64,000 nucleotides of DNA from Candidatus Poribacteria bacterium (GTDB taxonomy: Bacteria; Poribacteria; WGA-4E; WGA-3G), in the NCBI GenBank assembly GCA_963665235.2, contig CAXXLX010000001.1:1440001-1504000 (forward strand), written 5' to 3'. Positions 1 to 64,000 of the stretch are shown in pieces. The notes under the pieces were generated by a model. It was not told where the DNA came from. It saw nothing but the letters and a program-made list of their open reading frames with translations, and did not search any database. Position numbers and translations under genes: made by a program. Numbering within the stretch: the stretch's first letter is position 1; every line of letters begins with the position of its first letter.

Positions 1-1621
1 TGTCCTGCACGCGTAATGCTGTAGTTGTCCGGTTATAGGTGGTAAAATAGTTTGTGTCCTCGGCGCGGGAATAGTCGCCGTGTTCCCCAGTTCCGAAAAC
101 ATCAATAATGATAACCTTCCGGTCCATCTGAAGCAGGTCGGTGATGAGCGGCGACGGTTCGCCTGTCTCTATATCGATGAGCTTCGCTTTGCCTTCAGGA
201 TGCACAATGACGACTACCGGGTCATGTCCTACCAGCGGTTCTGGACGAAAAAGGATAGCGGGGATAGCGTCTCCGATACCCTGCCTGCCGATGACGAGGT
301 GTCGCGCAGAGAAGTTGGCATGGTAGGTCGTTGGAAACGCACCTTCGGGTTCAATAAGCGTAAATCCGCTGCTGTCTGGCAGATGCAATCCGAGTGAATG
401 TTGCAACGCAGCTCCCATCTCCGCCTTAAACTGCTGATGTTCAGTTTGATTTGTCGGTTGACGTTTTTCAATCGCTTCTTGCGAACGTTTTTTCCAAGCA
501 GGCAGAATTTCTGCCTGTTTCAGCGCGTGTTTCGGCAAGGCACGCTCAGAGAAAACCAACAGTGCCTCATCCGATTCCATCTGATACGGCACCTCTTTGA
601 ACGTAGACGTATCTGCAGCGTCCAGCAACCATTTTGCGAACCATGCATAGACCGCCTCACGACTCTCTTTATTGTAGTTATGCTCAGCGTCTACTTGCAC
701 CTGATGGATTTTGTCTTCTGCACCAAAATGGGCATAGATGCTTTTGATAGCGGGGTATTCAACTGTCGGTGTCTTTGCTGTCCAATCCCCCGTGCAAGAC
801 ACAAGCAGGAGCGGACGCGGTGCCATCAATGCCCCAATTTCGAGATTGCTGGCATCCAACCGCAAATTCGGGGCGTTTTCGCAGAGACATCCGCCTTGCA
901 TCGTCGCGGAAATCATATTGACAGGGGCAGAAACCTTGATACGTTCATCTACAGCTGTCAAAATAAAGGTTTGTGTGCCACCGCCCGATGCACCTGTGCA
1001 ACCGATATGCTCCTTGTCAACATCCGGTAAACTTTGTAGAAAATCGATGGCGCGAATGCCATTCTGAAGTTGTAACCCCATTGCACTCAAACCCCAGAGC
1101 CCTTCATGGGTACCACCGAAACGGTGCTCAAGCTGTTTACCGCTATCGTTGTAGCCTATCATATCGTAGGCAAAGATAACGTACCCCTGCTTGGCAAAAT
1201 TGATGCCCCGGGCGGGGATTGAACCGCGTTCAATATCCTCTAATCGGCCGCGTCCCCAATGTCCATGCGGACTGACAATACCCGGAAATGGTCCTGTTTT
1301 TCCCCGGGGACGATAAAGATTTCCAGTTGTGAAAAAACCGGGAAAAGATTCAAAAAACACCTTTTCAATGCTATAATCTTCACGTTCAATTTTGCCAAAG
1401 ATTTGGGCGTTAAGCGGTGTCGGTTCGTGTGTCGGTACTAAACCGTTGGCAACGCGAATCTGTTGACGTAAAGTTTCAGCTTTTTCGGTCCACGTCGCTT
1501 TAGTATAGTTTGGAAAAATATAAGGTGTGTTGAGGTCGCGTGTGTCAGTCCCGCGTGTGTCATTCACAGTCTGCGATGGGTCCGTAAAAACATGAGCGAG
1601 TTCGTGGTGTTGTTCAGCCAT
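1..1621 (-). CDS. Alpha/beta-hydrolase, acetylxylan esterase-like; runs off the window edge
   Basis: Manual minus-strand translation from ATG at 1621 (MAEQHHEL...): EKVFFESFPGFFTTGNLYRP, SPHGHW, nucleophile elbow GCTGASGGG, TGDWT, EHNYN. Missing from the ORF track because it has no stop in the window. Confidence 0.8.
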   Translation of the reverse strand, partial: MAEQHHELAHVFTDPSQTVNDTRGTDTRDLNTPYIFPNYTKATWTEKAETLRQQIRVANGLVPTHEPTPLNAQIFGKIEREDYSIEKVFFESFPGFFTTGNLYRPRGKTGPFPGIVSPHGHWGRGRLEDIERGSIPARGINFAKQGYVIFAYDMIGYNDSGKQLEHRFGGTHEGLWGLSAMGLQLQNGIRAIDFLQSLPDVDKEHIGCTGASGGGTQTFILTAVDERIKVSAPVNMISATMQGGCLCENAPNLRLDASNLEIGALMAPRPLLLVSCTGDWTAKTPTVEYPAIKSIYAHFGAEDKIHQVQVDAEHNYNKESREAVYAWFAKWLLDAADTSTFKEVPYQMESDEALLVFSERALPKHALKQAEILPAWKKRSQEAIEKRQPTNQTEHQQFKAEMGAALQHSLGLHLPDSSGFTLIEPEGAFPTTYHANFSARHLVIGRQGIGDAIPAILFRPEPLVGHDPVVVIVHPEGKAKLIDIETGEPSPLITDLLQMDRKVIIIDVFGTGEHGDYSRAEDTNYFTTYNRTTTALRVQD

Positions 1622-2294
1622 TATTTATTTCCTCCAAATGTTTTGTAACGATAAACTTCAGCAGTTTGACGATCTGTTCTGCATCCCATATTCCGTTGTA
1701 TACCGGCGAAAATTCGAGTGTGAACATTGGTTTTTCCGTTTCAATGTCGCTGACAACCCCACGCACAAATGCCCAGCTGTCGTTGACGGTATAACATCCA
1801 AAAATTTCCTGTTCTGTTGCGGAGTCGGGGTTGGCATTCCTTTTCCAAGTGAGCCATGCGGCGGCGAGCATTTCACCGTAGAGTTGAAATTGGGGTTCGG
1901 GTGCCTGAATTCCGCGTTTCGCTTCATGCACAATCAAATAAGGTGGACGAATCTGCCCACCGAGGGAAGGGGCAAGCGCACCATCTGCCTCACCCTCCAA
2001 TTCAAACGTCGGATAGGTAGCTTTGAGCGGTACGCTGCTCCATGCTTGAATATGTTCACGTTCAGCAAGCACTAATAAGGGATAAATTGCGCGAGCCCAA
2101 AGGGTAGCTTCATTCATAGTCAGTAGGTGACGATGGCGCAGAGTTGATTTAAGGTCTTCAAGTCGTCTGCACTCGTCTTCAGTGAGGGCCACCTGCATTT
2201 TTTCCCATTCCGCTGGTGGGATGTACTTCTCGTTCAGTGTCACGAGGGTCTCAACCGTTTCTTCCGTGAGTTGTGAAAATATATATGTATCCAT
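1614..2294 (-). CDS. Hypothetical protein, possible PD-(D/E)XK-like fold
   Basis: 226-aa ORF with GEADG...HEAKRG and QLYGEMLAA motifs; stop overlaps the start of the downstream hydrolase. Confidence 0.55.
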   Translation of the reverse strand: MDTYIFSQLTEETVETLVTLNEKYIPPAEWEKMQVALTEDECRRLEDLKSTLRHRHLLTMNEATLWARAIYPLLVLAEREHIQAWSSVPLKATYPTFELEGEADGALAPSLGGQIRPPYLIVHEAKRGIQAPEPQFQLYGEMLAAAWLTWKRNANPDSATEQEIFGCYTVNDSWAFVRGVVSDIETEKPMFTLEFSPVYNGIWDAEQIVKLLKFIVTKHLEEINNG

Positions 2295-2440
2295 CGTTCA
2301 AAACCTCTGTCGAATGTAGGTTAACCGACTGCGTCTATAGCCCAATAGCCACTCTTATGCAAAACAATCTCAGGGGGTGCGATGGATACGATTATACCCA
2401 CGCCAGTCATCAAAATCTTCGGTGTGGAGACCCCGTTGCT

Positions 2441-3520
2441 TTAGCACGGGGAGGAAACACCGCTCCTATATTGAAAGTTCAAGCGTGTGAGGACTTGAAA
2501 ATCTGTGCGTTTCGCACCCGTTGTGAGGCGTTGACCTTCTAAGCTATAGATAGAAAACACCCCTTTCGCATTAATACCCGTAATAGGATGTCCTCGGTGG
2601 GACCTCGGACGTGTGATACCGTGTTTGCCGTGCTTTATCAGCGTGTTTTTCACAAGTCCTTCGCCTAACACAGTTCCGCCATATCTTGACCGCATTCCGC
2701 CCTTTGCAGGTTGTTCTCGGTGCAAGTTCCGCCTTGCTACGGGTATCGGGGATATGCAAAAAACGGATGTATTGTCGGGTTTCAGTGCCATGGCTTTCTT
2801 TGTGTTGCCATTGACAACCGAATGTGCCATCACCCAACTATCAACACAATGTGCATAGAAGTCATCAGAGAGTTTGTCTTGGCTCTTCTCTAATCCTAAT
2901 GCCTTCCTCCGCGCGGAAGTCCACCTGCCTTTATAGCAAAACACATTTCCAACGCCATAGCGTGCTATCAACTCAGAGACAAACCAGCGTTTACCGACTT
3001 CTAACGGGCTAAAAGATGTGTTCCATCGCTTCTTACCCGGTTTTGTTCTTGCCTTGATGTCCTCCACACAGATTTTTTTGACAGGATACAAGTCAGACAA
3101 CCAATCCAGGATGCGGAGTTTCCAATCCCAACGGGCACGCGTGCCTGCGGGGAGTTTCTGTCTGTTGGCACCTTTGTTGGTGCGGTTCTTGCGGTTGGGA
3201 CACTTCCGAGAACGTCTCCCTCGGCGGAGTTCACGTCTTTTCTCAACCTTCTTGCCAACTTTGTTATGTGCATCTGCCTGCACGTTCAGATACGTATGGG
3301 CCTCAGATTTGACAGTAAATCCCTCTTTCTTACTTCCCGGATCCACACCGACAACGATGTCTTGTGTTTCTCTATCACTCGGTTCTTTGTTGAGACGGAC
3401 ACAATAGACACCGTTGTTCCAATAAGGCGTTGCCTCACCGCGTTTGACAAGTTTCCTCGCACGTGCAGCATGCATCGGCATCAGCTGTTGTCCATCCTTT
3501 GTTTTGACTGGCACAAACAT
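2441..3520 (-). CDS. isrB: IsrB RNA-guided nickase (OMEGA; RRXRR/PLMP family, no HNH)
   Basis: 359 aa; QLMP (PLMP) N-terminus, RuvC-I GVDPG, Arg-rich bridge helix RRELRRGRRSRK, RuvC-II VEDI, RuvC-III HCVDS; no CxxC/HNH insert. Confidence 0.85.
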   Translation of the reverse strand: MFVPVKTKDGQQLMPMHAARARKLVKRGEATPYWNNGVYCVRLNKEPSDRETQDIVVGVDPGSKKEGFTVKSEAHTYLNVQADAHNKVGKKVEKRRELRRGRRSRKCPNRKNRTNKGANRQKLPAGTRARWDWKLRILDWLSDLYPVKKICVEDIKARTKPGKKRWNTSFSPLEVGKRWFVSELIARYGVGNVFCYKGRWTSARRKALGLEKSQDKLSDDFYAHCVDSWVMAHSVVNGNTKKAMALKPDNTSVFCISPIPVARRNLHREQPAKGGMRSRYGGTVLGEGLVKNTLIKHGKHGITRPRSHRGHPITGINAKGVFSIYSLEGQRLTTGAKRTDFQVLTRLNFQYRSGVSSPC

Positions 3521-3734
3521 AAGTTTGTTTTCTCCTTTCGGGTATATATGGTTTCCCCATCCAGATCAGGGGTTCGTAGTGGGATCAGACTTGGGGAGCA
3601 TCCGAAACATACTTTAGGCTGCCACGCCCAGAACCCTCGATATATTACTGTAGTCAACAAGTTACCCTTGTCTCTGTGATAGCCTTGGCGGGCATCAAAG
3701 ACAAGCCCCCATGCTTTAGCTGGGGGTTATTGAC
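3521..3734 (-). ncRNA. omegaRNA (HEARO-like) scaffold; guide predicted from the flank ~3735-3755
   Basis: ~210-nt non-coding stretch directly upstream of isrB: starts GTCAATAACCCC, pairs with TTGTTGACTA, and contains GGCGTGGCAGCC and GATGCTCCCCAAGTC segments typical of omegaRNAs. Confidence 0.75.
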
Positions 3735-3785
3735 CCGGACAGACTGTCGCAGTTGGCACAGAAATGCCTTTCGGACACTATGTTC

Positions 3786-4373
3786 TCATTCCACCTTTTT
3801 TCCATCCTTATAGGTTTCACTCGACACCTTCTTACCGTTTTCATCCCATTCTGTCCGCAAACCGTGTAATTTGCCCGCCTTATAGGTTTCACTCGACACC
3901 TTCTTACCGTTTTCATCCCATCTGGTCCACAAACCATCCCTCTTACCGTTTTTGTGAGGACCTTTCGTTATCAGATTCTTACTCTCTAGGTACCATAAGA
4001 TGTAGGTTCCATTCGGCTTTCCATTCTTAAATTGGATAAGCGCGGTTTTCCATGCTCCTACATATTTTGCCCATCCAGTATAAGGCTCTTTTTGCCCAGG
4101 GGCATAATATATCTCTTCCTCTGAAGACGCACGTTCCAGCCGATCTTCGTCTATGGCTTCTTCATCCCAAATCTTCTGGCGAACTTTCGGGTCATCCAAG
4201 TTCGGCTCTCCGCCACAACCGATAAGCAGCGCGGCCGCTAAACAAAAAACTGCAACGAATCTCATTGTTTGCCACACACGAACCATACCCATCCCGGGCC
4301 TGCCAATATTCTCTCTTTTCAACGAAGTCTGTTTAATAACCATTTTTTCCTCCTGAATGAAGATGTTAACCAA
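3786..4373 (-). CDS. MORN-variant repeat lipoprotein (YwqK-like)
   Basis: Lipobox LLIGC; repeats WDENGKKVSSETYK x2, PYTGW, KNGKRDG. The true start may lie downstream of 4373. Confidence 0.75.
   Translation of the reverse strand: MVNIFIQEEKMVIKQTSLKRENIGRPGMGMVRVWQTMRFVAVFCLAAALLIGCGGEPNLDDPKVRQKIWDEEAIDEDRLERASSEEEIYYAPGQKEPYTGWAKYVGAWKTALIQFKNGKPNGTYILWYLESKNLITKGPHKNGKRDGLWTRWDENGKKVSSETYKAGKLHGLRTEWDENGKKVSSETYKDGKKVE
3806..3921. repeat. Exact 44-bp direct repeat (72-bp period) encoding the MORN repeats
   Basis: 3806-3849 = 3878-3921 (ccttataggtttcactcgacaccttcttaccgttttcatcccat). Confidence 0.85.
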
Positions 4374-4631
4374 TTCCGCTTTTCATGCATCTGATGGGTT
4401 TCCTCAATTGATAACATGGGACCGTGAGCCGATTCTCAAAATTCGCTACACCCATGTAGCGATTCATGGTATAATTCAACATGAACAGTGACGATACCAT
4501 CTTAAAGCGGCAAGTTTCGTTTCAATACAGTATAGCAAATTTGACAAAGCTTGTCCAACTTAAAAAATTAATGCAAAATGTTTGCTTTTTTTTGTAATGT
4601 GTGGTATAATATGAAAAAAAGGATGTTATGC

Positions 4632-5912
4632 ATGAAAATTTTGGTTATCGGGCAGGGTGGCCGCGAGCACACGCTTGTCTGGAAAATTGCACAGAGCCCG
4701 CTTGTTGACAAAATCTATTGCGCGCCCGGGAACGCAGGCATCGCCGAAATTGCAGAACGTATCCCGATGGAAACAGGTGTCGCCGACCTCGCTACGTGGG
4801 CTGAAACTGAGAAGATTGCGCTAACAGTTGTCGGTCCTGAAGCTCCGTTAGCGGAAGGAATCGTTGATGTCTTCCACGCGCGCGGTTTAAAAACGTTCGG
4901 TCCCGATAAACGCGCCGCACAACTCGAAGCGAGCAAAGATTTTGCGAAGCAGCTGATGCTGAAAAATGGCATACCGACAGCAGCACACCGCACATTTGTG
5001 GATGCAAATGAAGCGATAGATTACGTCAAAAGCTATAATGCCCCCGTTTTTGTTAAAGCGAACGGGCTGGCCGCTGGAAAAGGTGTTATCCCGGGACGCA
5101 CCGTCGCAGCCGCGACGCAGGCTATTGAAACTGTTTTAGTTAATAGGGCGTTCGGAGATGCAGGCGATAGTGTCCTCATTGAAGAGGAATTGATAGGCGA
5201 AGAAGCCTCGTTTACAGTACTCACCGATGGTCGTCACTGCATACCTTTTGTCAGTTCGCAAGACCACAAGATGTCGCACGATGGGGACACCGGAAAAAAT
5301 ACCGGCGGGATGGGCGCGTACTCACCCGCACCGGTGCTAACCCCTGACCTGCACGACTATGTCATGCAACATGTCGTTTATCCGACTATCAACGGTATGG
5401 CGGCACTCGGCAGTCCGTTTAAGGGTGTTCTCTATGTCGGGTTGATGATGACAGACGCGGGCCCGAAGGTGTTAGAATTCAATTGCCGGTTTGGTGACCC
5501 GGAGACGCAAGTGCTCTTGCCGAGGCTGAAAAGCGATTTAGTGCCGTTGTTAATGGCGTGCGTTGAGGGTACACTCGAACAGCACGCTGAAGTGGAATGG
5601 CACACTGCTGCTGCGGCATGCGTTGTTATGGCTTCCGGAGGGTATCCGAACCCATATCAAACTGGGAAAGTCATCACAGGTTTGTCAGAAGCCTCAGCAA
5701 TTGAAGGCGTTACCGTTTTTCATGCGGGAACAGAACAGGATGGAGACGACGTTGTCACAGCAGGGGGACGCGTGTTGGGCGTTACCGCTGTAGCAGATGG
5801 GCTGGCCGCTGCACTTGTGCAGGCGTATCGGGGAGTCAATGCGATTCATTTTGCCGATGCACACTTTCGACGCGACATCGGTTATCGGGCATTATCGCGG
5901 AATGGCGAATAG
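4632..5912 (+). CDS. purD: Phosphoribosylamine--glycine ligase
   Basis: MKILVIGQGGREH, VGPEAPL, KANGLAAGKGV, NTGGMGAYSP, EFNCRFGDPETQ. Confidence 0.97.
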   Translation: MKILVIGQGGREHTLVWKIAQSPLVDKIYCAPGNAGIAEIAERIPMETGVADLATWAETEKIALTVVGPEAPLAEGIVDVFHARGLKTFGPDKRAAQLEASKDFAKQLMLKNGIPTAAHRTFVDANEAIDYVKSYNAPVFVKANGLAAGKGVIPGRTVAAATQAIETVLVNRAFGDAGDSVLIEEELIGEEASFTVLTDGRHCIPFVSSQDHKMSHDGDTGKNTGGMGAYSPAPVLTPDLHDYVMQHVVYPTINGMAALGSPFKGVLYVGLMMTDAGPKVLEFNCRFGDPETQVLLPRLKSDLVPLLMACVEGTLEQHAEVEWHTAAAACVVMASGGYPNPYQTGKVITGLSEASAIEGVTVFHAGTEQDGDDVVTAGGRVLGVTAVADGLAAALVQAYRGVNAIHFADAHFRRDIGYRALSRNGE

Positions 5913-5996
5913 CGAATGGCAAGAAGTTTCTGATGTTTGTCAGATTTCTGAGAATCATCGCAACCCTACTAATAGCCAATAGCTAATTACAGAAAA

Positions 5997-6500
5997 ATGG
6001 CCACTGAACTAACATATAACATCGCTAAATGCTGTGCGCCGCAGACAGATACCCCAATTATCGGGTATTTCAAGGCGGATGACACCATAGCTGTCCACAG
6101 TTCTGCATGTCAGCAGGTAAACGATTTGCGACCGGAGCGATTGCTGGAGGTGTCCTGGGATGAAATTCAGGCTACCGAACCGCCGGATATCTCAAGTGAG
6201 GTTATCGCGGAAGTAGCCGCATTAGATGAAACGGATTACTTTATCCTGAAACACCATCAAGAACTAGGCATAGACTATTCCATCGTTGTCGCGGAAACCT
6301 TAAGAATTCCATTACAAGAGATGCACCAGCGACACCGGAAATTAAGAACGCTCGGTGGTTTGAAACGGGTTGAAGGCCGTATCATCCACTACCGCAAAAA
6401 TATTGTCAAAGGAAAATGGATTAAACACCGAAACCATACCTATTACGAACTTACTCAAAAAGGCAGCCAATGGATTGATGCCTTGGAAAGCCTTCATTAG
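5997..6500 (+). CDS. RelA/SpoT ZFD(RIS)-like domain fused to a DUF2250-like winged-helix domain
   Basis: N-terminal IAKCCAP...IIGY...IAVHSSAC...RLLEVSW; C-terminal ILKHH...IDYS and KHRNHTYYELT. Confidence 0.65.
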   Translation: MATELTYNIAKCCAPQTDTPIIGYFKADDTIAVHSSACQQVNDLRPERLLEVSWDEIQATEPPDISSEVIAEVAALDETDYFILKHHQELGIDYSIVVAETLRIPLQEMHQRHRKLRTLGGLKRVEGRIIHYRKNIVKGKWIKHRNHTYYELTQKGSQWIDALESLH

Positions 6501-6544
6501 CATGCTGATGGAAGCTTTTACCAATACACTGAAAGGAGCTAAAA

Positions 6545-7726
6545 ATGTTAGATGAAATGACGAATCGGTACGCTGAAGCACAACAGCGCAAAATTCGGAC
6601 CCGTTCCATGATTTTGCTATCGCTTATTCTGCATATGAGCCTAGGGATTGTTTACCTTTTCTTACCTATCAATGCAGTAGACAACGAACAGACAGATGCA
6701 TTTGCTATTGACCTCATTGACAATATGGAACCCCCGCGGAAGCGAATGCATCGACCGAAACCCCCGCTGCGAAAAAAGATGTACGATCCCAGTGAAGAAC
6801 TCGCTAGAGAAGCACAGCGAAAGAAAATCGAAACGGCGAAGAACAAACAGGACGAAGTTGTCAAACTCAGCGAACGTGTTCTTCTGCATGATGTTGAACT
6901 CAACGATGCACCCTTGCGCGATAACCTCCCTTTGATGACGGATGCTAGACTGCGCGAATCCCCCAACTCAATCCTGAGTAAACTCTATTCACAACCTGGA
7001 GAGACTGATGGGAAAGGGCTGGTTACTGGACGCGTTCGTGTCCGCGGCGATGGCATAGGCAAATTCCGAGGCGATTCACAAGACGGCGGCGATAATGGAA
7101 TCCTCGGGGGCGGCGGAAAAGATGGTTATAAAGATGGACTCGGGCTCATCGATTTTCTCAATGAATTTGACGGACCCCAAAATGTCATTTACTGCCTCGA
7201 CGTTTCCGCAAGCATGCAAGCCGCCGGCCTGAACAAATTGGAATTGGCAATTGAATCAATTCAGAATTCTATTCTGATGCTCGGCAGCGATGATATGTTC
7301 AATATCGTTGCGTTCTCCACCCGCGCCAAAGCGATGTCTAACAAAATGCTATCGTCAAACCCCACAAGCATTACGAGTGCTTTAAATTACCTCGAGAACT
7401 TCACACCTGAAAGCATTCAAGGCAACGTAGGCACAAATATCCTCGCTGCACTTGAAACCGCACTGAAGCTCGATTCTTCCGTTATTGTTCTGGTGACAGA
7501 TGGCCTCCCTACCACAGTCAAGGGATATACTATTGAAACGGATACGGAGAAGATTCTCAATACCGTGCGCGAAAGGAACGCTAACCAAGCAAGTATCTAT
7601 GTGGTCGCCCTCGAAATTGATTTGAGACTCTCACCCGGCGCACAATTGCTTGTGTCCCTCACGGAAGAACACAACGGTAAGCTAAAGGTCGTTGACACCG
7701 AAAAACTGATTGAGTTAAAAAAATAA
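6545..7726 (+). CDS. Membrane-anchored VWA-domain protein with TonB-like linker
   Basis: N-terminal TM SLILH, Pro/Lys- and Gly-rich linker, MIDAS DVSASM, GTN, LVTDG. Confidence 0.8.
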   Translation: MLDEMTNRYAEAQQRKIRTRSMILLSLILHMSLGIVYLFLPINAVDNEQTDAFAIDLIDNMEPPRKRMHRPKPPLRKKMYDPSEELAREAQRKKIETAKNKQDEVVKLSERVLLHDVELNDAPLRDNLPLMTDARLRESPNSILSKLYSQPGETDGKGLVTGRVRVRGDGIGKFRGDSQDGGDNGILGGGGKDGYKDGLGLIDFLNEFDGPQNVIYCLDVSASMQAAGLNKLELAIESIQNSILMLGSDDMFNIVAFSTRAKAMSNKMLSSNPTSITSALNYLENFTPESIQGNVGTNILAALETALKLDSSVIVLVTDGLPTTVKGYTIETDTEKILNTVRERNANQASIYVVALEIDLRLSPGAQLLVSLTEEHNGKLKVVDTEKLIELKK

Positions 7727-7749
7727 ACCGCTCCACCGCGGTTTGTTTG
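7724..7749 (+). terminator. Putative intrinsic terminator
   Basis: aaaccgc-tccacc-gcggttt followed by gtttgt, right after the VWA gene stop. Confidence 0.45.
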
Positions 7750-7809
7750 TGAGAGCACTGTACTTTGTAGAGGGAAGTGCAGTGCCTTGCATGTCCTAGG
7801 AAAACGGTT

Positions 7810-8616
7810 ATGAATCAAAAATCGGCTATAGGTGTCATCCATCAATTTCGGTTGGATGGCAAGGTGAGTCTTGTCAGTGGGGCAAGTCGCGGCATTGGGC
7901 TTGCAATGGCGGAGGGACTTGCAGGCGCAGGCTCTGAACTCGTCATTGCTGGCAGGGATATGACAACGCTCAAACCGGTTGCCGAGCGAATTGCTACCGA
8001 AACCGGCAATACCGTGCTGCCTATCCAAGCGGATATCAGCAACCTCGCGGAAATTGACGCACTCGTCACACAAACCGTGGAAACCTTCGGTCGCCTCGAT
8101 GTGCTTGTGAACAATGCCGGGGTCAATGTTCGGAACCCAGCACTAGAATTCACCGAAACAGATTGGGATTTCGTCACAGATGTTAATCTGAAAGGCGCGT
8201 TTTTTCTGGCGAAAGCGTGCGGAAAGGTGATGCAGCAGCAAAAGTCCGGTAAGGTCATCAACACCCTTTCCCTCACATCTGCCATTGGGCTTCCGACAAG
8301 TGTCGCTTACACTGCCGCGAAGGGCGGGCTCATGCAACTCACGAAGCTGCTCGCCGTAGAATGGGCGGAGTATAACATTCAGGTCAACGGCATCGCCCCC
8401 GGCTTCATCCGAACAGAGATGACAGCACCCGCCCGAGAAGATAGCCGAAACGAATGGATTCTCAATCGAACCCCCGCGTATCGATGGGGAGAACCGGACG
8501 ACCTTGCAGGCTTGACGCTTTTTTTCGCATCTAACGCCTCCGACTTTGTCACCGGCCAGATGGTGTTCGTCGATGGCGGATTCATGGCAGGCAGTGACTG
8601 GAGGCGACGTTCTTAA
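7810..8616 (+). CDS. SDR oxidoreductase (gluconate 5-dehydrogenase/KduD-like)
   Basis: SGASRGIG, NNAG, YTAAK, NGIAPGF, VDGG. Confidence 0.9.
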   Translation: MNQKSAIGVIHQFRLDGKVSLVSGASRGIGLAMAEGLAGAGSELVIAGRDMTTLKPVAERIATETGNTVLPIQADISNLAEIDALVTQTVETFGRLDVLVNNAGVNVRNPALEFTETDWDFVTDVNLKGAFFLAKACGKVMQQQKSGKVINTLSLTSAIGLPTSVAYTAAKGGLMQLTKLLAVEWAEYNIQVNGIAPGFIRTEMTAPAREDSRNEWILNRTPAYRWGEPDDLAGLTLFFASNASDFVTGQMVFVDGGFMAGSDWRRRS

Positions 8617-8617
8617 G

Positions 8618-8854
8618 ATGAAAAAAGATGCTGACACGGTGCAAGCCAAAAATCCTGCAGCATTGGTGGAAGTCGGGCAGATCCTACACGAATTCGAGTT
8701 GGACAGCGCTTTGCTCTTTGACCATACCCCTGTTTTACGTATACAGGTTTCGGATGGCCAATTTGAACGTGCCCTTCAGGTGCGAGAAACCTTGGTGGAG
8801 CGGATAAAACCCCTCGGATTCCGCTTCGTTGCACTCGATTTGGATGAATTGTAG
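8618..8854 (+). CDS. Small protein resembling the C-terminal domain of LarE/TIGR00268
   Basis: 78 aa from ATG 8618; LRIQV...RETLVERIKPLGFRFVALDL. Confidence 0.55.
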   Translation: MKKDADTVQAKNPAALVEVGQILHEFELDSALLFDHTPVLRIQVSDGQFERALQVRETLVERIKPLGFRFVALDLDEL

Positions 8855-8943
8855 AACGTGAGAAGCAGGAATAGGTTACCCACTGGTGCACAATAGACAT
8901 ATCATAATAAACCTATGCCACCTTTGAAAGGAGAGATTCAAAA

Positions 8944-10650
8944 TTGATTAATATTCAACCGAAGTTCATTAAGTTTGCAGACCTTCTTGAAAAACGCCTA
9001 TTCCGTATTCCTCACTATCAGCGTGCTTATTCATGGGGACGTGCAGAGCGTGAGGATATGTTCAACGACATTCGCAAGTTAAAGGGGAAACCAGGGTCTT
9101 CACATTTTATGGCGACAGTCGTTGGGCTGCGTCGTGAAACTGTTCCAATCGTAACGGATGAATATGATGTTATCGAAATTGTGGATGGACAACAACGATT
9201 AACAACGCTTGTGATTCTGCTAAAGATGATTGCACAAGAACTGGAATCATCGCTGACAGATGACGACAAAGCTGCACTTACCACAGAGGCGCGTCTTGAA
9301 CGGGAACTTCAAGAACTTCTCGTAAAACAGGATGAGTTAAGTCTGATTTTACTACAAACCAATCATGACCGGAGTCAACACTTTGCCAACTTTCTGAGAG
9401 AGGGAACGTCCCCGCCAGTTTCAGAGGCACGAACTCTGGCAGATCGCGAACTATTAAGTGCAATCCACGAATGCAAATCTTTTGTCAAGAAATGGGGAGA
9501 TGCAACTGAACTTTTACGATGCTTAAAAAATCAACTCTGGTTCATTTTTCATGAGACTCATGACGAGGAAACCGTCTATACCGTTTTTGAGGTGTTAAAC
9601 AACAGAGGGCTTGAGGTTTCTTGGTTGGCGAAACTCAAAAGTAGACTTATGGAAGTCGTTTTTGAGACAGATCAGGGCAATCGTTCCGAACATATAGATG
9701 AACTTCATCGCATTTGGGGAGCCTTCTATGAAATCGTAGGGCTGCGTAAAGGTGTAGACACCGAAGCTCTCAGATTCGCATCAACACTACTCAGGTCTCA
9801 AGACAGCGTCAGCAAAGTTCTTAATGAAGAAAAGGCTGTAAATCGTTTGATGTCTGAAGTAGACACAAACGTTCCTAAAACCATTGAAATCTCAAACTGG
9901 CTCCTAAAGGTCGTCAACGCCGTCAACCGGCTTCAGGAGGAGATGAGACAACCTGTAACCAAAATCCTCCACGCAAACTTGCTTGCCATCGCAATTATGC
10001 TCCGAGATTTTCCTGACCAAGAAGAAAGAAAACTTCTCGATCAATGGGAAAAAACATCTTTCCGTATTTTTGGATTATGCCGGAAAGATGCCCGGACAGG
10101 TGTCGGAGACTTCGTCCGATTAGCTAGGGAGACCTATAATGACTTAGATTTGAGTAGCGATGACATTTCAGAAAGGATACGCAAGATCGGAGCAGATCAC
10201 TCTATTGATGATGCAAGCAATCAACTTTACAATGCTGACTGTTATACCAAATGGAAAGAAGAAATTCTTTATTTGCTGTATCGTTACGAGGAACACCTCG
10301 CTGGAGATCTTGATCCGACATTTCGCAATGAGCAGTGGAATCGGATTTGGGAACAATCCCCTATGAATTCCATCGAACACATACTGCCACAATCAAAAGG
10401 GAGTCAACACAGTTCGGAAAAAGAAATTTTCGTCCATCGACTCGGAAATTTGCTGCTCTTACCTCCTGGGCTCAATTCTAAGCTCGGCGATAAAGATCCG
10501 CAAGAGAAGGCAAACGCCTATCGCCAGACAGGCCTTCTCATTGCAGGAGATGTTGCCAAGACAATTGAGAAGCACGGGTGGGATGAGCTGGAGATTGCAA
10601 CCCGAGAGAAAAAAATCATTGACTGGGTTTTAGAGGAATACGACTGCTAA
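8944..10650 (+). CDS. GmrSD-family type IV restriction endonuclease (DUF262 + DUF1524 HNH)
   Basis: IPHYQRAYSW, DGQQRLTT, FEVLNNRG; C-terminal SIEHILPQ and HRLGNLLLL...N. Confidence 0.9.
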   Translation: MINIQPKFIKFADLLEKRLFRIPHYQRAYSWGRAEREDMFNDIRKLKGKPGSSHFMATVVGLRRETVPIVTDEYDVIEIVDGQQRLTTLVILLKMIAQELESSLTDDDKAALTTEARLERELQELLVKQDELSLILLQTNHDRSQHFANFLREGTSPPVSEARTLADRELLSAIHECKSFVKKWGDATELLRCLKNQLWFIFHETHDEETVYTVFEVLNNRGLEVSWLAKLKSRLMEVVFETDQGNRSEHIDELHRIWGAFYEIVGLRKGVDTEALRFASTLLRSQDSVSKVLNEEKAVNRLMSEVDTNVPKTIEISNWLLKVVNAVNRLQEEMRQPVTKILHANLLAIAIMLRDFPDQEERKLLDQWEKTSFRIFGLCRKDARTGVGDFVRLARETYNDLDLSSDDISERIRKIGADHSIDDASNQLYNADCYTKWKEEILYLLYRYEEHLAGDLDPTFRNEQWNRIWEQSPMNSIEHILPQSKGSQHSSEKEIFVHRLGNLLLLPPGLNSKLGDKDPQEKANAYRQTGLLIAGDVAKTIEKHGWDELEIATREKKIIDWVLEEYDC

Positions 10651-10805
10651 AATTATATTTGATTTTCACCCGGTTATATGGTATAATTTTAAAGCAAATT
10701 TGGGAAGTCAACGCTTGATAAAGCCTGATGTTCATGCTCAGAGATTCGATGAAACTATAGCAGGGCTGAGTGAAGCAAAAAATATCGCAAAACGTAAGGA
10801 ACGCA

Positions 10806-11870
10806 ATGCAGAAATCTGCACAAGAACCCGCACCAACAAGAGACCTTGTCACCGCTTATCTCAGCGAAGTCAAAAATAGAGTGGATGCTTGTATCTTTGA
10901 TTTCCTCCCGACGACGCATGAACATCCGGATGTGCAACAACTGTATCAGATGATGTTAGATTATCCGCGCCGCGCGGGGAAAGGCCTAAGACCCGCACTT
11001 TGCTTGCTTATCTGTGAGGTATTCGGCGGCAACGCAGAACGCGCAGTGAATACTGCAGCTGCCCTAGAACTGCTACAGAATTGGCTCTTAATCCACGACG
11101 ATATCGAGGATGGGTCTGAACTCCGCCGAGGTGAACCGTGCCTCCATCAAAAGCATGGGATTCCGATGGCTATCAATGTCGGGGACGCACTCCACTGTAA
11201 AATGTGGGAGATGCTGCACCGAAACACACATATCCTTGGACACCCACTCGCCTTCCGCATCTTATCTGAATTCATACAATTGAGCAACCAAGTCGTCGAA
11301 GGGCAACACATTGAACTTAGCTGGGTCCGCGATAATCGATGGAACCTTGATGAAGGCGATTACCTAACGATGTGTATACAGAAAACAGCGTGGTATACCT
11401 GTATCACGCCGTGTCGTGTCGGTGCAATCATTGGCGGGGCAGAAAACGCGGACGTGGATGCCTTTGTCGAACTCGGCAAAGACCTCGGCGTTGCCTTCCA
11501 AATTCAGGATGATGTTCTCAATCTGATTGGCGATGTCGGAAGATATGGAAAAGAAATCGCTGGGGACATTAGTGAGGGGAAACGCACGCTTGTACTCATA
11601 CATCTCTTCAAAGCATGCACCGCTACGGAAGCACAACATGTGATTGACATCATGGCACGCCCCCGAGAGGAGAAAACGGAGGAGGAAGTCCAGTCTGTTT
11701 TGCACTTGATGCAGAAATACAACTCTATCGATTACGCCCAACAACGTTCTAAAACGTTGCTACAGGAAGCAGCTAGACAATTCACACAGAATTTCGCACA
11801 CCTGCCTGAAAGTCAAGCAAAACATCTGTTTTTATCTCTAATTCATTTTTTTGTTGAACGCGAATACTAG
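10806..11870 (+). CDS. Short-chain trans-polyprenyl diphosphate synthase (GGPP/FPP synthase)
   Basis: GKGLRP, FARM DDIED followed by RRG, GQHIE, KTA, SARM FQIQDDVLN; Trp five residues before the FARM suggests a short product. Confidence 0.9.
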   Translation: MQKSAQEPAPTRDLVTAYLSEVKNRVDACIFDFLPTTHEHPDVQQLYQMMLDYPRRAGKGLRPALCLLICEVFGGNAERAVNTAAALELLQNWLLIHDDIEDGSELRRGEPCLHQKHGIPMAINVGDALHCKMWEMLHRNTHILGHPLAFRILSEFIQLSNQVVEGQHIELSWVRDNRWNLDEGDYLTMCIQKTAWYTCITPCRVGAIIGGAENADVDAFVELGKDLGVAFQIQDDVLNLIGDVGRYGKEIAGDISEGKRTLVLIHLFKACTATEAQHVIDIMARPREEKTEEEVQSVLHLMQKYNSIDYAQQRSKTLLQEAARQFTQNFAHLPESQAKHLFLSLIHFFVEREY

Positions 11871-11876
11871 AGGCAT

Positions 11877-11901
11877 TGTCGGGGTTTTCTCCCGACCTAC
11901 A
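11877..11901 (-). repeat. GTAG-type REP hairpin
   Basis: Minus strand tGTAGGTCGGGAGAAAACCCCGACA; related copy near 50436-50468. Confidence 0.55.
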
Positions 11902-11944
11902 AATTTTTGTTGAACATGAATAATAGGAAGGAGTATACATTTTT

Positions 11945-13015
11945 ATGAAAACTACCGCTATTTCATCCGGAAAGTTAAGAGGATTTATAAAACTTGCCGA
12001 TGCAAACGGGCGATTTAAAATGATGGCAATCGATCAGCGCGGTTCCATGGTACAGGCATTAGCGGATGCCCTTGATACCGACAAGACAAATGTCAAATAC
12101 ACTGATGTCGCAGCACTTAAAACATTGATAACACGAGTGCTTGCCCCGAATGCCACCGCCGTTTTGACGGACCCTATTTATGGACACCCCTATTCAATTA
12201 CAGCCGTTCCGCGCGATGCCGCACTGCTTTTGGCTTACGAAGAGTCCGGCTACGTCAGCGAAGGGGTCTCAGAAAATGAGCGGCTCTCCAACCCAATTGA
12301 AAACTGGACAATAGAGAAGGCACACCGGGCTGGTGCAGACGCAATTAAACTTCTCGCTTATTACCATCCGGACGCTTCCACAGAAACACTTCAACATCAG
12401 CAAGCTTTTGTCCAGCACGTTGGCGACGAATGTGAAAAGCACGACCTGCCGTTTCTGCTTGAACTCGTGAGTTATGCCTTAGAGGGCACAACCAAAAGTC
12501 TCGCGTTCGCGAAGCAGAAACCGGACCTCGTCATTCGAAGTGTTCAAGAGTTCGCTGACCCTACCTATAAGGTCGATATTCTCAAATTGGAATTCCCTGC
12601 TGACCTCAAATATACCGCGGAATATCAGGACCAGCCCTTTGCCGCTGGCGAAACGGCTTACAGCTTAAGCAGTGTAAAGGACATCTGTCAACAACTAGAC
12701 GAGACCTCCACACTGCCTTGGGTCATTTTGAGCGCAGGCGTGGATATTGAGGAGTTTATTGCGAACGTCCAACTCGCTACTGAAGCCGGGGCAAGCGGTT
12801 TTCTTTGCGGGCGCGCTATTTGGAAAGAGGCTGTCCAATATTATCCTGACACGGACGCTGTCACGCAATTTCTTGAAACGGAAGCAACCACTAATTTCGA
12901 GAACGCGAACGCAGCCGCAGAAAAAGCCTTACCGTGGTTTGACCATCGCTACTTCGGGGGCACAGAAAACGTCCAACTCGCAAAGCAATCCGAAAACTGG
13001 CATCAAGACTACTAA
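11945..13015 (+). CDS. lacD: Tagatose-1,6-bisphosphate aldolase-like class I aldolase
   Basis: AIDQRGS, IKLLAYYHPD, LKLEFP, PWVILSAGV, SGFLCGRAIW. Confidence 0.85.
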   Translation: MKTTAISSGKLRGFIKLADANGRFKMMAIDQRGSMVQALADALDTDKTNVKYTDVAALKTLITRVLAPNATAVLTDPIYGHPYSITAVPRDAALLLAYEESGYVSEGVSENERLSNPIENWTIEKAHRAGADAIKLLAYYHPDASTETLQHQQAFVQHVGDECEKHDLPFLLELVSYALEGTTKSLAFAKQKPDLVIRSVQEFADPTYKVDILKLEFPADLKYTAEYQDQPFAAGETAYSLSSVKDICQQLDETSTLPWVILSAGVDIEEFIANVQLATEAGASGFLCGRAIWKEAVQYYPDTDAVTQFLETEATTNFENANAAAEKALPWFDHRYFGGTENVQLAKQSENWHQDY

Positions 13016-13090
13016 GGCTACGAACAAGCGGAGGCCTAACGTTTAGCGTTGTGAACAGCGAACGCGTTTCTCTAGCTACAGATGCCGCCT

Positions 13091-13561
13091 TTATGGCAAC
13101 GCATGCTCAATTTTCTCAAGAATCTTGCGTGCAATCTCAAACGTCGTCTCAGCAGAGACCTGTCCACCAATTTCGGCGACGAGCACAACAACGGTGTGCC
13201 GGACGAAAAGCCAATTCGCATCCGCATGCCATACTGCATCGCCAAGGTCAACTTCGTCTGTAGAGACCGGCTGATAGATAGAGTCAGGGCCACCGAATTT
13301 CGGCACAGTTCGCGCGGATAGCCGAAAGCGTCCCTTATCGGCAGCTGTCTGCGCGTCATCCGTCGACTGGAAAAACCAATAATTGATAGCTACCTGCTCC
13401 GCAGCGGCACCGTTCAGCCACCACCGGTCGCGCCAACCGAATTCGGCAGACGGTTTGCTCGGGGCAGTTGGCGAATACAGTTCCTGTGATGAACTGTGCC
13501 GCGCAGCGAATTCCGATAAATCTTCTGTTGTTAATTGAATTGAGTCTAATGTAATGTTCAT
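13091..13561 (-). CDS. Hypothetical protein
   Basis: 156-aa ATG ORF filling the gap between lacD and lptF; no recognised motif. Confidence 0.6.
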   Translation of the reverse strand: MNITLDSIQLTTEDLSEFAARHSSSQELYSPTAPSKPSAEFGWRDRWWLNGAAAEQVAINYWFFQSTDDAQTAADKGRFRLSARTVPKFGGPDSIYQPVSTDEVDLGDAVWHADANWLFVRHTVVVLVAEIGGQVSAETTFEIARKILEKIEHALP

Positions 13562-13688
13562 ACTAAATATGATACCATGTCATCCCTGAAAATTTCCAAT
13601 TAAAAACGCACATTGCAGAATTTTTGAAGAATATTTCATCAAAAAGCAACTAACTTACAAAACAATTCATTTCTATAGTTGAGAATTT

Positions 13689-14888
13689 ATGAAAATACTG
13701 GCACGTTATACCCTTAAAGAGTTCTTCCTCCCTTTTTTAATAGCACTCATCTGCTTCACCTGTATCATACTTTTCGATGAAATGTTTCGGTTAACCAAGC
13801 TTTTCGTGAAGAAAGGGGTGAACCCGTTTTATCTGATTGAGTCGTTAGTATATGTGATGCCGGCTACAATCGTTTTAGCTATCCCCATGGCAGCGTTAGT
13901 CGCAATTTTACTGACGCTCGGGAGATTCGCTACCGACAATGAGATTATCGCAATGAAGGCACACGGCATCGCCTTCCACCAACTTATGATACCGCTTTTA
14001 AGCACCACAGTGCTGTTGAGCGTAGTTGACTTAGCGATGATAGAGTATGTCCTGCCGCAAGCAACCCTCGCTTCTGTGTCCCTTAAGCGCGATATACGCA
14101 GACACAACCCCGCAATCGTTTTGGAAGAAGGCACCGTCATGAAGGAACTCGAAAAGGAGGGAAAACTCTGGATGTATGAATCTATGGATTCAAAAACGGA
14201 ACAGATGCAGAACGTCAAAATTTGGGATGGAATTTGGGCAGGAAACCCACGTTTCATCCACGCACAATCGGCAACGCTCGGATTTGAAGCGGGGAGAGCT
14301 ATGTTGACGCTTTACGATGGACACGCCTATGAACCCCAAGACGATTCACAAAGTTTCAGAGTCACCCAATTTCAGAAGCAACGGCTCGCCCTCGATTTGA
14401 AGGAGGACCTGGAACGGAGTAAAACTCAGACCGAACACCCCCAAACCATGCGTATCGGACAACTCAAAACCCACATCGCTAAATTGGAAAACGCGCTGAA
14501 ACCGAACAAACAATCGGAATACGCACTCAATAGACTCCGCTACGCCAAGGTTGAATACCACAAAAAATTTGCGCTTCCATTTGCCTGCCTGGCATTTGGA
14601 TTAATCGGTATTCCGTTCGGATTCCTAGTGAAACAGAACGGCAGAATGATTGGGTTTGGACTCGGCCTCGGTGTGATACTCGGATATTACCTCCTGCTTC
14701 AGATTGCCCAAAACACCGGGACGAAGGGAACATTGCCGCCCATGCTCGCTATGTGGCTGCCGAACCTTGTTGTCGGCACGCTCGGAATCGCACTGAATAT
14801 CCGTATGATAGCGGAAGGAAAACTCAGAACCTGGCGCGACAGCGACAAAAAATTACCACGATTCGTTAAGAGAAACGTAGAATCTTAA
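13689..14888 (+). CDS. lptF: LPS export ABC permease, LptF/LptG family
   Basis: MKILARY, GRFATDNEIIAMKAHGI, six-TM layout, AMWLPN. Confidence 0.85.
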   Translation: MKILARYTLKEFFLPFLIALICFTCIILFDEMFRLTKLFVKKGVNPFYLIESLVYVMPATIVLAIPMAALVAILLTLGRFATDNEIIAMKAHGIAFHQLMIPLLSTTVLLSVVDLAMIEYVLPQATLASVSLKRDIRRHNPAIVLEEGTVMKELEKEGKLWMYESMDSKTEQMQNVKIWDGIWAGNPRFIHAQSATLGFEAGRAMLTLYDGHAYEPQDDSQSFRVTQFQKQRLALDLKEDLERSKTQTEHPQTMRIGQLKTHIAKLENALKPNKQSEYALNRLRYAKVEYHKKFALPFACLAFGLIGIPFGFLVKQNGRMIGFGLGLGVILGYYLLLQIAQNTGTKGTLPPMLAMWLPNLVVGTLGIALNIRMIAEGKLRTWRDSDKKLPRFVKRNVES

Positions 14889-14912
14889 TCCGAAAAAAAT
14901 AGGACAAATCGC

Positions 14913-15974
14913 TTGAACATTCTAGACCGGTATCTGCTCAAGGAATATCTCAAAGCCTTCCTTGTTGGCTTCTTTTTCTTTAGTGCCCTGGTTGTACTCG
15001 TCCGCTTGTTGGACAAGGACATCAAAAAATTTGAAGAGGGTATTACATATCTCACCGCTGTGAAAATTGTGCTGTACCAGGCACCCCGGCGTATTATGGA
15101 AATTGTACCTGTCGCTGGGTTTGTGGCTATCTTCTTTGCACTCGGTCGAATGGTAAAAAGCAACGAATTCGTCGCGATGAAAGCTGGCGGCATCAGTGTT
15201 TACCGCATCCTCACACCTGTTCTCATCGTAACGCTGCTTATCTGCACACTTTTTGCCGTCTTTTACGATAGAGTTGCCGCACCGGCTTACCATGAAGCCA
15301 TCCGCTTACAGAAAAAAAATGTGCTGCCCCGAGGCGGCAGACGGCTTGTCTTTAAAGGAAAAAACAATCGCATCTTTTATTCGCAGCGAATCAATCTAGA
15401 AACCCAAGAAATTAATAAATTGACGATTTGGGATTTCGCTGACGAACACCTCATCCGAATCATTTTCGCACGCACAGCAACCTGGACACCTACACACTGG
15501 CGCCTGACCGATGGCGACATCCGCCACTTCGAAAACGAAATGGAGGTCGCTTACGAGACCTTCGAAACAAAATCGATAGAACGGCATGAAGACCCAGCAC
15601 GGTTCATCGGCAGCAACAAAGACCCTAGAGGCATGACCATTAAAGAACTTAAAGAACAAATTGCCTATAAACAGTTAGCAGGCCAAATATCCCGAATTGA
15701 ACAGGTCAAGTTGCATCACAAAATGGCATATCCGTTTGCGGCTGTCGTTGTCGTCATGTTAGGCGCGCCGATTGCCATCCGCTTCGGAAAAGCCGGGTTC
15801 TTCGCAGGGTTGGTTATCGCTTTTTTCCTCGTCTTTATCTATTGGGCCCTCTCGTTCGCAACCCTTGAAGGGCTCAGTGAAAATGGAAAGCTCCATCCAT
15901 TTCTTGCGTGTTGGGGTGCAAATATTCTGTATGCTATTATCGGCAGCATCCTGATATGGAACACGCCAAAGTAG
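14913..15974 (+). CDS. lptG: LPS export ABC permease, LptF/LptG family
   Basis: MNILDRY, NEFVAMKAGGIS, HKMAYPF; tandem with the lptF-like gene. Confidence 0.85.
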   Translation: MNILDRYLLKEYLKAFLVGFFFFSALVVLVRLLDKDIKKFEEGITYLTAVKIVLYQAPRRIMEIVPVAGFVAIFFALGRMVKSNEFVAMKAGGISVYRILTPVLIVTLLICTLFAVFYDRVAAPAYHEAIRLQKKNVLPRGGRRLVFKGKNNRIFYSQRINLETQEINKLTIWDFADEHLIRIIFARTATWTPTHWRLTDGDIRHFENEMEVAYETFETKSIERHEDPARFIGSNKDPRGMTIKELKEQIAYKQLAGQISRIEQVKLHHKMAYPFAAVVVVMLGAPIAIRFGKAGFFAGLVIAFFLVFIYWALSFATLEGLSENGKLHPFLACWGANILYAIIGSILIWNTPK

Positions 15975-15985
15975 GGATGTGGCTC

Positions 15986-16597
15986 ATGCTTCCTTCAAAA
16001 ATCGGTAACCTCTTCTTCAAAATCCGGAGTTTCACACCGATTCCATTTATCCTTGCCCTCCTCTACTTCTCCGCACCGACAGGATACACGGTAGCGATAG
16101 GTATACCTATTATGGCTATCGGCGAATGTCTCCGAATCTGGGCGGTCGGCTACGCGGGGGCATCGACCCGCGCACGAAGCCTCGGCACCGCACGTGACCT
16201 CGTCACAACCGGACCCTACAGCTACGTCCGCAACCCCCTCTATCTCGGCAATTTTCTGCTCAGCCTCGGCGTGTGCCTCGTTGCGAATGTCTACTGGCTC
16301 ACAGTCGTGCTGTTTGTCGGCTATTTTGTCCAATACCTCCCTATTATTGCAGTGGAAGAGACGTATCTATCCGAATCCTGCGGCTCCGTATATCAGGCGT
16401 ATAAAGCACGGGTGCCGCGTTTCGTCCCGCGTTTCCGCGCCTATCCAGAGGCATCTTCACACGATTTCTCCTGGACACGCGCTGTCAAAAGTGAAAGACG
16501 CACCTTGACAGCAATTCTCTGTGTGCTCGGATTTATCTTCGCTAAACAAATAGGGCTGCCCTCTGTTCTAACCGAATTGTTGAAACGGCTAGCGTAA
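15986..16597 (+). CDS. Isoprenylcysteine carboxyl methyltransferase family membrane protein (possible lipid A methyltransferase)
   Basis: LRIWAVGY, LVTTGPYSYVRNPLYLG, EETYL, YKARVPRF. Confidence 0.8.
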   Translation: MLPSKIGNLFFKIRSFTPIPFILALLYFSAPTGYTVAIGIPIMAIGECLRIWAVGYAGASTRARSLGTARDLVTTGPYSYVRNPLYLGNFLLSLGVCLVANVYWLTVVLFVGYFVQYLPIIAVEETYLSESCGSVYQAYKARVPRFVPRFRAYPEASSHDFSWTRAVKSERRTLTAILCVLGFIFAKQIGLPSVLTELLKRLA

Positions 16598-16601
16598 CTA
16601 A

Positions 16602-16813
16602 TACCATTTTTATTAATTATTCTATCATTACCGGTTGTTGGAAATGAAACGGAGAACGGAAGACACAAACTGGAAGTTTATGCTACGATAAAGAACACAA
16701 ACTGGAAGTTTATGCTACGATAAAGAACACAAACTGGAAGTTTATGCTACGATAAAGAACACAAACTGGAAGTTTATGCTACAATAAAGAGATATTTTCA
16801 ATTAGAAATGGTA
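16602..16813. mobile_element. MITE (212 bp), TIR TACCATTT, TAA target duplication, internal REP tandem array
   Basis: TAA|taccattt...aaatggta|TAA; the duplicated region at ~17644-17690 shows the empty site gtaacTAAcaaaaagc. Confidence 0.8.
16663..16790. repeat. 4 x 32-bp tandem repeat of a GTAG-type REP
   Basis: Unit acacaaactggaagtttatgctacgataaaga; minus strand GTAG-CATAAAC-TTCCA-GTTTGTG hairpin; related single copy at 25831-25856. Confidence 0.9.
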
Positions 16814-16941
16814 TAACAAAAAAGCGATTCAAAATGCTAAAAATTTGCGATTTTTAGAAAAAAGATTGAAATTTTGCACAAATGCATGTTACAATTAATA
16901 ATAATGGATGCTATATTTCGAAACAGAAGGAGGTATATCTC

Positions 16942-17640
16942 ATGAAAAAGTCTCCGTTTTTTTTAATCATAACCTTTGTCCTTGTAACCCTATTCGTTCT
17001 CTCTATCGAGCTGGTTGTTGCCCGTACGTTCAACAACGATTTTGAAACAGGCGACCTAACGGATTGGGAGAAAACGGGCAATGCCTTTGATTTTCAACCT
17101 ACCTGGGGCGATAATCCAACGGCACGGAACCGCGGACAACCCTCTAAACATCAAGGCGACTGGTGGCTCGGACTCTTCGAGAAGTATCCCGGAGCAGATA
17201 GAGCGAAGGAACTCGGTGTGCAACCGGGGGCTACTCAGGGCGATGCCCCGCAGGGTACCCTCACCTCAATTGAATTCCCAATTGTCGGGGAAACGATGAA
17301 TTTTCTCATAGGCGGTGGTTTCCACCCTTGGGATGCCGATCCGGGCCCCTGTTGTGTTAACCTTGAAATCAATGGCGAGGTCGTTCGTACATCGACCGGC
17401 GAACAGATTGATACAACCGAAACCATGATTCGCGCGGAGTGGGACATCTCCGAATTTAAAGGCAAAACTGCGAAAATAGTCGTTGTTGACAGAAATAGCG
17501 GTGGCTGGGGACATCCGAACTTTGACGATGTGCATCAAGCCGATGCCAGCGGAAAAAACATACCGTGGGACAGAGCCCTTGCTGTTCAAGCCCGCGGAAA
17601 GTTAGCAGTCAGCTGGGCACAGATGAAAAAGTATTACTAA
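16942..17640 (+). CDS. Secreted beta-sandwich protein (resembles the GH32-associated accessory domain) with C-terminal tail, paralog 1
   Basis: RBS aggagg; signal peptide; FETGDLTDW, GTLTSIEF, NFLIGGG, GGWGH; tail LAVQARGKLAVSWAQMK. Confidence 0.8.
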   Translation: MKKSPFFLIITFVLVTLFVLSIELVVARTFNNDFETGDLTDWEKTGNAFDFQPTWGDNPTARNRGQPSKHQGDWWLGLFEKYPGADRAKELGVQPGATQGDAPQGTLTSIEFPIVGETMNFLIGGGFHPWDADPGPCCVNLEINGEVVRTSTGEQIDTTETMIRAEWDISEFKGKTAKIVVVDRNSGGWGHPNFDDVHQADASGKNIPWDRALAVQARGKLAVSWAQMKKYY

Positions 17641-17789
17641 ATTTTGAAACGGCTAGCGTAACTAACAAAAAGCAATTCAAATTGCTAAAAATTTGCGATT
17701 TTTAGAAAAAAGATTGAAATTTTGCACAAATGCATGTTACAATTAATAATAATGGATGCTATATTTCGAAACAGAAGGAGGTATATCTC

Positions 17790-18491
17790 ATGAAAAAGTC
17801 TCCGTTTTTTTTAATCATAACCTTTATCCTTGTAACGCTATTCGTTCTCTCTATCGAGCTGGTTGTTGCCCGTACGTTCAACAACGATTTTGAAACAGGC
17901 GACCTAACGGATTGGGAGAAAACAGGAGATGCGTTCGATTTTCAACCGACCTGGGGCGATAATCCAACAGCACGGAACCGCGGACAGCCCTCTAATCATC
18001 AAGGCGATTGGTGGCTCGGACTCGCTGAACAATACCAAGGCCCAGAAAAAGGCGCGGAACTCGGACAAAGTCCTGGCGACCTCGCGGGCAACGGTCGACC
18101 TGATCAGCCGCAAGGCACCTTGACCTCAATCGAGTTCATAATTGTTGGGGATACGATGAACTTTCTTATCGGAGGGGGCAACCGGCCCTGGGGCGTAAAT
18201 CCCGAACCGTGTTGTGTTAACCTTGTAATTGATGATGAGGTCGAACGAACAATGACCGGTAGTAACACAGAAACGATGGCACGAAAAGAGTGGGATGTTG
18301 CCGATTTGAAAGGCAAAACCGCACAACTTGTCGTCGTTGATAATAGCAGTGGCGGTTGGGGACACCCAAACTTTGACGATGTGCATCAAGCCGATGCTAG
18401 CGGGGAAAATATACCGTGGTCCCAGGTGACAGCTGTCGAGGCCCGCGGAAAGTTGGCAGTCAGCTGGGCACAGATGAAAAAGTATTACTAA
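17790..18491 (+). CDS. Secreted beta-sandwich protein with C-terminal tail, paralog 2
   Basis: Near-identical upstream region and signal peptide to paralog 1; tail TAVEARGKLAVSWAQMK. Confidence 0.8.
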   Translation: MKKSPFFLIITFILVTLFVLSIELVVARTFNNDFETGDLTDWEKTGDAFDFQPTWGDNPTARNRGQPSNHQGDWWLGLAEQYQGPEKGAELGQSPGDLAGNGRPDQPQGTLTSIEFIIVGDTMNFLIGGGNRPWGVNPEPCCVNLVIDDEVERTMTGSNTETMARKEWDVADLKGKTAQLVVVDNSSGGWGHPNFDDVHQADASGENIPWSQVTAVEARGKLAVSWAQMKKYY

Positions 18492-18515
18492 GCTTTGAAA
18501 TGGAAGGGAAAAATA

Positions 18516-19220
18516 ATGAAAAAAACTCTGTTTTCACTTATGATACCTGCTGCTCTTGCAATCCTATTCATTTTGCCTATCAATCTAGTTGTCGCCCGGA
18601 CGTTCAACAACGATTTTGAAACAGGCGACCTAACAGATTGGGAAGAGAAGACAGGCGATGCGTTCGATTTTCAACCCACCTGGGGCGATAATCCAACGGC
18701 ACGGAACCGTGGACAGCCCTCTAATCATCAAGGCGATTGGTGGCTCGGACTCGCCGAAAAATACCAAGGCCCAGACAAGGGCGCGAAACTCGGACAAAAT
18801 CCTGGCGACCTCGCGGGCAACGGTCGACCTGATCAGCCGCAAGGCACCTTAACCTCAATCGAGTTCGAGATTATCGGGGATACGATGAATTTTCTCATCG
18901 GAGGCGGCAACCGGCCTTGGGACGTGAATCCTGAACCGTGTTGTGTTAACCTCGTCATCAATGACAAGGTCGAACGAACAATAACCGGTAGTAATACAGA
19001 AACGATGGCACGGAAAGAGTGGGATGTTGCCGATTTGAAAGGCAAAACCGCACAACTTGTCGTTATAGATAAGAGTAGTGGTGGCTGGGGCCATCCGAAC
19101 TTTGACGATGTGCATCAAGCCGATGCCAGCGGAAAAAACATACCGTGGGACAGAGCCCTTGCTGTTCAAGCCCGCGGAAAGTTAGCAGTCAGCTGGGCAC
19201 AGATGAAAAAGTATTACTAG
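18516..19220 (+). CDS. Secreted beta-sandwich protein with C-terminal tail, paralog 3
   Basis: Distinct signal peptide, core like paralog 2, 3' end identical to paralog 1. Confidence 0.8.
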   Translation: MKKTLFSLMIPAALAILFILPINLVVARTFNNDFETGDLTDWEEKTGDAFDFQPTWGDNPTARNRGQPSNHQGDWWLGLAEKYQGPDKGAKLGQNPGDLAGNGRPDQPQGTLTSIEFEIIGDTMNFLIGGGNRPWDVNPEPCCVNLVINDKVERTITGSNTETMARKEWDVADLKGKTAQLVVIDKSSGGWGHPNFDDVHQADASGKNIPWDRALAVQARGKLAVSWAQMKKYY

Positions 19221-19252
19221 GGTGAAACCCTAACATAACCGTTCTTTCATCA

Positions 19253-19278
19253 TAAGGGCAGCACATCTTCTGCCCTTA
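19253..19278. terminator. Hairpin between convergent genes
   Basis: taagggcag-cacatctt-ctgccctta, 9-bp stem. Confidence 0.5.
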
Positions 19279-20229
19279 CGATGAAATTTGCGGCAATCCC
19301 GCGCGCTCCCGAAATCTATTGAACGTCTTCAGAATTCCCTGTTCCATCGTCCACGCAGGCGTAAATCCCACCTCTTCAGCGATACGGATTGTATCGTAAT
19401 CCCACGATATACCGAACACGCCCGGCTCCAAGGTAATCTGTGCATCCGGCACCAACGTCTTAAGATACGCCACCCCCTCCTTTACCGGACGTATGCCTCC
19501 CCTGATATTGAAAACACGCGTCTCCGTTGTCGGGCAAGTGCACGCCATGAGAATTGAACGTGAGACATCTTCAACATACTGCCAATCCACACTATCGTCA
19601 CCGAACGGGCAGACGTGCGGTTGTCCCAATGCCACCGCCTCAATCAGTTTCGTCGTGAACGAACTCATCCCCCGTGTCCTACCAACCCCATAGACAGCCG
19701 TAAACCGCATGCCGATGGAATCAACGCCATAATCATCAAAGTAGTGCATGGCATACTTCTCACAGAGGGATTTACATGCACCGTAGATAAACTTAGGGTA
19801 GTGCGGTGCATCGTTGAGAATTTGCTCATGGTTGTAATCCTCTGGTGCACCGAACACCGCGACACTGCTTGCCCAGACAACCCGTTTGAGCCCAAAAATC
19901 CGCGCCGCTTCCAATATATTGATTGTGCCTTCGCACACCACCTTTAGTGCCTGCGGGGGGTTAGCATTGCACGCTGGCACTTGCCATGAAGCGAGGTGGA
20001 TAACCCTATCAATGTCGTGCTCCCGGACAGTCCGTAAGACGTGCGGCAGGTCGATAATATCCCCCTGAACGAAGGTAAACTGTGCAATCTCTTCATCTGT
20101 CAGCACCATCTTTGGAATAGTGAGGTCGTAAGCGAAATCGTAAACGACTACCTTTTCACCAGCAGCCAATAGGTCCCGAATGACGTAAGTACCGATGCAT
20201 CCCATGCCCCCGGTGAGCAGATATGCCAT
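19276..20229 (-). CDS. NAD-dependent epimerase/dehydratase
   Basis: TGGMGCIG, IHLAS, ASSVAVFG, YGACK. Confidence 0.9.
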   Translation of the reverse strand: MAYLLTGGMGCIGTYVIRDLLAAGEKVVVYDFAYDLTIPKMVLTDEEIAQFTFVQGDIIDLPHVLRTVREHDIDRVIHLASWQVPACNANPPQALKVVCEGTINILEAARIFGLKRVVWASSVAVFGAPEDYNHEQILNDAPHYPKFIYGACKSLCEKYAMHYFDDYGVDSIGMRFTAVYGVGRTRGMSSFTTKLIEAVALGQPHVCPFGDDSVDWQYVEDVSRSILMACTCPTTETRVFNIRGGIRPVKEGVAYLKTLVPDAQITLEPGVFGISWDYDTIRIAEEVGFTPAWTMEQGILKTFNRFRERAGLPQISS

Positions 20230-20281
20230 CCTGTTTCTCCTTTGTAGTGGCGCGATGTGCTGCTTGCGCCGATTGCGTTGC

Positions 20282-20629
20282 TTAGGTGTCCTCTAAGAGT
20301 CGCTCGCTATCTTTCAACGGTTCATCTACGTTGACGAGGATATCCTCACCCTCAACTTTAACAGGATAGATAGGGATGGACTCCTCACCGGGCCAAACAC
20401 ATTCACCCGTTTTGACATTAAACTCCCACATATGCAGCGGGCAGGTAATACAACCTCTGTCTAAGAAACCGTAACTCAAAACCCCGCCGAGGTGTGGACA
20501 GATATTGTTCATGGCGTAATATTCGCCTTCAATATTATAAATACCGATAAAAACGCCTTCAACTTTAACACCGATGCAAGTGCCTGGTTGTATCTGCTCG
20601 GTTGTCGCAGCCTTTACAAATTGTGACAT
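20282..20629 (-). CDS. Rieske [2Fe-2S] ferredoxin
   Basis: CPHLG and CPLHMWEF; probable start MSQFVK at 20629. Confidence 0.9.
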   Translation of the reverse strand: MSQFVKAATTEQIQPGTCIGVKVEGVFIGIYNIEGEYYAMNNICPHLGGVLSYGFLDRGCITCPLHMWEFNVKTGECVWPGEESIPIYPVKVEGEDILVNVDEPLKDSERLLEDT

Positions 20630-20701
20630 ATTAATTGAAACTCCAATAGAATAATTGTAAGTCGGGGTGTCCCCCATCCTATTTTCTGGACGCGTCAATG
20701 T

Positions 20702-22303
20702 TTAGCGCGCCATAACTTTGCCTTCGCCGCGCGGGTCAGTGCCACCGGCGTGGTGTATGCCATCTGCTGACACGCGAATACCGTGCCCGGGGCCCCCGAT
20801 ACCGCCACTCGCTGCCACTTCGTGCCCGAGTTCCCGCAACGTTGCAAGCGTCTCCTCACCCGCACGCGATTCAACCTGAATCGGTTCAGCCCCATCTGTA
20901 TGAAGCCGTGGCGCAGCTAACGCCTCCTGCATTGACACCTGCATGTCAATCAAACTAACACTTAGGTTCAATTCATTGTTCGGGATAGTGCGTCCACCGG
21001 GGATACCGTAAGTCGCAAACGGCTGCCCATTGTGCACTGCCAGAAACGGTGCCATGTTGTGAAGCGGACGTTTCCCCGGCCCGATAGAATTCGCCAGCCC
21101 AGGCCTCGGATCGAAACGACCGACACCGTGACCGAAAAGCAATCCCGTGCTGGGCACTGTCACCATTGAGCCGAACCCACCGCCGTGGGTTTGTGTCAAC
21201 GATACCATGTTCCCTTCTGCATCAGCAGTGGAGATATGACTCGTACAGCTCATCGGTTCGTAGTAGACAACCTCTCCCCGTTGTGGTGCGGCGAGCCCTT
21301 CATTCAGTTTGCCACGGAGCGTGTCCGTAAGCCTATCCGACAGCTCCTCCTCTATGTCTATATCGACGAAGTCGGGGTCACCAAATCGGCGGAGACGTTC
21401 GGGCCAGCAGACCTTCATCGCCTCAGCGAAGAGGTGAAATCGCTCCGTGAGAGACATCGATGGGACATCAAAGGTCTCTATCAGCCGGAGCATCTGTAAC
21501 GTCGTCAACCCACCCGCGCCGAGGGGGGATGTATACACTGAATAACCTCTATACTGAATTTCGTAAGGCTGCATAATAAAGGGACGGTAATTCTTCAGGT
21601 CATCTACGGTGAGGCATCCGCCCAATTCCTGAATGTGGTTAGCGATTGTTTCGGCGATTGTGCCTTCATAAAATGCGTCCCGTCCGCCTTCTGCAACAGC
21701 TTCGAGCGTTCGGGCGACATCAGGATTGGTAAGCCTTTCGCCTCTCTTCGGCGGGCTGCCATCTTTGAGAAAAACGCGGGCTGTTTCCGGAAATTCGCGT
21801 TGCCATCGCGCCGCATTCGCAGCAATACCGCCACGGTTTGAACCGTTTACGGCATAACCGTATCGCGCGGAATTGATAGCAGGCTGGAGTACATGGGCGA
21901 GCGGCAGGCTCCCAAACTGTTCCAACGTTAAACATAAACCTGCGACAACCCCCGGCACCCCGATAGACAGTGGCCCGTGAACGTTTACGCGGCCCGGCAC
22001 GCGATATCCTGCGGGTACATCGGGCGCGTCCTCTATTGTAAACATATCTTCGGCAGCAGCTGCAGGGGCTGCAGTGTTGTAATCTATCGCGATAACATCT
22101 TCCGTTTTCTTGCGATAGATAAGCACACACCCGCCGTATCCCGCAATGCCGTTTTGTGAGGGCTCCACAACCCCCTCAGCAAAGGCGGCCGCAACCGCTG
22201 CATCTACAGCGTTCCCGCCAGCAAGCAGCATCTCTAACCCTGCCTTTGCAGTCCGAGGATGCGGGCCGACAACTGTACCGTATTTTCTTTTGTCTAAATT
22301 CAC
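20702..22303 (-). CDS. ggt: Gamma-glutamyltransferase family protein
   Basis: GGNAVDAAVA, VPGVVAG, autocleavage CTSHIST, FGS, PGKRP, APRLH, TDPR. Confidence 0.9.
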   Translation of the reverse strand: MNLDKRKYGTVVGPHPRTAKAGLEMLLAGGNAVDAAVAAAFAEGVVEPSQNGIAGYGGCVLIYRKKTEDVIAIDYNTAAPAAAAEDMFTIEDAPDVPAGYRVPGRVNVHGPLSIGVPGVVAGLCLTLEQFGSLPLAHVLQPAINSARYGYAVNGSNRGGIAANAARWQREFPETARVFLKDGSPPKRGERLTNPDVARTLEAVAEGGRDAFYEGTIAETIANHIQELGGCLTVDDLKNYRPFIMQPYEIQYRGYSVYTSPLGAGGLTTLQMLRLIETFDVPSMSLTERFHLFAEAMKVCWPERLRRFGDPDFVDIDIEEELSDRLTDTLRGKLNEGLAAPQRGEVVYYEPMSCTSHISTADAEGNMVSLTQTHGGGFGSMVTVPSTGLLFGHGVGRFDPRPGLANSIGPGKRPLHNMAPFLAVHNGQPFATYGIPGGRTIPNNELNLSVSLIDMQVSMQEALAAPRLHTDGAEPIQVESRAGEETLATLRELGHEVAASGGIGGPGHGIRVSADGIHHAGGTDPRGEGKVMAR

Positions 22304-22499
22304 AATGTTTTTCCTTTCAATGAAGGTTAATATGCGAAATTCTAAAAGGTTTTCACAGAATTGTCAAGCTGCTGTGTTATGCAAATCGGAAAACAGAGAG
22401 GTACGATAACCGATAACCTCGCAAGAATGGCGAAGCGGAAGGAATTGTGTGGCGGATTAATCCACCACACATATCAGGCAAGAAAAGCAGGTTTTATAT

Positions 22500-23270
22500 C
22501 TATTTCCTAGCTTTGAGCTGTCCCCAAGTAACGGCCAACTTGCCAGCGGGTTCAACGGCGGCTGCCTCGTTTTCCATTACTTGTGAAATTTCGCCTGCGT
22601 TTAGTTCCCGGTCATAGAGCCGCACCTCATCAATTATACCTCTGAAAAGGTATTCGTGCACGGCACGTTCATTCGCGCCTGCACCGATGAGAAATTCCTC
22701 ATCTGGGTTGATGTTAAGCGCAGCGTCCTTTTCACCTTCAAGTTTGCCATTGACATAGAACTTCTGTTTACCGCCAGCATAGACTCCAGCGAGGTGTTGC
22801 CATTTGCCGGGTGTCACTGCTGGGCCTTGAACAGAATTCCAGCTACCCCCAACGCCTGTCCAATACTGCCAGGTATTACCGGGTTCAGCATAAAAGATAT
22901 ACCCGCTTAGCGGCGCGTCATTACGTGAAGAAACAACGGCGCGGTGGGCACCTTCACTCCCCGGTGCCACGTTTGCCCAGGCACATATAGTGAAGGTATC
23001 TGAATTGAGGTCTTTATGGTAGGGAACATTTACCTCATCCCCCCCGGCACTAAATTCGATGCCACCGCCGTAGTATCCATCGGTCCATTCAGGCGTGCCC
23101 ATCAATGTACCATCGTGTCCGTTCCCGCTTTCATCGCTTGCGGTCTCACCTTTTCCTTCATTGAATGTCCAGTACGCCACAAGGCTATCCTCGAGATTAG
23201 CGGCTAACACCGGGAGCGTCACAAAACCCGCGAGTAGCAGTAAAGCGAATACCGAAAATATAGTTTTCAT
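22500..23270 (-). CDS. Secreted LamG-like jellyroll protein with C-terminal tail
   Basis: Signal peptide; LVAYWTFNEG, WQHLAGVY, FRGIIDEVRLYDREL; tail AVEPAGKLAVTWGQLK. Confidence 0.88.
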   Translation of the reverse strand: MKTIFSVFALLLLAGFVTLPVLAANLEDSLVAYWTFNEGKGETASDESGNGHDGTLMGTPEWTDGYYGGGIEFSAGGDEVNVPYHKDLNSDTFTICAWANVAPGSEGAHRAVVSSRNDAPLSGYIFYAEPGNTWQYWTGVGGSWNSVQGPAVTPGKWQHLAGVYAGGKQKFYVNGKLEGEKDAALNINPDEEFLIGAGANERAVHEYLFRGIIDEVRLYDRELNAGEISQVMENEAAAVEPAGKLAVTWGQLKARK

Positions 23271-23389
23271 TTCTAATTCCCATCCTTTTTAGTTTTTCTA
23301 TTAATCGTTCAAAATGTGATATGTTTAAATTATATAGCAGCAAAAAGCGGTTTGTCAAATCAAAATTGGGATAAAGGATACATTTTCGT

Positions 23390-23418
23390 TTGACATGCTC
23401 TCCAAAATTGCGTATAAT
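23390..23418 (+). promoter_or_regulatory. sigma70 promoter of nusB
   Basis: TTGACA-17 nt-TATAAT, perfect consensus; a divergent TTGACA-18-TATAAT at ~23329-23358 serves the LamG gene. Confidence 0.8.
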
Positions 23419-23461
23419 ATAAGAGGTGCATATACAATAGAAATAGAAGGAAAATTTGATA

Positions 23462-23905
23462 ATGGCTTCTCGTAGAAAATCACGTATCGCTGCGATGCAA
23501 ATATTATATCAGATTCAGCTCACCGAAGAGCCGGTGCAACATGTCATGGACCAGTTCTGGCAGAGCCAGGATATCGACGCGGAACTCCGTCCGTTCGCCG
23601 AACAACTCGTGGACGGCACTATGACACATCTAGCGGAGATTGACACCGAACTCCAAACCAGCTCTAAAAATTGGAAACTTCACCGGATGCCCATTGTCGA
23701 CCTGTCTATCCTCCGGTGTGGAACGTATGAAATCCTCTATGTCAACGACATCGACCCAGCTGTCTCCATCAATGAAGCGATTGAGATTGCCAAAACCTAC
23801 AGTACCCCGAAGTCGCCTAAATTTATCAACGGCATTCTAGATAATATCCTAAAAAGACACCTGAATACCACGGGGCAAACACCTGACACCAACGCCAATG
23901 TTTAA
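23462..23905 (+). CDS. nusB: Transcription antitermination factor NusB
   Basis: RRKSRIAAMQILYQ, WKLHRMPIVD, INEAIEIAK, FINGILD. Confidence 0.95.
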   Translation: MASRRKSRIAAMQILYQIQLTEEPVQHVMDQFWQSQDIDAELRPFAEQLVDGTMTHLAEIDTELQTSSKNWKLHRMPIVDLSILRCGTYEILYVNDIDPAVSINEAIEIAKTYSTPKSPKFINGILDNILKRHLNTTGQTPDTNANV

Positions 23906-25676
23906 AACGTTTTTTATTCTCTTATTAATTATTCCATTAAGTCTTCATGCTTCCCAGGAATTCAAATTCGTTAAGGAATTCGGTGGAAAAGGCGAAGGCG
24001 AAGCGCAATTCGCAAAAAATCTGTTCATGGCGTTCGGGCCCGATGGGGCAGTCTACATCACAGATACAGATAACTTCAGAATTCAGAAGTTCACCGACAC
24101 AGGCGTTTTTGTCCTTGATATCCAGATAGATGCCGCCGCAACGTTTCGGTTTATCAACCCAACCGCTATCGCCGTCGGTGCAGATAGTGCTATCTACGTC
24201 ATGGATTGGATGCTGCAGCAGATTTCAGGCACAGCTACCCCCAAAGTTTTTAACTACGCCCCTTGCGTCCACAAGTTCGATGCACAAGGACAATTTGTCG
24301 CAAGTTATCCGCTTCAAGACCTTAGTAAGCAGTTGAATAATCTTGAAACAGCCGTCCCTGGGCTCGATGCGGATGGCAAATATGCCCTCATTATCCCAAA
24401 CGGCGACCTGAAGCGGCACTTTCTGCTCGCTGTAGATGACCAGAATACCCTCTATATTTACGACGATGGCTTAATTTACAAACTTGATGCCAACGGCACA
24501 CCGGTGCTTCGTTACGCTGTCGCTCAACCCGGGGCAGGACAAACCGTTCATCCCGCTGCACTAACTGTAGACAAGGCGGGCAATCTCTATATTGTTGATG
24601 AAAAGGGGCATCGGGTGCTAAAATATAGTCCTGAAGGGAAGTTTTTACACGCATTCGGCGAATATGGCGACGCAGCGGGTCAATTTATCGCACCCTTCCG
24701 AATCGCAGCACTAACCGATGGAACGCTCCTCGTTGCTGATACAGCCAAATATCTAAAGGATTTCACCACCACGTTACCGAAGCGATTGGATAACCCGACA
24801 CTGCACTATGGCGGGAACACCCGCCTCTTTCGATATCGTATCCGCCGCATTCAACGATTCACAACAGATGGAAAATATACCGAGCAGCTCCTTGTCCCTT
24901 TCCAACGCGAAACAGAAATCGATAAGGCACTTCAACTCAAGGGTATTGACAAAACAGGGAATCTCTACTATCTCAACCCAACAACGTTGCGATTCAGGAA
25001 GTATGCCCCAACCTCATCCCTGTTCTCTTCAATGTTCCAAACGGAACTGAAGCTCCGTTTTACACGGGACCTACAAGACGTTGAAATTGACAATCAGGAT
25101 GACCTAGACGCGGACCTCTATGCCAAAGCCGATTTCGATGAACAGATTGTTCAAGACGTGGCAGCGGCAAACGTAACCCTCTCTTACGATTTAAATCAGG
25201 ACTACCGCCTTGCGCTCTCCAATCGACTCACCTATCTGCGAATGACCGATACCAGTTATTACCGTTCACAGGATTTTGAGGATTTCCGAGGTGCCTTCAA
25301 TCAGGATGACCAAGCGACCGAAACGTCTTGGGATAATCGCGTCCAGCTTGAGTTTATGTGGATAAGAGACCACAGTATTTACACCTATCGGGAGGCGCGC
25401 GCCTTTCTATACTTCAGTGCAATCCGCCTCGATTTTATTAACGATGCCCTGCATCCAAACAATTTTCGTTATTTTGATTTCAACGTCAAATTTTCTGACT
25501 GGGGTGGCGGGCTCTCTTACGACTTAAGCCGAACGTTCCGATTAAACTTTGAAATTACACACTTCTTTGGGAAAAATAATTACACATATATTGATGAAAC
25601 TAACGACCTCTATGCCACGGGATTTCAGCAGGCAGACACCCTCCGGGCGGTCTTACTCCTAAATGGGTTCTTCTAA
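23898..25676 (+). CDS. Secreted NHL-repeat protein with putative C-terminal outer-membrane beta-barrel
   Basis: Signal peptide; NHL repeats (YITDTDNFRIQKF, YIVDEKGHRVLKY); alternating beta-strand C-terminal third ending LLLNGFF. Confidence 0.7.
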   Translation: MFKTFFILLLIIPLSLHASQEFKFVKEFGGKGEGEAQFAKNLFMAFGPDGAVYITDTDNFRIQKFTDTGVFVLDIQIDAAATFRFINPTAIAVGADSAIYVMDWMLQQISGTATPKVFNYAPCVHKFDAQGQFVASYPLQDLSKQLNNLETAVPGLDADGKYALIIPNGDLKRHFLLAVDDQNTLYIYDDGLIYKLDANGTPVLRYAVAQPGAGQTVHPAALTVDKAGNLYIVDEKGHRVLKYSPEGKFLHAFGEYGDAAGQFIAPFRIAALTDGTLLVADTAKYLKDFTTTLPKRLDNPTLHYGGNTRLFRYRIRRIQRFTTDGKYTEQLLVPFQRETEIDKALQLKGIDKTGNLYYLNPTTLRFRKYAPTSSLFSSMFQTELKLRFTRDLQDVEIDNQDDLDADLYAKADFDEQIVQDVAAANVTLSYDLNQDYRLALSNRLTYLRMTDTSYYRSQDFEDFRGAFNQDDQATETSWDNRVQLEFMWIRDHSIYTYREARAFLYFSAIRLDFINDALHPNNFRYFDFNVKFSDWGGGLSYDLSRTFRLNFEITHFFGKNNYTYIDETNDLYATGFQQADTLRAVLLLNGFF

Positions 25677-25764
25677 ATCCTGTCTGAATCGCGGATTATC
25701 GCGGATTTATCGGATTTCGCGGATTTTAAGGTGCGTAACAATCCACGTTTTGGGTTTCCTATTA

Positions 25765-25915
25765 ACGTGAGCTTGATAATAAATATCCGTTTGCTCTAAA
25801 CCTTTTTCACCGCGAAAAAAGCAGCATAATTGTAGCACATACTTCCGAGTTTGTGCGGTTTTTTGCTAAAACTACCACAGAACGCTCTAGGTCAAAACTT
25901 TTTTCAAACTCGCGT
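25765..25915. mobile_element. MITE (151 bp), TIR ACGYGAG(Y)TTGA, 5-bp TSD TATTA, internal REP
   Basis: TATTA|acgtgagcttga...tcaaactcgcgt|TATTA; sister element at 33434-33717. Confidence 0.8.
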
Positions 25916-25930
25916 TATTAGGGTTTTGTG

Positions 25931-26012
25931 TGTTTCTATAAACATACCGCCCCGATGAGGCTAAGCGTGTGTGCGTTTTGTGTTTCTATAAACATACCGC
26001 CCCGATGGGGCT
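25931..26012. repeat. Two direct copies of a hairpin repeat
   Basis: tgtttctataaacataccgccccgatgRggct at 25931 and 25981; related to the ctataaaYatatcgtccctacgggact family. Confidence 0.75.
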
Positions 26013-26218
26013 GCGCTTTTGCACATCGGATGCTATTTTTCTACTATTTGCATTTGTGTCAGAAACAGTGAGAAAAATTAGGAATGCTTTGAAGATTGGG
26101 CAGCAGGCTCACTGATATTATCCAAACTATAGTAGCAATTAGCAAGAGAAAGAAGCCTCTGACGCGCATCAAAAATATAGTCAGAATCACAACCTCTTGC
26201 TAACAGCCAACAGCCAAT

Positions 26219-26247
26219 TTGACACCCCCGTTTTTTCATGTTATAAT
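26219..26247 (+). promoter_or_regulatory. sigma70 promoter of rsfS
   Basis: TTGACA-17 nt-TATAAT with an extended TG. Confidence 0.8.
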
Positions 26248-26353
26248 ACTTTTACACAGTATTTGCATGAAATTTACCCCCGTTCTGTTCGGGATGCACC
26301 TTACCCAAAATAAGCGCAGCGCGTAGCAGCGTTAAACTCAGGAGACAGAGCCG

Positions 26354-26800
26354 ATGTCAACAAATAATACACTGGAAATAGTCAAAGCGGCTGCATGTGC
26401 TGCAGTGAGCCACCGCGCGCAGAATCCCGTAATCCTTGACCTTCGAGAATTGGATTGCTTTACCGATTTTTTCGCAATTTTTAGCGGTACCTCCGATATC
26501 CAGGTGGAAGGTATTTCGGAAGCGGTGTTAGAAGAACTTGAACAAAACTGGAATCAGCAACCCTGGCAACGTGAAGGCGCGAAAAGAGCCGATTGGATTT
26601 TGTTAGATTATGTCGATTTCATCGTCCACATCTTTTTGGAGGAAAGACGCACATACTATAACCTCGAACGCTTGTGGGCGGAAGCCCCTCACGTCACACT
26701 GCCTGAGTTTGAAGAGATGCCTTTTCCTGAAGCACCCGAATATGATGAAGATGAATTGATTTTAGGGCTTGTTCCTGAAGACAACGCTCAGCAATCTTAA
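26354..26800 (+). CDS. rsfS: Ribosome silencing factor
   Basis: ILDLRE, TDFFAIFSGTS, WILLDYVDFIVHIF, YYNLERLW; acidic tail. Confidence 0.93.
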   Translation: MSTNNTLEIVKAAACAAVSHRAQNPVILDLRELDCFTDFFAIFSGTSDIQVEGISEAVLEELEQNWNQQPWQREGAKRADWILLDYVDFIVHIFLEERRTYYNLERLWAEAPHVTLPEFEEMPFPEAPEYDEDELILGLVPEDNAQQS

Positions 26801-26870
26801 GGGAAACCTGTGGATATTTGTAGATTCAAGGAGGTGCAAGTTTGTTGAATGTGGACAGAGGACAGCACGA

Positions 26871-27605
26871 CTAATCGACAGATGCCAAGATTAGCGTGAC
26901 ATTATCGGTACCTCCGTATGCAAGGGCACATTTAATAAGGTTTTCGCTGGCAGCTTCAAGGGTGGGGGCAGACAGGATAATGTTTTCTGTCTCCGTATCG
27001 TCAGGAATCAGGTCATACAAACCATCCGTACAGGCAAGAACAATATCGCCAGAGGTAAGCGGATAGATATCGCTCGTGAGCCGGACCTTCTTGGACAAAC
27101 CGATTGCCTGGGTAATGATATGCCGTTTTGCATGCACCCGCCCCTCTGCGGGGGTGATTTCGCCTTTGTCAACCAGCTTTTGGACTAAGGAATCGTCTGT
27201 CGTAATCTGTGTGAGCACTTTGTCGTGAAGCACATAAAGGCGGCTATCCCCGACATGCACGTAAGTGAGGTAACTCGGCGTAATAAAGCCTGCTGTGAGC
27301 GTTGTTCCCATGCCTTCGTATTCTTCGGCACTTTGCGCTCTCTCATACACACGCCGATTAGCATCTGTTGCGAGTTGGTCTAAAATATTAAGCCTTTTGA
27401 TGGGCCCCAAATCACTAATAGGATAGGTATTTGCTGCCGCCCATTCTTGAAAGACCTGAAGTGCCAATTGGCTCGCTATATCGCCCCGGGCGTGTCCACT
27501 CATACCGTCGGCAATAGCAAACAGGCAGTTCTCTTCATCATAATAGTACAAATCTTCGTTTCTTTCACGAAGACCGCCGATATCTGTTTGGGCTACAAAT
27601 TTCAT
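26871..27605 (-). CDS. PP2C-family Ser/Thr phosphatase
   Basis: RERNED, ADGMSGH, MGTT, HVGDSRLY, CTDGL, DNVT. Confidence 0.93.
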   Translation of the reverse strand: MKFVAQTDIGGLRERNEDLYYYDEENCLFAIADGMSGHARGDIASQLALQVFQEWAAANTYPISDLGPIKRLNILDQLATDANRRVYERAQSAEEYEGMGTTLTAGFITPSYLTYVHVGDSRLYVLHDKVLTQITTDDSLVQKLVDKGEITPAEGRVHAKRHIITQAIGLSKKVRLTSDIYPLTSGDIVLACTDGLYDLIPDDTETENIILSAPTLEAASENLIKCALAYGGTDNVTLILASVD

Positions 27606-27738
27606 TTCATGGGCTCTCAATAATTTTTTCTTTACGTTTACTTAATTGTTTGTTTAATGTTAAAAACGATGAACGTTATGTTCTCGTTACATAAATTCAC
27701 AGAAACACTTTAGAAAGAATACTGCAAGGAGCAGGTGA

Positions 27739-28791
27739 ATGCCAATATCTACCGCTATCCTTGATTTTCACACACAATCTCTCGTAATTGATTCGCATAA
27801 CGACGCAATTGTTGCACACATCCGAAGAGGCAACGTTAACCTCGCTGACGAACAGGTCCAAGATGCCGCACTGCCCAACGGCACCATCGCGTATCTTCGT
27901 GGCCCGGTACCGCCAGACGAGGAAGCCATCGGCATACAACTCAACATCCCGAAAATGCAACAAGGCGGGATTGATGTCGCCTTTTTCGCTGTTGACGTAA
28001 CACGCGCATGGAAAAACCATCTCGCCTACGCCCTAGATGCCTTCGGATGGTTCGATGCATCGGTCGCAGCTCACGCCGATAATATCTGCATCGTGCGGAA
28101 AACAGCTGATATTCACGATGCGAAAGCGAACGGAAAACTCGCCGCCATACTTGCGGTAGAAAACAGTGAGGCTGTTGAAAGAAGTTTGAATGTCCTCCGC
28201 TCGCTCTATAGACTCGGTGTGCGTTCTATCGGATTAACACACAACCCGAATACATGGGCAGCCGCGGGCACCGATGAAGGTGAAACCGGCAGCGGGTTGA
28301 CAAAATTCGGCAGGCAACTCGTCCAAGAGATGAATCAACTCGGCATGCTCGTCGATGTCTCACACATCAGCGAACGCGGGTTCTGGGATGTACTGCACAT
28401 CTCCGATACACCTGTCATCGCATCGCATAGCAATTGCAAAACGTTGTGCAACCACCTGCGGAACTTGAGCAACGAGCAACTCAAGGCACTTTCTGCCAAT
28501 GGCGGGGTCGTAGGCATCACCTTTGTTCCAGGGTTTATCACAGAAGATGGGTGGACGAAACCCCCCGCCTTCTCGAAACTCCTCAATCATTTCGATTATG
28601 CAATTGATATTGCTGGCATTGACCATGTCGGCATCGGTTCCGATTTTGATGGCGGCGGTGAACTGCTCAAGGACGCTGCCGAATTTCCCAGAATCACAGA
28701 GGGGTTAAGTGAACGCGGCTACTCGGACGAAGACATTCAGAAAGTCCTTGGCGGAAATCATCTGCGCGTCTTCGAAGCCGCATGCGGATAG
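27739..28791 (+). CDS. Membrane dipeptidase (M19)
   Basis: IDSHND, GLTHN, VDVSH, ASHSN, GSDFDG, GGNHLRV. Confidence 0.92.
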   Translation: MPISTAILDFHTQSLVIDSHNDAIVAHIRRGNVNLADEQVQDAALPNGTIAYLRGPVPPDEEAIGIQLNIPKMQQGGIDVAFFAVDVTRAWKNHLAYALDAFGWFDASVAAHADNICIVRKTADIHDAKANGKLAAILAVENSEAVERSLNVLRSLYRLGVRSIGLTHNPNTWAAAGTDEGETGSGLTKFGRQLVQEMNQLGMLVDVSHISERGFWDVLHISDTPVIASHSNCKTLCNHLRNLSNEQLKALSANGGVVGITFVPGFITEDGWTKPPAFSKLLNHFDYAIDIAGIDHVGIGSDFDGGGELLKDAAEFPRITEGLSERGYSDEDIQKVLGGNHLRVFEAACG

Positions 28792-28866
28792 ATAGACGAT
28801 TAAGAGGGATAGCGTTGTGTCCTTCTTTCTGACAAATAATCAATCATTGACAAGAGGCAATTTATC

Positions 28867-29700
28867 ATGAAAGTGAAAACTGTAAGTCCCATCTGCCGGT
28901 CCGTGTGTGTTTTCAACCCCACTGCGGACATGAGGAAACATATCATAAAGACCCTCCTTTGTGCCGTGCTTTTAGGGGTTTTCGCAATTGGATATAGCCA
29001 GGCCGGAACTTGGAGAGATGACTTCAGCGGAATAGAACTCAACGGCTGGGAACAGATTTTCGAAGAAAATCCTTGGTTTGCAAGATGGAGACTTGTAGAT
29101 GAACAGCAGCGTCCCATTGTAGATGAACCATTTCTCCTCTTTGGTTATATTCGTATGCCTGAACAGGAGGATGTGACAGCAGCCGATTTTCTGCAATGGA
29201 ACGCCCATCCATTTCAACTTGACAAGTTAAAGGTAGTAGGCGAAGAGATACGTTATGGATGGCCCGTCACAGGTGAACTTTGCTTATTCCTCGGCAAACG
29301 GCAACCCAAACCTGACTTTGCCGAAGGTTATATTTTTTCACCTGAAAAGGCAACGAAAATGCAATTTACCGCAAATGGCGTTTATAATAAAGGGGAAGTG
29401 AAAGCCGAGTATGCTCTCATGCTCCGACTAACTTCAGGAGACCTAAAGGTTTTTTTCGACACCGGAACATTTCAAATCTTTACGCAAGACCTTTTCATAA
29501 CCGAATTCTTTGACGCTGAGATTACTATGATTGATGTCGTCGGTTTAATGATAGTGTTTGAATTTCCAGGGCGATGGTTTGATGCAACGATTTCAGCCTT
29601 TTCAGTTTCTGGAGCCGGTATTCGGAATTATAATTTGCTTGATGTGCCGTTGGGAAACACGCAACTGACGACCACTTGGGGAGAATTGAAACGTTTCTGA
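28867..29700 (+). CDS. Secreted protein (family A, DUF1080/ConA-like) with C-terminal tail
   Basis: Signal ...GYSQA|GTWRDDF; paralog of 37075 and 39848; tail QLTTTWGELKRF. Start could be 28930. Confidence 0.75.
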   Translation: MKVKTVSPICRSVCVFNPTADMRKHIIKTLLCAVLLGVFAIGYSQAGTWRDDFSGIELNGWEQIFEENPWFARWRLVDEQQRPIVDEPFLLFGYIRMPEQEDVTAADFLQWNAHPFQLDKLKVVGEEIRYGWPVTGELCLFLGKRQPKPDFAEGYIFSPEKATKMQFTANGVYNKGEVKAEYALMLRLTSGDLKVFFDTGTFQIFTQDLFITEFFDAEITMIDVVGLMIVFEFPGRWFDATISAFSVSGAGIRNYNLLDVPLGNTQLTTTWGELKRF

Positions 29701-29791
29701 ACGAAGTCAAAACACGCGGGAGATTCTTAGAGGTCTTTCCTTTCACAACAAATAAAGAATTTTGACCAAGGTTCGATAGAGGTAGCGAAAC

Positions 29792-32668
29792 ATGAAAAGC
29801 CTCGCGTCTATATGGGAATTGTGTCAACAGTGGTTTAAACGCTCGGTTCCGCTGGTTGTGCTTATTGGCCTGCTAAGCAGCTCGCTTCTTCTCTGTGTTT
29901 TTATCCGAACAGCGAATTACCCGCTCCTGGAAGAGACATATCTTCTCGGCACAGATTCCTATCGTTTTCTGCGTCAAGCCAATATTATTGTTTCGCAAGG
30001 GCATTTACCCGCAATTGACACACAGCGATGGCAGTTGGAAGGAAGAGATTTATCAACTTCTCTCAATCTTTTTTCTTATCTCCTTGCTTACACCTATCGT
30101 TTTCTGTATTGGTTTTTTCCAAACATAAGTCTCTACACGGTTGCTGTATATGCGCCTATTGTTTGCTATGCGCTTTGTCTGTTGATTCTTTACGTATTAT
30201 GGCGACGCGTTTTTGGGACATCCATTGCTCTCCTCGCTGTCAATTTTACTGCTATTTTCCCATCTCTGAATCTGCATCGTTCCACTGCGGGTTTTGCTGA
30301 CAGAGATGCCTTTGTCCTACTGCTGTGGTTGGTTATGTTCCTATTTTACCTGAAAGCGGAATCTACTCTTCCGAAAACAGGGGCATCCGCTGGTATTACT
30401 GCTAAAGCATCAGGCGGGAAATGGCTGTGTTCTTTTTATGCAGCGATATCAGGAATTGCTGGCGGATTGCTTGCACTTTCTTGGGAGGGGGTAGGTCTCG
30501 CGACAGTTATGCTCTCTATCTGGATTGGTGTACGCGTGCTGCGCGGTCGCTTTTCTCGTCAAAGCGCATCACTTTATGTTATTTGGTATCTCTGCTTCAC
30601 TGGACTTGCCTTCTCATTTACGCGCGCCTACCACAGCATTTGGATTCCTTATGCTTCTCTGACGATTGTCATCCCAACTATGACCCTTTTCTGTACCCTC
30701 ACATTTTTTGGGAAAGAGAATTCAACAACTACCAAAACAGAAAAACCTGCTTCCCTAAGGAAACGTTTGTTGGAATTTTCAAGGTACAGCAACATTTATC
30801 GATGCCTCTTCGGTTGTGTTATCACTACCTTCCTATTGGCAGGGTTTGCCCTATTGCAATCACCTGATATCAGTGAAACATTTCGTAGACTGTTTGACAA
30901 TTTTGTCTCACCCTCCGGGCGAAGTCGTCTTATGCTTACCGTTTCTGAACTTTTTGACTTAGACGGCATAAGGTTTCTCAGTAAGTATTCAGTCATAGCC
31001 TTGGCAGCAATGGCAGGTTGTGGGCTCCTAGTTTACAATTTCTTCTCAAAAGAGCGCGTCATTTTTCGGTTAGCTCTCATCGGTTTTGAAATAGTGCTTT
31101 GTGGAATCCTTCTCTCTCTTTTCCTTACAAATTCGGATGTCTCTTTTGGCATCTTTGGGTTTTCTTTTTTGGTAGGTGGGATCACGATAGGTGTAGCGTA
31201 TATCCTTAGAATAGGAGACAACCTCGGAAATAATAAGTATCTATTGGTGTTAATATGGATGCTTGTAGGTCTTGCCAGCAGTCGTGGTGCCGAGCGATAC
31301 CTCTTTTTTATTGACCCAGTATTGGCGGTCTTAGTGAGTTTTTTGATTTTTACGGGACTACGGAGATGTATGAAGGAGCGAATTGGGAATGATTCATCTG
31401 AGCAGACTGAAGTACAAGGTTCTGTATTCGGAACCGGGCAAACAGAATTGTGTGTAATAAGTCTTATCGTAGCTTCTGAACTGTATATTGGATATCGTCT
31501 ATTTGGTGTCGGTAGTTTCACAAAGGTGATTTTTCTTGGTATGGTAATACCATGTGCACTCTTCGGAATTTTGCTGCTGTACCAATTGGCACGGCTTAGG
31601 ATATCCCATCTCCAAAGGTTTGGCTGCATCGGGACCGTGTGTATTCTCATCCTCTTCACAAGTTCAGATGTTTTTTCCGTAGGAGGCGTTTTTAACCCTG
31701 CTCCCTTCCCGCTGCACAAAGGGTTTGTCCGGGCAAGTACCGAGTCGGTACGTAAAACAGCCGTACCTCGCTCCCCGAAATTGCAGAAACGTTTGGCTGA
31801 TATCGCGGAGCATACCGATGAACACGCGGTTATTACCGCTTGGTGGGATTACGGAAGCAAGATACATTGGTTTGCGAAACGTGCAACCGTTGTTGACGAA
31901 GACCACTATATTCCTTATTGGATCTTTATGATGGCGCGGCATGTCTTTAGCGGTGTATCTTCTACTGAAACGCTTACATTTTTAAAGACACATAACGTTA
32001 CGCATCTGTTGATAACGACAAACGACCTCCTTAAACTTGATACTATTACGTATACGGGCTCTGATGAAACTTATGACCGTGGTGCAGCTGTTCATTTTCT
32101 CATGCCAATTCGCAGCCGAGAAGTGGCACCTTCCGTGCAGCAAACAGACTTGATTCCACACAGTTCGCGAACTATGGATACGCTTTCGCTAAATGGAAAG
32201 GACTATCCACCAGGGCAATGGATGTTGCAAGGTGTTTCAATTATCGACGAGGGTGATACCTGGTCAGCAAAGGTTCATGGAATAACCAGGGACGGTAAAT
32301 TTTCTCTACCCCCAGCGGAATTACGGATTGGCACGTCACACATCAAGTCTGAGAAAAAGGGAGTCCCAGGCTCTATCGTTGTTTTTTCTAATGAGACGAA
32401 CCAGAAGGTGCAGGCATTTTATGTATCAGCAACCGCTGCACGTTTACTGACAGTTCGACTATATCTTTTTCTGGAGGAGATTCCTGGTTTTTCGTTGCTA
32501 TATGATACTAATTCTGAAGAGCGGTGTGAACTTGATGGGTTCCGGCTCTGGAAAATTGAGTATCCCGAAACAGTTCAACCCGAGCCGAAATATCGGCAAC
32601 ACGATTTTCCTGAAACTGAAAAGCAATTGAAACATTCATGGGAAAGGGGTGAGCTTATAGGTCGTTAG
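29792..32668 (+). CDS. STT3/AglB/PglB-family oligosaccharyltransferase
   Basis: 958 aa multi-TM; GTDSY (EL1 Asp), GFADRD (DxD), TVSE (TIxE/SVSE-like), WWDYG, DLLKLDTI (DK motif). Confidence 0.9.
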   Translation: MKSLASIWELCQQWFKRSVPLVVLIGLLSSSLLLCVFIRTANYPLLEETYLLGTDSYRFLRQANIIVSQGHLPAIDTQRWQLEGRDLSTSLNLFSYLLAYTYRFLYWFFPNISLYTVAVYAPIVCYALCLLILYVLWRRVFGTSIALLAVNFTAIFPSLNLHRSTAGFADRDAFVLLLWLVMFLFYLKAESTLPKTGASAGITAKASGGKWLCSFYAAISGIAGGLLALSWEGVGLATVMLSIWIGVRVLRGRFSRQSASLYVIWYLCFTGLAFSFTRAYHSIWIPYASLTIVIPTMTLFCTLTFFGKENSTTTKTEKPASLRKRLLEFSRYSNIYRCLFGCVITTFLLAGFALLQSPDISETFRRLFDNFVSPSGRSRLMLTVSELFDLDGIRFLSKYSVIALAAMAGCGLLVYNFFSKERVIFRLALIGFEIVLCGILLSLFLTNSDVSFGIFGFSFLVGGITIGVAYILRIGDNLGNNKYLLVLIWMLVGLASSRGAERYLFFIDPVLAVLVSFLIFTGLRRCMKERIGNDSSEQTEVQGSVFGTGQTELCVISLIVASELYIGYRLFGVGSFTKVIFLGMVIPCALFGILLLYQLARLRISHLQRFGCIGTVCILILFTSSDVFSVGGVFNPAPFPLHKGFVRASTESVRKTAVPRSPKLQKRLADIAEHTDEHAVITAWWDYGSKIHWFAKRATVVDEDHYIPYWIFMMARHVFSGVSSTETLTFLKTHNVTHLLITTNDLLKLDTITYTGSDETYDRGAAVHFLMPIRSREVAPSVQQTDLIPHSSRTMDTLSLNGKDYPPGQWMLQGVSIIDEGDTWSAKVHGITRDGKFSLPPAELRIGTSHIKSEKKGVPGSIVVFSNETNQKVQAFYVSATAARLLTVRLYLFLEEIPGFSLLYDTNSEERCELDGFRLWKIEYPETVQPEPKYRQHDFPETEKQLKHSWERGELIGR

Positions 32669-32704
32669 CAGAAGGGTCCGTATAAAAAGAGGAACCCTAT
32701 TAGT

Positions 32705-32978
32705 ACGAGTTGTGCTAAATAACTATTTGTCCAATATTATTTCACAATTATATAACGTCTTGTTAGTTTTTGTCATTGGTTGATTCCTTCTTTAGTCCCA
32801 GTATTCGGGCAAGCAGCCCGCTCTTTAAGGACGATATCTTTATAGAAAGTCGTTTCCGCCCCGGCCTCTTAGTCCCAGTATTCGGGCAAACAGCCCGCTC
32901 CTCAAGGACGATATCTTTATATGAATGTCAAATATCTGTGAAAACAACAAAAACAATGCGTTAACTGGCACAAGTCGT
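32705..32978. mobile_element. MITE (274 bp), ~19-bp imperfect TIR, 7-bp TSD TATTAGT, two internal compound REPs
   Basis: TATTAGT|acgagttgtgctaaataac...gttaactggcacaagtcgt|TATTAGT. Confidence 0.7.
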
Positions 32979-33345
32979 TATTAGTAGGATTTTCCGTTTT
33001 CTATAAATTGTCAGAATCTTGGATTACACGGATTTTAGGGTATGTAACATCCACAGTTTTGTGATTAAGGATGTTGCGTTTTTTCCGCATTATCGACACA
33101 TAAGTACAAAATACAAAATATTTACACAGGCCATGTCAAAGGGTGTGTAAAGTTTTTGTACAAGTAGAACTTACGCATTCCCCTCCGCTCCTCTACTAGC
33201 GGGATATCAGTATTAGTCCCAGTATTCGGGCAAACAGCCCGCTCTTTAAGGACGATATCTTTATAGAAACACAAAACATGCACCCCCTCTTAGTCCCAGT
33301 ATTCAGGCAAGCAGCCTGCTCTTAAGGACGATATATTTATAGAAT
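32792..33345. repeat. Four copies of a ~55-bp compound REP
   Basis: ttagtccc-agtattcgggcaaRcagcccgctc..-aaggacgatatctttata at 32792, 32869, 33213, 33290. Confidence 0.85.
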
Positions 33346-33781
33346 GAAAAAAATGTTGTGGATTATTACCATTTATTGCCCGTCGCAGCCCTGATTCTAG
33401 TAGAAAAACGCATCGCGCATCACAACCCTATACACGCGAGCTTGATAATAAATATCCGTTTTCTCTAAACATTTTTGAGGTTCTCCGAAAAAAGCGGAAT
33501 GAGTGGAGCAGAAACGGCTGCTTCTATAAATATATCGTCCCTACGGGACTAAGAATCGGGGCGGAAATGGTTTTCTATAAATATATCGTCCCTACGGGAC
33601 TAAGAGGCGGGCAGAAACCCAGATGCCTATAAACATATCGTCCCTAAGGAGCGGACTTTCAGTATTCGGGCAACCAGCCCGCTCCTGATACGAGGGGAAA
33701 ATTTTTCAAACTCACGTTATACGACACGACGGGCGATGAATCGCCCTACTACGAACGGAGGTCCAAAAACTTTACGCACCC
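33141..33781. mobile_element. MITE (641 bp), 18-bp TIR GGGTGYGTAAAGTTTTTG, 8-bp TSD ATGTCAAA (IS256-like ends)
   Basis: Left ATGTCAAA(33133-33140)|gggtgtgtaaagtttttg; right caaaaactttacgcaccc, with the TSD restored at 35057-35064 once the ISAs1 is removed. Confidence 0.7.
33434..33717. mobile_element. MITE (284 bp), same family as 25765-25915, 5-bp TSD TATAC, three internal REP copies
   Basis: TATAC|acgcgagcttgataataaatatccg...tcaaactcacgt|TATAC; internal ctataaaYatatcgtcccta x3. Confidence 0.8.
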
Positions 33782-33787
33782 ATGTCA

Positions 33788-35052
33788 CAGGGCCATTTAG
33801 TTTTAAGAATTTTCATGTGATGAGGTTAACTGCGAGTTTAGGTTTTGAGGCGAAAGATCGTATTGTCTCGGTGATTTTCGTATAACCGGCAAATCGTAAG
33901 ACTGCCAGTGCGGTGTTGCGTAAAGCTGCCATGACTTGGGGGATGCTGCCTGTTCTTGCTTTTGAGGCATCCTCTCCTAAAACCACGTCTCGAACCCAGT
34001 GGGATTTGTTTTCTATCGTCCAATGTTCTCGGTGTAGTTTTAGCAAGTCTTCCGCTGTTGCCTCTGCGACAAGTTAGTGATACCATACTGGATAGAAGTT
34101 TCACATTCACCTGTTTTGGTATTGACGCGCTGCACTTTGTATAGACTTGTGCAAGACCCGGCCAGTCAATATAATCTGACACGCTTGTGCTAGCTGTTCC
34201 CGTGTGATGATAAATCCGCGGTTTCTTCAACAAGGTGTGCCCCTGCTTGCGTGTGTGCGTTTTGAAGTCTGCCTTGATCGGGGGGGTCCGTCTAACAAGG
34301 GGGGCAAAGACCCACACAATATCGATATACATCTGTTTCTGATTCTTTTTGACACGCAGCACATAATAGGCTTTCTGTTTGATAAGTTCTTTACAAAAAG
34401 CACGTTGGGTCAATAGAGCATCCGTTGTCACCACTTTTCCTTTGACATCAAACTTTTCCAGCAGTTGCCGGGAAATAGGTATCTCATTGGTCTTGTGACT
34501 GACGGCACATGCAAGGGTAACCCCTAACTCATGACAGACAGCGGAGAGTAAATGGGTTCGGCGGCCGGTGTCTATGTCTATGGAACCGCAGAGTTCTTTA
34601 CCATCTATAGCAATGCCTTTCAAACCCGAGGGGTCTGTCCCTTCAAGAGCCGCAAGTTGTAAAGACACCCATTCGGTTGAGGGCGGTTTCTAAACTTTCT
34701 ATATCAAGATGCTTAAACAGATTATGAAAAACGGGGTCTTCCCACAACGGAAACCTAACGCTTCAGCCAGTTCAGGTTCATTGCGGGCCCAGGTCGCTAT
34801 AGACGTATAATATGACCGCACAGAAAACCGATAACATAAGAGCAAGGATGGAAACCAAAGGATGCCGTTTGCCTTTTGGGTGGATCTACAATTTGTGATA
34901 ATATACTGAGTAACATACTTCAACCTTCCTAAAAAAAAGGATTATTTTATTTACAGTGAAGTAAGCAGATGCAGCGAAAAAAGTCACGCTGCATCTGTCC
35001 AAATCAAAATAATAACAGATAGGAAAAAAATTCCTAAAACTAAATGGCCCTG
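33788..35052 (-). mobile_element. ISAs1-family insertion sequence (1265 bp)
   Basis: TIR cagggccatttagtttta / taaaactaaatggccctg; 10-bp TSD ACCCATGTCA at 33778-33787 and 35053-35062. Confidence 0.9.
33813..34923 (-). pseudogene. ISAs1 transposase, multiply frameshifted
   Basis: Fragments in different frames: IAIDGKEL, TNEIP, TTDALLTQ, VKKNQ; REHWTIENKSHWVRDVVLGED. Confidence 0.88.
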
Positions 35053-35071
35053 ACCCATGTCAAATATTTTC

Positions 35072-35100
35072 TTGACATAAAAAATGAAATAATGTAAAAT
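35072..35100 (+). promoter_or_regulatory. sigma70 promoter upstream of the secreted-protein run
   Basis: TTGACA-17 nt-TAAAAT, followed by a ~225-nt leader. Confidence 0.65.
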
Positions 35101-35327
35101 ATAATTTTATTGAGGGTGGGTCGGACATAAATCCTCGTAACTGCACTGATGGGAACCATAAATGTCTCAGTATTCGTTATAGTGTGGTCGGAAGCTGTAG
35201 CACGCTCTGTTAGATTGTGACTGCATCTTGCAAACGGACATTACGAAACCGCCGCGAATAATGAACCCACCTCGTTTAATTTTAATTTATGAGAATTTCA
35301 AAACGATACGAAAGGAGACCGAAAACA

Positions 35328-36074
35328 ATGCGCAAACGATTAGAGTTAATTCTGACAGCCCTACTTCCTGTAGCGGTTTTGTCAATCGGTTTTGTCACGT
35401 TTTCTTCAAAGGCTGGACTAAATAGCAACGAAACGGCTTCTCCGAAAGCATCCGGTGATTATTACAGAGCACCCGGTAAGGATGGTATGTACTTCGGTCC
35501 AGAAGTCTATTCCAGCACTCTAAACGGTGGCCCTTTTAATAACGGCTTTGAGATTGTGTATACAAACGAGTGTGGCAGTGTTTCTGCATCATCCACTCCA
35601 AATGCTGTTAGTTGGCACCGAAACCAAGTTTGGTCTTTTAGCACGGACCCTGAACATGATACACCGCCATGGGGCACCACTTCCTCCTACATTGCCCTCA
35701 GAGACGACCTTGGATGGGACGAGATTAGTCTTGGTGGAGGAACTACCGGGTATCCCTGGGCAGGATACGAAATACATGAAAGTGAGGCCGATTCCCTCAT
35801 AGTATCAGGCTGGACCGACGTAACAGGGTATAGACGTCATCCCGTGGATGCTGATGCTGATGATGAGCCGATATACATCTGTCCGATGTACTACAAGACA
35901 GGGGACTGGGTCTATGATGGTGCCACTGGGGGTAAGTCTCCGGATAACGTAGAAGAATATAAACAATCGAAAGGTCGCTTTGGACCTCCTATGTTTCGCG
36001 ATGAAGAAGAGCAAATACTCAGTCGGTTCGTAGCGGATTTAGATCGTTGGTTTGACTGTATAGAGTTGAATTAG
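35328..36074 (+). CDS. Secreted Trp/Gly-rich protein of unknown family (X1), no C-terminal tail
   Basis: RBS aaggag; N-terminal hydrophobic segment; shares YYRxPGK, FGPEV, DDLGWxEISxGGGTTGYPW, CPMYYK, RWxDCI with 43740-44504. Confidence 0.75.
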   Translation: MRKRLELILTALLPVAVLSIGFVTFSSKAGLNSNETASPKASGDYYRAPGKDGMYFGPEVYSSTLNGGPFNNGFEIVYTNECGSVSASSTPNAVSWHRNQVWSFSTDPEHDTPPWGTTSSYIALRDDLGWDEISLGGGTTGYPWAGYEIHESEADSLIVSGWTDVTGYRRHPVDADADDEPIYICPMYYKTGDWVYDGATGGKSPDNVEEYKQSKGRFGPPMFRDEEEQILSRFVADLDRWFDCIELN

Positions 36075-36170
36075 ATCTCGTAGTTTCAACCTTTTCAAGC
36101 AATGGGAAGGGAAGTTTGTATCTTTTCCCATTGCTTCTTCGCTAATCTCACAAAGGCAAGGAGGTGCCAC

Positions 36171-36947
36171 ATGAAACAGATGGCAAAAACTTGGATAGGT
36201 CTTGTGTTAATCGTCATACTTAGTGTTTTATCTCTATCTGCTTCTGCTCAGGTTTTTCGGGATGATTTTGATGTCCTGAAAGAGGCTGACTGGGAGCTTT
36301 GGGATGACGCTTCTGATTCTGTGTGGCGAGTTAAAGATGGGTTTTTAAGGGTAGCAATACCATCGAATGACTTTTTTAGACCTGCTGGATTCTTCCAATT
36401 TAAGGGAATTCCGGGCAACTACGAGACCTTCGAATTTTTTATTGAAGACCTTTTAATTCAGCGGCAGGAAAAGAAACCGGGGCCTGAGGTTTTCACAATT
36501 AAAGTTAACAATTTGGGTTCAAAAAAGGCGAGTTTTGGTGTCGCCATTGGACGAAGATTTCCAGAAGTGAGCAAAGGATACTCGTTCTTTTATGTGTTTA
36601 CCACCTATGGAATAGAGGCAAAGGCGTACATGTGGTTTGGTGTAGATCATTGGTCGGACAAGGAACCGCGCCACCCTAACGTCTTTCGGGAGGGGATATG
36701 GGCATTAGCATCCATGGAGATTCGTTTTGATAGGGGACATTTTCTATGGTTTGCGGATGGTGAAAAACGCGCGGATTTTGAAGACCCCGATTTTTCACAA
36801 ATTGAGCTCATCGGGTTTCTAATACGACCAGGTATTTTGGATGGTGGGAGTGGATGGGTGGATTCATTTACGATTTCGTATTCAGGGCTTGCTGTTTCAC
36901 CGCAAACCAAGTTAGCGACAACGTGGGGAACGTTAAAACGGTTTTGA
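36171..36947 (+). CDS. Secreted protein (family B, DUF1080/ConA-like) with C-terminal tail
   Basis: RBS ggaggt; signal ...SASA|QVFRDDF; tail LAVSPQTKLATTWGTLK; paralog of 37951. Confidence 0.78.
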   Translation: MKQMAKTWIGLVLIVILSVLSLSASAQVFRDDFDVLKEADWELWDDASDSVWRVKDGFLRVAIPSNDFFRPAGFFQFKGIPGNYETFEFFIEDLLIQRQEKKPGPEVFTIKVNNLGSKKASFGVAIGRRFPEVSKGYSFFYVFTTYGIEAKAYMWFGVDHWSDKEPRHPNVFREGIWALASMEIRFDRGHFLWFADGEKRADFEDPDFSQIELIGFLIRPGILDGGSGWVDSFTISYSGLAVSPQTKLATTWGTLKRF

Positions 36948-37074
36948 ACGGACACAAAACCAGAACGGCCGTAGAAATAGGGATTTTTAACCCCCTATTC
37001 TCCTTATCGAGGGGGATGCGTAAGTCCTGAAAACTTTAACTAAATAGTTTTACCCTGACAGGAGACAATCTATT

Positions 37075-37908
37075 ATGAAAGTTAAAACTGTAAGTTCCAT
37101 CTGCCGGTCCGTGTGTATTTTCAACCTCACTGCGGACATGAGGAAGTATATCATAAAGACCGTCCTTTGTGCTGTGCTTTTGGGGGTTTTTGCAATTGGA
37201 TATAGCCAGGCCGGAACTTGGAGCGACGATTTTAGTGGAGCGGAACTCAACGGATGGGAACGTATTTTCGAAGAGGATCCTTGGTCTGTAGATTGGAGAC
37301 TTGTAGCCTGGGGACCTATGGATGACCATTTCCTCCTCTTTGGTGATATTCGTATGCCTAAACAAGAGGGTGTGACAGCAGCCGATTTTCTGCACTGGAA
37401 CGCCCATCCATTTCAACTTGACAAGTTAAAGGTAGTAGGTGATGAGATACGTTATGGACGGCCCGCCTCTGGTGAACTTTGCTTATTCCTCGGCAAACGG
37501 CAACCCGAACCTGACTTTGCCGAAGGTTATATTTTTTCTCCTGAAAAGGCAACGAAAATGCAATTTACCGAAAATGGGGTGTATAATAAAGGGGAAGTGA
37601 AAGCCGAGTATGCCCCCATGTTCCGGCTGACTTCAGGAGACTTAAAGGTTTTTTTTGACACAGGAACATTTCAAATCTTTACGCAAGACCTTTTCATAAC
37701 GGAATTCTTTGACGCTGAGATTACTATGATTGATGTCATCGGTTTAATGATAGTGTTTGAATTTCCAGTTGCCGATGTGCGATGGTTTGATGGATCGATT
37801 TCAACCTTTTCGGTTTCCGGAGAGGGTATTCCGAATCATAATTCTCTTGATGTGCCGTTGGGAAACATGCAACTGACGACCACTTGGGGAGAATTGAAAC
37901 GTTTCTGA
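37075..37908 (+). CDS. Secreted protein (family A) with C-terminal tail
   Basis: Very close paralog of 28867-29700; tail QLTTTWGELKRF. Confidence 0.78.
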   Translation: MKVKTVSSICRSVCIFNLTADMRKYIIKTVLCAVLLGVFAIGYSQAGTWSDDFSGAELNGWERIFEEDPWSVDWRLVAWGPMDDHFLLFGDIRMPKQEGVTAADFLHWNAHPFQLDKLKVVGDEIRYGRPASGELCLFLGKRQPEPDFAEGYIFSPEKATKMQFTENGVYNKGEVKAEYAPMFRLTSGDLKVFFDTGTFQIFTQDLFITEFFDAEITMIDVIGLMIVFEFPVADVRWFDGSISTFSVSGEGIPNHNSLDVPLGNMQLTTTWGELKRF

Positions 37909-37950
37909 ACATATCACTTTATCAACCTCACAAAGGCAAGGAGGTGCCAC

Positions 37951-38739
37951 ATGAAACTGATAGCAAAGACCTGGGTGGGTCTTGTGTTAATCGTCGTACT
38001 TAGTGTTTTATCTCTATCTGCTTCTGCTCAGGTTTTTCGGGATAATTTTAATGTCCTGAAAGAGGATGACTGGGAGCTTTGGGATGCCGCCTCTGATTCT
38101 GTGTGGCGAGTTAAAGATGGTTTTTTAAGGGTAGCAATACCAGCGAATGACTTTTTTATTCCTGCTGCATTCTTCCAATTTAAGGGAATTCCTGGGAAGT
38201 ACGAGACCTTCGAATTTCTTATTGAGGACCTTTTAATTCAGCGGGAGGAAAAGAAACCGGGACCTGAGGACTTCACAATTAGGGTTAAAAATTTGGGTTC
38301 AAAAAGGGCGAGGTTTGGTGTCGCCATTGGACGAAGATTTCCCGAAGTGAGCAAAAGACACGCGTTTTTTTATGTGTTTACCACCTATGGAATAGAGGCA
38401 AAGGCTTACATGTGGTCTGGTACGAGTCATTGGTGGGACAAAGAACCGCGCCATCCTGACGTTTTTCGGCAGGGACTATTGGAATTATCATCCACGGAGA
38501 TTCGTTTTAATAAGGGACATTTTCAGTGGTTTGCGGATGGTGAAAAACGTGCAGAGTTTGAAGACCCCGATTTTGCACAAATTGAAATCATCGGGTTTCT
38601 AATACAAGCAAATATGTGGCATGTAGGGAGTGGATGGGTGAATTCGTTCAGGATTTCGGGGTCAGGGCTTTCGAAGCTTGCCGTTTCACCACAAGCCAAG
38701 TTAGCGACTACATGGGGGCAACTCAAACAGCGAAGGTGA
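37951..38739 (+). CDS. Secreted protein (family B) with C-terminal tail
   Basis: Close paralog of 36171 including its RBS region; tail LAVSPQAKLATTWGQLK. Confidence 0.78.
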   Translation: MKLIAKTWVGLVLIVVLSVLSLSASAQVFRDNFNVLKEDDWELWDAASDSVWRVKDGFLRVAIPANDFFIPAAFFQFKGIPGKYETFEFLIEDLLIQREEKKPGPEDFTIRVKNLGSKRARFGVAIGRRFPEVSKRHAFFYVFTTYGIEAKAYMWSGTSHWWDKEPRHPDVFRQGLLELSSTEIRFNKGHFQWFADGEKRAEFEDPDFAQIEIIGFLIQANMWHVGSGWVNSFRISGSGLSKLAVSPQAKLATTWGQLKQRR

Positions 38740-38743
38740 CATC

Positions 38744-39841
38744 ATGTCAAGACGTTCCGTTATCACAACAATCATCATTCCGGTGCTGCTGATTTCGGTG
38801 TTGGTTATCGTGCTCGTTAATAACCAGCGGGAGTTCCCTGGCGAGCTTGTTTTCGCGCAAAATAAGGTGGACTTCGGAACAATTCCTGAGTGGGAAGGGG
38901 TTGTAACACGTTCAGTGACAGCGAGAAATACGGGGGGAGGCACACTCCAAATAGAAAAAATTCGGGCAAGGTGTAGTTACGCAAAGATTACGGGCCCAAA
39001 ACTACTTCAACCCGCCGAGGAAGGAACGTTCGAAGTTGTGATTAATCCGCAAATCGTTCCGCTCGATGCGACCCCAGCGACGGCTGTCCTTTTCACGGAT
39101 AGCCCACGGACACCACAGGTTTATCTCACAATTGTCGCTTCGGCACAGCGGTTCGCCACCCTAAGCGCGGACATCTGCGATTTCGGAGAGATTCTCCCTG
39201 AAACGGTGCATGAAAAGCGGGTCAAACTGTGTGTAAACGCGCCACTCAATTTAGCGGAGGTCCGCCTCATGCCATCGACACATCCAGGGCTGATGTGGAA
39301 AATGTCGCCCGAGCCGGATTCAATCTGTTTCCACATCACAATTCAGTTGCAAGCTCCGAAAAAACGGGAACGGGTAGACACAGAGTCGCCTCCGGGCACT
39401 GCCGAAAACTTTTTTTCCGCGATACTTACCGTCGCTTTTCCGAATGAGCGAACTTTGACGTTGCCGATTGCTGCGAAAATAGTGCGTCCCGTGACAGTTC
39501 ACCCGGAAACCCTCTCCTACGGTGCGGTGGACAGAGGTACGGAGCCGTTTACTGAATTCACGCTCTCCGCGAAAAAAGGTTTTAAGGTGCTAAGTCTTCA
39601 GGTTCCGGACTCTGTGCGGGTTGCTGCGCCGGACGATTGGACGCAATCCTTACACGCCTACAACGCACACGGACAACCAGAGAAACGGTTCAAGGTTTTT
39701 TGGGAGGTGGCGAACTCACCTGAACTGCTGCGTGAAGAGATCCGGGTGCTGACCACAGCAGACCCGTTACCGCTCCGTATTCCTATTTACGGGTTAATTC
39801 GTTCCACAAAGGGTGGAACTATTACATCAGCTGGGAGGTAA
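38744..39841 (+). CDS. DUF1573-like Ig-repeat protein, membrane anchored
   Basis: N-terminal TM; VDFGTI...RNTGGGTLQI...C; repeated DFG/SYG Ig-like modules. Confidence 0.72.
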   Translation: MSRRSVITTIIIPVLLISVLVIVLVNNQREFPGELVFAQNKVDFGTIPEWEGVVTRSVTARNTGGGTLQIEKIRARCSYAKITGPKLLQPAEEGTFEVVINPQIVPLDATPATAVLFTDSPRTPQVYLTIVASAQRFATLSADICDFGEILPETVHEKRVKLCVNAPLNLAEVRLMPSTHPGLMWKMSPEPDSICFHITIQLQAPKKRERVDTESPPGTAENFFSAILTVAFPNERTLTLPIAAKIVRPVTVHPETLSYGAVDRGTEPFTEFTLSAKKGFKVLSLQVPDSVRVAAPDDWTQSLHAYNAHGQPEKRFKVFWEVANSPELLREEIRVLTTADPLPLRIPIYGLIRSTKGGTITSAGR

Positions 39842-39847
39842 ACTGTT

Positions 39848-40600
39848 ATGAGATATATCATAAAAATCGCTTTTAGTGTAGTGCTTTTGAGCATTTTCGC
39901 AATTGGACAGGGTTCTGCCGAAGTCTGGGTTGAGCCGTTTGAGGATGAGGAACTCAACGGGTGGGAATCCCCTGTGGAGCATTGGCGCGCCTGGTGGGAA
40001 GCTATAGAGGGAATGCTTTTCGCTCGAATTCAGAGATCCAATCACCGACCAATATGTGAGAAGAACATAGCAGATTTTCTGCACTGGAAAGCCGTTCAAT
40101 TTCAATTTGAGCAGTTAACAATGGTAGGCAAGGAAATGATTTATCAACAGGAGGGGCATAAAGGTATGGGGGAACTCTGTTTGTTCCTCGGTAAACAACA
40201 AATCGCACCTGACTTTGCAGTGGAGGGGTATATTGTCAGTCCCGAAGAGACAAGCAAAATGACGTTCTCCGAAACTGACGCTTACAATAGAGGCAAAACG
40301 AAGGCGTGGTACGGCGACAAATTCCCATTCACTACAGACCACCTAAAAGTTGTTTTTGATTCAGGAAAATTCCAGGTGTTTACGAACGAAGTCCTGCTAA
40401 CCGAATTTACGGATGATGACTTCACGAAGATTGATGTTGTGGGATTGGTCATTACGTGTCACTTCGGCGGCGACTGGTTTGGTGCCCGCATGTCAAGTTT
40501 TTCTATTTCTAATGTCGATATTCCTAATCATGGTCTTGCAGTTCAATTGCGGGGAACGCAGCTCGCTACAACCTGGGGAAATTTGAAGCAGTTTGAGTAA
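39848..40600 (+). CDS. Secreted protein (divergent family A) with C-terminal tail
   Basis: ADFLHW, GELCLFLGK, LKVVFDSGKFQ shared with family A; tail QLATTWGNLK. Confidence 0.75.
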   Translation: MRYIIKIAFSVVLLSIFAIGQGSAEVWVEPFEDEELNGWESPVEHWRAWWEAIEGMLFARIQRSNHRPICEKNIADFLHWKAVQFQFEQLTMVGKEMIYQQEGHKGMGELCLFLGKQQIAPDFAVEGYIVSPEETSKMTFSETDAYNRGKTKAWYGDKFPFTTDHLKVVFDSGKFQVFTNEVLLTEFTDDDFTKIDVVGLVITCHFGGDWFGARMSSFSISNVDIPNHGLAVQLRGTQLATTWGNLKQFE

Positions 40601-42708
40601 TGTACAACGCTATCCGTGTTTATGTCGTCCTGTTTCTGCTATGTTTCGGGACTCCTATCGGCATCTGCCAATCCCAAAAGGTCGGAACAATTCAGGGACA
40701 GGTTACAGATAAACAAAACAATCCACTCACTGGCTACACCGTCTCAACAGTTTCACAAAGAGACGACATAACCTACGCTGCCAAAACTAAGGCTGATGGC
40801 CAGTTTACGCTTACCAACCTTCATGCCGACACCTGGACGATAGAAGTTCGCCACTTCAGCACCCTCCTTGCACAACGTGAGGTCACAGTTGCCGGCGAAA
40901 CCGAAGTCAAAGCAGATTTTGTGATTGAAGGAACAGCCGTTATTTCCGGATTTCTGCTCGATTCTGTCAGTAAACTCCCCTTGCCGATTACGGGTCAGAT
41001 ACAGATTGGTCTCCTCACGTCTGACGACGAATGGATAGAGAGGACATACCGAGGTGAAATCGCTCATGGATATTTTGAAGTCAAAGATTTGTTAGCGGGA
41101 CGCTACGCCATTATCGATGCTTTTGACGGTTATGTCTCTGCAATGTCCGATTTACCCGTGGTAGCAGTTTATCCAGGAAGCATTGTGGGTGGTGTAGAGA
41201 TATTTTTGAAACCGGGGGCATCGCTCTCCGGTGTTTTCGTTGATTCTGAAAGCCGAGCCCCTGTCTCCGGGGTTGCTGTCAACGTGGCATCTGAAGTGAA
41301 AAATACCGTTTATCCTGACAGGACGTTCGCACATAAAACAGAGACAGGCGTAAACGGTGAATTTCGCCTCACAACGCCAAGTGACCCTGAAATCTATTAC
41401 GCCTTCACGCTTATGGCATCGCACCCACGGTATCAAACGCACCAGTGGCGGCGGGAGCTGTCACCGGATAAAAATGTGTATGCGTTAGGTGAACGGACAC
41501 TGAACCCGTTCTTGTCGCTACAAGGCACGGTGTCAGCTTCAAACTCGCGCGAGGCTGTTGATGGACTCACAGTGCGTTTAAAGATGCACAACAGAGCGGC
41601 AGATTTTTTCCGCGCAGCAGCCCAACCTGAACACACAGTGCGTCCTGATGCAAACGGCAATTTCCTTTTCTCTGAACTCCACCCAATTGAATATAGTTTG
41701 ACAATTTCCCGGAACAGTGTTATTATAGTGAATAAGGAGTCGGTCAACCCGCAAAGCGGGAAACCGCTTAAAATCCGCTTGCCGAAAAAATTGGAGACGT
41801 TACGCGGCACAGTTGTCGATGCCGAACAACGTCCGATTGCCGGTGCGAATCTCTATGCAGCGCGGCGCAGCGAAACCCGGCACGGGCACGACGTGCTCCT
41901 GTCCAAAACACAAACGGATGCAAACGGGGTTTTCCAAATGCAGGTGTTAAAAACAAAACCGCATCTCCTGTCCCTTGAGGTATCCAAAAAAGGGTATCTG
42001 TCAAGGGTATATCCGAACGTGGAGCTCCAAAAAGAGCCGTTGACTGTTCCGCTTCAAAAAGGATTTACGATTAAGGGGCGCGTCATTCTCCCGCGGAATG
42101 TGTCACCAGATGGATATTACATTGTGAACCTCTTTCCCGAATCGGCAAAAATGGAGCCGACGTTGAATCCACTGGGATTGAATAGACCGCTTCTCTCAAA
42201 ACGATTTCCTGTAACGCAGCCGACTTTCGTACTGGATGGACTATTTGAGGAAAAATACAGCCTCTATATCGCCGGAGAGGGTATCGCTACAACCGACAAA
42301 TTGAAGTGCCAAGCAGATGTGGATAGTGGAGAAGTGCTCATCGTAGCGGATAGACCCACAGTGGAATTAAAGGGACAAGTGCTTTGGGCGGATACAGGCG
42401 AACCTGTGCAAAACGCCTCGGTATCTCGCTCGTGGTATCCGTGGGAACTAACCCAATACGATATGTCTTTAACCCTAGACCGCTTTGAAACCGAGACAGA
42501 CGCACAGGGACAATTTGCGTTCTCAAATTTGACACAGGCACAGTATCAGCTGCGCATCCGTGCTGTCCAGTCGGTATTTGAAAAAGGGGTTGATGCATAT
42601 CAACATGTGTACCTCCAGAAGCAGGTTGCAATACCAGCTTGTAGTGATAATGTGCATCGTATCTATATAGGGAAAGCGGACGGTACCGCTTTTGGAGGAA
42701 AAAAATGA
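40600..42708 (+). CDS. Secreted carboxypeptidase-regulatory-like (transthyretin-like beta-sandwich) repeat protein
   Basis: Signal peptide; about seven modules of the type GxVxDxxxxPxxG...TDAxGxFxxxxL. Confidence 0.8.
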   Translation: MYNAIRVYVVLFLLCFGTPIGICQSQKVGTIQGQVTDKQNNPLTGYTVSTVSQRDDITYAAKTKADGQFTLTNLHADTWTIEVRHFSTLLAQREVTVAGETEVKADFVIEGTAVISGFLLDSVSKLPLPITGQIQIGLLTSDDEWIERTYRGEIAHGYFEVKDLLAGRYAIIDAFDGYVSAMSDLPVVAVYPGSIVGGVEIFLKPGASLSGVFVDSESRAPVSGVAVNVASEVKNTVYPDRTFAHKTETGVNGEFRLTTPSDPEIYYAFTLMASHPRYQTHQWRRELSPDKNVYALGERTLNPFLSLQGTVSASNSREAVDGLTVRLKMHNRAADFFRAAAQPEHTVRPDANGNFLFSELHPIEYSLTISRNSVIIVNKESVNPQSGKPLKIRLPKKLETLRGTVVDAEQRPIAGANLYAARRSETRHGHDVLLSKTQTDANGVFQMQVLKTKPHLLSLEVSKKGYLSRVYPNVELQKEPLTVPLQKGFTIKGRVILPRNVSPDGYYIVNLFPESAKMEPTLNPLGLNRPLLSKRFPVTQPTFVLDGLFEEKYSLYIAGEGIATTDKLKCQADVDSGEVLIVADRPTVELKGQVLWADTGEPVQNASVSRSWYPWELTQYDMSLTLDRFETETDAQGQFAFSNLTQAQYQLRIRAVQSVFEKGVDAYQHVYLQKQVAIPACSDNVHRIYIGKADGTAFGGKK

Positions 42709-42908
42709 AACCGAGTACCCGCTACGCAAAAATAGTCGAATGGTCTGACGAAGATGGATGTTATGTTGGAAGTTGTCCAGGGCTCTTTTACGGCGGCTGT
42801 CATGGTGATGATGAACAGGAGGTCTTTTCAGAATTGTGCAACATCGTTGAGGAGGTAATTGAAGAATATCAGCGTGAAGGTAAAACCCTACCTATCTTAG
42901 TCCCGTAG
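42705..42908 (+). CDS. Orphan HicB-like antitoxin, C-terminus formed by a REP
   Basis: YAKIVEWSDEDGCYVGSCPGL...CHGD; ends LPILVP* inside the repeat; no hicA. Confidence 0.75.
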   Translation: MKPSTRYAKIVEWSDEDGCYVGSCPGLFYGGCHGDDEQEVFSELCNIVEEVIEEYQREGKTLPILVP

Positions 42909-42975
42909 GGACGATATATTTATAGAAGAGACCACCACACCTCTTAGTCCCATAGGGACGATATATTTATAGAAG
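42895..42975. repeat. REP doublet
   Basis: tcttagtcccRtagggacgatatatttatagaag x2; inverted relative to the copies at 33524-33605. Confidence 0.85.
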
Positions 42976-43033
42976 CACAAAACGTCCGCCCTCTAATATA
43001 TTTCTTGCCAATCGCTAATCGCTAATCGCTAAC

Positions 43034-43720
43034 ATGAGAAACCTTTTGAGAATATTCATAACAATTTTTGCCATCCTCGTTTTACAAGGAATTGCCGATG
43101 CCGTTACATGGCAAGATGACTTTACGCAGGAAACAGAAGATAACTGGCAACTCATAGGAAACGATTCTGTATGGCAAATTGACGATGGATTTTTAAAAGT
43201 AGAAATTCAGACCGAAAAGCAGTGGCGAACCCTCTTCGAACTGTACCAATTTATAGCCTTCCCCGGTCCCTATAATAACGTTACAATCACACTTGAAACT
43301 ATCGGGGTATCGGACGCACGATTCGGTATTGCCATAGGAAAACGTTTCCTAAATACCGAAGGAGAAGTAGAGGAAACAGGGTATTATCTATTTTTCACAA
43401 ACGATATGCAAGCGTCACGAAACCAAAACGTCTTTATCGGGCCCGGTCAACGTTGGAACACAGACGAACTCAAACAGATGGTGTTACACATTAACAACGG
43501 TCGATTTCAACTGTTCGGTGATGACGAATTGCGCATGGATTTTACGGACGCGAACCTCACACAAATTGACATCATCGGGTTTGTTCTCGTCGACTATGTT
43601 ACAGATGCCGTAAGCACAGCGAGAGCCTGGGTAGATAAATGGACGATTTCCGGGCTTTCAGTTTCACCAAAGGACAAACTCACCACGCTCTGGGGACACC
43701 TGAAGAAAAAACAGCCGTAA
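43034..43720 (+). CDS. Secreted protein (family C, DUF1080/ConA-like) with C-terminal tail
   Basis: Signal ...ADA|VTWQDDF; ELYQFIA and RWNTD shared with 44545; tail LSVSPKDKLTTLWGHLK. Confidence 0.78.
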   Translation: MRNLLRIFITIFAILVLQGIADAVTWQDDFTQETEDNWQLIGNDSVWQIDDGFLKVEIQTEKQWRTLFELYQFIAFPGPYNNVTITLETIGVSDARFGIAIGKRFLNTEGEVEETGYYLFFTNDMQASRNQNVFIGPGQRWNTDELKQMVLHINNGRFQLFGDDELRMDFTDANLTQIDIIGFVLVDYVTDAVSTARAWVDKWTISGLSVSPKDKLTTLWGHLKKKQP

Positions 43721-43739
43721 ATTGTCATCTAGGAAAATT

Positions 43740-44504
43740 ATGTTGCGAAAAAATTTAGATCTGGTCTTTAACGCCCTTCTGCTATTACTCGTTTTAGGTG
43801 TCGCGTTCTGGGGTAGATTTGTTAGCGCGAGATTGAACTCGAGCGAACGGGCGCAACCCGCCGCATCGGGTGCGTACTATAGAACCCCCGGTAAAAACGG
43901 AAGGTGGTTCGGCCCCGAAGTGAATTCCCTCACACTCTGCGAAGGTGTCCATAATCCTTACAACAATAGAGGGTTTTTTGACATCGTTGAAACGATTGAG
44001 AACGCGGTAGTGTCCGCGTCAAGAATTCGCGGCGCGCTCCGCTGGTATCGTGGACAAAAGTGGGTTTTTGGAACAAACGACACTCCATGGGGAACAAACA
44101 CCTCCTACATCACCCTCCACGACGATTTGGGGTGGAGTGAAATCAGTCCTGGCGGCGGCACAACGGGGTATCCGTGGAGTGGCATTGAACGACACTGGCG
44201 CGATGGCGACATTATCCGCTCACAGGCAGTCGTGGTAGGATGGCGGCAGCAGCGATACGGCTCACAGCTATGGGTTTGCCCCATGTACTATAAAATCGGC
44301 GGCTGGGAAGGTGAACACCTTGAAGTCCACTGCCACACTCTCAGAACATGGTTTCCACCCGACTGGAACGTTCTCAAACAGAAGGATGGCGACTTCGGGA
44401 GACCCACCGAACGCAAACCCGGAGTGCTAAGCCGAAGAGGGCACAAAACCTCCCGCTGGTACGACTGTATACGGATATCCGAAGGTGATTCAAATCCGAG
44501 GTGA
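43740..44504 (+). CDS. Secreted Trp/Gly-rich protein of unknown family (X2), no C-terminal tail
   Basis: Paralog of 35328-36074. Confidence 0.75.
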   Translation: MLRKNLDLVFNALLLLLVLGVAFWGRFVSARLNSSERAQPAASGAYYRTPGKNGRWFGPEVNSLTLCEGVHNPYNNRGFFDIVETIENAVVSASRIRGALRWYRGQKWVFGTNDTPWGTNTSYITLHDDLGWSEISPGGGTTGYPWSGIERHWRDGDIIRSQAVVVGWRQQRYGSQLWVCPMYYKIGGWEGEHLEVHCHTLRTWFPPDWNVLKQKDGDFGRPTERKPGVLSRRGHKTSRWYDCIRISEGDSNPR

Positions 44505-44544
44505 ATTCCCTCACGCTCTGTTACAACAATAGGTTTTTCAAATT

Positions 44545-45264
44545 ATGTCTAACAGAAATTCGGCAAAATCGCTTTTAATAGTATGGATAGCTGTTTATGC
44601 CACTATTGGCTGCACTCTATCTGCAGCGGCAGTGCGCTGGCATGACGATTTCGATACCGAAAACCCCGAAGCGTGGCACGTCGTCGGAAACCGCTCTGTC
44701 TGGAAAGTCGCGGATGGCACCTTGCAGGCACACGTCGATCGGGACTGGGATGTGCGGTATGAACTCTACCAATTCATAGCAGTCCCGCCCCCCTACAGAA
44801 ACTGGACAATTATTATAAACGACTTTGGCGGCGACAAGGTCCGCTTCGGTCTCTGCATCGGACGACATTTTCCGGAGACCGCCAAAGAAGACCCGTTTTT
44901 TTATGTCTTTTTTCCCGATGAAATTAGAGCCCGAAGATTCAACGGCAAAGGCAGCAGTCATCCGTTTCGGGTCCGGTTATCCCGCGAACCTCGGACACGA
45001 TGGAACACAGATGTGCTGCAACAGATGGAGCTGCATTTCAATTCCGGATATTTCCTACTGTTCGCAGATGGTGAATTCCGAACGGCATTCCGTGATGCAA
45101 ATTTCGCTAGCGTTGAAATAATAGGTTTTGTCCTAGAGGGCATTAATATTGCAAACGAATGGGTCGGCCAGGGATGGGCAGGGTCATTCACTATTTCGGG
45201 ACTAGATGTCTCCGCAGAGCTCCGATTAACCTCAAGTTGGGCACAGCTCAAAGGAAACCGATAG
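44545..45264 (+). CDS. Secreted protein (family C) with C-terminal tail
   Basis: Signal ...AAA|VRWHDDF; tail LDVSAELRLTSSWAQLK. Confidence 0.75.
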   Translation: MSNRNSAKSLLIVWIAVYATIGCTLSAAAVRWHDDFDTENPEAWHVVGNRSVWKVADGTLQAHVDRDWDVRYELYQFIAVPPPYRNWTIIINDFGGDKVRFGLCIGRHFPETAKEDPFFYVFFPDEIRARRFNGKGSSHPFRVRLSREPRTRWNTDVLQQMELHFNSGYFLLFADGEFRTAFRDANFASVEIIGFVLEGINIANEWVGQGWAGSFTISGLDVSAELRLTSSWAQLKGNR

Positions 45265-45280
45265 GCATCCGCAAACCGAC

Positions 45281-45766
45281 ATGCAAATTCACACCGCAAC
45301 CCCTCCTGAGCGCATATCCCATCGGCAAATCTACAAAGAAGCACTCATCGTCATTCTCTACATCGGGGTTGGTGCGCTAACGCTTTGGAGCACAGACCAG
45401 CTCGGGTATCTCTCCTCTACCGTTCAACCTATCAGCGGAACCGCCATGGTAGTTGAGTTTCCCGCTGTCCATCAAATCTGGAAACGGGGAGAGGCAGTAT
45501 TCGTTGATGCACGCTCGGCTGGTAGCTTCAGGCGGGGCCATATTCCTGGTGCCATCAATGTGCCTATCAACCGGGTCAAACAAACCCTCCCCGCACTGCC
45601 GACAGACAAAGAGACGCTACTAATTACCTATTGCGGGAGCATAGAATGCCCAAACGCCTATCAACTGATGCATCTGCTGTTAGGGTACGGTTACCGAAAC
45701 GTCAGGTTTCTCCCGCGGGGTCTAAAAGACTGGCAGGCATTAGGGTATCCAGTAGAGACAGAATGA
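45281..45766 (+). CDS. Membrane-anchored rhodanese-domain protein
   Basis: N-terminal TM; FVDARS, GHIPGAINVP, YCGSIEC. Confidence 0.88.
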   Translation: MQIHTATPPERISHRQIYKEALIVILYIGVGALTLWSTDQLGYLSSTVQPISGTAMVVEFPAVHQIWKRGEAVFVDARSAGSFRRGHIPGAINVPINRVKQTLPALPTDKETLLITYCGSIECPNAYQLMHLLLGYGYRNVRFLPRGLKDWQALGYPVETE

Positions 45767-46230
45767 CGATTTCATCAGTCCTAATAACAGCCCTTAGAGT
45801 CCTCCTCGGTGTCATCCTGCTTTTTGCGGGTATTGCCAAACTCTCAGGGTTCACTGCTTTCGCTATGCATGTCGCCAGCTATCAGTTGTTACCGATAGCA
45901 TTGGTCAAACCGATAAGTTATCTAGTGGTATCAGCAGAGATAACGCTAGGGGTGGTATTGTGCATCGGTTATTTTTCGCGGGGGGCAGGTATACTTGCAT
46001 CGCTTCTCTTTCTGATATTTGCAGTAGCCGTGACAACCGTGTTATGGCGAGAGCTGCCGTTGACAGATTGCGGGTGTGCCAATTTCCTCTTTAGTTTGTT
46101 GTTAGAGATGAAAACAGCTCCGAGCTGGCAGCACGTGTTCGGGAATGTCGTGCTAGCAGGTGGCAGTTTTGCCGTTACCTATTCCTCGCAGCGGGGATAC
46201 GGTTTGGAATCGTTCATCAAATGTTTGTAG
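45763..46230 (+). CDS. MauE/DoxX-family membrane protein
   Basis: RVLLGVILLFAGIAKL, YQLLP, EITLG, DCGC; ATGA overlap with the rhodanese gene. Confidence 0.85.
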   Translation: MTISSVLITALRVLLGVILLFAGIAKLSGFTAFAMHVASYQLLPIALVKPISYLVVSAEITLGVVLCIGYFSRGAGILASLLFLIFAVAVTTVLWRELPLTDCGCANFLFSLLLEMKTAPSWQHVFGNVVLAGGSFAVTYSSQRGYGLESFIKCL

Positions 46231-46353
46231 TAGGGAAACCATTTATGGTTTCCCTCGATTACCGATGTTTGTAGTAGGGCGATTCATCACCCGTCGTGTC
46301 GTCTAGGTTTATCACATATTCAGTTCGTAGTAGGGAAACCATTTATTGCCTGC
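46221..46353. repeat. Cluster of three GTAG-type REPs between convergent genes
   Basis: gtagtagggaaaccatttatggtttccct and gtagtagggcgattcatcacccg; inverted copy at 33722-33756. Confidence 0.75.
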
Positions 46354-46473
46354 CATGACGAAAAAGCAAAGCACGCCCCACGCCCTATGTCTGTCAACCG
46401 ACCAGATAAGAAAATAGACAGATACTGTGTCCGATATCTGCCTATGCTTAATGCGCTTTTGGATTTGTCTGAC

Positions 46474-47514
46474 CTACTGCTTCAGCACTCCCCACGTTAC
46501 TTTTTTTTTATCGCGTGGAGTAACAGGCAGCACATCATCACTGATCCAATCCAACGTTTTATCATGCCCCGGGTGGTTTGTGAGCCGTGTAATCACGTGT
46601 GTCTGGCGATGATACTTATAGATATTAGGTGGTGGGAACTCAAAATCACCCGGTAGTGCTCTGTTCAAAGGTATGGCTGCACATGCACTAAAAACGATTG
46701 ATTTCCCGTCATCCATCCAGTCAACGCTAATTCCTTCCTGGTCCTCTGGTATTTGTAGCTGTCTGATGTTTTCTCCGTTGCGGTCACATATCATGTACCG
46801 AAACGCCTTGAAGAAAGGCCCTTCCCTGGGCTCATTGGGTACATGCACGGTTTTCCACTCTTTCTGGAGAAACACAATCTGTTTTCCATCTGGGGACCAA
46901 CGCGGTTTTGAACGGTGAATCCAGAATTCCCCGCCTACAGCCGGTGCCGGTATCAGTGGGCGGCGGTTGCGCCCATCGGCATCCATGATCCAGATCGTGG
47001 TATGGACTCCGTGCGTTCTCCATTCTGAGAAAATAATATGCTTGCCATCTGGCGACCAATCACAATTGCCTGCCATGATTTGTGATGCGATTTCCTCCAT
47101 CTTCAGCGTCTTTATATTCAGCACATAGATACCGTATTTGGTCTTATTGTTTTTCTGAACAATCCAATCGAAAACGATAGAGTGACCGTCCGGTGAAAAT
47201 GAACCTGTGCCGATAGTACCGCCATCGTCATCTATGAGTTCCCGAACATTTGTGCCATCTGCATTCATCAAAGACAAACCGAAACTCTGAAACAGTATCT
47301 GTTTACCGTCTGGTGACCAGCAATATGGGAATGGTATCATTTTCTTTATACCACCTGGCGACTCTCTGAGAAGTGTCTGGTTGCTGCCGTCATCGTTCAT
47401 CACATAGATACCTTGAACACCCTCGCGTTTTGAGCTAAAAACGATTCTGGCATGGGCGGCGGTTGACAAAAGCAGTAGCAGCAGGCATAGCAAAATAACC
47501 TTGTGTCCATTCAT
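46474..47514 (-). CDS. Secreted TolB-like PD40 beta-propeller with C-terminal tail
   Basis: Signal ...AAHA|RIVFSS; WSPDG x3; tail LPVTPRDKKKVTWGVLK. Confidence 0.85.
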   Translation of the reverse strand: MNGHKVILLCLLLLLLSTAAHARIVFSSKREGVQGIYVMNDDGSNQTLLRESPGGIKKMIPFPYCWSPDGKQILFQSFGLSLMNADGTNVRELIDDDGGTIGTGSFSPDGHSIVFDWIVQKNNKTKYGIYVLNIKTLKMEEIASQIMAGNCDWSPDGKHIIFSEWRTHGVHTTIWIMDADGRNRRPLIPAPAVGGEFWIHRSKPRWSPDGKQIVFLQKEWKTVHVPNEPREGPFFKAFRYMICDRNGENIRQLQIPEDQEGISVDWMDDGKSIVFSACAAIPLNRALPGDFEFPPPNIYKYHRQTHVITRLTNHPGHDKTLDWISDDVLPVTPRDKKKVTWGVLKQ

Positions 47515-47572
47515 GGGTATGCTCCTGAAAAAAGAGCGGCAGGGGTGTGTGTCCCCTGCCGTTGCAATAGGG

Positions 47573-48168
47573 CTATGGACCATCTTTCCAAGTAAACGTC
47601 ACAGCAGTTGTGTTTGTCTGTTGTTTTGTATCTACTTCCCAGTCGTCTCTTTCAAGATTACCTGTCGTTGTGGACACCTGAAGGTGGGTGTGCGCCCCAA
47701 AATAATATGCATTATCACCTTCTATAAGGGTGCCGACCCAACGATTGAATTCCCTCCCCTCGTCGTCAAAAGCACCGGGATAAAAATACTGAGAGGTTTC
47801 ACCAACTTTAATAATTTCGGGTGGCTTGGTATCGCGTCGCTCAGGAGCTATACGGGCACCCTTGGGTCCGTCGTATTCATTCGTTATGAACCACGGAGCA
47901 ACTTCCAGCGGGTTCTCGTTTGGGTTTTTTGCCTTGAGGTTATCCGTTGGGTTTGAGGCATAGGCAAAAGAATCCATAACAACATACGAACCGTCGTAGT
48001 AGAATCTACTGTGATACCGTTATAATGGTATGTGATACCGTTATAAGAATACTCTTCGGTGTCAGATGGGAACTCCACAATCTTAATGGCTTCACTATTC
48101 TGGACACCGACTACCAATAGAGAACAGAGTATCGCGATTGCGATACCGATTGATTTCAATCTTATCAT
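47573..48168 (-). pseudogene. Secreted hypothetical protein split by a frameshift near 48000
   Basis: Signal-peptide ORF 47884-48168 continues in another frame (YYDGSYVVMDSFAY...) to 47573. Confidence 0.6.
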
Positions 48169-48461
48169 TTTTTTCTCCTATAGTATTGTTTAGGGGGCCC
48201 TCTCCTTGTTCGGTAGACATTCCATCCGAAGTTAAGAAAGGATTGGGGGACCCTGTCAACATGGTAAGTTATCGATATTCTAAAACGTTTTCATATTTCT
48301 GTCAACATTTTTTTGAAAACGTTTCTCCTTTTCTTAACAACATTTTTATGATATAATGTAAAGTAAAGTACAATTATCGTCTGCTATAAACATATCGTCC
48401 AACGGTCTGAAGCGCGTGGTTTCTATAAGTTGAAATCTATACACTTTACAAAAGGTAGCCC

Positions 48462-49265
48462 ATGAATCCATTAAAATTCCTTAAGAACAAGATTGAAAAA
48501 AGATTTTACAGTGCTTACCAAAAACGGTTGGAAGCAGAAGCGGGCACGTGGAACATTCCACGCCATATCGGTGTTATCCTCGATGGAAACCGCCGCTACG
48601 CCAAAGCCACCGGCTTGGATAACGTCATTAAGGGACATTACCAGGGGGCAGACAAACTTGAAGAAGTCCTTCATTGGTGCGATGAACTCGGCGTGGAAAT
48701 CTTCTCAATCTGGATCTTCTCGCTTGATAACTTCAAGCGTGCCGACGATGAGGTCGAGGGCATCCTCGGATTAATTGAAAGAAAACTGCGGGAATTGGTC
48801 ACCATTGAAGGGCTCCATGCAAACCAGATTAAGGTGCGGGCAATGGGACAAATTGAGTTGCTACCGCCAAGCCTTCAGGAAGCAATCCGGCAGGCTGAAG
48901 AAGCAACCCAAAATTATGACAAGTTTATCCTTAATGTAGCTGTCGCTTATGGCGGACGTGAAGAAATTATTGAAGCGTTCCGAGGACATCTAAAAGCGGA
49001 GATTCAAAACGGCAAAGATGCTGAACAGATTCTAGAGGAATTGAGCGTCGATAAAATCGCTCCATATCTCTATACATCTAATCTGCCTGACCCCGAATTG
49101 ATTATTCGCACCAGTGGGGAGGTACGGCTCTCCGGATTTTTGCTGTGGCAGAGCGTCTATTCAGAGTTCTATTTTTGCGATACCTATTGGCCCTCGTTTC
49201 GGAAGATAGACTTTCTCCGGGCGCTGCGTGCTTACAGTGAACGCAAACGCCGATTCGGGCAATAA
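48462..49265 (+). CDS. uppS: cis-prenyltransferase (UppS family)
   Basis: HIGVILDGNRR, FSLDNFKR, YGGREEI, IRTSGEVRLSGFLLWQ. Confidence 0.9.
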   Translation: MNPLKFLKNKIEKRFYSAYQKRLEAEAGTWNIPRHIGVILDGNRRYAKATGLDNVIKGHYQGADKLEEVLHWCDELGVEIFSIWIFSLDNFKRADDEVEGILGLIERKLRELVTIEGLHANQIKVRAMGQIELLPPSLQEAIRQAEEATQNYDKFILNVAVAYGGREEIIEAFRGHLKAEIQNGKDAEQILEELSVDKIAPYLYTSNLPDPELIIRTSGEVRLSGFLLWQSVYSEFYFCDTYWPSFRKIDFLRALRAYSERKRRFGQ

Positions 49266-49281
49266 ATTAGAGGAGGAAACA

Positions 49282-50424
49282 ATGAAATGTAGAAAAAAAC
49301 CGCTACGTATCCTTAAGGTTTGCGCGATTCTCCTATTTTGCGGAATGACTGCCGCAATCGCACAGACCCCTGAAAGAATTGCACAAGATGCCAGAGCCGC
49401 CACCGTCCTTTTGGAAATGAAAAAAAATAGAGGCGGAAATCCACAAGGCAGTGGATTCTTCATCGGCAATGGACTAATTGCAACTAACTACCACGTTATC
49501 GAAGGTGCCACAGCAGGCACGGTGAAGTTGGTAAATGCGAAAGAACGGTTTGACATCCAAGGCTACACCGCAATTGATAAGCAACGGGACCTCGCCATCG
49601 TAAGCGTTGCAAACCTTCAGGCACCAAGACTTCCGCTCGGCAACAGTGACACAGTGAGGGTAGGTGAAACTGTCTACACAATAGGCAACCCGCGAGGTTT
49701 AGAGGGCACATTTGCAGCAGGACATATCAGCAACATTCAACGGCGGGAAACCCCGCAAGGCACAGATAAAATGCTCCAAATTACCGCACCGATTTCACCC
49801 GGAAGCAGCGGCGGTGCTGTCCTTAATACCAGCGGTGAAGTCATCGGAATCGCTGTTGAAACCCGAGACGATGGGCAAAACCTCAACTTCGCTATCCCCG
49901 TAAACGTCCTTAAGCAACTGCTTAGAAATATGGGACCCGTAACATCGCTTGCTGCAGATGCCCCATTAATCTCCAAAAATCCCGGACCTAACCTCCTAGG
50001 GCTACTTCTTCTCAGCGCAGTCGCTTTCTGTATCATCAAGTTTATACCAACAGTGAATGCAGAGAATTTGTTAATAACTATAGGGGTTGCAATCGGACTT
50101 GGTGTTATCAAAACCCTTACTATAACTATTATGACACACCCTATAGTGCCTACAATGGCAGCGGAGAGCTTCAAAACGTTTCTCACAGCGAGCCCGCCTG
50201 ATAATTTGATTCATGCATTAGAGGAGTGCAATAACTGCTTTCAGCAACTCCTTTTTTCTATCATAAAAGTCCCCACTTACATTATAGGCATGGCTTTTCT
50301 GCTTGGGATTGCCAATAAAGCTATTCCCGGTTTTAAGCTTGAGGGATTTTTCAATACATTTTTTGTGGCAGCACTCATCGTCGGGGGTGAAGTTGTTTTA
50401 CTTTTGCTGATTCCTTGGTTCTAA
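49282..50424 (+). CDS. Trypsin-like (S1C) serine protease fused to a YvlD/4-TMS-holin-like membrane domain
   Basis: Signal peptide; ATNYHV, DLAI, GSSGG triad; C-terminal hydrophobic domain ending IPGFKLEGFFNTFFVAALIV. Confidence 0.75.
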   Translation: MKCRKKPLRILKVCAILLFCGMTAAIAQTPERIAQDARAATVLLEMKKNRGGNPQGSGFFIGNGLIATNYHVIEGATAGTVKLVNAKERFDIQGYTAIDKQRDLAIVSVANLQAPRLPLGNSDTVRVGETVYTIGNPRGLEGTFAAGHISNIQRRETPQGTDKMLQITAPISPGSSGGAVLNTSGEVIGIAVETRDDGQNLNFAIPVNVLKQLLRNMGPVTSLAADAPLISKNPGPNLLGLLLLSAVAFCIIKFIPTVNAENLLITIGVAIGLGVIKTLTITIMTHPIVPTMAAESFKTFLTASPPDNLIHALEECNNCFQQLLFSIIKVPTYIIGMAFLLGIANKAIPGFKLEGFFNTFFVAALIVGGEVVLLLLIPWF

Positions 50425-50502
50425 ACGCAGTATCTGTAGGTCGGCTCGAACGCAGAGAAATCCGACAAATAACTAGACGCAAACACAAGAGGGAGCGAAC
50501 AC

Positions 50503-51279
50503 ATGCGATTTGGGGTTTGTACCGGTTTACAAAACGTCAACCGGCTCGCGGAGGTCGGATATGACTATATTGAACTAGGCGTGCGAAGCGCGCTTATGCC
50601 AGAAGCAGATGAAACCGAATTTCAGAAAATCAGAGAGCAGGTAGCAGAATCCCCGCTGAAACCTGAAGCGTACGCGGGGTTTATTCCGCGAGACTTACGC
50701 GTCGTAGGCGACGCAGTGGATTTGCCTAGATTGTCCCACTATGTAGAAACCGCATGCCGCCGCGCCAGCAGCCTCGGAGGAAAAATAATCGTCTACGGAA
50801 GCAGCGGCTCCCGTAACGTAGCAGACAACTATCCACACGAACGCGCTCTGGCACAGATTGCCGAATTTCTCGATATGGCCGCCGACCATGCCGAAGCACA
50901 CAGTATCACGATTGTTATTGAACCGATCTGCTGGAAAGAGGGGAATATCCTCCGCACCGTCGCAGATGGACTCGCTATGGCACAACGGGTCAACCGAAAA
51001 GGCATTAAGGCATTAGCCGACCTATACCACGTCTGGCAGGAAGACGAACCGATGCAAAACATTGTTGATGCCGCATCGGTGTTAGCACACGTACATATCG
51101 CTGAACCTGTCAAACGTTCGTACCCCGGCAACGATGATTTCGATTTCACCGACTTTTTCGCAGCACTCCAAGAAGCGGGATACACCGGACGTATCTCCTG
51201 TGAATGCAAATTTGATAACTTCGATGTAGATGTTGAAACCGCCTTGAAAACGATGAAACGCTATAAAAACGGAACTTAA
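50503..51279 (+). CDS. Sugar phosphate isomerase/epimerase (xylose-isomerase-like TIM barrel)
   Basis: GYDYIEL, VIEP, ADLYH, HVHIAE, ISCE. Confidence 0.88.
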   Translation: MRFGVCTGLQNVNRLAEVGYDYIELGVRSALMPEADETEFQKIREQVAESPLKPEAYAGFIPRDLRVVGDAVDLPRLSHYVETACRRASSLGGKIIVYGSSGSRNVADNYPHERALAQIAEFLDMAADHAEAHSITIVIEPICWKEGNILRTVADGLAMAQRVNRKGIKALADLYHVWQEDEPMQNIVDAASVLAHVHIAEPVKRSYPGNDDFDFTDFFAALQEAGYTGRISCECKFDNFDVDVETALKTMKRYKNGT

Positions 51280-51294
51280 CTTTACGCAGCGCAA

Positions 51295-52269
51295 TTGTCG
51301 CATCAACACTCTCGGGAGGTGACGTTTATCCTCACACGTGAACAAGGCAGAGTTATCCGTGCCCGAACCGGCTCTTACGATGTCCAGCACGGTGAACTTG
51401 TCCTACGATGCACACTCCGCGGTACCCTAAAACGGAAAAGACGTTCTGAAACCGGACGCAGGCTTTACGCCGATCCTGTCGCTGTCGGAGACCGGGTTAT
51501 TTTTACCCAGCTCGATGCGGAGGAGGGCGTGGTAGAGGAAATTCTGCCTCGCGAAACCAAATTCTCACGGCAATACGCAGGGAGAGATAAAACCGTTGAA
51601 CAGATTATTGTCGCCAATGCCCATCAAGTCGTAGCTGTGGTTTCAACGCGGATGCCGCCCCTTAACTTTCGGACGCTAGATAGATTTCTGATTCTTGCAG
51701 AAGCGGGGGACATGGCAGCTATTATCTGTCTCAATAAGATAGACCTCGTGGATTCAGCACAGCATGCCCAACTCGCTGCGACCTTCACAACCTATCAGAA
51801 ACTCGGTTATCAGGTTGTCTATACAAGCATCAACGTGCCTGCCAGTGTGGAACATCTCAAGGACGTGCTGAAAGACAAGTTCAGCGTTATCGTTGGGGCA
51901 TCCGGTGTTGGAAAATCGAGTCTTCTGAATGTCATACAACCGGAGCTCGGTTTGCGAACAGGTGAAGTCGGCCAGAAGACACGGAAAGGACGACACACGA
52001 CGACGCATGTTGAACTGTTCACGCTTGACATAGGCGGGGAGGTCGCTGACACCCCCGGCATCCGGGAAGTCGGTTTGTGGGGTGTAGATACAGAAAACCT
52101 GGAATACTATTTTCCGGAAATGGTCCCCTACCTCGGAACTTGCAAGTACAACGATTGCGCGCATGTCAAAGAACCGGATTGTGCAATCCAGCAGGCAATC
52201 GAAACCGGGGAGATACATCCAGAGCGGTATCGGAGTTACGTTGTCCTGAAAACAGGCGACGCGCCGTAG
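51295..52269 (+). CDS. rsgA: Ribosome small subunit-dependent GTPase A
   Basis: NKID, GASGVGKSS, GRHTTT, DTPG, CKYNDCAHVKEPDC. Confidence 0.96.
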   Translation: MSHQHSREVTFILTREQGRVIRARTGSYDVQHGELVLRCTLRGTLKRKRRSETGRRLYADPVAVGDRVIFTQLDAEEGVVEEILPRETKFSRQYAGRDKTVEQIIVANAHQVVAVVSTRMPPLNFRTLDRFLILAEAGDMAAIICLNKIDLVDSAQHAQLAATFTTYQKLGYQVVYTSINVPASVEHLKDVLKDKFSVIVGASGVGKSSLLNVIQPELGLRTGEVGQKTRKGRHTTTHVELFTLDIGGEVADTPGIREVGLWGVDTENLEYYFPEMVPYLGTCKYNDCAHVKEPDCAIQQAIETGEIHPERYRSYVVLKTGDAP

Positions 52270-52312
52270 AGGTTAGCAAATACTATAAAAATTTTACAAA
52301 CCCATTTTTTTC

Positions 52313-52351
52313 TTGACAGAGTTAAGTTTTTTGTGTATAATAATTAACGTA
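52313..52351 (+). promoter_or_regulatory. sigma70 promoter with an adjacent palindromic operator
   Basis: TTGACA-17 nt-TATAAT (52313-52341); perfect palindrome CGTAACATGTTACG at 52348-52361. Confidence 0.7.
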
Positions 52352-52486
52352 ACATGTTACGCGGAATGTGCGTTTCTTTATCGATGCCCTGGCAAAAAGG
52401 TAAAGCGGGCAAAAATAACAGAAACCGCTCCTTTCGCATCGAACGTAATCAAAAAATTTTTTACATACATGAGGAGGAATTAACTC

Positions 52487-53269
52487 ATGCGGTTTACGAT
52501 TTATCTGTTTATTGCGACACTGTTTTGTGTTGGCGGTATTCTTCCCACACACGCTGCGTTAGAAGACGGCTTAATCCTCTACTTCAACTTTGACAGAGAG
52601 GTTGATGGCACTGTTCTTGATGCTACTGAGGGAAAGAATAACGGAACGCTCCTAAACGCAAGTATTACAACAGACGAAAAGAAAGTTGGACTCGCCTCTC
52701 TGGAAATGTTGGATGAGAATGCCAGCTTAGAGGTTGAATCTTTTCCAGAGTTGGAAGAATATCAGGACAACAGCTTTGTGTTCTGGCTCCACTTCATTCA
52801 GGGACATAACGGTGCTTGGAGCCAAATTTTCGCAAAGAAAGCCCCCGGTTCCGACCGCTCCCCCGGCGTATGGACATGTCCGAATTCTTTGAACATTCAC
52901 TACCGGTTCAATCCCGGAAACCAGGGTTCAGGTTGTGCTGGGCCTGGTGGAGAAAATGAACAGTTTACAACCGGTACATGGCATCACATTGCTGGTGTCA
53001 AAGAGGGTGGCAAATTCCGTTTTTACATCGATGCCGAGCTCGCTGGCGAATATGACGTGCCAGCAGAACATGCCCAAGGTGAAGAGAAGTTATACCTCGG
53101 TAAAACAGGATATAGGTCCGCAACCTTCTACGTTGATGACTTTTTTGTTTTCAACCGAGCCCTCGGTAGCTCTGAAGTAGAAGATATCATGAACGGTTTA
53201 CTTATTTCTGTTGAACCTCGCGATAAGTTGACAACAACTTGGGGAGCTCTCAAAACAACGCGGGATTAA
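52487..53269 (+). CDS. Secreted LamG-like jellyroll protein with C-terminal tail
   Basis: LILYFNFD, WHHIAGV, VDDFFVFNRAL; tail SVEPRDKLTTTWGALK. Confidence 0.88.
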   Translation: MRFTIYLFIATLFCVGGILPTHAALEDGLILYFNFDREVDGTVLDATEGKNNGTLLNASITTDEKKVGLASLEMLDENASLEVESFPELEEYQDNSFVFWLHFIQGHNGAWSQIFAKKAPGSDRSPGVWTCPNSLNIHYRFNPGNQGSGCAGPGGENEQFTTGTWHHIAGVKEGGKFRFYIDAELAGEYDVPAEHAQGEEKLYLGKTGYRSATFYVDDFFVFNRALGSSEVEDIMNGLLISVEPRDKLTTTWGALKTTRD

Positions 53270-53294
53270 CACACAACAGTTCGCATAAACCAAC

Positions 53295-53329
53295 GAGAAG
53301 GGGGAAAAATGTTTTCCCCCTTTCTCTTT
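53295..53329 (+). terminator. Intrinsic terminator
   Basis: aagggggaaaa-atg-ttttccccctt followed by tctcttt. Confidence 0.7.
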
Positions 53330-53356
53330 AGCACTATTCCCTCCGGACGTTCATAT

Positions 53357-54676
53357 ATGTTAGCTTTCCGCCTATTTTTCTGCTGCTGCTTAGCCTTGTG
53401 CATGATTCAGTGGGGAACACCTTCGGTATGGGGTGAAACTGAGGAGGGGTTCAAAGACCCGCTTGCCCTTGGGCGCCGCTATCTACAAATGGAGCAGTAC
53501 GATAAGGCGTTGGCAGCGTTTGACGCTATCCGAAAACAGAACCCGAGTAGCCGTATTTACTGTTATATCGGCATCGTGTTTCAGGAACAGAATAGACTCA
53601 GCGATGCATTGGCAGCATACCAGAACGCACTTAGGTTTCAAGCTCCCCCGCCAATACACGGCAGTGCACACCTGCACCTCGGCATCGTCTATAAGGCACA
53701 AGGAAAATTACGATTTGCTGAGACACATCTTAAAGAAGCTGTTGAACTTACGCCAGAAGCAGCGGAAGCATATATCCACCTCGGAGAGGTTTATCTCCGC
53801 CAACGCCGATTGGACAAAGCAGCGGATGCCTATCGTCAGAGTATTCGATTGAACCCAAATTTTACCGAATCTTATTACGGATTGGGCAGAGTGACAGAGA
53901 TGCAAAACGATTTCGTCTCCGCTATTAACAACTATCGGCTCGCCATTAAGCGAAACCCTTACGACCCGCAACCGCATTACCGACTTGCAATGGCTTTTCG
54001 GCGGACACAGAAACAGAAAGAAGCACAAAACGCCATGGCACAGTTTAAACGGATGAAAACCTATTCTGACACTGTGCATCAGTTTCGGGAGGCGATTTAT
54101 AAGAATCCGAACATGCCGATGTTGTACGTGAAGCTCGGGGAACTGCACGAAAAATTCAGCAACTTTGCTGAGGCACAACGCGTCTATCAGACCGCGATAA
54201 CACTGCATCCCACCTTTGTACCTGCTTATCAGCAGCTCGGCGCAATTCTTATTGAGGAACGGGACCTGGAAAAAGCCGCAGCGGTTTATCATAAGCTAAC
54301 AGAAATCGCACCGAACGATGTTCAAGCCTGGCTGAAATTAGGGGTTATACATATTAACAGAAAACAGTTCAACGCAGCAATTGAGGCGTTCAAAAGTGCT
54401 ATTGCAGCGGATGATACAGCCGCAGAAGCGTATAACAATTTAGCACGGGTTTATGCAGGGCTCGGCACAGAGAAGACGCAAGCCGTTGTGCTCGCCAAGA
54501 GGGCAGTTGAATTATCCGCGATAGCAAAACATTACGATACCCTCGCTTACGCCTACTACCACAACCAGCAATATCCGGAGGCATTAGCAGCGATTAACAA
54601 GGCGGTCACCCTCGCGCCCCATGTAACGGCCTACGGAAGACTTCGCGCGAAAATACAGGAACACATTAAGGAGTGA
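53357..54676 (+). CDS. Secreted TPR-repeat protein
   Basis: Signal-like N-terminus; about ten TPR motifs (AYIHLGEVY...A..AY..SI.LNP). Confidence 0.88.
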   Translation: MLAFRLFFCCCLALCMIQWGTPSVWGETEEGFKDPLALGRRYLQMEQYDKALAAFDAIRKQNPSSRIYCYIGIVFQEQNRLSDALAAYQNALRFQAPPPIHGSAHLHLGIVYKAQGKLRFAETHLKEAVELTPEAAEAYIHLGEVYLRQRRLDKAADAYRQSIRLNPNFTESYYGLGRVTEMQNDFVSAINNYRLAIKRNPYDPQPHYRLAMAFRRTQKQKEAQNAMAQFKRMKTYSDTVHQFREAIYKNPNMPMLYVKLGELHEKFSNFAEAQRVYQTAITLHPTFVPAYQQLGAILIEERDLEKAAAVYHKLTEIAPNDVQAWLKLGVIHINRKQFNAAIEAFKSAIAADDTAAEAYNNLARVYAGLGTEKTQAVVLAKRAVELSAIAKHYDTLAYAYYHNQQYPEALAAINKAVTLAPHVTAYGRLRAKIQEHIKE

Positions 54677-54691
54677 CGATAGGATTTTAAC

Positions 54692-55264
54692 ATGGTGTCA
54701 AATAAAGAGATTTATGTGGTCGGTTTAGTCGGTAGCCTCCGTCAAGGCAGCACGACACATGCTGCGCTCTCGCTGGCTCTCGCTGGCGCGGCGGAGGTCG
54801 GCGCGGCGGTAGAATTGCTCTCACTGAACACATATCAACTCATCTTCCACGGGGCCATCGCCGATGAAGCCGATTATCCGCCCGATGTATTCAAACTGCG
54901 GGAGAAGGTGAAACGTGCTGATGGTATCCTGCTCGGAACACCGGAGTATCACGGCAGTTTCAGCGGTGTACTTAAAAATGCGTTAGACCTCATGGGATTT
55001 GACGAATTTGAAAATAAGGTTGTCGGATTAATTGGCGTTTCCGGGGGCAGAATGGGAGCTGGCAGTGCCCTGTCTATGTTGCGGACAGTGGCGACAACGC
55101 TACGTGCATGGGTTGTGCCAAACGACGTATCTATTCCACGTGCCGCCACAGCGTTCGATGAAAACGGCAATTTACACGATGTTGAATTGGCAACGCGGGT
55201 CAAAGCGGTCGGCCGACAGGTCGCCCAATTTGCCCGCCATTGGAATTCAGGTGTAGCAGAATGA
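54692..55264 (+). CDS. NADPH-dependent FMN reductase
   Basis: GSLRQGS, TPEYHGSFSGVLKNALD. Confidence 0.93.
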   Translation: MVSNKEIYVVGLVGSLRQGSTTHAALSLALAGAAEVGAAVELLSLNTYQLIFHGAIADEADYPPDVFKLREKVKRADGILLGTPEYHGSFSGVLKNALDLMGFDEFENKVVGLIGVSGGRMGAGSALSMLRTVATTLRAWVVPNDVSIPRAATAFDENGNLHDVELATRVKAVGRQVAQFARHWNSGVAE

Positions 55265-55947
55265 ACTCAATACATAACTGGCATGCATGGCTCGGCACCG
55301 ATGAAGCAGGAAAAGGCGATTACTTCGGTCCCCTCGTCGTTGCAGGCGTTTACGTAGATGCCCCCTGCCGCGAGGCTTTTGCAGGTTTGGGCATTGTTGA
55401 CAGCAAAGTGCTGTCAAACCGACGCATTAGAGATATGGCAGCGTGGATGCGGAACCATTATGAACGACACATCGTCGTTGTGCAAAAGATGCCGAACGCA
55501 TACAATTCGCTTTACAGCACGCTCCGCGAACAGGGAAAAAATCTGAATACACTGCTGGCAAGCCTCCATGCGGAAGCAATTCAAACGTTGCAAACCCGCC
55601 TCGGGGCAAAGCATGCCCTCGTCGATAGGTTTTCTAAAAATGATCTTCTCACGCCTCAACTGACACAAGGCGAAATAGAGGTGATACAGGTACCGAAGGC
55701 TGAAAGCGACATCGCAGTGGCTGCCGCCTCAATTATTGCACGCGACGTTTTTCTCACAGGTATGGAGAATTTATCTCAAAAATATAGGTTTCGATTGCCG
55801 AGAGGAGCCTATCGGGTTACGGAAGCGGGCAGAGAATTTATCAATATCCACGGACCGGAAGCGTTGGAAGATGTGGCAAAACTCCATTTTAGTTTAACGA
55901 AGACTATCCTCAATCCACAACAATTGCCTCTTTTTAAGGATGTATAG
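55261..55947 (+). CDS. rnhC: Ribonuclease HIII (catalytic domain only)
   Basis: GTDEAGKGDYFGPLVV, DSK, VDRF, KAES..AVAAASIIAR, AKLHF. Confidence 0.85.
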   Translation: MNSIHNWHAWLGTDEAGKGDYFGPLVVAGVYVDAPCREAFAGLGIVDSKVLSNRRIRDMAAWMRNHYERHIVVVQKMPNAYNSLYSTLREQGKNLNTLLASLHAEAIQTLQTRLGAKHALVDRFSKNDLLTPQLTQGEIEVIQVPKAESDIAVAAASIIARDVFLTGMENLSQKYRFRLPRGAYRVTEAGREFINIHGPEALEDVAKLHFSLTKTILNPQQLPLFKDV

Positions 55948-55949
55948 TC

Positions 55950-57128
55950 ATGCAGCAGCCAGAGAAACTCTTTATCGTTCATTACGCGGAAGTCGGGCTC
56001 AAAGGTAAAAACAGAGGGTTTTTTGAAAAGCAGCTCGCTGACAATATTAAGTTGTCCCTGCAAGGTACAGGATACGCCACAGTAGAGCGACTTCACGATA
56101 GAATTATAGTGAAGCTCCGGCAAGACGCAGACATAGCTGAAATTGAGAAACGGCTGCACCGCGTCATGGGAATTGCACATTTTGAGCTCGCGGCGCGAAC
56201 CGAAAAAGAGATTACAGCCATTAAAGAGATTGCCCTACAGCAAACCGCGGGGCGTACGTTTGAGACACTCAAAGTTGAAACGAAAAGGTCAGATAAAACC
56301 TTTCCGCTAACATCGCCTGAAATTAGTGCACAAGTCGGGGGTTATCTCATAGAAAAAACGGGCGCGCGGGCGGATATGCACACCCCCGATATGCGCTATT
56401 GGATAGAAATCGCACAAAACGCCGCTTATGTCTACACAGAAAAACGTCAAGGTATTGGCGGGCTCCCCGTTGGCGTGAGTGGGAAGGTGTTGGTTATGCT
56501 CTCCGGTGGTATAGATTCGCCTGTCGCCGCTTGGCAGATGATTAAACGCGGCGCGAAGGCGGTTTTTATTCACTTTTATAGCTACCCCTATACCGACAAA
56601 GCCTCGCTGGAGAAGGTCCTGGAGCTTACACATATCTTGTCGGAGCCAAACTATCGGAGCACAGTTTATCTTATTCCATTCGCTGAACTCCAACAAATTA
56701 TCGTGACAGAAACGCCTGCCCCGTTTCGAGTGCTGCTGTATAGACGGATGATGACCCGCATCGCACAACGGGTGGCAGCCCTCGTTGATGCGGAGGCACT
56801 CGTTACAGGCGAAAGTCTTGCACAGGTGGCCTCACAAACCCTCAGCAACCTTCGCGCAATTGAGGCAATTGCGGACATACCGATTCTCCGACCGCTCATC
56901 GGTGACGACAAGGCGGATATCATCGAAAAAGCACAACAGATAGGCACTTTTGAGATTTCTATACAGCCGCATCAGGACTGCTGCTCCCTCTTCGTTCCGA
57001 AACACCCAGCGACTCGCGCCTCACAGGCCGATTTAGACAAAGCGGAGGAGGGCCTAGATATAGAAACCCTTGTAGAATCAGCGATGAACGGTCTTGAAAA
57101 ACAGGTCATCAGCTTTTCTTATGCTTAA
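55950..57128 (+). CDS. thiI: tRNA 4-thiouridine synthase (no rhodanese domain)
   Basis: EVGLKGKNR, THUMP domain, LSGGIDSPVA, GESLAQVASQT, DCC. Confidence 0.95.
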   Translation: MQQPEKLFIVHYAEVGLKGKNRGFFEKQLADNIKLSLQGTGYATVERLHDRIIVKLRQDADIAEIEKRLHRVMGIAHFELAARTEKEITAIKEIALQQTAGRTFETLKVETKRSDKTFPLTSPEISAQVGGYLIEKTGARADMHTPDMRYWIEIAQNAAYVYTEKRQGIGGLPVGVSGKVLVMLSGGIDSPVAAWQMIKRGAKAVFIHFYSYPYTDKASLEKVLELTHILSEPNYRSTVYLIPFAELQQIIVTETPAPFRVLLYRRMMTRIAQRVAALVDAEALVTGESLAQVASQTLSNLRAIEAIADIPILRPLIGDDKADIIEKAQQIGTFEISIQPHQDCCSLFVPKHPATRASQADLDKAEEGLDIETLVESAMNGLEKQVISFSYA

Positions 57129-57142
57129 ACCGGTTCAAAAAA

Positions 57143-58138
57143 ATGGAAAGGATTTTACTCATTCGACTGAGTTCACTTGGGGACATCGTGCTGACAACCC
57201 CGGCAATTCGGGCTGTTCGTGCTCATTTTCCAAACGCGTACATTGCGATGCTGGTTGCTAAGCAATCGGCAGCGGTACTGCATGAAAATCCGCACCTCAA
57301 TGAAATAATCCAATTCGATAGACACGCCAAAGATAAGGATACCGGGGAGATGCTCCGAATTATCCGCACCTTGCGTCAACGGAAATTCGGGCTCACAATT
57401 GACTTTCAACACCGGTTCCGCACAGAGCTGTTAGCGTCCTTTAGCGGTGCCCCCGAACGCGTGGGCAAAAGTATACTCAGCACAATCCGAATCCCCCAGC
57501 ACGATAACAAACATGCCACTGAACGTTATTTTGACCTATTGCATGCCGCCGGCATTCCAGCCCAAAATCAGCAATTGGAGATGTTCCTCGCGAAGTCCGA
57601 AAAAGCGGAAGCCTGCCAGCAGTTTGAAGAAGCAGGCGTTGTAGATGAACGTTTGAAGGTGGGCATGTTCCCAGGCGCAGGATGGAAGCTGCGGGAATGG
57701 ATGCCGGAACGGTTCGCCGCTATCGGAGACAAATTAGTTCAGGATTTTAGTGCACAAGTGCTCATCTTCGGGGGCCCGAAGGAGATTGAACTTGTGAACA
57801 ACGTGGCGAATCTGATGAAAACGCGGGCATTTCCGTTTGCTGGCACACTTCAGATTCGGCAATTAGCGGCGTGTATTGAAAGATGCAATCTTTTTCTGAC
57901 AAACGATACCGGTCCAATGCACATCGCCTCAGCAGTTGGCACACCGACTGTGGCTCTTTTCGGTCCTGGCAATCACATCCGTTTTCAACCGCTCGGTGCC
58001 GCCCACACAACTATCCGCCACGATGTCCCGTGCAGCCCATGTAAACAGTTTACCGATAAATGTCAAAACAATATCTGTATGAAACGAATTACGGTAGATG
58101 AGGTTTGGGAGTCTATTTGTCATGCCCTCACCGGTTAG
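57143..58138 (+). CDS. GT9 LPS heptosyltransferase family
   Basis: RLSSLGDIVLTTP, NDTGPMHIA, LFGP, CSPC. Confidence 0.9.
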   Translation: MERILLIRLSSLGDIVLTTPAIRAVRAHFPNAYIAMLVAKQSAAVLHENPHLNEIIQFDRHAKDKDTGEMLRIIRTLRQRKFGLTIDFQHRFRTELLASFSGAPERVGKSILSTIRIPQHDNKHATERYFDLLHAAGIPAQNQQLEMFLAKSEKAEACQQFEEAGVVDERLKVGMFPGAGWKLREWMPERFAAIGDKLVQDFSAQVLIFGGPKEIELVNNVANLMKTRAFPFAGTLQIRQLAACIERCNLFLTNDTGPMHIASAVGTPTVALFGPGNHIRFQPLGAAHTTIRHDVPCSPCKQFTDKCQNNICMKRITVDEVWESICHALTG

Positions 58139-58145
58139 CCACGTT

Positions 58146-59069
58146 TCATGTTTCGGACAAAAAGGCAGTGAACGTCTCTAATTCTTTAGAGACATTATCA
58201 AACAGCTTACGCACCCGCTTTGCATGCTTCGCCGAGCGCTCATAAATCAGTTCATCGCCATAGATATTGTTAACCTTATGTCGGAACTTTAAAAGTCGTC
58301 TTAATCGCCGCTGGGTGACTAGGGAAATTATAGGAGGACGTTCCGGGCGGCGTTCCGCCATTTGTGCAAGCAAATCCTTATGCCATTCAGCACCACTCGG
58401 TGTATGGTTATCCACCTCACGGGCAATCCGCTCGAAAATTTTCTCTATGCCGCTGTAAACTTCAGCCAAATCTGCTGCAAGTGCCCGTTCAATGAATTCC
58501 CGTGCTTCGTCCGGGAGTACATCAATTTTTTCCAACGCTCTCTCAATTCTTTGAACAGTTCTCTCTATTTTTGTGCGTTCATCGGCAATCCGTTGCGTGA
58601 GTTTGTCTCGATGCATTTCGTAAATTTCTCCGGCGGTCGGGTGTATTTCGTTGATAAATTTGAGAATGTCCATCTCCGCACTATCAATCGGAACGGCTTG
58701 ATTCAGCACGCGCCTCCGAAATAGCTCGCTAGTCTCCTCAAAATCTATAATGTCTATTTTAAACCCACCATTCAAACCCTCAGTTCCCCAGAGTGCGTCG
58801 AGGCATTTGTCGTACGAGAGCCCCCAGACGACAATATCTATGTCCGAGTGTTCGGCGAACAGGTGCCGTTCCGTGAGTGACCCGAAGACAGCCACCTTCG
58901 CCGCATCATATTCTTGATAGAGGACAGCAGCGATGCGATGCGCGGCCTCCCAGGCGCGGCGGAGCAATGCCTCATCAACCTGTTGCGTTTCCCAGTGGCG
59001 TTTGAGGTTTTCCCGGCATTCCGCACGCTCGGTTGACGACATTTCGTACGTTAAAGTTATGTCAGGCAT
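58146..59069 (-). CDS. MNT nucleotidyltransferase fused to a HepT-like HEPN domain
   Basis: VFGSL...SDIDIVV (GSx10DxD) then YSGIEKIFERIA, WHKDLL, FRHKVNNIY in one frame. Confidence 0.85.
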   Translation of the reverse strand: MPDITLTYEMSSTERAECRENLKRHWETQQVDEALLRRAWEAAHRIAAVLYQEYDAAKVAVFGSLTERHLFAEHSDIDIVVWGLSYDKCLDALWGTEGLNGGFKIDIIDFEETSELFRRRVLNQAVPIDSAEMDILKFINEIHPTAGEIYEMHRDKLTQRIADERTKIERTVQRIERALEKIDVLPDEAREFIERALAADLAEVYSGIEKIFERIAREVDNHTPSGAEWHKDLLAQMAERRPERPPIISLVTQRRLRRLLKFRHKVNNIYGDELIYERSAKHAKRVRKLFDNVSKELETFTAFLSET

Positions 59070-59098
59070 TTTTGAAACTCCCATGCATGGCGTGTGTA

Positions 59099-59121
59099 TC
59101 GCGAGCAAAGCTCGCTCCTAC
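59099..59121 (-). repeat. GTAG-type REP
   Basis: Minus strand GTAGGAGCGAGCTTTGCTCGCGA. Confidence 0.6.
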
Positions 59122-59166
59122 AAAAGAGTGCTGAAAAAAAATAGCAGCCCCGCGTTGTTTTTCCGA

Positions 59167-60150
59167 TTACGGTTGAATAGCTCCAGCATAAAGGTCATCC
59201 AATGCGTCTTCGGGAAGCGGTTCTGGACTATTTTTGGCGAAATCTAGTGCTTCCTCAAGTTCGTTTGCGAGTTCCGCTTCTAGGGCGGCAAGTTCATCTT
59301 CCGTTATCCCCTCCTCTTCGATAAGTGTCTGTGTGAGTCTACGGATGGGGTCGCGTTGGCGTTCCTGTTCTTGCACCTCTTCTCGGTCACGATAGGATGT
59401 GCCTGGGTCACCGATGTGGTGTCCTCGGAATCTGTAGGTATCACAATTGAGGAGGGTCGGTCCTCCGCCTTCTCGTGCGCGTGTGACGGCTTCGTGTGCT
59501 GCGGTGTAAACCTTGAGCACATCATTGCCATCGACGGTGACCCCTGGCATATCGTAGGCGGGTGCGCGGACAGCAATGTCCTCTACTCGCTGATGTTCAT
59601 GTTGCGGTGTTCCCATACCGAATCGGTTGTTTTCACAGACAAAAACGACTGGCAATTCCCATACCGCGGCGAGATTGAGCGTCTCATGAAATACGCCCTG
59701 GTTTGTCGCTCCGTCACCGAAGAAGGAGACAGCGATTTGCTGCGTTCCCCGGAGCTTGGCAGAAAGTGCTGCGCCAGCAGCTAACGGAATGCCCGCGCCG
59801 ACTACACCGTTGGCACCAAGGATGCCGGTCTCTTTGTCGGCGATGTGCATTGAACCCCCTTTGCCTTTGCAGTACCCGGTGGTGCGTGCAAACAGCTCCG
59901 CCATCATCCTGTCACGTTTACCCCCTTTTGCAATAAGGTGGCCGTGGCCGCGATGCGTACTCGTGATGTAATCGTCATCTTTTAGATGCACGCAAACACC
60001 TACAGCGGTGGCTTCTTCACCGATATAGAGGTGGAGAAAACCGGGGAGCTGTCCGCTCTGGTAAAGCGTTCCTGCGGCTTCTTCGAACTGACGAATTTCT
60101 ACCATCTTGCGATACATTAAAAGCATCTGCTCTTTATTTGGTTTTGACAT
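59167..60150 (-). CDS. TPP-dependent dehydrogenase E1 alpha subunit (pyruvate/acetoin type)
   Basis: GFLHLYIGEEA, STHRGHGH, GKGGSMH, GDGATNQG, YRFRGHH. Confidence 0.92.
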   Translation of the reverse strand: MSKPNKEQMLLMYRKMVEIRQFEEAAGTLYQSGQLPGFLHLYIGEEATAVGVCVHLKDDDYITSTHRGHGHLIAKGGKRDRMMAELFARTTGYCKGKGGSMHIADKETGILGANGVVGAGIPLAAGAALSAKLRGTQQIAVSFFGDGATNQGVFHETLNLAAVWELPVVFVCENNRFGMGTPQHEHQRVEDIAVRAPAYDMPGVTVDGNDVLKVYTAAHEAVTRAREGGGPTLLNCDTYRFRGHHIGDPGTSYRDREEVQEQERQRDPIRRLTQTLIEEEGITEDELAALEAELANELEEALDFAKNSPEPLPEDALDDLYAGAIQP

Positions 60151-60209
60151 AATTCCTTTCCTAAAAAATAGTGGCGCGACAGCGAACAGCGTCCGCCTAC
60201 TACCGCTTT

Positions 60210-60890
60210 CTACAAGGGTTCAATGCACTCTGGCGAATTGTTCATGGGCCGATTGACAAACCGAGAGACCGGGTAAGCCTCCATCTCCTCCGCGGAATAG
60301 GGGACGAGAAGCGGTTGTAGAACGTCCGCAGTGCACTCATCAGGCACAAGCCACGCTGCATAAGCATCCGGTGGTAAAATCACAGGCATCCGATGGTGAA
60401 TCTTTTCCAACTTATGATTAGGCGGACAGGTGATAATAGTGCAAGAGCGGAGCGGTTGCTGCGTCTCGTCTGGCTGCCATGTTTCCCATAACCCTGCGAA
60501 TGCAAACGGCTGTTGTGATTTGAGCCGGATGTAGATGGGTTGTTTAAGGCGGGTGTCGGGAATCTTTTGCCATTCATAATAGCCATCCGCCAGGATAAGG
60601 CATCGCCTACGTTTATAAGCTGCACGGAAGGACGGTTTTTCCGCAAGGGTTTCCGAGCGAGCGTTAATCATCCGATTGCCAATCTTTGGGTCTTTTGCCC
60701 AAGATGGAATGAGTCCCCAATGAAAAAACGCTAGAGGCATCTCTGTCTCAGTCGGTGTGTTTGTAATGACAGCGACATCCTGTGTCGGTGCAATATTGTA
60801 GCGTGGTGCCAAGGTCACGGGTGCGTCAAAGTTGAAAAAAAGCTGCTGCAGCGTCTCCGTGTCGCTTGCCAGGGTAAATCGTCCACACAT
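60210..60890 (-). CDS. SRAP/YedK abasic-site protein
   Basis: Start MCGRF (Cys2), YNIAPTQ, WGLIP, INARSET, GYYEW, HHRMP. Confidence 0.93.
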   Translation of the reverse strand: MCGRFTLASDTETLQQLFFNFDAPVTLAPRYNIAPTQDVAVITNTPTETEMPLAFFHWGLIPSWAKDPKIGNRMINARSETLAEKPSFRAAYKRRRCLILADGYYEWQKIPDTRLKQPIYIRLKSQQPFAFAGLWETWQPDETQQPLRSCTIITCPPNHKLEKIHHRMPVILPPDAYAAWLVPDECTADVLQPLLVPYSAEEMEAYPVSRFVNRPMNNSPECIEPL

Positions 60891-60903
60891 TGTCAGCTCC
60901 TTT

Positions 60904-61743
60904 TTAAGAAGGATTTTTGGGTTGCGGGACCAGAATATCATCTCTCCATCGGAGTCGGAAGGAGGGGCGGACAAGTGCCTCAGGGGATTGGAGTGTCAAT
61001 CCGCCATCGGCTGTCAACACGATGCCTGTGACGAAGTCTGCCTCATCGGATGCTAAGAAGAGCGCGACATTGGCGATATCTTCAGGTTTACCGTAGCGTC
61101 CGATAGGGTAGCAGTCCCGGGAGGCCTGTTCCTCTAATGTATCCGCTGCCAGGGATGCTTCGCCGCGTTCGCCGACAATTTGTCCTGGAGCGATAGCATT
61201 AGCACGGATGCCCTCCCTTCCGTAGTCAAGCGCGATGCTTCGCGTTAAGGCGTTCAATCCGCCTTTACCTGCCCCGTAAAGCCCGAACCCTGGGTTCGTA
61301 ATGGTGGCGTTAACGGTAGAGATGAAGACTAGCGTTCCGCCACCATTACGTATCATTTCAGGGATACAGTATTTGGCTCCGAGCCATGGCCCACCGAGCG
61401 TTACACCGAGGCTTTCGTTCCACTCTTCGGGTGTAAATTCAATCGCCTTTTTGGTGTAGGAGTGCGCTGCGTTATGAACGAGAGACGTTATCTTTCCGTA
61501 GTTCGTTAGTGCGGTTTCGACAAGCGTCTGCCACGTTTTTTCATCGGCGACATCACCCATAACGGGGGTCGCTTCTCCGCCAGCGTCCGTAATTCGGGTT
61601 ACGGTTTCAGCGAGTTTTTCTTCGCGTCGACGTGTGTTGACAACAACTTTCGCCCCTTCACAGGCGAATCGATAAGCAGTCGCTGCCCCAATTCCACCCC
61701 AGGCAGCTCCTGCAACAATGGCAACTTTTCCTTCCAGTCTCAT
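60904..61743 (-). CDS. SDR oxidoreductase
   Basis: AGAAWGGIG, HNAA, YGAGK, NAIAPG, ADGG. Confidence 0.9.
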   Translation of the reverse strand: MRLEGKVAIVAGAAWGGIGAATAYRFACEGAKVVVNTRRREEKLAETVTRITDAGGEATPVMGDVADEKTWQTLVETALTNYGKITSLVHNAAHSYTKKAIEFTPEEWNESLGVTLGGPWLGAKYCIPEMIRNGGGTLVFISTVNATITNPGFGLYGAGKGGLNALTRSIALDYGREGIRANAIAPGQIVGERGEASLAADTLEEQASRDCYPIGRYGKPEDIANVALFLASDEADFVTGIVLTADGGLTLQSPEALVRPSFRLRWRDDILVPQPKNPS

Positions 61744-61771
61744 AACAAATTCCTTTCTGTTGCGTTGGCAA

Positions 61772-63094
61772 TTATTCGTTCATCTCCATTTGTCTGATAG
61801 CAACAAGGTGCATGGCTTTCAAAAGATCTCGTTCTGCCGCCGCTATATTCCCTAAGTCTTCGTTAGCTACTGCTCGCGTGAGGTGTGCTTCGACGCTATC
61901 GGGTTCTAGGCGAATTGCCTCGTTCAGGTCAGCGAGCCCTTCTTCGCGGAGCCCAAGCCCAGATTTCGCGATAGCTCTATTGAGATGTGCCTCGGCGTTA
62001 TCCGGTTCTAGGCGAATTACCTCGTTAAAATCAGCAAGAGCCTCTTCATATAACTCAATGATACCCTTGGCTATACCGCGGTGACAGTAAGCTTCGGTGT
62101 TGTCTGGTTCTCTGCGGATTACTTCATCGAAATCTTTGATCGCCTCTTTGAGCTCACCTGTCCCCCACTTTGCCATGGCGCGGTTGTAATATGATACGGA
62201 GTCGTCAGGATTCAGCTGTATCGCTTTATCAGCGACTTTAATTACGGCTTTATATTCCTCGATATCTTCTTCAGATAACTCAAATAGATTTTCAAAAGGG
62301 GACCTGTCTAGTTCTCCGGCTAGGAGTGCTTGGAAAGGGTTATCTTCCGTGCTATTTGGCAGAAAGAAAAATTCATCCTCCTCATCGTCATATTCATCGT
62401 CATATTCATCGTCATATTCATCGTCATACACGTCCTCATATTCACCTTCATAGATATCTGCATCCGTGTGGATTTCGGTTATGAGTTCATGTCGCTCCTC
62501 CCGTGCCTCGAGATTATTGGGATTGAGGCGTATCGCTTCATCGTAATCGGCACGGGCAGCGTCAACCTCACCCCTACTTAATCTGAGTCCGGCGCGATAA
62601 TAGAGAGCCTCGCTGTTATCCGGTTGGAGCTGTAACGCTTTGTCATAATCAGCGAGTGCTTCATCACGGAGTTGCAACTCCTCTTTTGCTATGCCGCGGA
62701 CACAGTAGGCATCGGAAAAATTCCGGTTTAGCGTAATTGCGGTATTACAATCTTCTATGCTTGTCTGAAACTCACCGATAATACAGTGTGTGTAACCGCG
62801 TTTTACATAGGCTTCGACGTATTCCGGCTTATGCTCAATAGCGTCTTCGAAATCTTTAATAGCCTTGTCACATTCATCTAGCGCAAGATTTGACATACCG
62901 CGATTGTAGTACGCCTCGGCATAATCCGGTTTGGAACGTATTGCATTGTCGTAGTCCGCAATTGCGTCGACGTATTCGTCTCGAGCGGCTTTTGCAAACC
63001 CCTGCTTGTTATATTGTGCAGGACGCTTGATAATCTGACGTTTCCTTTTGTTGGAATGCCGTTTACGCTTGTTAGTCGGTTTCTTCTTAGCCAT
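61772..63094 (-). CDS. Cytoplasmic TPR protein with basic N-terminus and central acidic repeat
   Basis: Two TPR blocks (AYYNRG...AIxDFxxAI); DDEY x4 encoded by a 12-bp tandem repeat at 62382-62428. Confidence 0.88.
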   Translation of the reverse strand: MAKKKPTNKRKRHSNKRKRQIIKRPAQYNKQGFAKAARDEYVDAIADYDNAIRSKPDYAEAYYNRGMSNLALDECDKAIKDFEDAIEHKPEYVEAYVKRGYTHCIIGEFQTSIEDCNTAITLNRNFSDAYCVRGIAKEELQLRDEALADYDKALQLQPDNSEALYYRAGLRLSRGEVDAARADYDEAIRLNPNNLEAREERHELITEIHTDADIYEGEYEDVYDDEYDDEYDDEYDDEEDEFFFLPNSTEDNPFQALLAGELDRSPFENLFELSEEDIEEYKAVIKVADKAIQLNPDDSVSYYNRAMAKWGTGELKEAIKDFDEVIRREPDNTEAYCHRGIAKGIIELYEEALADFNEVIRLEPDNAEAHLNRAIAKSGLGLREEGLADLNEAIRLEPDSVEAHLTRAVANEDLGNIAAAERDLLKAMHLVAIRQMEMNE

Positions 63095-63215
63095 CCGTTC
63101 GTATCTCCATTATTTTTTATTAATTTATCGGCTCAAACACCTTATTAATTATCATACCATATTATCCACTTTTTTGCTATAATAATTTTAATCGTTACGA
63201 AGGGAGCCAATATAT

Positions 63216-63575
63216 ATGAAAACAGCGATAAAAGACTGGCTTGACAATTGTGTGGAAAAACTGAGCATCGGCGAGCTGACAGCAGCGGATTTACAAGGTG
63301 TAACAGCTGCATTGAATTCGGAAAAACAGCTTATCCTCTATCTCTATTCCAAATCGACGAACCTACGTTCGCCTATTGCGGGGTGGGCACTGTATGACCC
63401 AACGGCACCTGACGAGCCGATGCTGCCTTCGCAAGATGCACCTTACAGTTCTGTGCTCGACGCGGTTCGCGACGGGTGGCGGATTGTGCAATTTCCGCGC
63501 CCCGAACTTTACAACTTTTCTGATGTTGACAACGCCTATCTCAGTTTCGAGTTTATTCTGGAAAAAATTCTGTAA
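63216..63575 (+). CDS. Hypothetical protein
   Basis: RBS gggag; 119 aa with PYSSVLDAVRDGWRIVQFP; co-oriented with the following PhyH gene. Confidence 0.7.
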   Translation: MKTAIKDWLDNCVEKLSIGELTAADLQGVTAALNSEKQLILYLYSKSTNLRSPIAGWALYDPTAPDEPMLPSQDAPYSSVLDAVRDGWRIVQFPRPELYNFSDVDNAYLSFEFILEKIL

Positions 63576-63587
63576 AGGAGAAAACAG

Positions 63588-64000
63588 ATGATTAACGTTG
63601 AACCGACCCTAGATGACCATCAAATCATGCAATTTATTCACAACGGCTATATCACGTTAGAGCGAGTCGTTGACGCAGATTTCAATCGGGAATGCGAATC
63701 TGTTAACGGCGGACACCTAAGCGATTTTGTCCAAACCGATGCATTCCGCCGAAACGTGCTGCTCCATCCGACCGTTGCAGGTGTCGCGCGGTCGCTGCTA
63801 GGCGAAGATTTCATCGTGCCAACCAATGCACACCATCACCTCTTTGAAGCACCGCACCGTGGCCAAACCTGGCACTCCGATGGACTTACCGAATACGGAT
63901 ACGGTATCACACATCTTCAGTGCTACTATTATCCCAAAGCGGTCGAAATAGAGGATGGCCCAACGATGATTTTGCCAGGGTCACACTATCGCCTCGTCGA
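63588..64000 (+). CDS. Phytanoyl-CoA dioxygenase (PhyH) family, truncated by the window end
   Basis: Manual translation MINVEPTLDDHQIMQFIHNGY...SLLGEDF...WHSDG...DGPTMILPGSH; RBS aaggag. Confidence 0.85.
   Translation, partial: MINVEPTLDDHQIMQFIHNGYITLERVVDADFNRECESVNGGHLSDFVQTDAFRRNVLLHPTVAGVARSLLGEDFIVPTNAHHHLFEAPHRGQTWHSDGLTEYGYGITHLQCYYYPKAVEIEDGPTMILPGSHYRLV

What the first reader, a model, noticed from the sequence alone, without database searches (positions are those of the whole stretch)
29792..32668. Bacterial STT3 with archaeal/eukaryotic-type DK motif and extra membrane segments
Seen: WWDYG followed by DLLKLDTI (DxxKxxxI), plus TVSE and DRD, at 958 aa with additional hydrophobic segments before the soluble domain. 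Known: Campylobacter PglB uses an MI motif (MxxIxxxV) and is ~710 aa, whereas DK motifs typify eukaryotic STT3 and many AglBs. Inference: an AglB-like enzyme probably accepting plain N-X-S/T sequons, of possible glycoengineering value.
Basis: partly seen in the sequence, partly recalled or inferred. Interest (0 to 1): 0.7.

Follow-up and report, generated by a model that had tools for sequence, protein, structure and literature searches.

The report
Archaeal/eukaryotic-type oligosaccharyltransferase in a Poribacteria genome
A sponge-associated bacterium (Candidatus Poribacteria) carries an intact relative of the enzyme that attaches sugar chains to protein asparagines in archaea and eukaryotes; it is clearly not the Campylobacter type, and no paper on this bacterial enzyme family turned up in the searches made.

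Summary
Window 29792-32668 (+) is an intact 958-aa STT3-family gene with D55, DRD170-172, TVSE383-386, R502, WWDYG684-688 and DLLKLDTI745-752. A profile alignment to human STT3A places DLLK on the DK motif.

An AF2 model (pLDDT 90.8) shows 17 membrane helices, four more than the usual 13. Profile and fold comparisons rank eukaryotic STT3 and A. fulgidus AglB far above C. lari PglB.

The gene lies in a 4.36-Mb bacterial contig. Its orthologues are in Candidatus Poribacteria. With two archaeal AglB outgroups, the bacterial family is sister to a DPANN-archaeal AglB clade.

The inference of a plain N-X-S/T sequon is not supported. The position equivalent to PglB R331 (catalytic Glu +12) is Lys398, and it is Arg in 15 of 27 orthologues. 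The Asp of WWD varies among close orthologues (16 D of 27), so acceptor specificity is open.

The gene is under purifying selection (dN/dS 0.15-0.20). It sits in a conserved locus with a DUF1573 membrane protein and many secreted proteins carrying the Poribacteria 'TTWGxLK' C-terminal tail.

Earlier notes of this scan flagged the same family in other Poribacteria genomes. No paper on it was found.

Verdict: new variant of a known kind, interest about 0.58.

The parts
29792..32668 (+). STT3/AglB-type oligosaccharyltransferase gene, 958 aa, intact
29954..29956 (+). D55, first catalytic Asp in external loop 1 (counterpart of PglB D56 / STT3A D49)
   Evidence: (125/127 D); residue numbers of PglB/STT3A from PMC7226087
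30299..30307 (+). DRD 170-172, metal-binding DxD motif
   Evidence: (aligned with yeast D-N-E), (31/31 bacterial rows D..D; DPANN mostly E..E)
30938..30949 (+). TVSE 383-386, counterpart of SVSE/TIXE; E386 is the catalytic Glu
   Evidence: aligned with STT3A SVSE; E 126/127
30983..30985 (+). K398, at catalytic Glu +12, the spacing of PglB R331 and yeast D362
31064..31204 (+). extra membrane hairpin 1 (residues 425-471), shared with DPANN relatives; lacking in STT3A and in two archaeal AglB outgroups
31295..31297 (+). R502, invariant Arg aligned with the Arg of STT3A 'MVR' (counterpart of PglB R375 / yeast R404, which bind the donor pyrophosphate)
   Evidence: (invariant); role from PMC7226087
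31424..31594 (+). extra membrane hairpin 2 (residues 545-601), present in bacterial members, nearly absent in DPANN members
31709..32665 (+). periplasmic C-terminal domain: alpha/beta core plus beta-rich part
   Evidence: (C. jejuni PglB C-terminal domain Z 17.1, AfAglB-S2 Z 15.9)
31841..31858 (+). WWDYG 684-688, followed by S689 where PglB and yeast have Tyr (Y468/Y521)
   Evidence: role of the Tyr from PMC7226087
32024..32047 (+). DLLKLDTI 745-752, DK motif (DxxKxxxI) on a broken helix
32057..32080 (+). GSDETYDR 756-763, a motif conserved in this family (G756, D758, D762, R763); not matched to any named motif in the papers read
38744..39841 (+). DUF1573 membrane-anchored Ig-like protein, conserved neighbour of the orthologues
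   Evidence: (within 2 kb of the gene in 7 of 7 orthologous loci)
40600..42708 (+). secreted protein of CarboxypepD_reg repeats, conserved in the locus
28867..29700 (+). upstream neighbour, a secreted protein ending in TTWGELKRF (Poribacteria C-terminal tail)
   Evidence: homologue directly upstream in L009 and L012
33781..35059 (-). insertion sequence (33-nt inverted ends, DDE transposase 33838-34668) lying between the gene and the rest of its locus

Best explanation
The gene encodes a working single-subunit oligosaccharyltransferase of the STT3/AglB family (GT-C fold). It sits in the inner membrane of a Candidatus Poribacteria bacterium with its C-terminal domain in the periplasm.

Proposed mechanism, by homology and inferred:
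- D55, D170, D172 and E386 hold a divalent metal and the acceptor amide.
- R502 binds the phosphate(s) of a polyprenol-linked glycan.
- WWD684-686 and K748 form a Lys-type pocket for the +2 Ser/Thr of an Asn-X-Ser/Thr sequon.
- The glycan is transferred en bloc to Asn of exported proteins.

The enzyme belongs to a bacterial clade that is sister to DPANN-archaeal AglB. Both clades share one extra membrane hairpin, and the bacterial clade has a second.

Fine specificity is probably not that of eukaryotic STT3. A basic residue (K398) occupies the position of PglB R331, so a preference for an acidic residue at -2 is possible. [quoted passage not shown]

Shown: sequence, motifs, fold, kinship, selection and synteny. 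Inferred: activity, donor, acceptor and topology.
For: 1. Family and motifs
- Pfam STT3 scores 54.3 bits against a cut-off of 24.5.
- A profile of 36 relatives hits STT3A at 5.6e-42, STT3B at 3e-38, yeast Stt3 at 1e-36 and AfAglB-L at 9e-19.
- The residue-by-residue alignment puts D55, TVSE, R502, WWDYG and DLLK on their STT3A counterparts.
- All 27 orthologues keep D55, D170, D172, E386, R502, W684, W685 and G688. Position 748 is K in 15, R in 11 and T in 1.

2. Fold
- AF2 model: pLDDT 90.8, pTM 0.93.
- VIA: yeast and human STT3 Z 28-30 (rmsd 2.6-3.2 A, 548-595 residues aligned), AfAglB Z 22.0-27.9 (four entries: 3waj 27.9, 7e9s 26.5, 5gmy 26.3, apo form 3wak 22.0), PglB Z 17.5-19.7.
- Foldseek's top hit is AfAglB 7e9s, E 1.4e-16.

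3. A bacterial gene under selection
- It lies on a 4.36-Mb contig beside NusB, RsfS, LptF/G, UppS and RsgA.
- dN/dS is 0.15-0.20 against three orthologues; a fourth comparison was saturated.

4. Kinship
- Of 79 loci from the genome collection, 9 are bacterial (7 labelled Poribacteria) and 70 are archaeal, nearly all DPANN.
- With two archaeal AglB outgroups, the bacterial rows (44 including unnamed ones, support 99) and the DPANN rows (35, support 97) are sister clades.
- In the two genomes searched that bear DPANN-clade members (a Woesearchaeota bin and a 1.3-Mb bin labelled Methanosarcinales), Pfam STT3 finds only 1 and 2 matches. There the family is most likely the resident AglB.
Against: - No activity, glycan or glycoprotein is known for any member.
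- No glycosyltransferase, flippase or sugar-synthesis gene lies in the conserved locus.
- The Asp of WWD, which hydrogen-bonds the +2 hydroxyl in studied enzymes, is D in only 16 of 27 orthologues (N 4, G 3, V 2, E 1, A 1). Other Poribacteria paralogues have SWEWG, NWNYG, YWDNG and similar. The clade is therefore not held to canonical sequon reading.
- The four other paralogues of this genome checked at that position have HWRFG, HWTYG, NWPHG and NWGYG, and three of the four are in pieces.
- Three of 7 orthologous loci show the gene in pieces (L009, L010, L012). These are pseudogenes or assembly errors.
- Sequons are not enriched in the neighbouring tail-bearing proteins: 3.8 per 1000 aa against 4.5 genome-wide.
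- The Pfam STT3/PglB core domain scores 22.2 bits, just under its cut-off of 23. NCBIfam archaeo_STT3 scores 63.6 bits against a cut-off of 450.
Confidence: 0.6

Rival explanations
1. It is a GT-C glycosyltransferase that keeps the STT3 catalytic core but acts on a different acceptor: a non-sequon site, another residue, or a non-protein acceptor. Possible targets include the exported proteins of its own locus that carry the phylum-specific TTWGxLK tail.
For: - The WWD Asp varies in 11 of 27 orthologues, and the motif is replaced in most Poribacteria paralogues.
- The family has many copies per genome, unlike known N-OSTs.
- Tail-bearing genes are crowded around the gene: 13 of the genome's 73 by the wider pattern lie in this 64-kb window. 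They also flank 6 of 7 orthologous loci, 19 in all. None occurs in 953 kb of DPANN loci.
- The C-mannosyltransferase DPY19 also matches the fold, Z 22.
Against: - This particular protein has the full canonical set WWDYG plus D..K...I. The sister DPANN clade keeps WWDYG and the Lys in 66 of 66 rows.
- The tail has no Asn.
- Other paralogues in this genome lie 13-100 kb from the nearest tail gene, which is no closer than average spacing (my reading of the coordinates).
- No experiment bears on it.
Confidence: 0.22
2. It is a decaying or silent relic of an old transfer and no longer has a function.
For: Orthologues are in pieces in 3 of 7 loci. Close orthologues (46% identity or more) were found in only 10 of 121 genomes of the phylum. 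An insertion sequence has landed next to the gene.
Against: The frame is intact over 958 codons. dN/dS is 0.15-0.20. All catalytic residues are kept in 27 of 27 orthologues. Synteny is conserved.
Confidence: 0.06
3. It is archaeal DNA wrongly binned or assembled into a bacterial genome.
For: The nearest relatives outside the phylum are archaeal.
Against: - The gene lies 1.47 Mb into a 4.36-Mb contig among bacterial housekeeping and LPS-export genes.
- GC content is like its surroundings.
- The same gene with the same neighbours occurs in several Poribacteria assemblies, including whole chromosomes.
- Identity to DPANN proteins is only 22-28% over the full-length matches.
Confidence: 0.01

Closest known systems
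Eukaryotic STT3 (human STT3A/STT3B, yeast Stt3; PDB 6S7O, 6S7T, 8AGE)
   Same: Best sequence-profile and fold match. Same catalytic Asp, DxD/E, SVSE-type Glu, Arg, WWDYG and canonical ungapped DK motif DxxKxxx(M/I).
   Different: - Stands alone; no OST subunit genes were seen.
- Has 17 rather than 13 membrane helices.
- Lacks the 8 residues that precede the DK helix in STT3A.
- Has Lys, not Asp, at catalytic Glu +12.
- Has Ser, not Tyr, after WWDYG.
- Has a different beta-rich C-terminal part with the GSD..DR motif.
DPANN-archaeal AglB-like proteins (Woesearchaeota, Pacearchaeota, Nanoarchaeota MAGs; uncharacterised)
   Same: Sister clade. Alignable end to end at 22-28% identity. Shares extra hairpin 1, the GSD..DR motif, WWDYG and the DK Lys.
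   Different: DPANN rows have E.E instead of D.D. They have Tyr after WWDYG, no basic residue at Glu +12 (0 of 66) and no hairpin 2.
Archaeoglobus fulgidus AglB-L (PDB 3WAJ, 5GMY, 7E9S)
   Same: Single-subunit OST of similar size. Top Foldseek hit, Z 22.0-27.9, Lys-type pocket.
   Different: AfAglB has a variant DK motif with a 4-residue insertion (PMC3703281), whereas this protein has the canonical spacing. The profile E-value is only 9e-19.
Campylobacter PglB (PDB 3RCE, 5OGL, 6GXC)
   Same: Bacterial, single-subunit and periplasmic. A basic residue sits 12 residues after the catalytic Glu (R331 in PglB, K398 here).
   Different: PglB has an MI motif rather than DK, and 713-724 aa. Sequence likeness is confined to WWDYG (E 1e-4). 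It has the lowest Z among OSTs (17.5-19.7).

Membership tests
STT3/AglB/PglB oligosaccharyltransferases (Pfam PF02516, GT-C fold) | Match to the STT3 membrane-domain profile over its curated cut-off | tested here: met
   54.3 bits against a cut-off of 24.5, residues 49-311; own-genome scan 67 bits
STT3/AglB/PglB oligosaccharyltransferases (Pfam PF02516, GT-C fold) | Catalytic acidic residues: Asp in loop 1, DxD/DxE, and Glu of the SVSE/TIXE motif | tested here: met
   D55, D170/D172 and E386 align with the yeast or STT3A counterparts. Kept in 27 of 27 orthologues.
STT3/AglB/PglB oligosaccharyltransferases (Pfam PF02516, GT-C fold) | WWDYG motif in the C-terminal domain | tested here: met
   WWDYG at 684-688, aligned to STT3A WWDYG
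STT3/AglB/PglB oligosaccharyltransferases (Pfam PF02516, GT-C fold) | Overall fold: GT-C membrane domain plus C-terminal alpha/beta domain | tested here: met
   AF2 model pLDDT 90.8. Z 28-30 to STT3 over 548-595 residues. Four helices beyond the usual 13.
STT3/AglB/PglB oligosaccharyltransferases (Pfam PF02516, GT-C fold) | STT3/PglB/AglB core-domain profile (PF21436) over its cut-off | tested here: not met
   22.2 bits against a cut-off of 23, residues 680-720 only; a near miss
STT3/AglB/PglB oligosaccharyltransferases (Pfam PF02516, GT-C fold) | Transfer of a lipid-linked glycan to Asn of a sequon | not testable with these tools
   No experiment; no RNA run listed
Lys-type (DK-motif) OSTs: all STT3 and most AglB (PMC3703281) | DxxKxxx(M/I) on the kinked helix next to WWDYG | tested here: met
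   D745-K748-I752. The profile alignment puts them on STT3A D-I-N-K-F-L-W-M. In the model the helix is broken at 748. No atomic superposition was possible.
PglB clade (bacterial N-OST of Campylobacterota/Desulfobacterota) | MI motif MxxIxxx(I/V/W) in place of DK | tested here: not met
   DK motif at the equivalent place. The only M..I...[IVW] match is at 240, inside a membrane helix.
PglB clade (bacterial N-OST of Campylobacterota/Desulfobacterota) | Sequence kinship with PglB beyond the WWDYG region | tested here: not met
   3rce, 5ogl and 6gxc match only profile positions 615-663, E about 1e-4
PglB clade (bacterial N-OST of Campylobacterota/Desulfobacterota) | Arg at the -2 reading position (R331) | tested here: inconclusive
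   K398 has the same spacing from the catalytic Glu. It is R in 15 of 27 orthologues. Equivalence is not checked by superposition.
NCBIfam TIGR04154 archaeo_STT3 (archaeosortase A-associated AglB) | Score over the curated cut-off | tested here: not met
   63.6 bits against a cut-off of 450

The most novel reading that the evidence does not exclude
Poribacteria run an undescribed bacterial N-glycosylation system built on a 17-helix, Lys-type (archaeal/eukaryotic) oligosaccharyltransferase. This enzyme has independently acquired a PglB-like basic residue for reading the -2 position. It works within a conserved envelope locus (DUF1573 membrane protein, CarboxypepD_reg protein, TTWGxLK-tailed lectin-like proteins). 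The many paralogues with altered WWDYG motifs have moved on to other acceptors, possibly the tailed proteins themselves.
Probability: 0.3. Interest if true: 0.78.

Novelty: new variant of a known kind. Interest (0 to 1): 0.58.

Why it matters
According to PMC3703281 (passages read), all PglB proteins carry the MI motif and the DK motif belongs to STT3 and most AglB. A bacterial, single-subunit enzyme with a canonical DK pocket breaks that division.

The enzyme is also a natural hybrid: a Lys-type +2 pocket combined with a basic residue at the PglB -2 position. That makes the rules of sequon reading testable by simple mutagenesis.

It adds a whole bacterial phylum, made up of uncultivated sponge symbionts, to the short list of bacteria that may N-glycosylate proteins. 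It ties that phylum to the AglB of DPANN archaea. It also offers a new scaffold for glycoengineering in E. coli, because it needs no partner subunits.

Its value is lowered because nothing is known of its glycan or targets, and because this scan had already met the family in other Poribacteria genomes.

Tried and rejected
- Complex prediction of residues 540-958 with the DUF1573 neighbour (after queue refusals). Verdict 'no answer', score 0.00. This is no evidence either way.
- Sequencing runs: 7 holders, none on record as RNA ('no RNA holder listed'). I did not lay reads.
- Cluster names: the database was switched off, so the unnamed metagenome relatives could not be given organisms.
- Protein atlas: it does not hold the sequences.
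I repeated it with 36 rows.
- The tree with the mixture model did not finish in two calls. LG+G4 'quick' was used instead.
- A tree that includes PglB and eukaryotic STT3 could not be built. No tool gave me their sequences: PglB is too distant for the searches, and PDB sequences are not stored as proteins.
- Sequon enrichment in the tail-bearing neighbours as a sign that they are substrates: none found.
- Positive-inside rule for the 17-helix topology: 18 K/R in 101 inside-loop residues against 9 in 80 outside. This is only weak support.
- Promoter and terminator scan: no more sites than in shuffled sequence.
- NCBIfam found no family for the tail-bearing proteins.
- Two further look-ups of this scan's earlier notes, by place and by sequence: the first returned nothing; the second returned one note (e1-1510194), which the word search also listed.
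Full report
**The observation**

Window 29792-32668 on the + strand is one open frame of 958 codons. The opposite strand is closed.
- D55 in TDSYRF
- DRD 170-172
- TVSE 383-386
- WWDYG 684-688
- DLLKLDTI 745-752

Pfam's STT3 profile matches residues 49-311 at 54.3 bits (cut-off 24.5). The STT3/PglB core profile scores 22.2 bits, just under its cut-off of 23. NCBIfam's archaeo_STT3 scores 63.6 bits against a cut-off of 450.

**The motifs are the real ones**

I collected relatives, aligned them, and searched the sequences of solved structures with a 36-row profile:

| Target | E-value |
|---|---|
| Human STT3A | 5.6e-42 |
| Human STT3B | 3e-38 |
| Yeast Stt3 | 1e-36 |
| A. fulgidus AglB-L | 9e-19 |
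| P. furiosus AglB C-terminal domain | 7e-12 |
| C. lari PglB | 1e-4, around WWDYG only |

The printed alignment to STT3A places several features on their STT3A counterparts:
- TVSE falls on SVSE.
- The invariant R502 falls on the Arg of 'MVR'.
- WWDYG falls on WWDYG.
- The family's 's-d-e-i-g-k-l-p-a-i-s-s-i-G' falls on STT3A 'S-D-D-I-N-K-F-L-W-M-V-R-I-G'.

D745, K748 and I752 are therefore the three signature positions of the DK motif DxxKxxx(M/I), as defined in PMC3703281 (passages read). STT3A carries 8 more residues just before it.

Across 127 full-length relatives the catalytic positions are almost invariant: D55 125, D170 121 D + 6 E, E386 126, W685 126, G688 127.

**Fold and membrane segments**

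AlphaFold2 with the 127-row alignment gave pLDDT 90.8 and pTM 0.93.
- Foldseek's best hit is A. fulgidus AglB 7e9s, E 1.4e-16.
- VIA-align gives yeast and human STT3 Z 28-30 (rmsd 2.6-3.2 A, 548-595 residues), AfAglB Z 22.0-27.9 and PglB Z 17.5-19.7.

The model has eight helices between the TVSE loop and the soluble domain: 401-420, 425-444, 448-471, 481-499, 501-527, 545-571, 576-601 and 606-623. The family norm is four.

- Hairpin 425-471 matches the stretch of about 74 profile positions that STT3A lacks. It is filled in both bacterial and DPANN relatives (median occupancy 0.92-1.0). It is nearly empty in two archaeal AglB outgroups (0.13-0.21).
- Hairpin 545-601 is filled in bacterial rows (0.85-0.89) and nearly empty in DPANN rows (0-0.15). 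One outgroup, from Methanocaldococcus, has residues in those columns, so this hairpin may not be unique to bacteria.

The positive-inside rule supports the 17-helix topology only weakly.

**Whose gene it is**

The window is C1:1440001-1504000 of a 5.3-Mb genome in 4 contigs, and C1 is 4.36 Mb. Neighbours include NusB, RsfS, a PP2C phosphatase, an M19 dipeptidase, LptF/LptG, UppS, RsgA, ThiI and RNase HII.

Close relatives (69-81% identity) come from Candidatus Poribacteria assemblies.

The scan of one genome per species found 584 confirmed relatives. The best 79 loci break down as follows:
- 7 labelled Poribacteria
- 2 labelled 'uncultured bacterium'
- 70 archaeal: Woese-, Pace- and Nanoarchaeota, unclassified archaea, and one 1.3-Mb bin labelled Methanosarcinales

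In a sample of 121 genomes of the phylum, 82 have a match at E <= 1e-10. Only 10, counting this genome, have a close orthologue at 46% identity or more. The rest are 28-32% paralogues, often several per genome.

**Tree**

I built a tree of 79 rows (IQ-TREE LG+G4 quick). The rows were:
- the window's protein
- 6 named bacterial rows
- 25 Poribacteria paralogues
- 31 of the 66 DPANN rows (every second one among those of 820 aa or more)
- 16 unnamed metagenome proteins

Fragmentary frames were dropped. The mixture model did not finish. All DPANN rows formed one clade.

The second homologue search yielded two named archaeal proteins that stand outside the family: one from a Methylarchaceae archaeon and an STT3-domain protein from a Methanocaldococcus. 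With these as outgroup, the bacterial rows (44 with the unnamed ones, support 99) and the DPANN rows (35, support 97) are sister clades.

The outgroup branches are long and the tool warns about them, so the root is provisional. PglB and eukaryotic STT3 could not be put in the tree, because no tool gave me their sequences. The claim 'not within PglB' therefore rests.

**The sequon question**

The review PMC7226087 (passages read) makes three relevant statements:
- PglB's catalytic Glu is E319.
- PglB R331 binds the acidic residue at -2.
- Yeast Stt3 has D362 at the place of R331.

R331 is thus E319+12. In the ungapped alignment, STT3A has Asp at E351+12. The window's protein has Lys398 at E386+12.

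| Group | Residue at Glu +12 |
|---|---|
| 27 orthologues | R 15, N 4, T 2, K 1, and D, G, Y, H, S once each |
| 66 DPANN rows | S 35, N 16, E 7, Q 4, Y 2, V 1, D 1 |
| 31 bacterial rows | W 10, R 7, T 4, N 3, gap 2, and G, D, V, Y, L once each |

It leaves open a PglB-like liking for an acidic -2 residue, reached independently. The equivalence is by spacing and profile alignment only.

Two more points make the specificity uncertain:
- The residue after WWDYG is Ser in 27 of 27 orthologues, whereas DPANN rows have Tyr. [quoted passage not shown]
- The Asp of WWD is D in only 16 of 27 orthologues. Other Poribacteria paralogues carry SWEWG, DWNYG, YWDNG, NWNYG, WWVHG and similar. In this genome the other copies have HWRFG, HWTYG, NWPHG and NWGYG, and three of the four are in pieces.

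The window's gene is the only copy in its genome with the canonical set.

**Is it alive?**

dN/dS against three orthologues is 0.15-0.20; a fourth comparison was saturated. The frame is intact.

Against this, the orthologue is in two or three pieces in L009, L010 and L012. That means decay or assembly error there.

**Surroundings**

In 7 of 7 orthologous loci, a DUF1573 membrane-anchored Ig-like protein lies within 2 kb of the gene. A CarboxypepD_reg repeat protein and several small secreted proteins follow.

In the window, an insertion sequence (33781-35059, 33-nt inverted ends) and four small genes separate the gene from this set.

The small proteins end in a tail of the form ...KL(A/T)TTWGxLKxx.
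- I counted 67 such frames in the genome with a first pattern and 73 genes with a wider one, 13 of them in this window.
- 19 flank 6 of the 7 orthologous loci, and none occurs in 953 kb of DPANN loci.
- They are not enriched in sequons.
- Earlier notes of this scan describe the same tail in other Poribacteria genomes.

A complex prediction with the DUF1573 protein gave no answer.

No sugar-assembly genes lie in the locus.

**Literature**

These searches found no paper on this enzyme family:
- 'Poribacteria' with 'oligosaccharyltransferase': 1 paper, unrelated.
- 'Poribacteria' with 'STT3': none.
- 'Poribacteria' with 'N-glycosylation': 2 papers. One was looked at by passages and does not mention such an enzyme.

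[quoted passage not shown] Subscription journals are not covered by these searches.

**Verdict**

The gene is a true, probably active, archaeal/eukaryotic-type (DK, Lys-pocket) oligosaccharyltransferase in a bacterium. It belongs to a Poribacteria family that is sister to DPANN AglB, and it has extra membrane hairpins. The predicted relaxed sequon is not supported. This scan found the family before on other DNA (notes e1-1510194, e1-748824, e1-895678). This copy is an intact one that keeps all canonical motifs.

Noticed in passing
window 16882-17640, 17730-18491, 18495-19220, 22500-23270(-), 28867-29700, 36102-36947, 37075-37908, 37951-38739, 39848-40600, 43034-43720, 44545-45264, 46474-47583(-), 52487-53269: Thirteen genes for small exported proteins end in the tail ...TTWGxLK.. 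(or ...VSWAQMKKYY). Some are Laminin_G_3-like and one is a TolB-like propeller. The genome has 73 such genes by my wider pattern, so this window holds far more than its share. NCBIfam has no family for the tail.
   Followed up: partly
window 32815-33657: The gap after the gene holds at least six copies, in both orientations, of a repeat of about 35 nt (core ...AAGGACGATATCTTTATAG...). It looks like a miniature repeat element.
   Followed up: no
window 33781-35059: Insertion sequence with 33-nt inverted ends (88% complementary) around a DDE transposase frame, 33838-34668 on the - strand.
   Followed up: partly
window 28867-29700 and 37075-37908; 16882-17640 and 17730-18491: Pairs of near-identical paralogous genes with the same N-terminal and C-terminal residues, that is, recent duplications inside the locus.
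   Followed up: no
window 35289-36074 and 43722-44504: Two paralogous 260-aa membrane-anchored proteins (shared ...YYR.PGK.G..FGPEV... and CPMYYK.G.W) with no Pfam or NCBIfam family. Homologues occur in the orthologous loci L011 and L013/L014.
   Followed up: no
window 45281-46230: An overlapping rhodanese-like gene and MauE/DoxX-like membrane protein gene, kept next to the locus in L011 and L013.
   Followed up: no
G000 C1:2201012-2203452, 2849111-2851580, 3495774-3498298, 803724-805715 (outside the window): Other STT3-like paralogues of the same genome. Three are split into two frames each. At the WWDYG position they have HWTYG, NWPHG, NWGYG and HWRFG.
   Followed up: partly
L015 7929-10673 and 15483-18194: Another Poribacteria genome has two distant STT3-like paralogues 5 kb apart. 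Each is preceded by a TolB-like propeller gene, and one of those ends in the tail.
   Followed up: partly
window 8944-10650; 58146-59108(-): A GmrSD-type restriction endonuclease gene, and a frame that joins a nucleotidyltransferase domain with a HepT-like domain.
   Followed up: no
P0001 residues 663-709: Weak NCBIfam match (1.1e-5, 25 bits, cut-off 200) to HaoB of nitrifiers over the WWDYG region. The precomputed Pfam list also names PF27869, which is not in the local Pfam copy, so I could not read its name.
   Followed up: no
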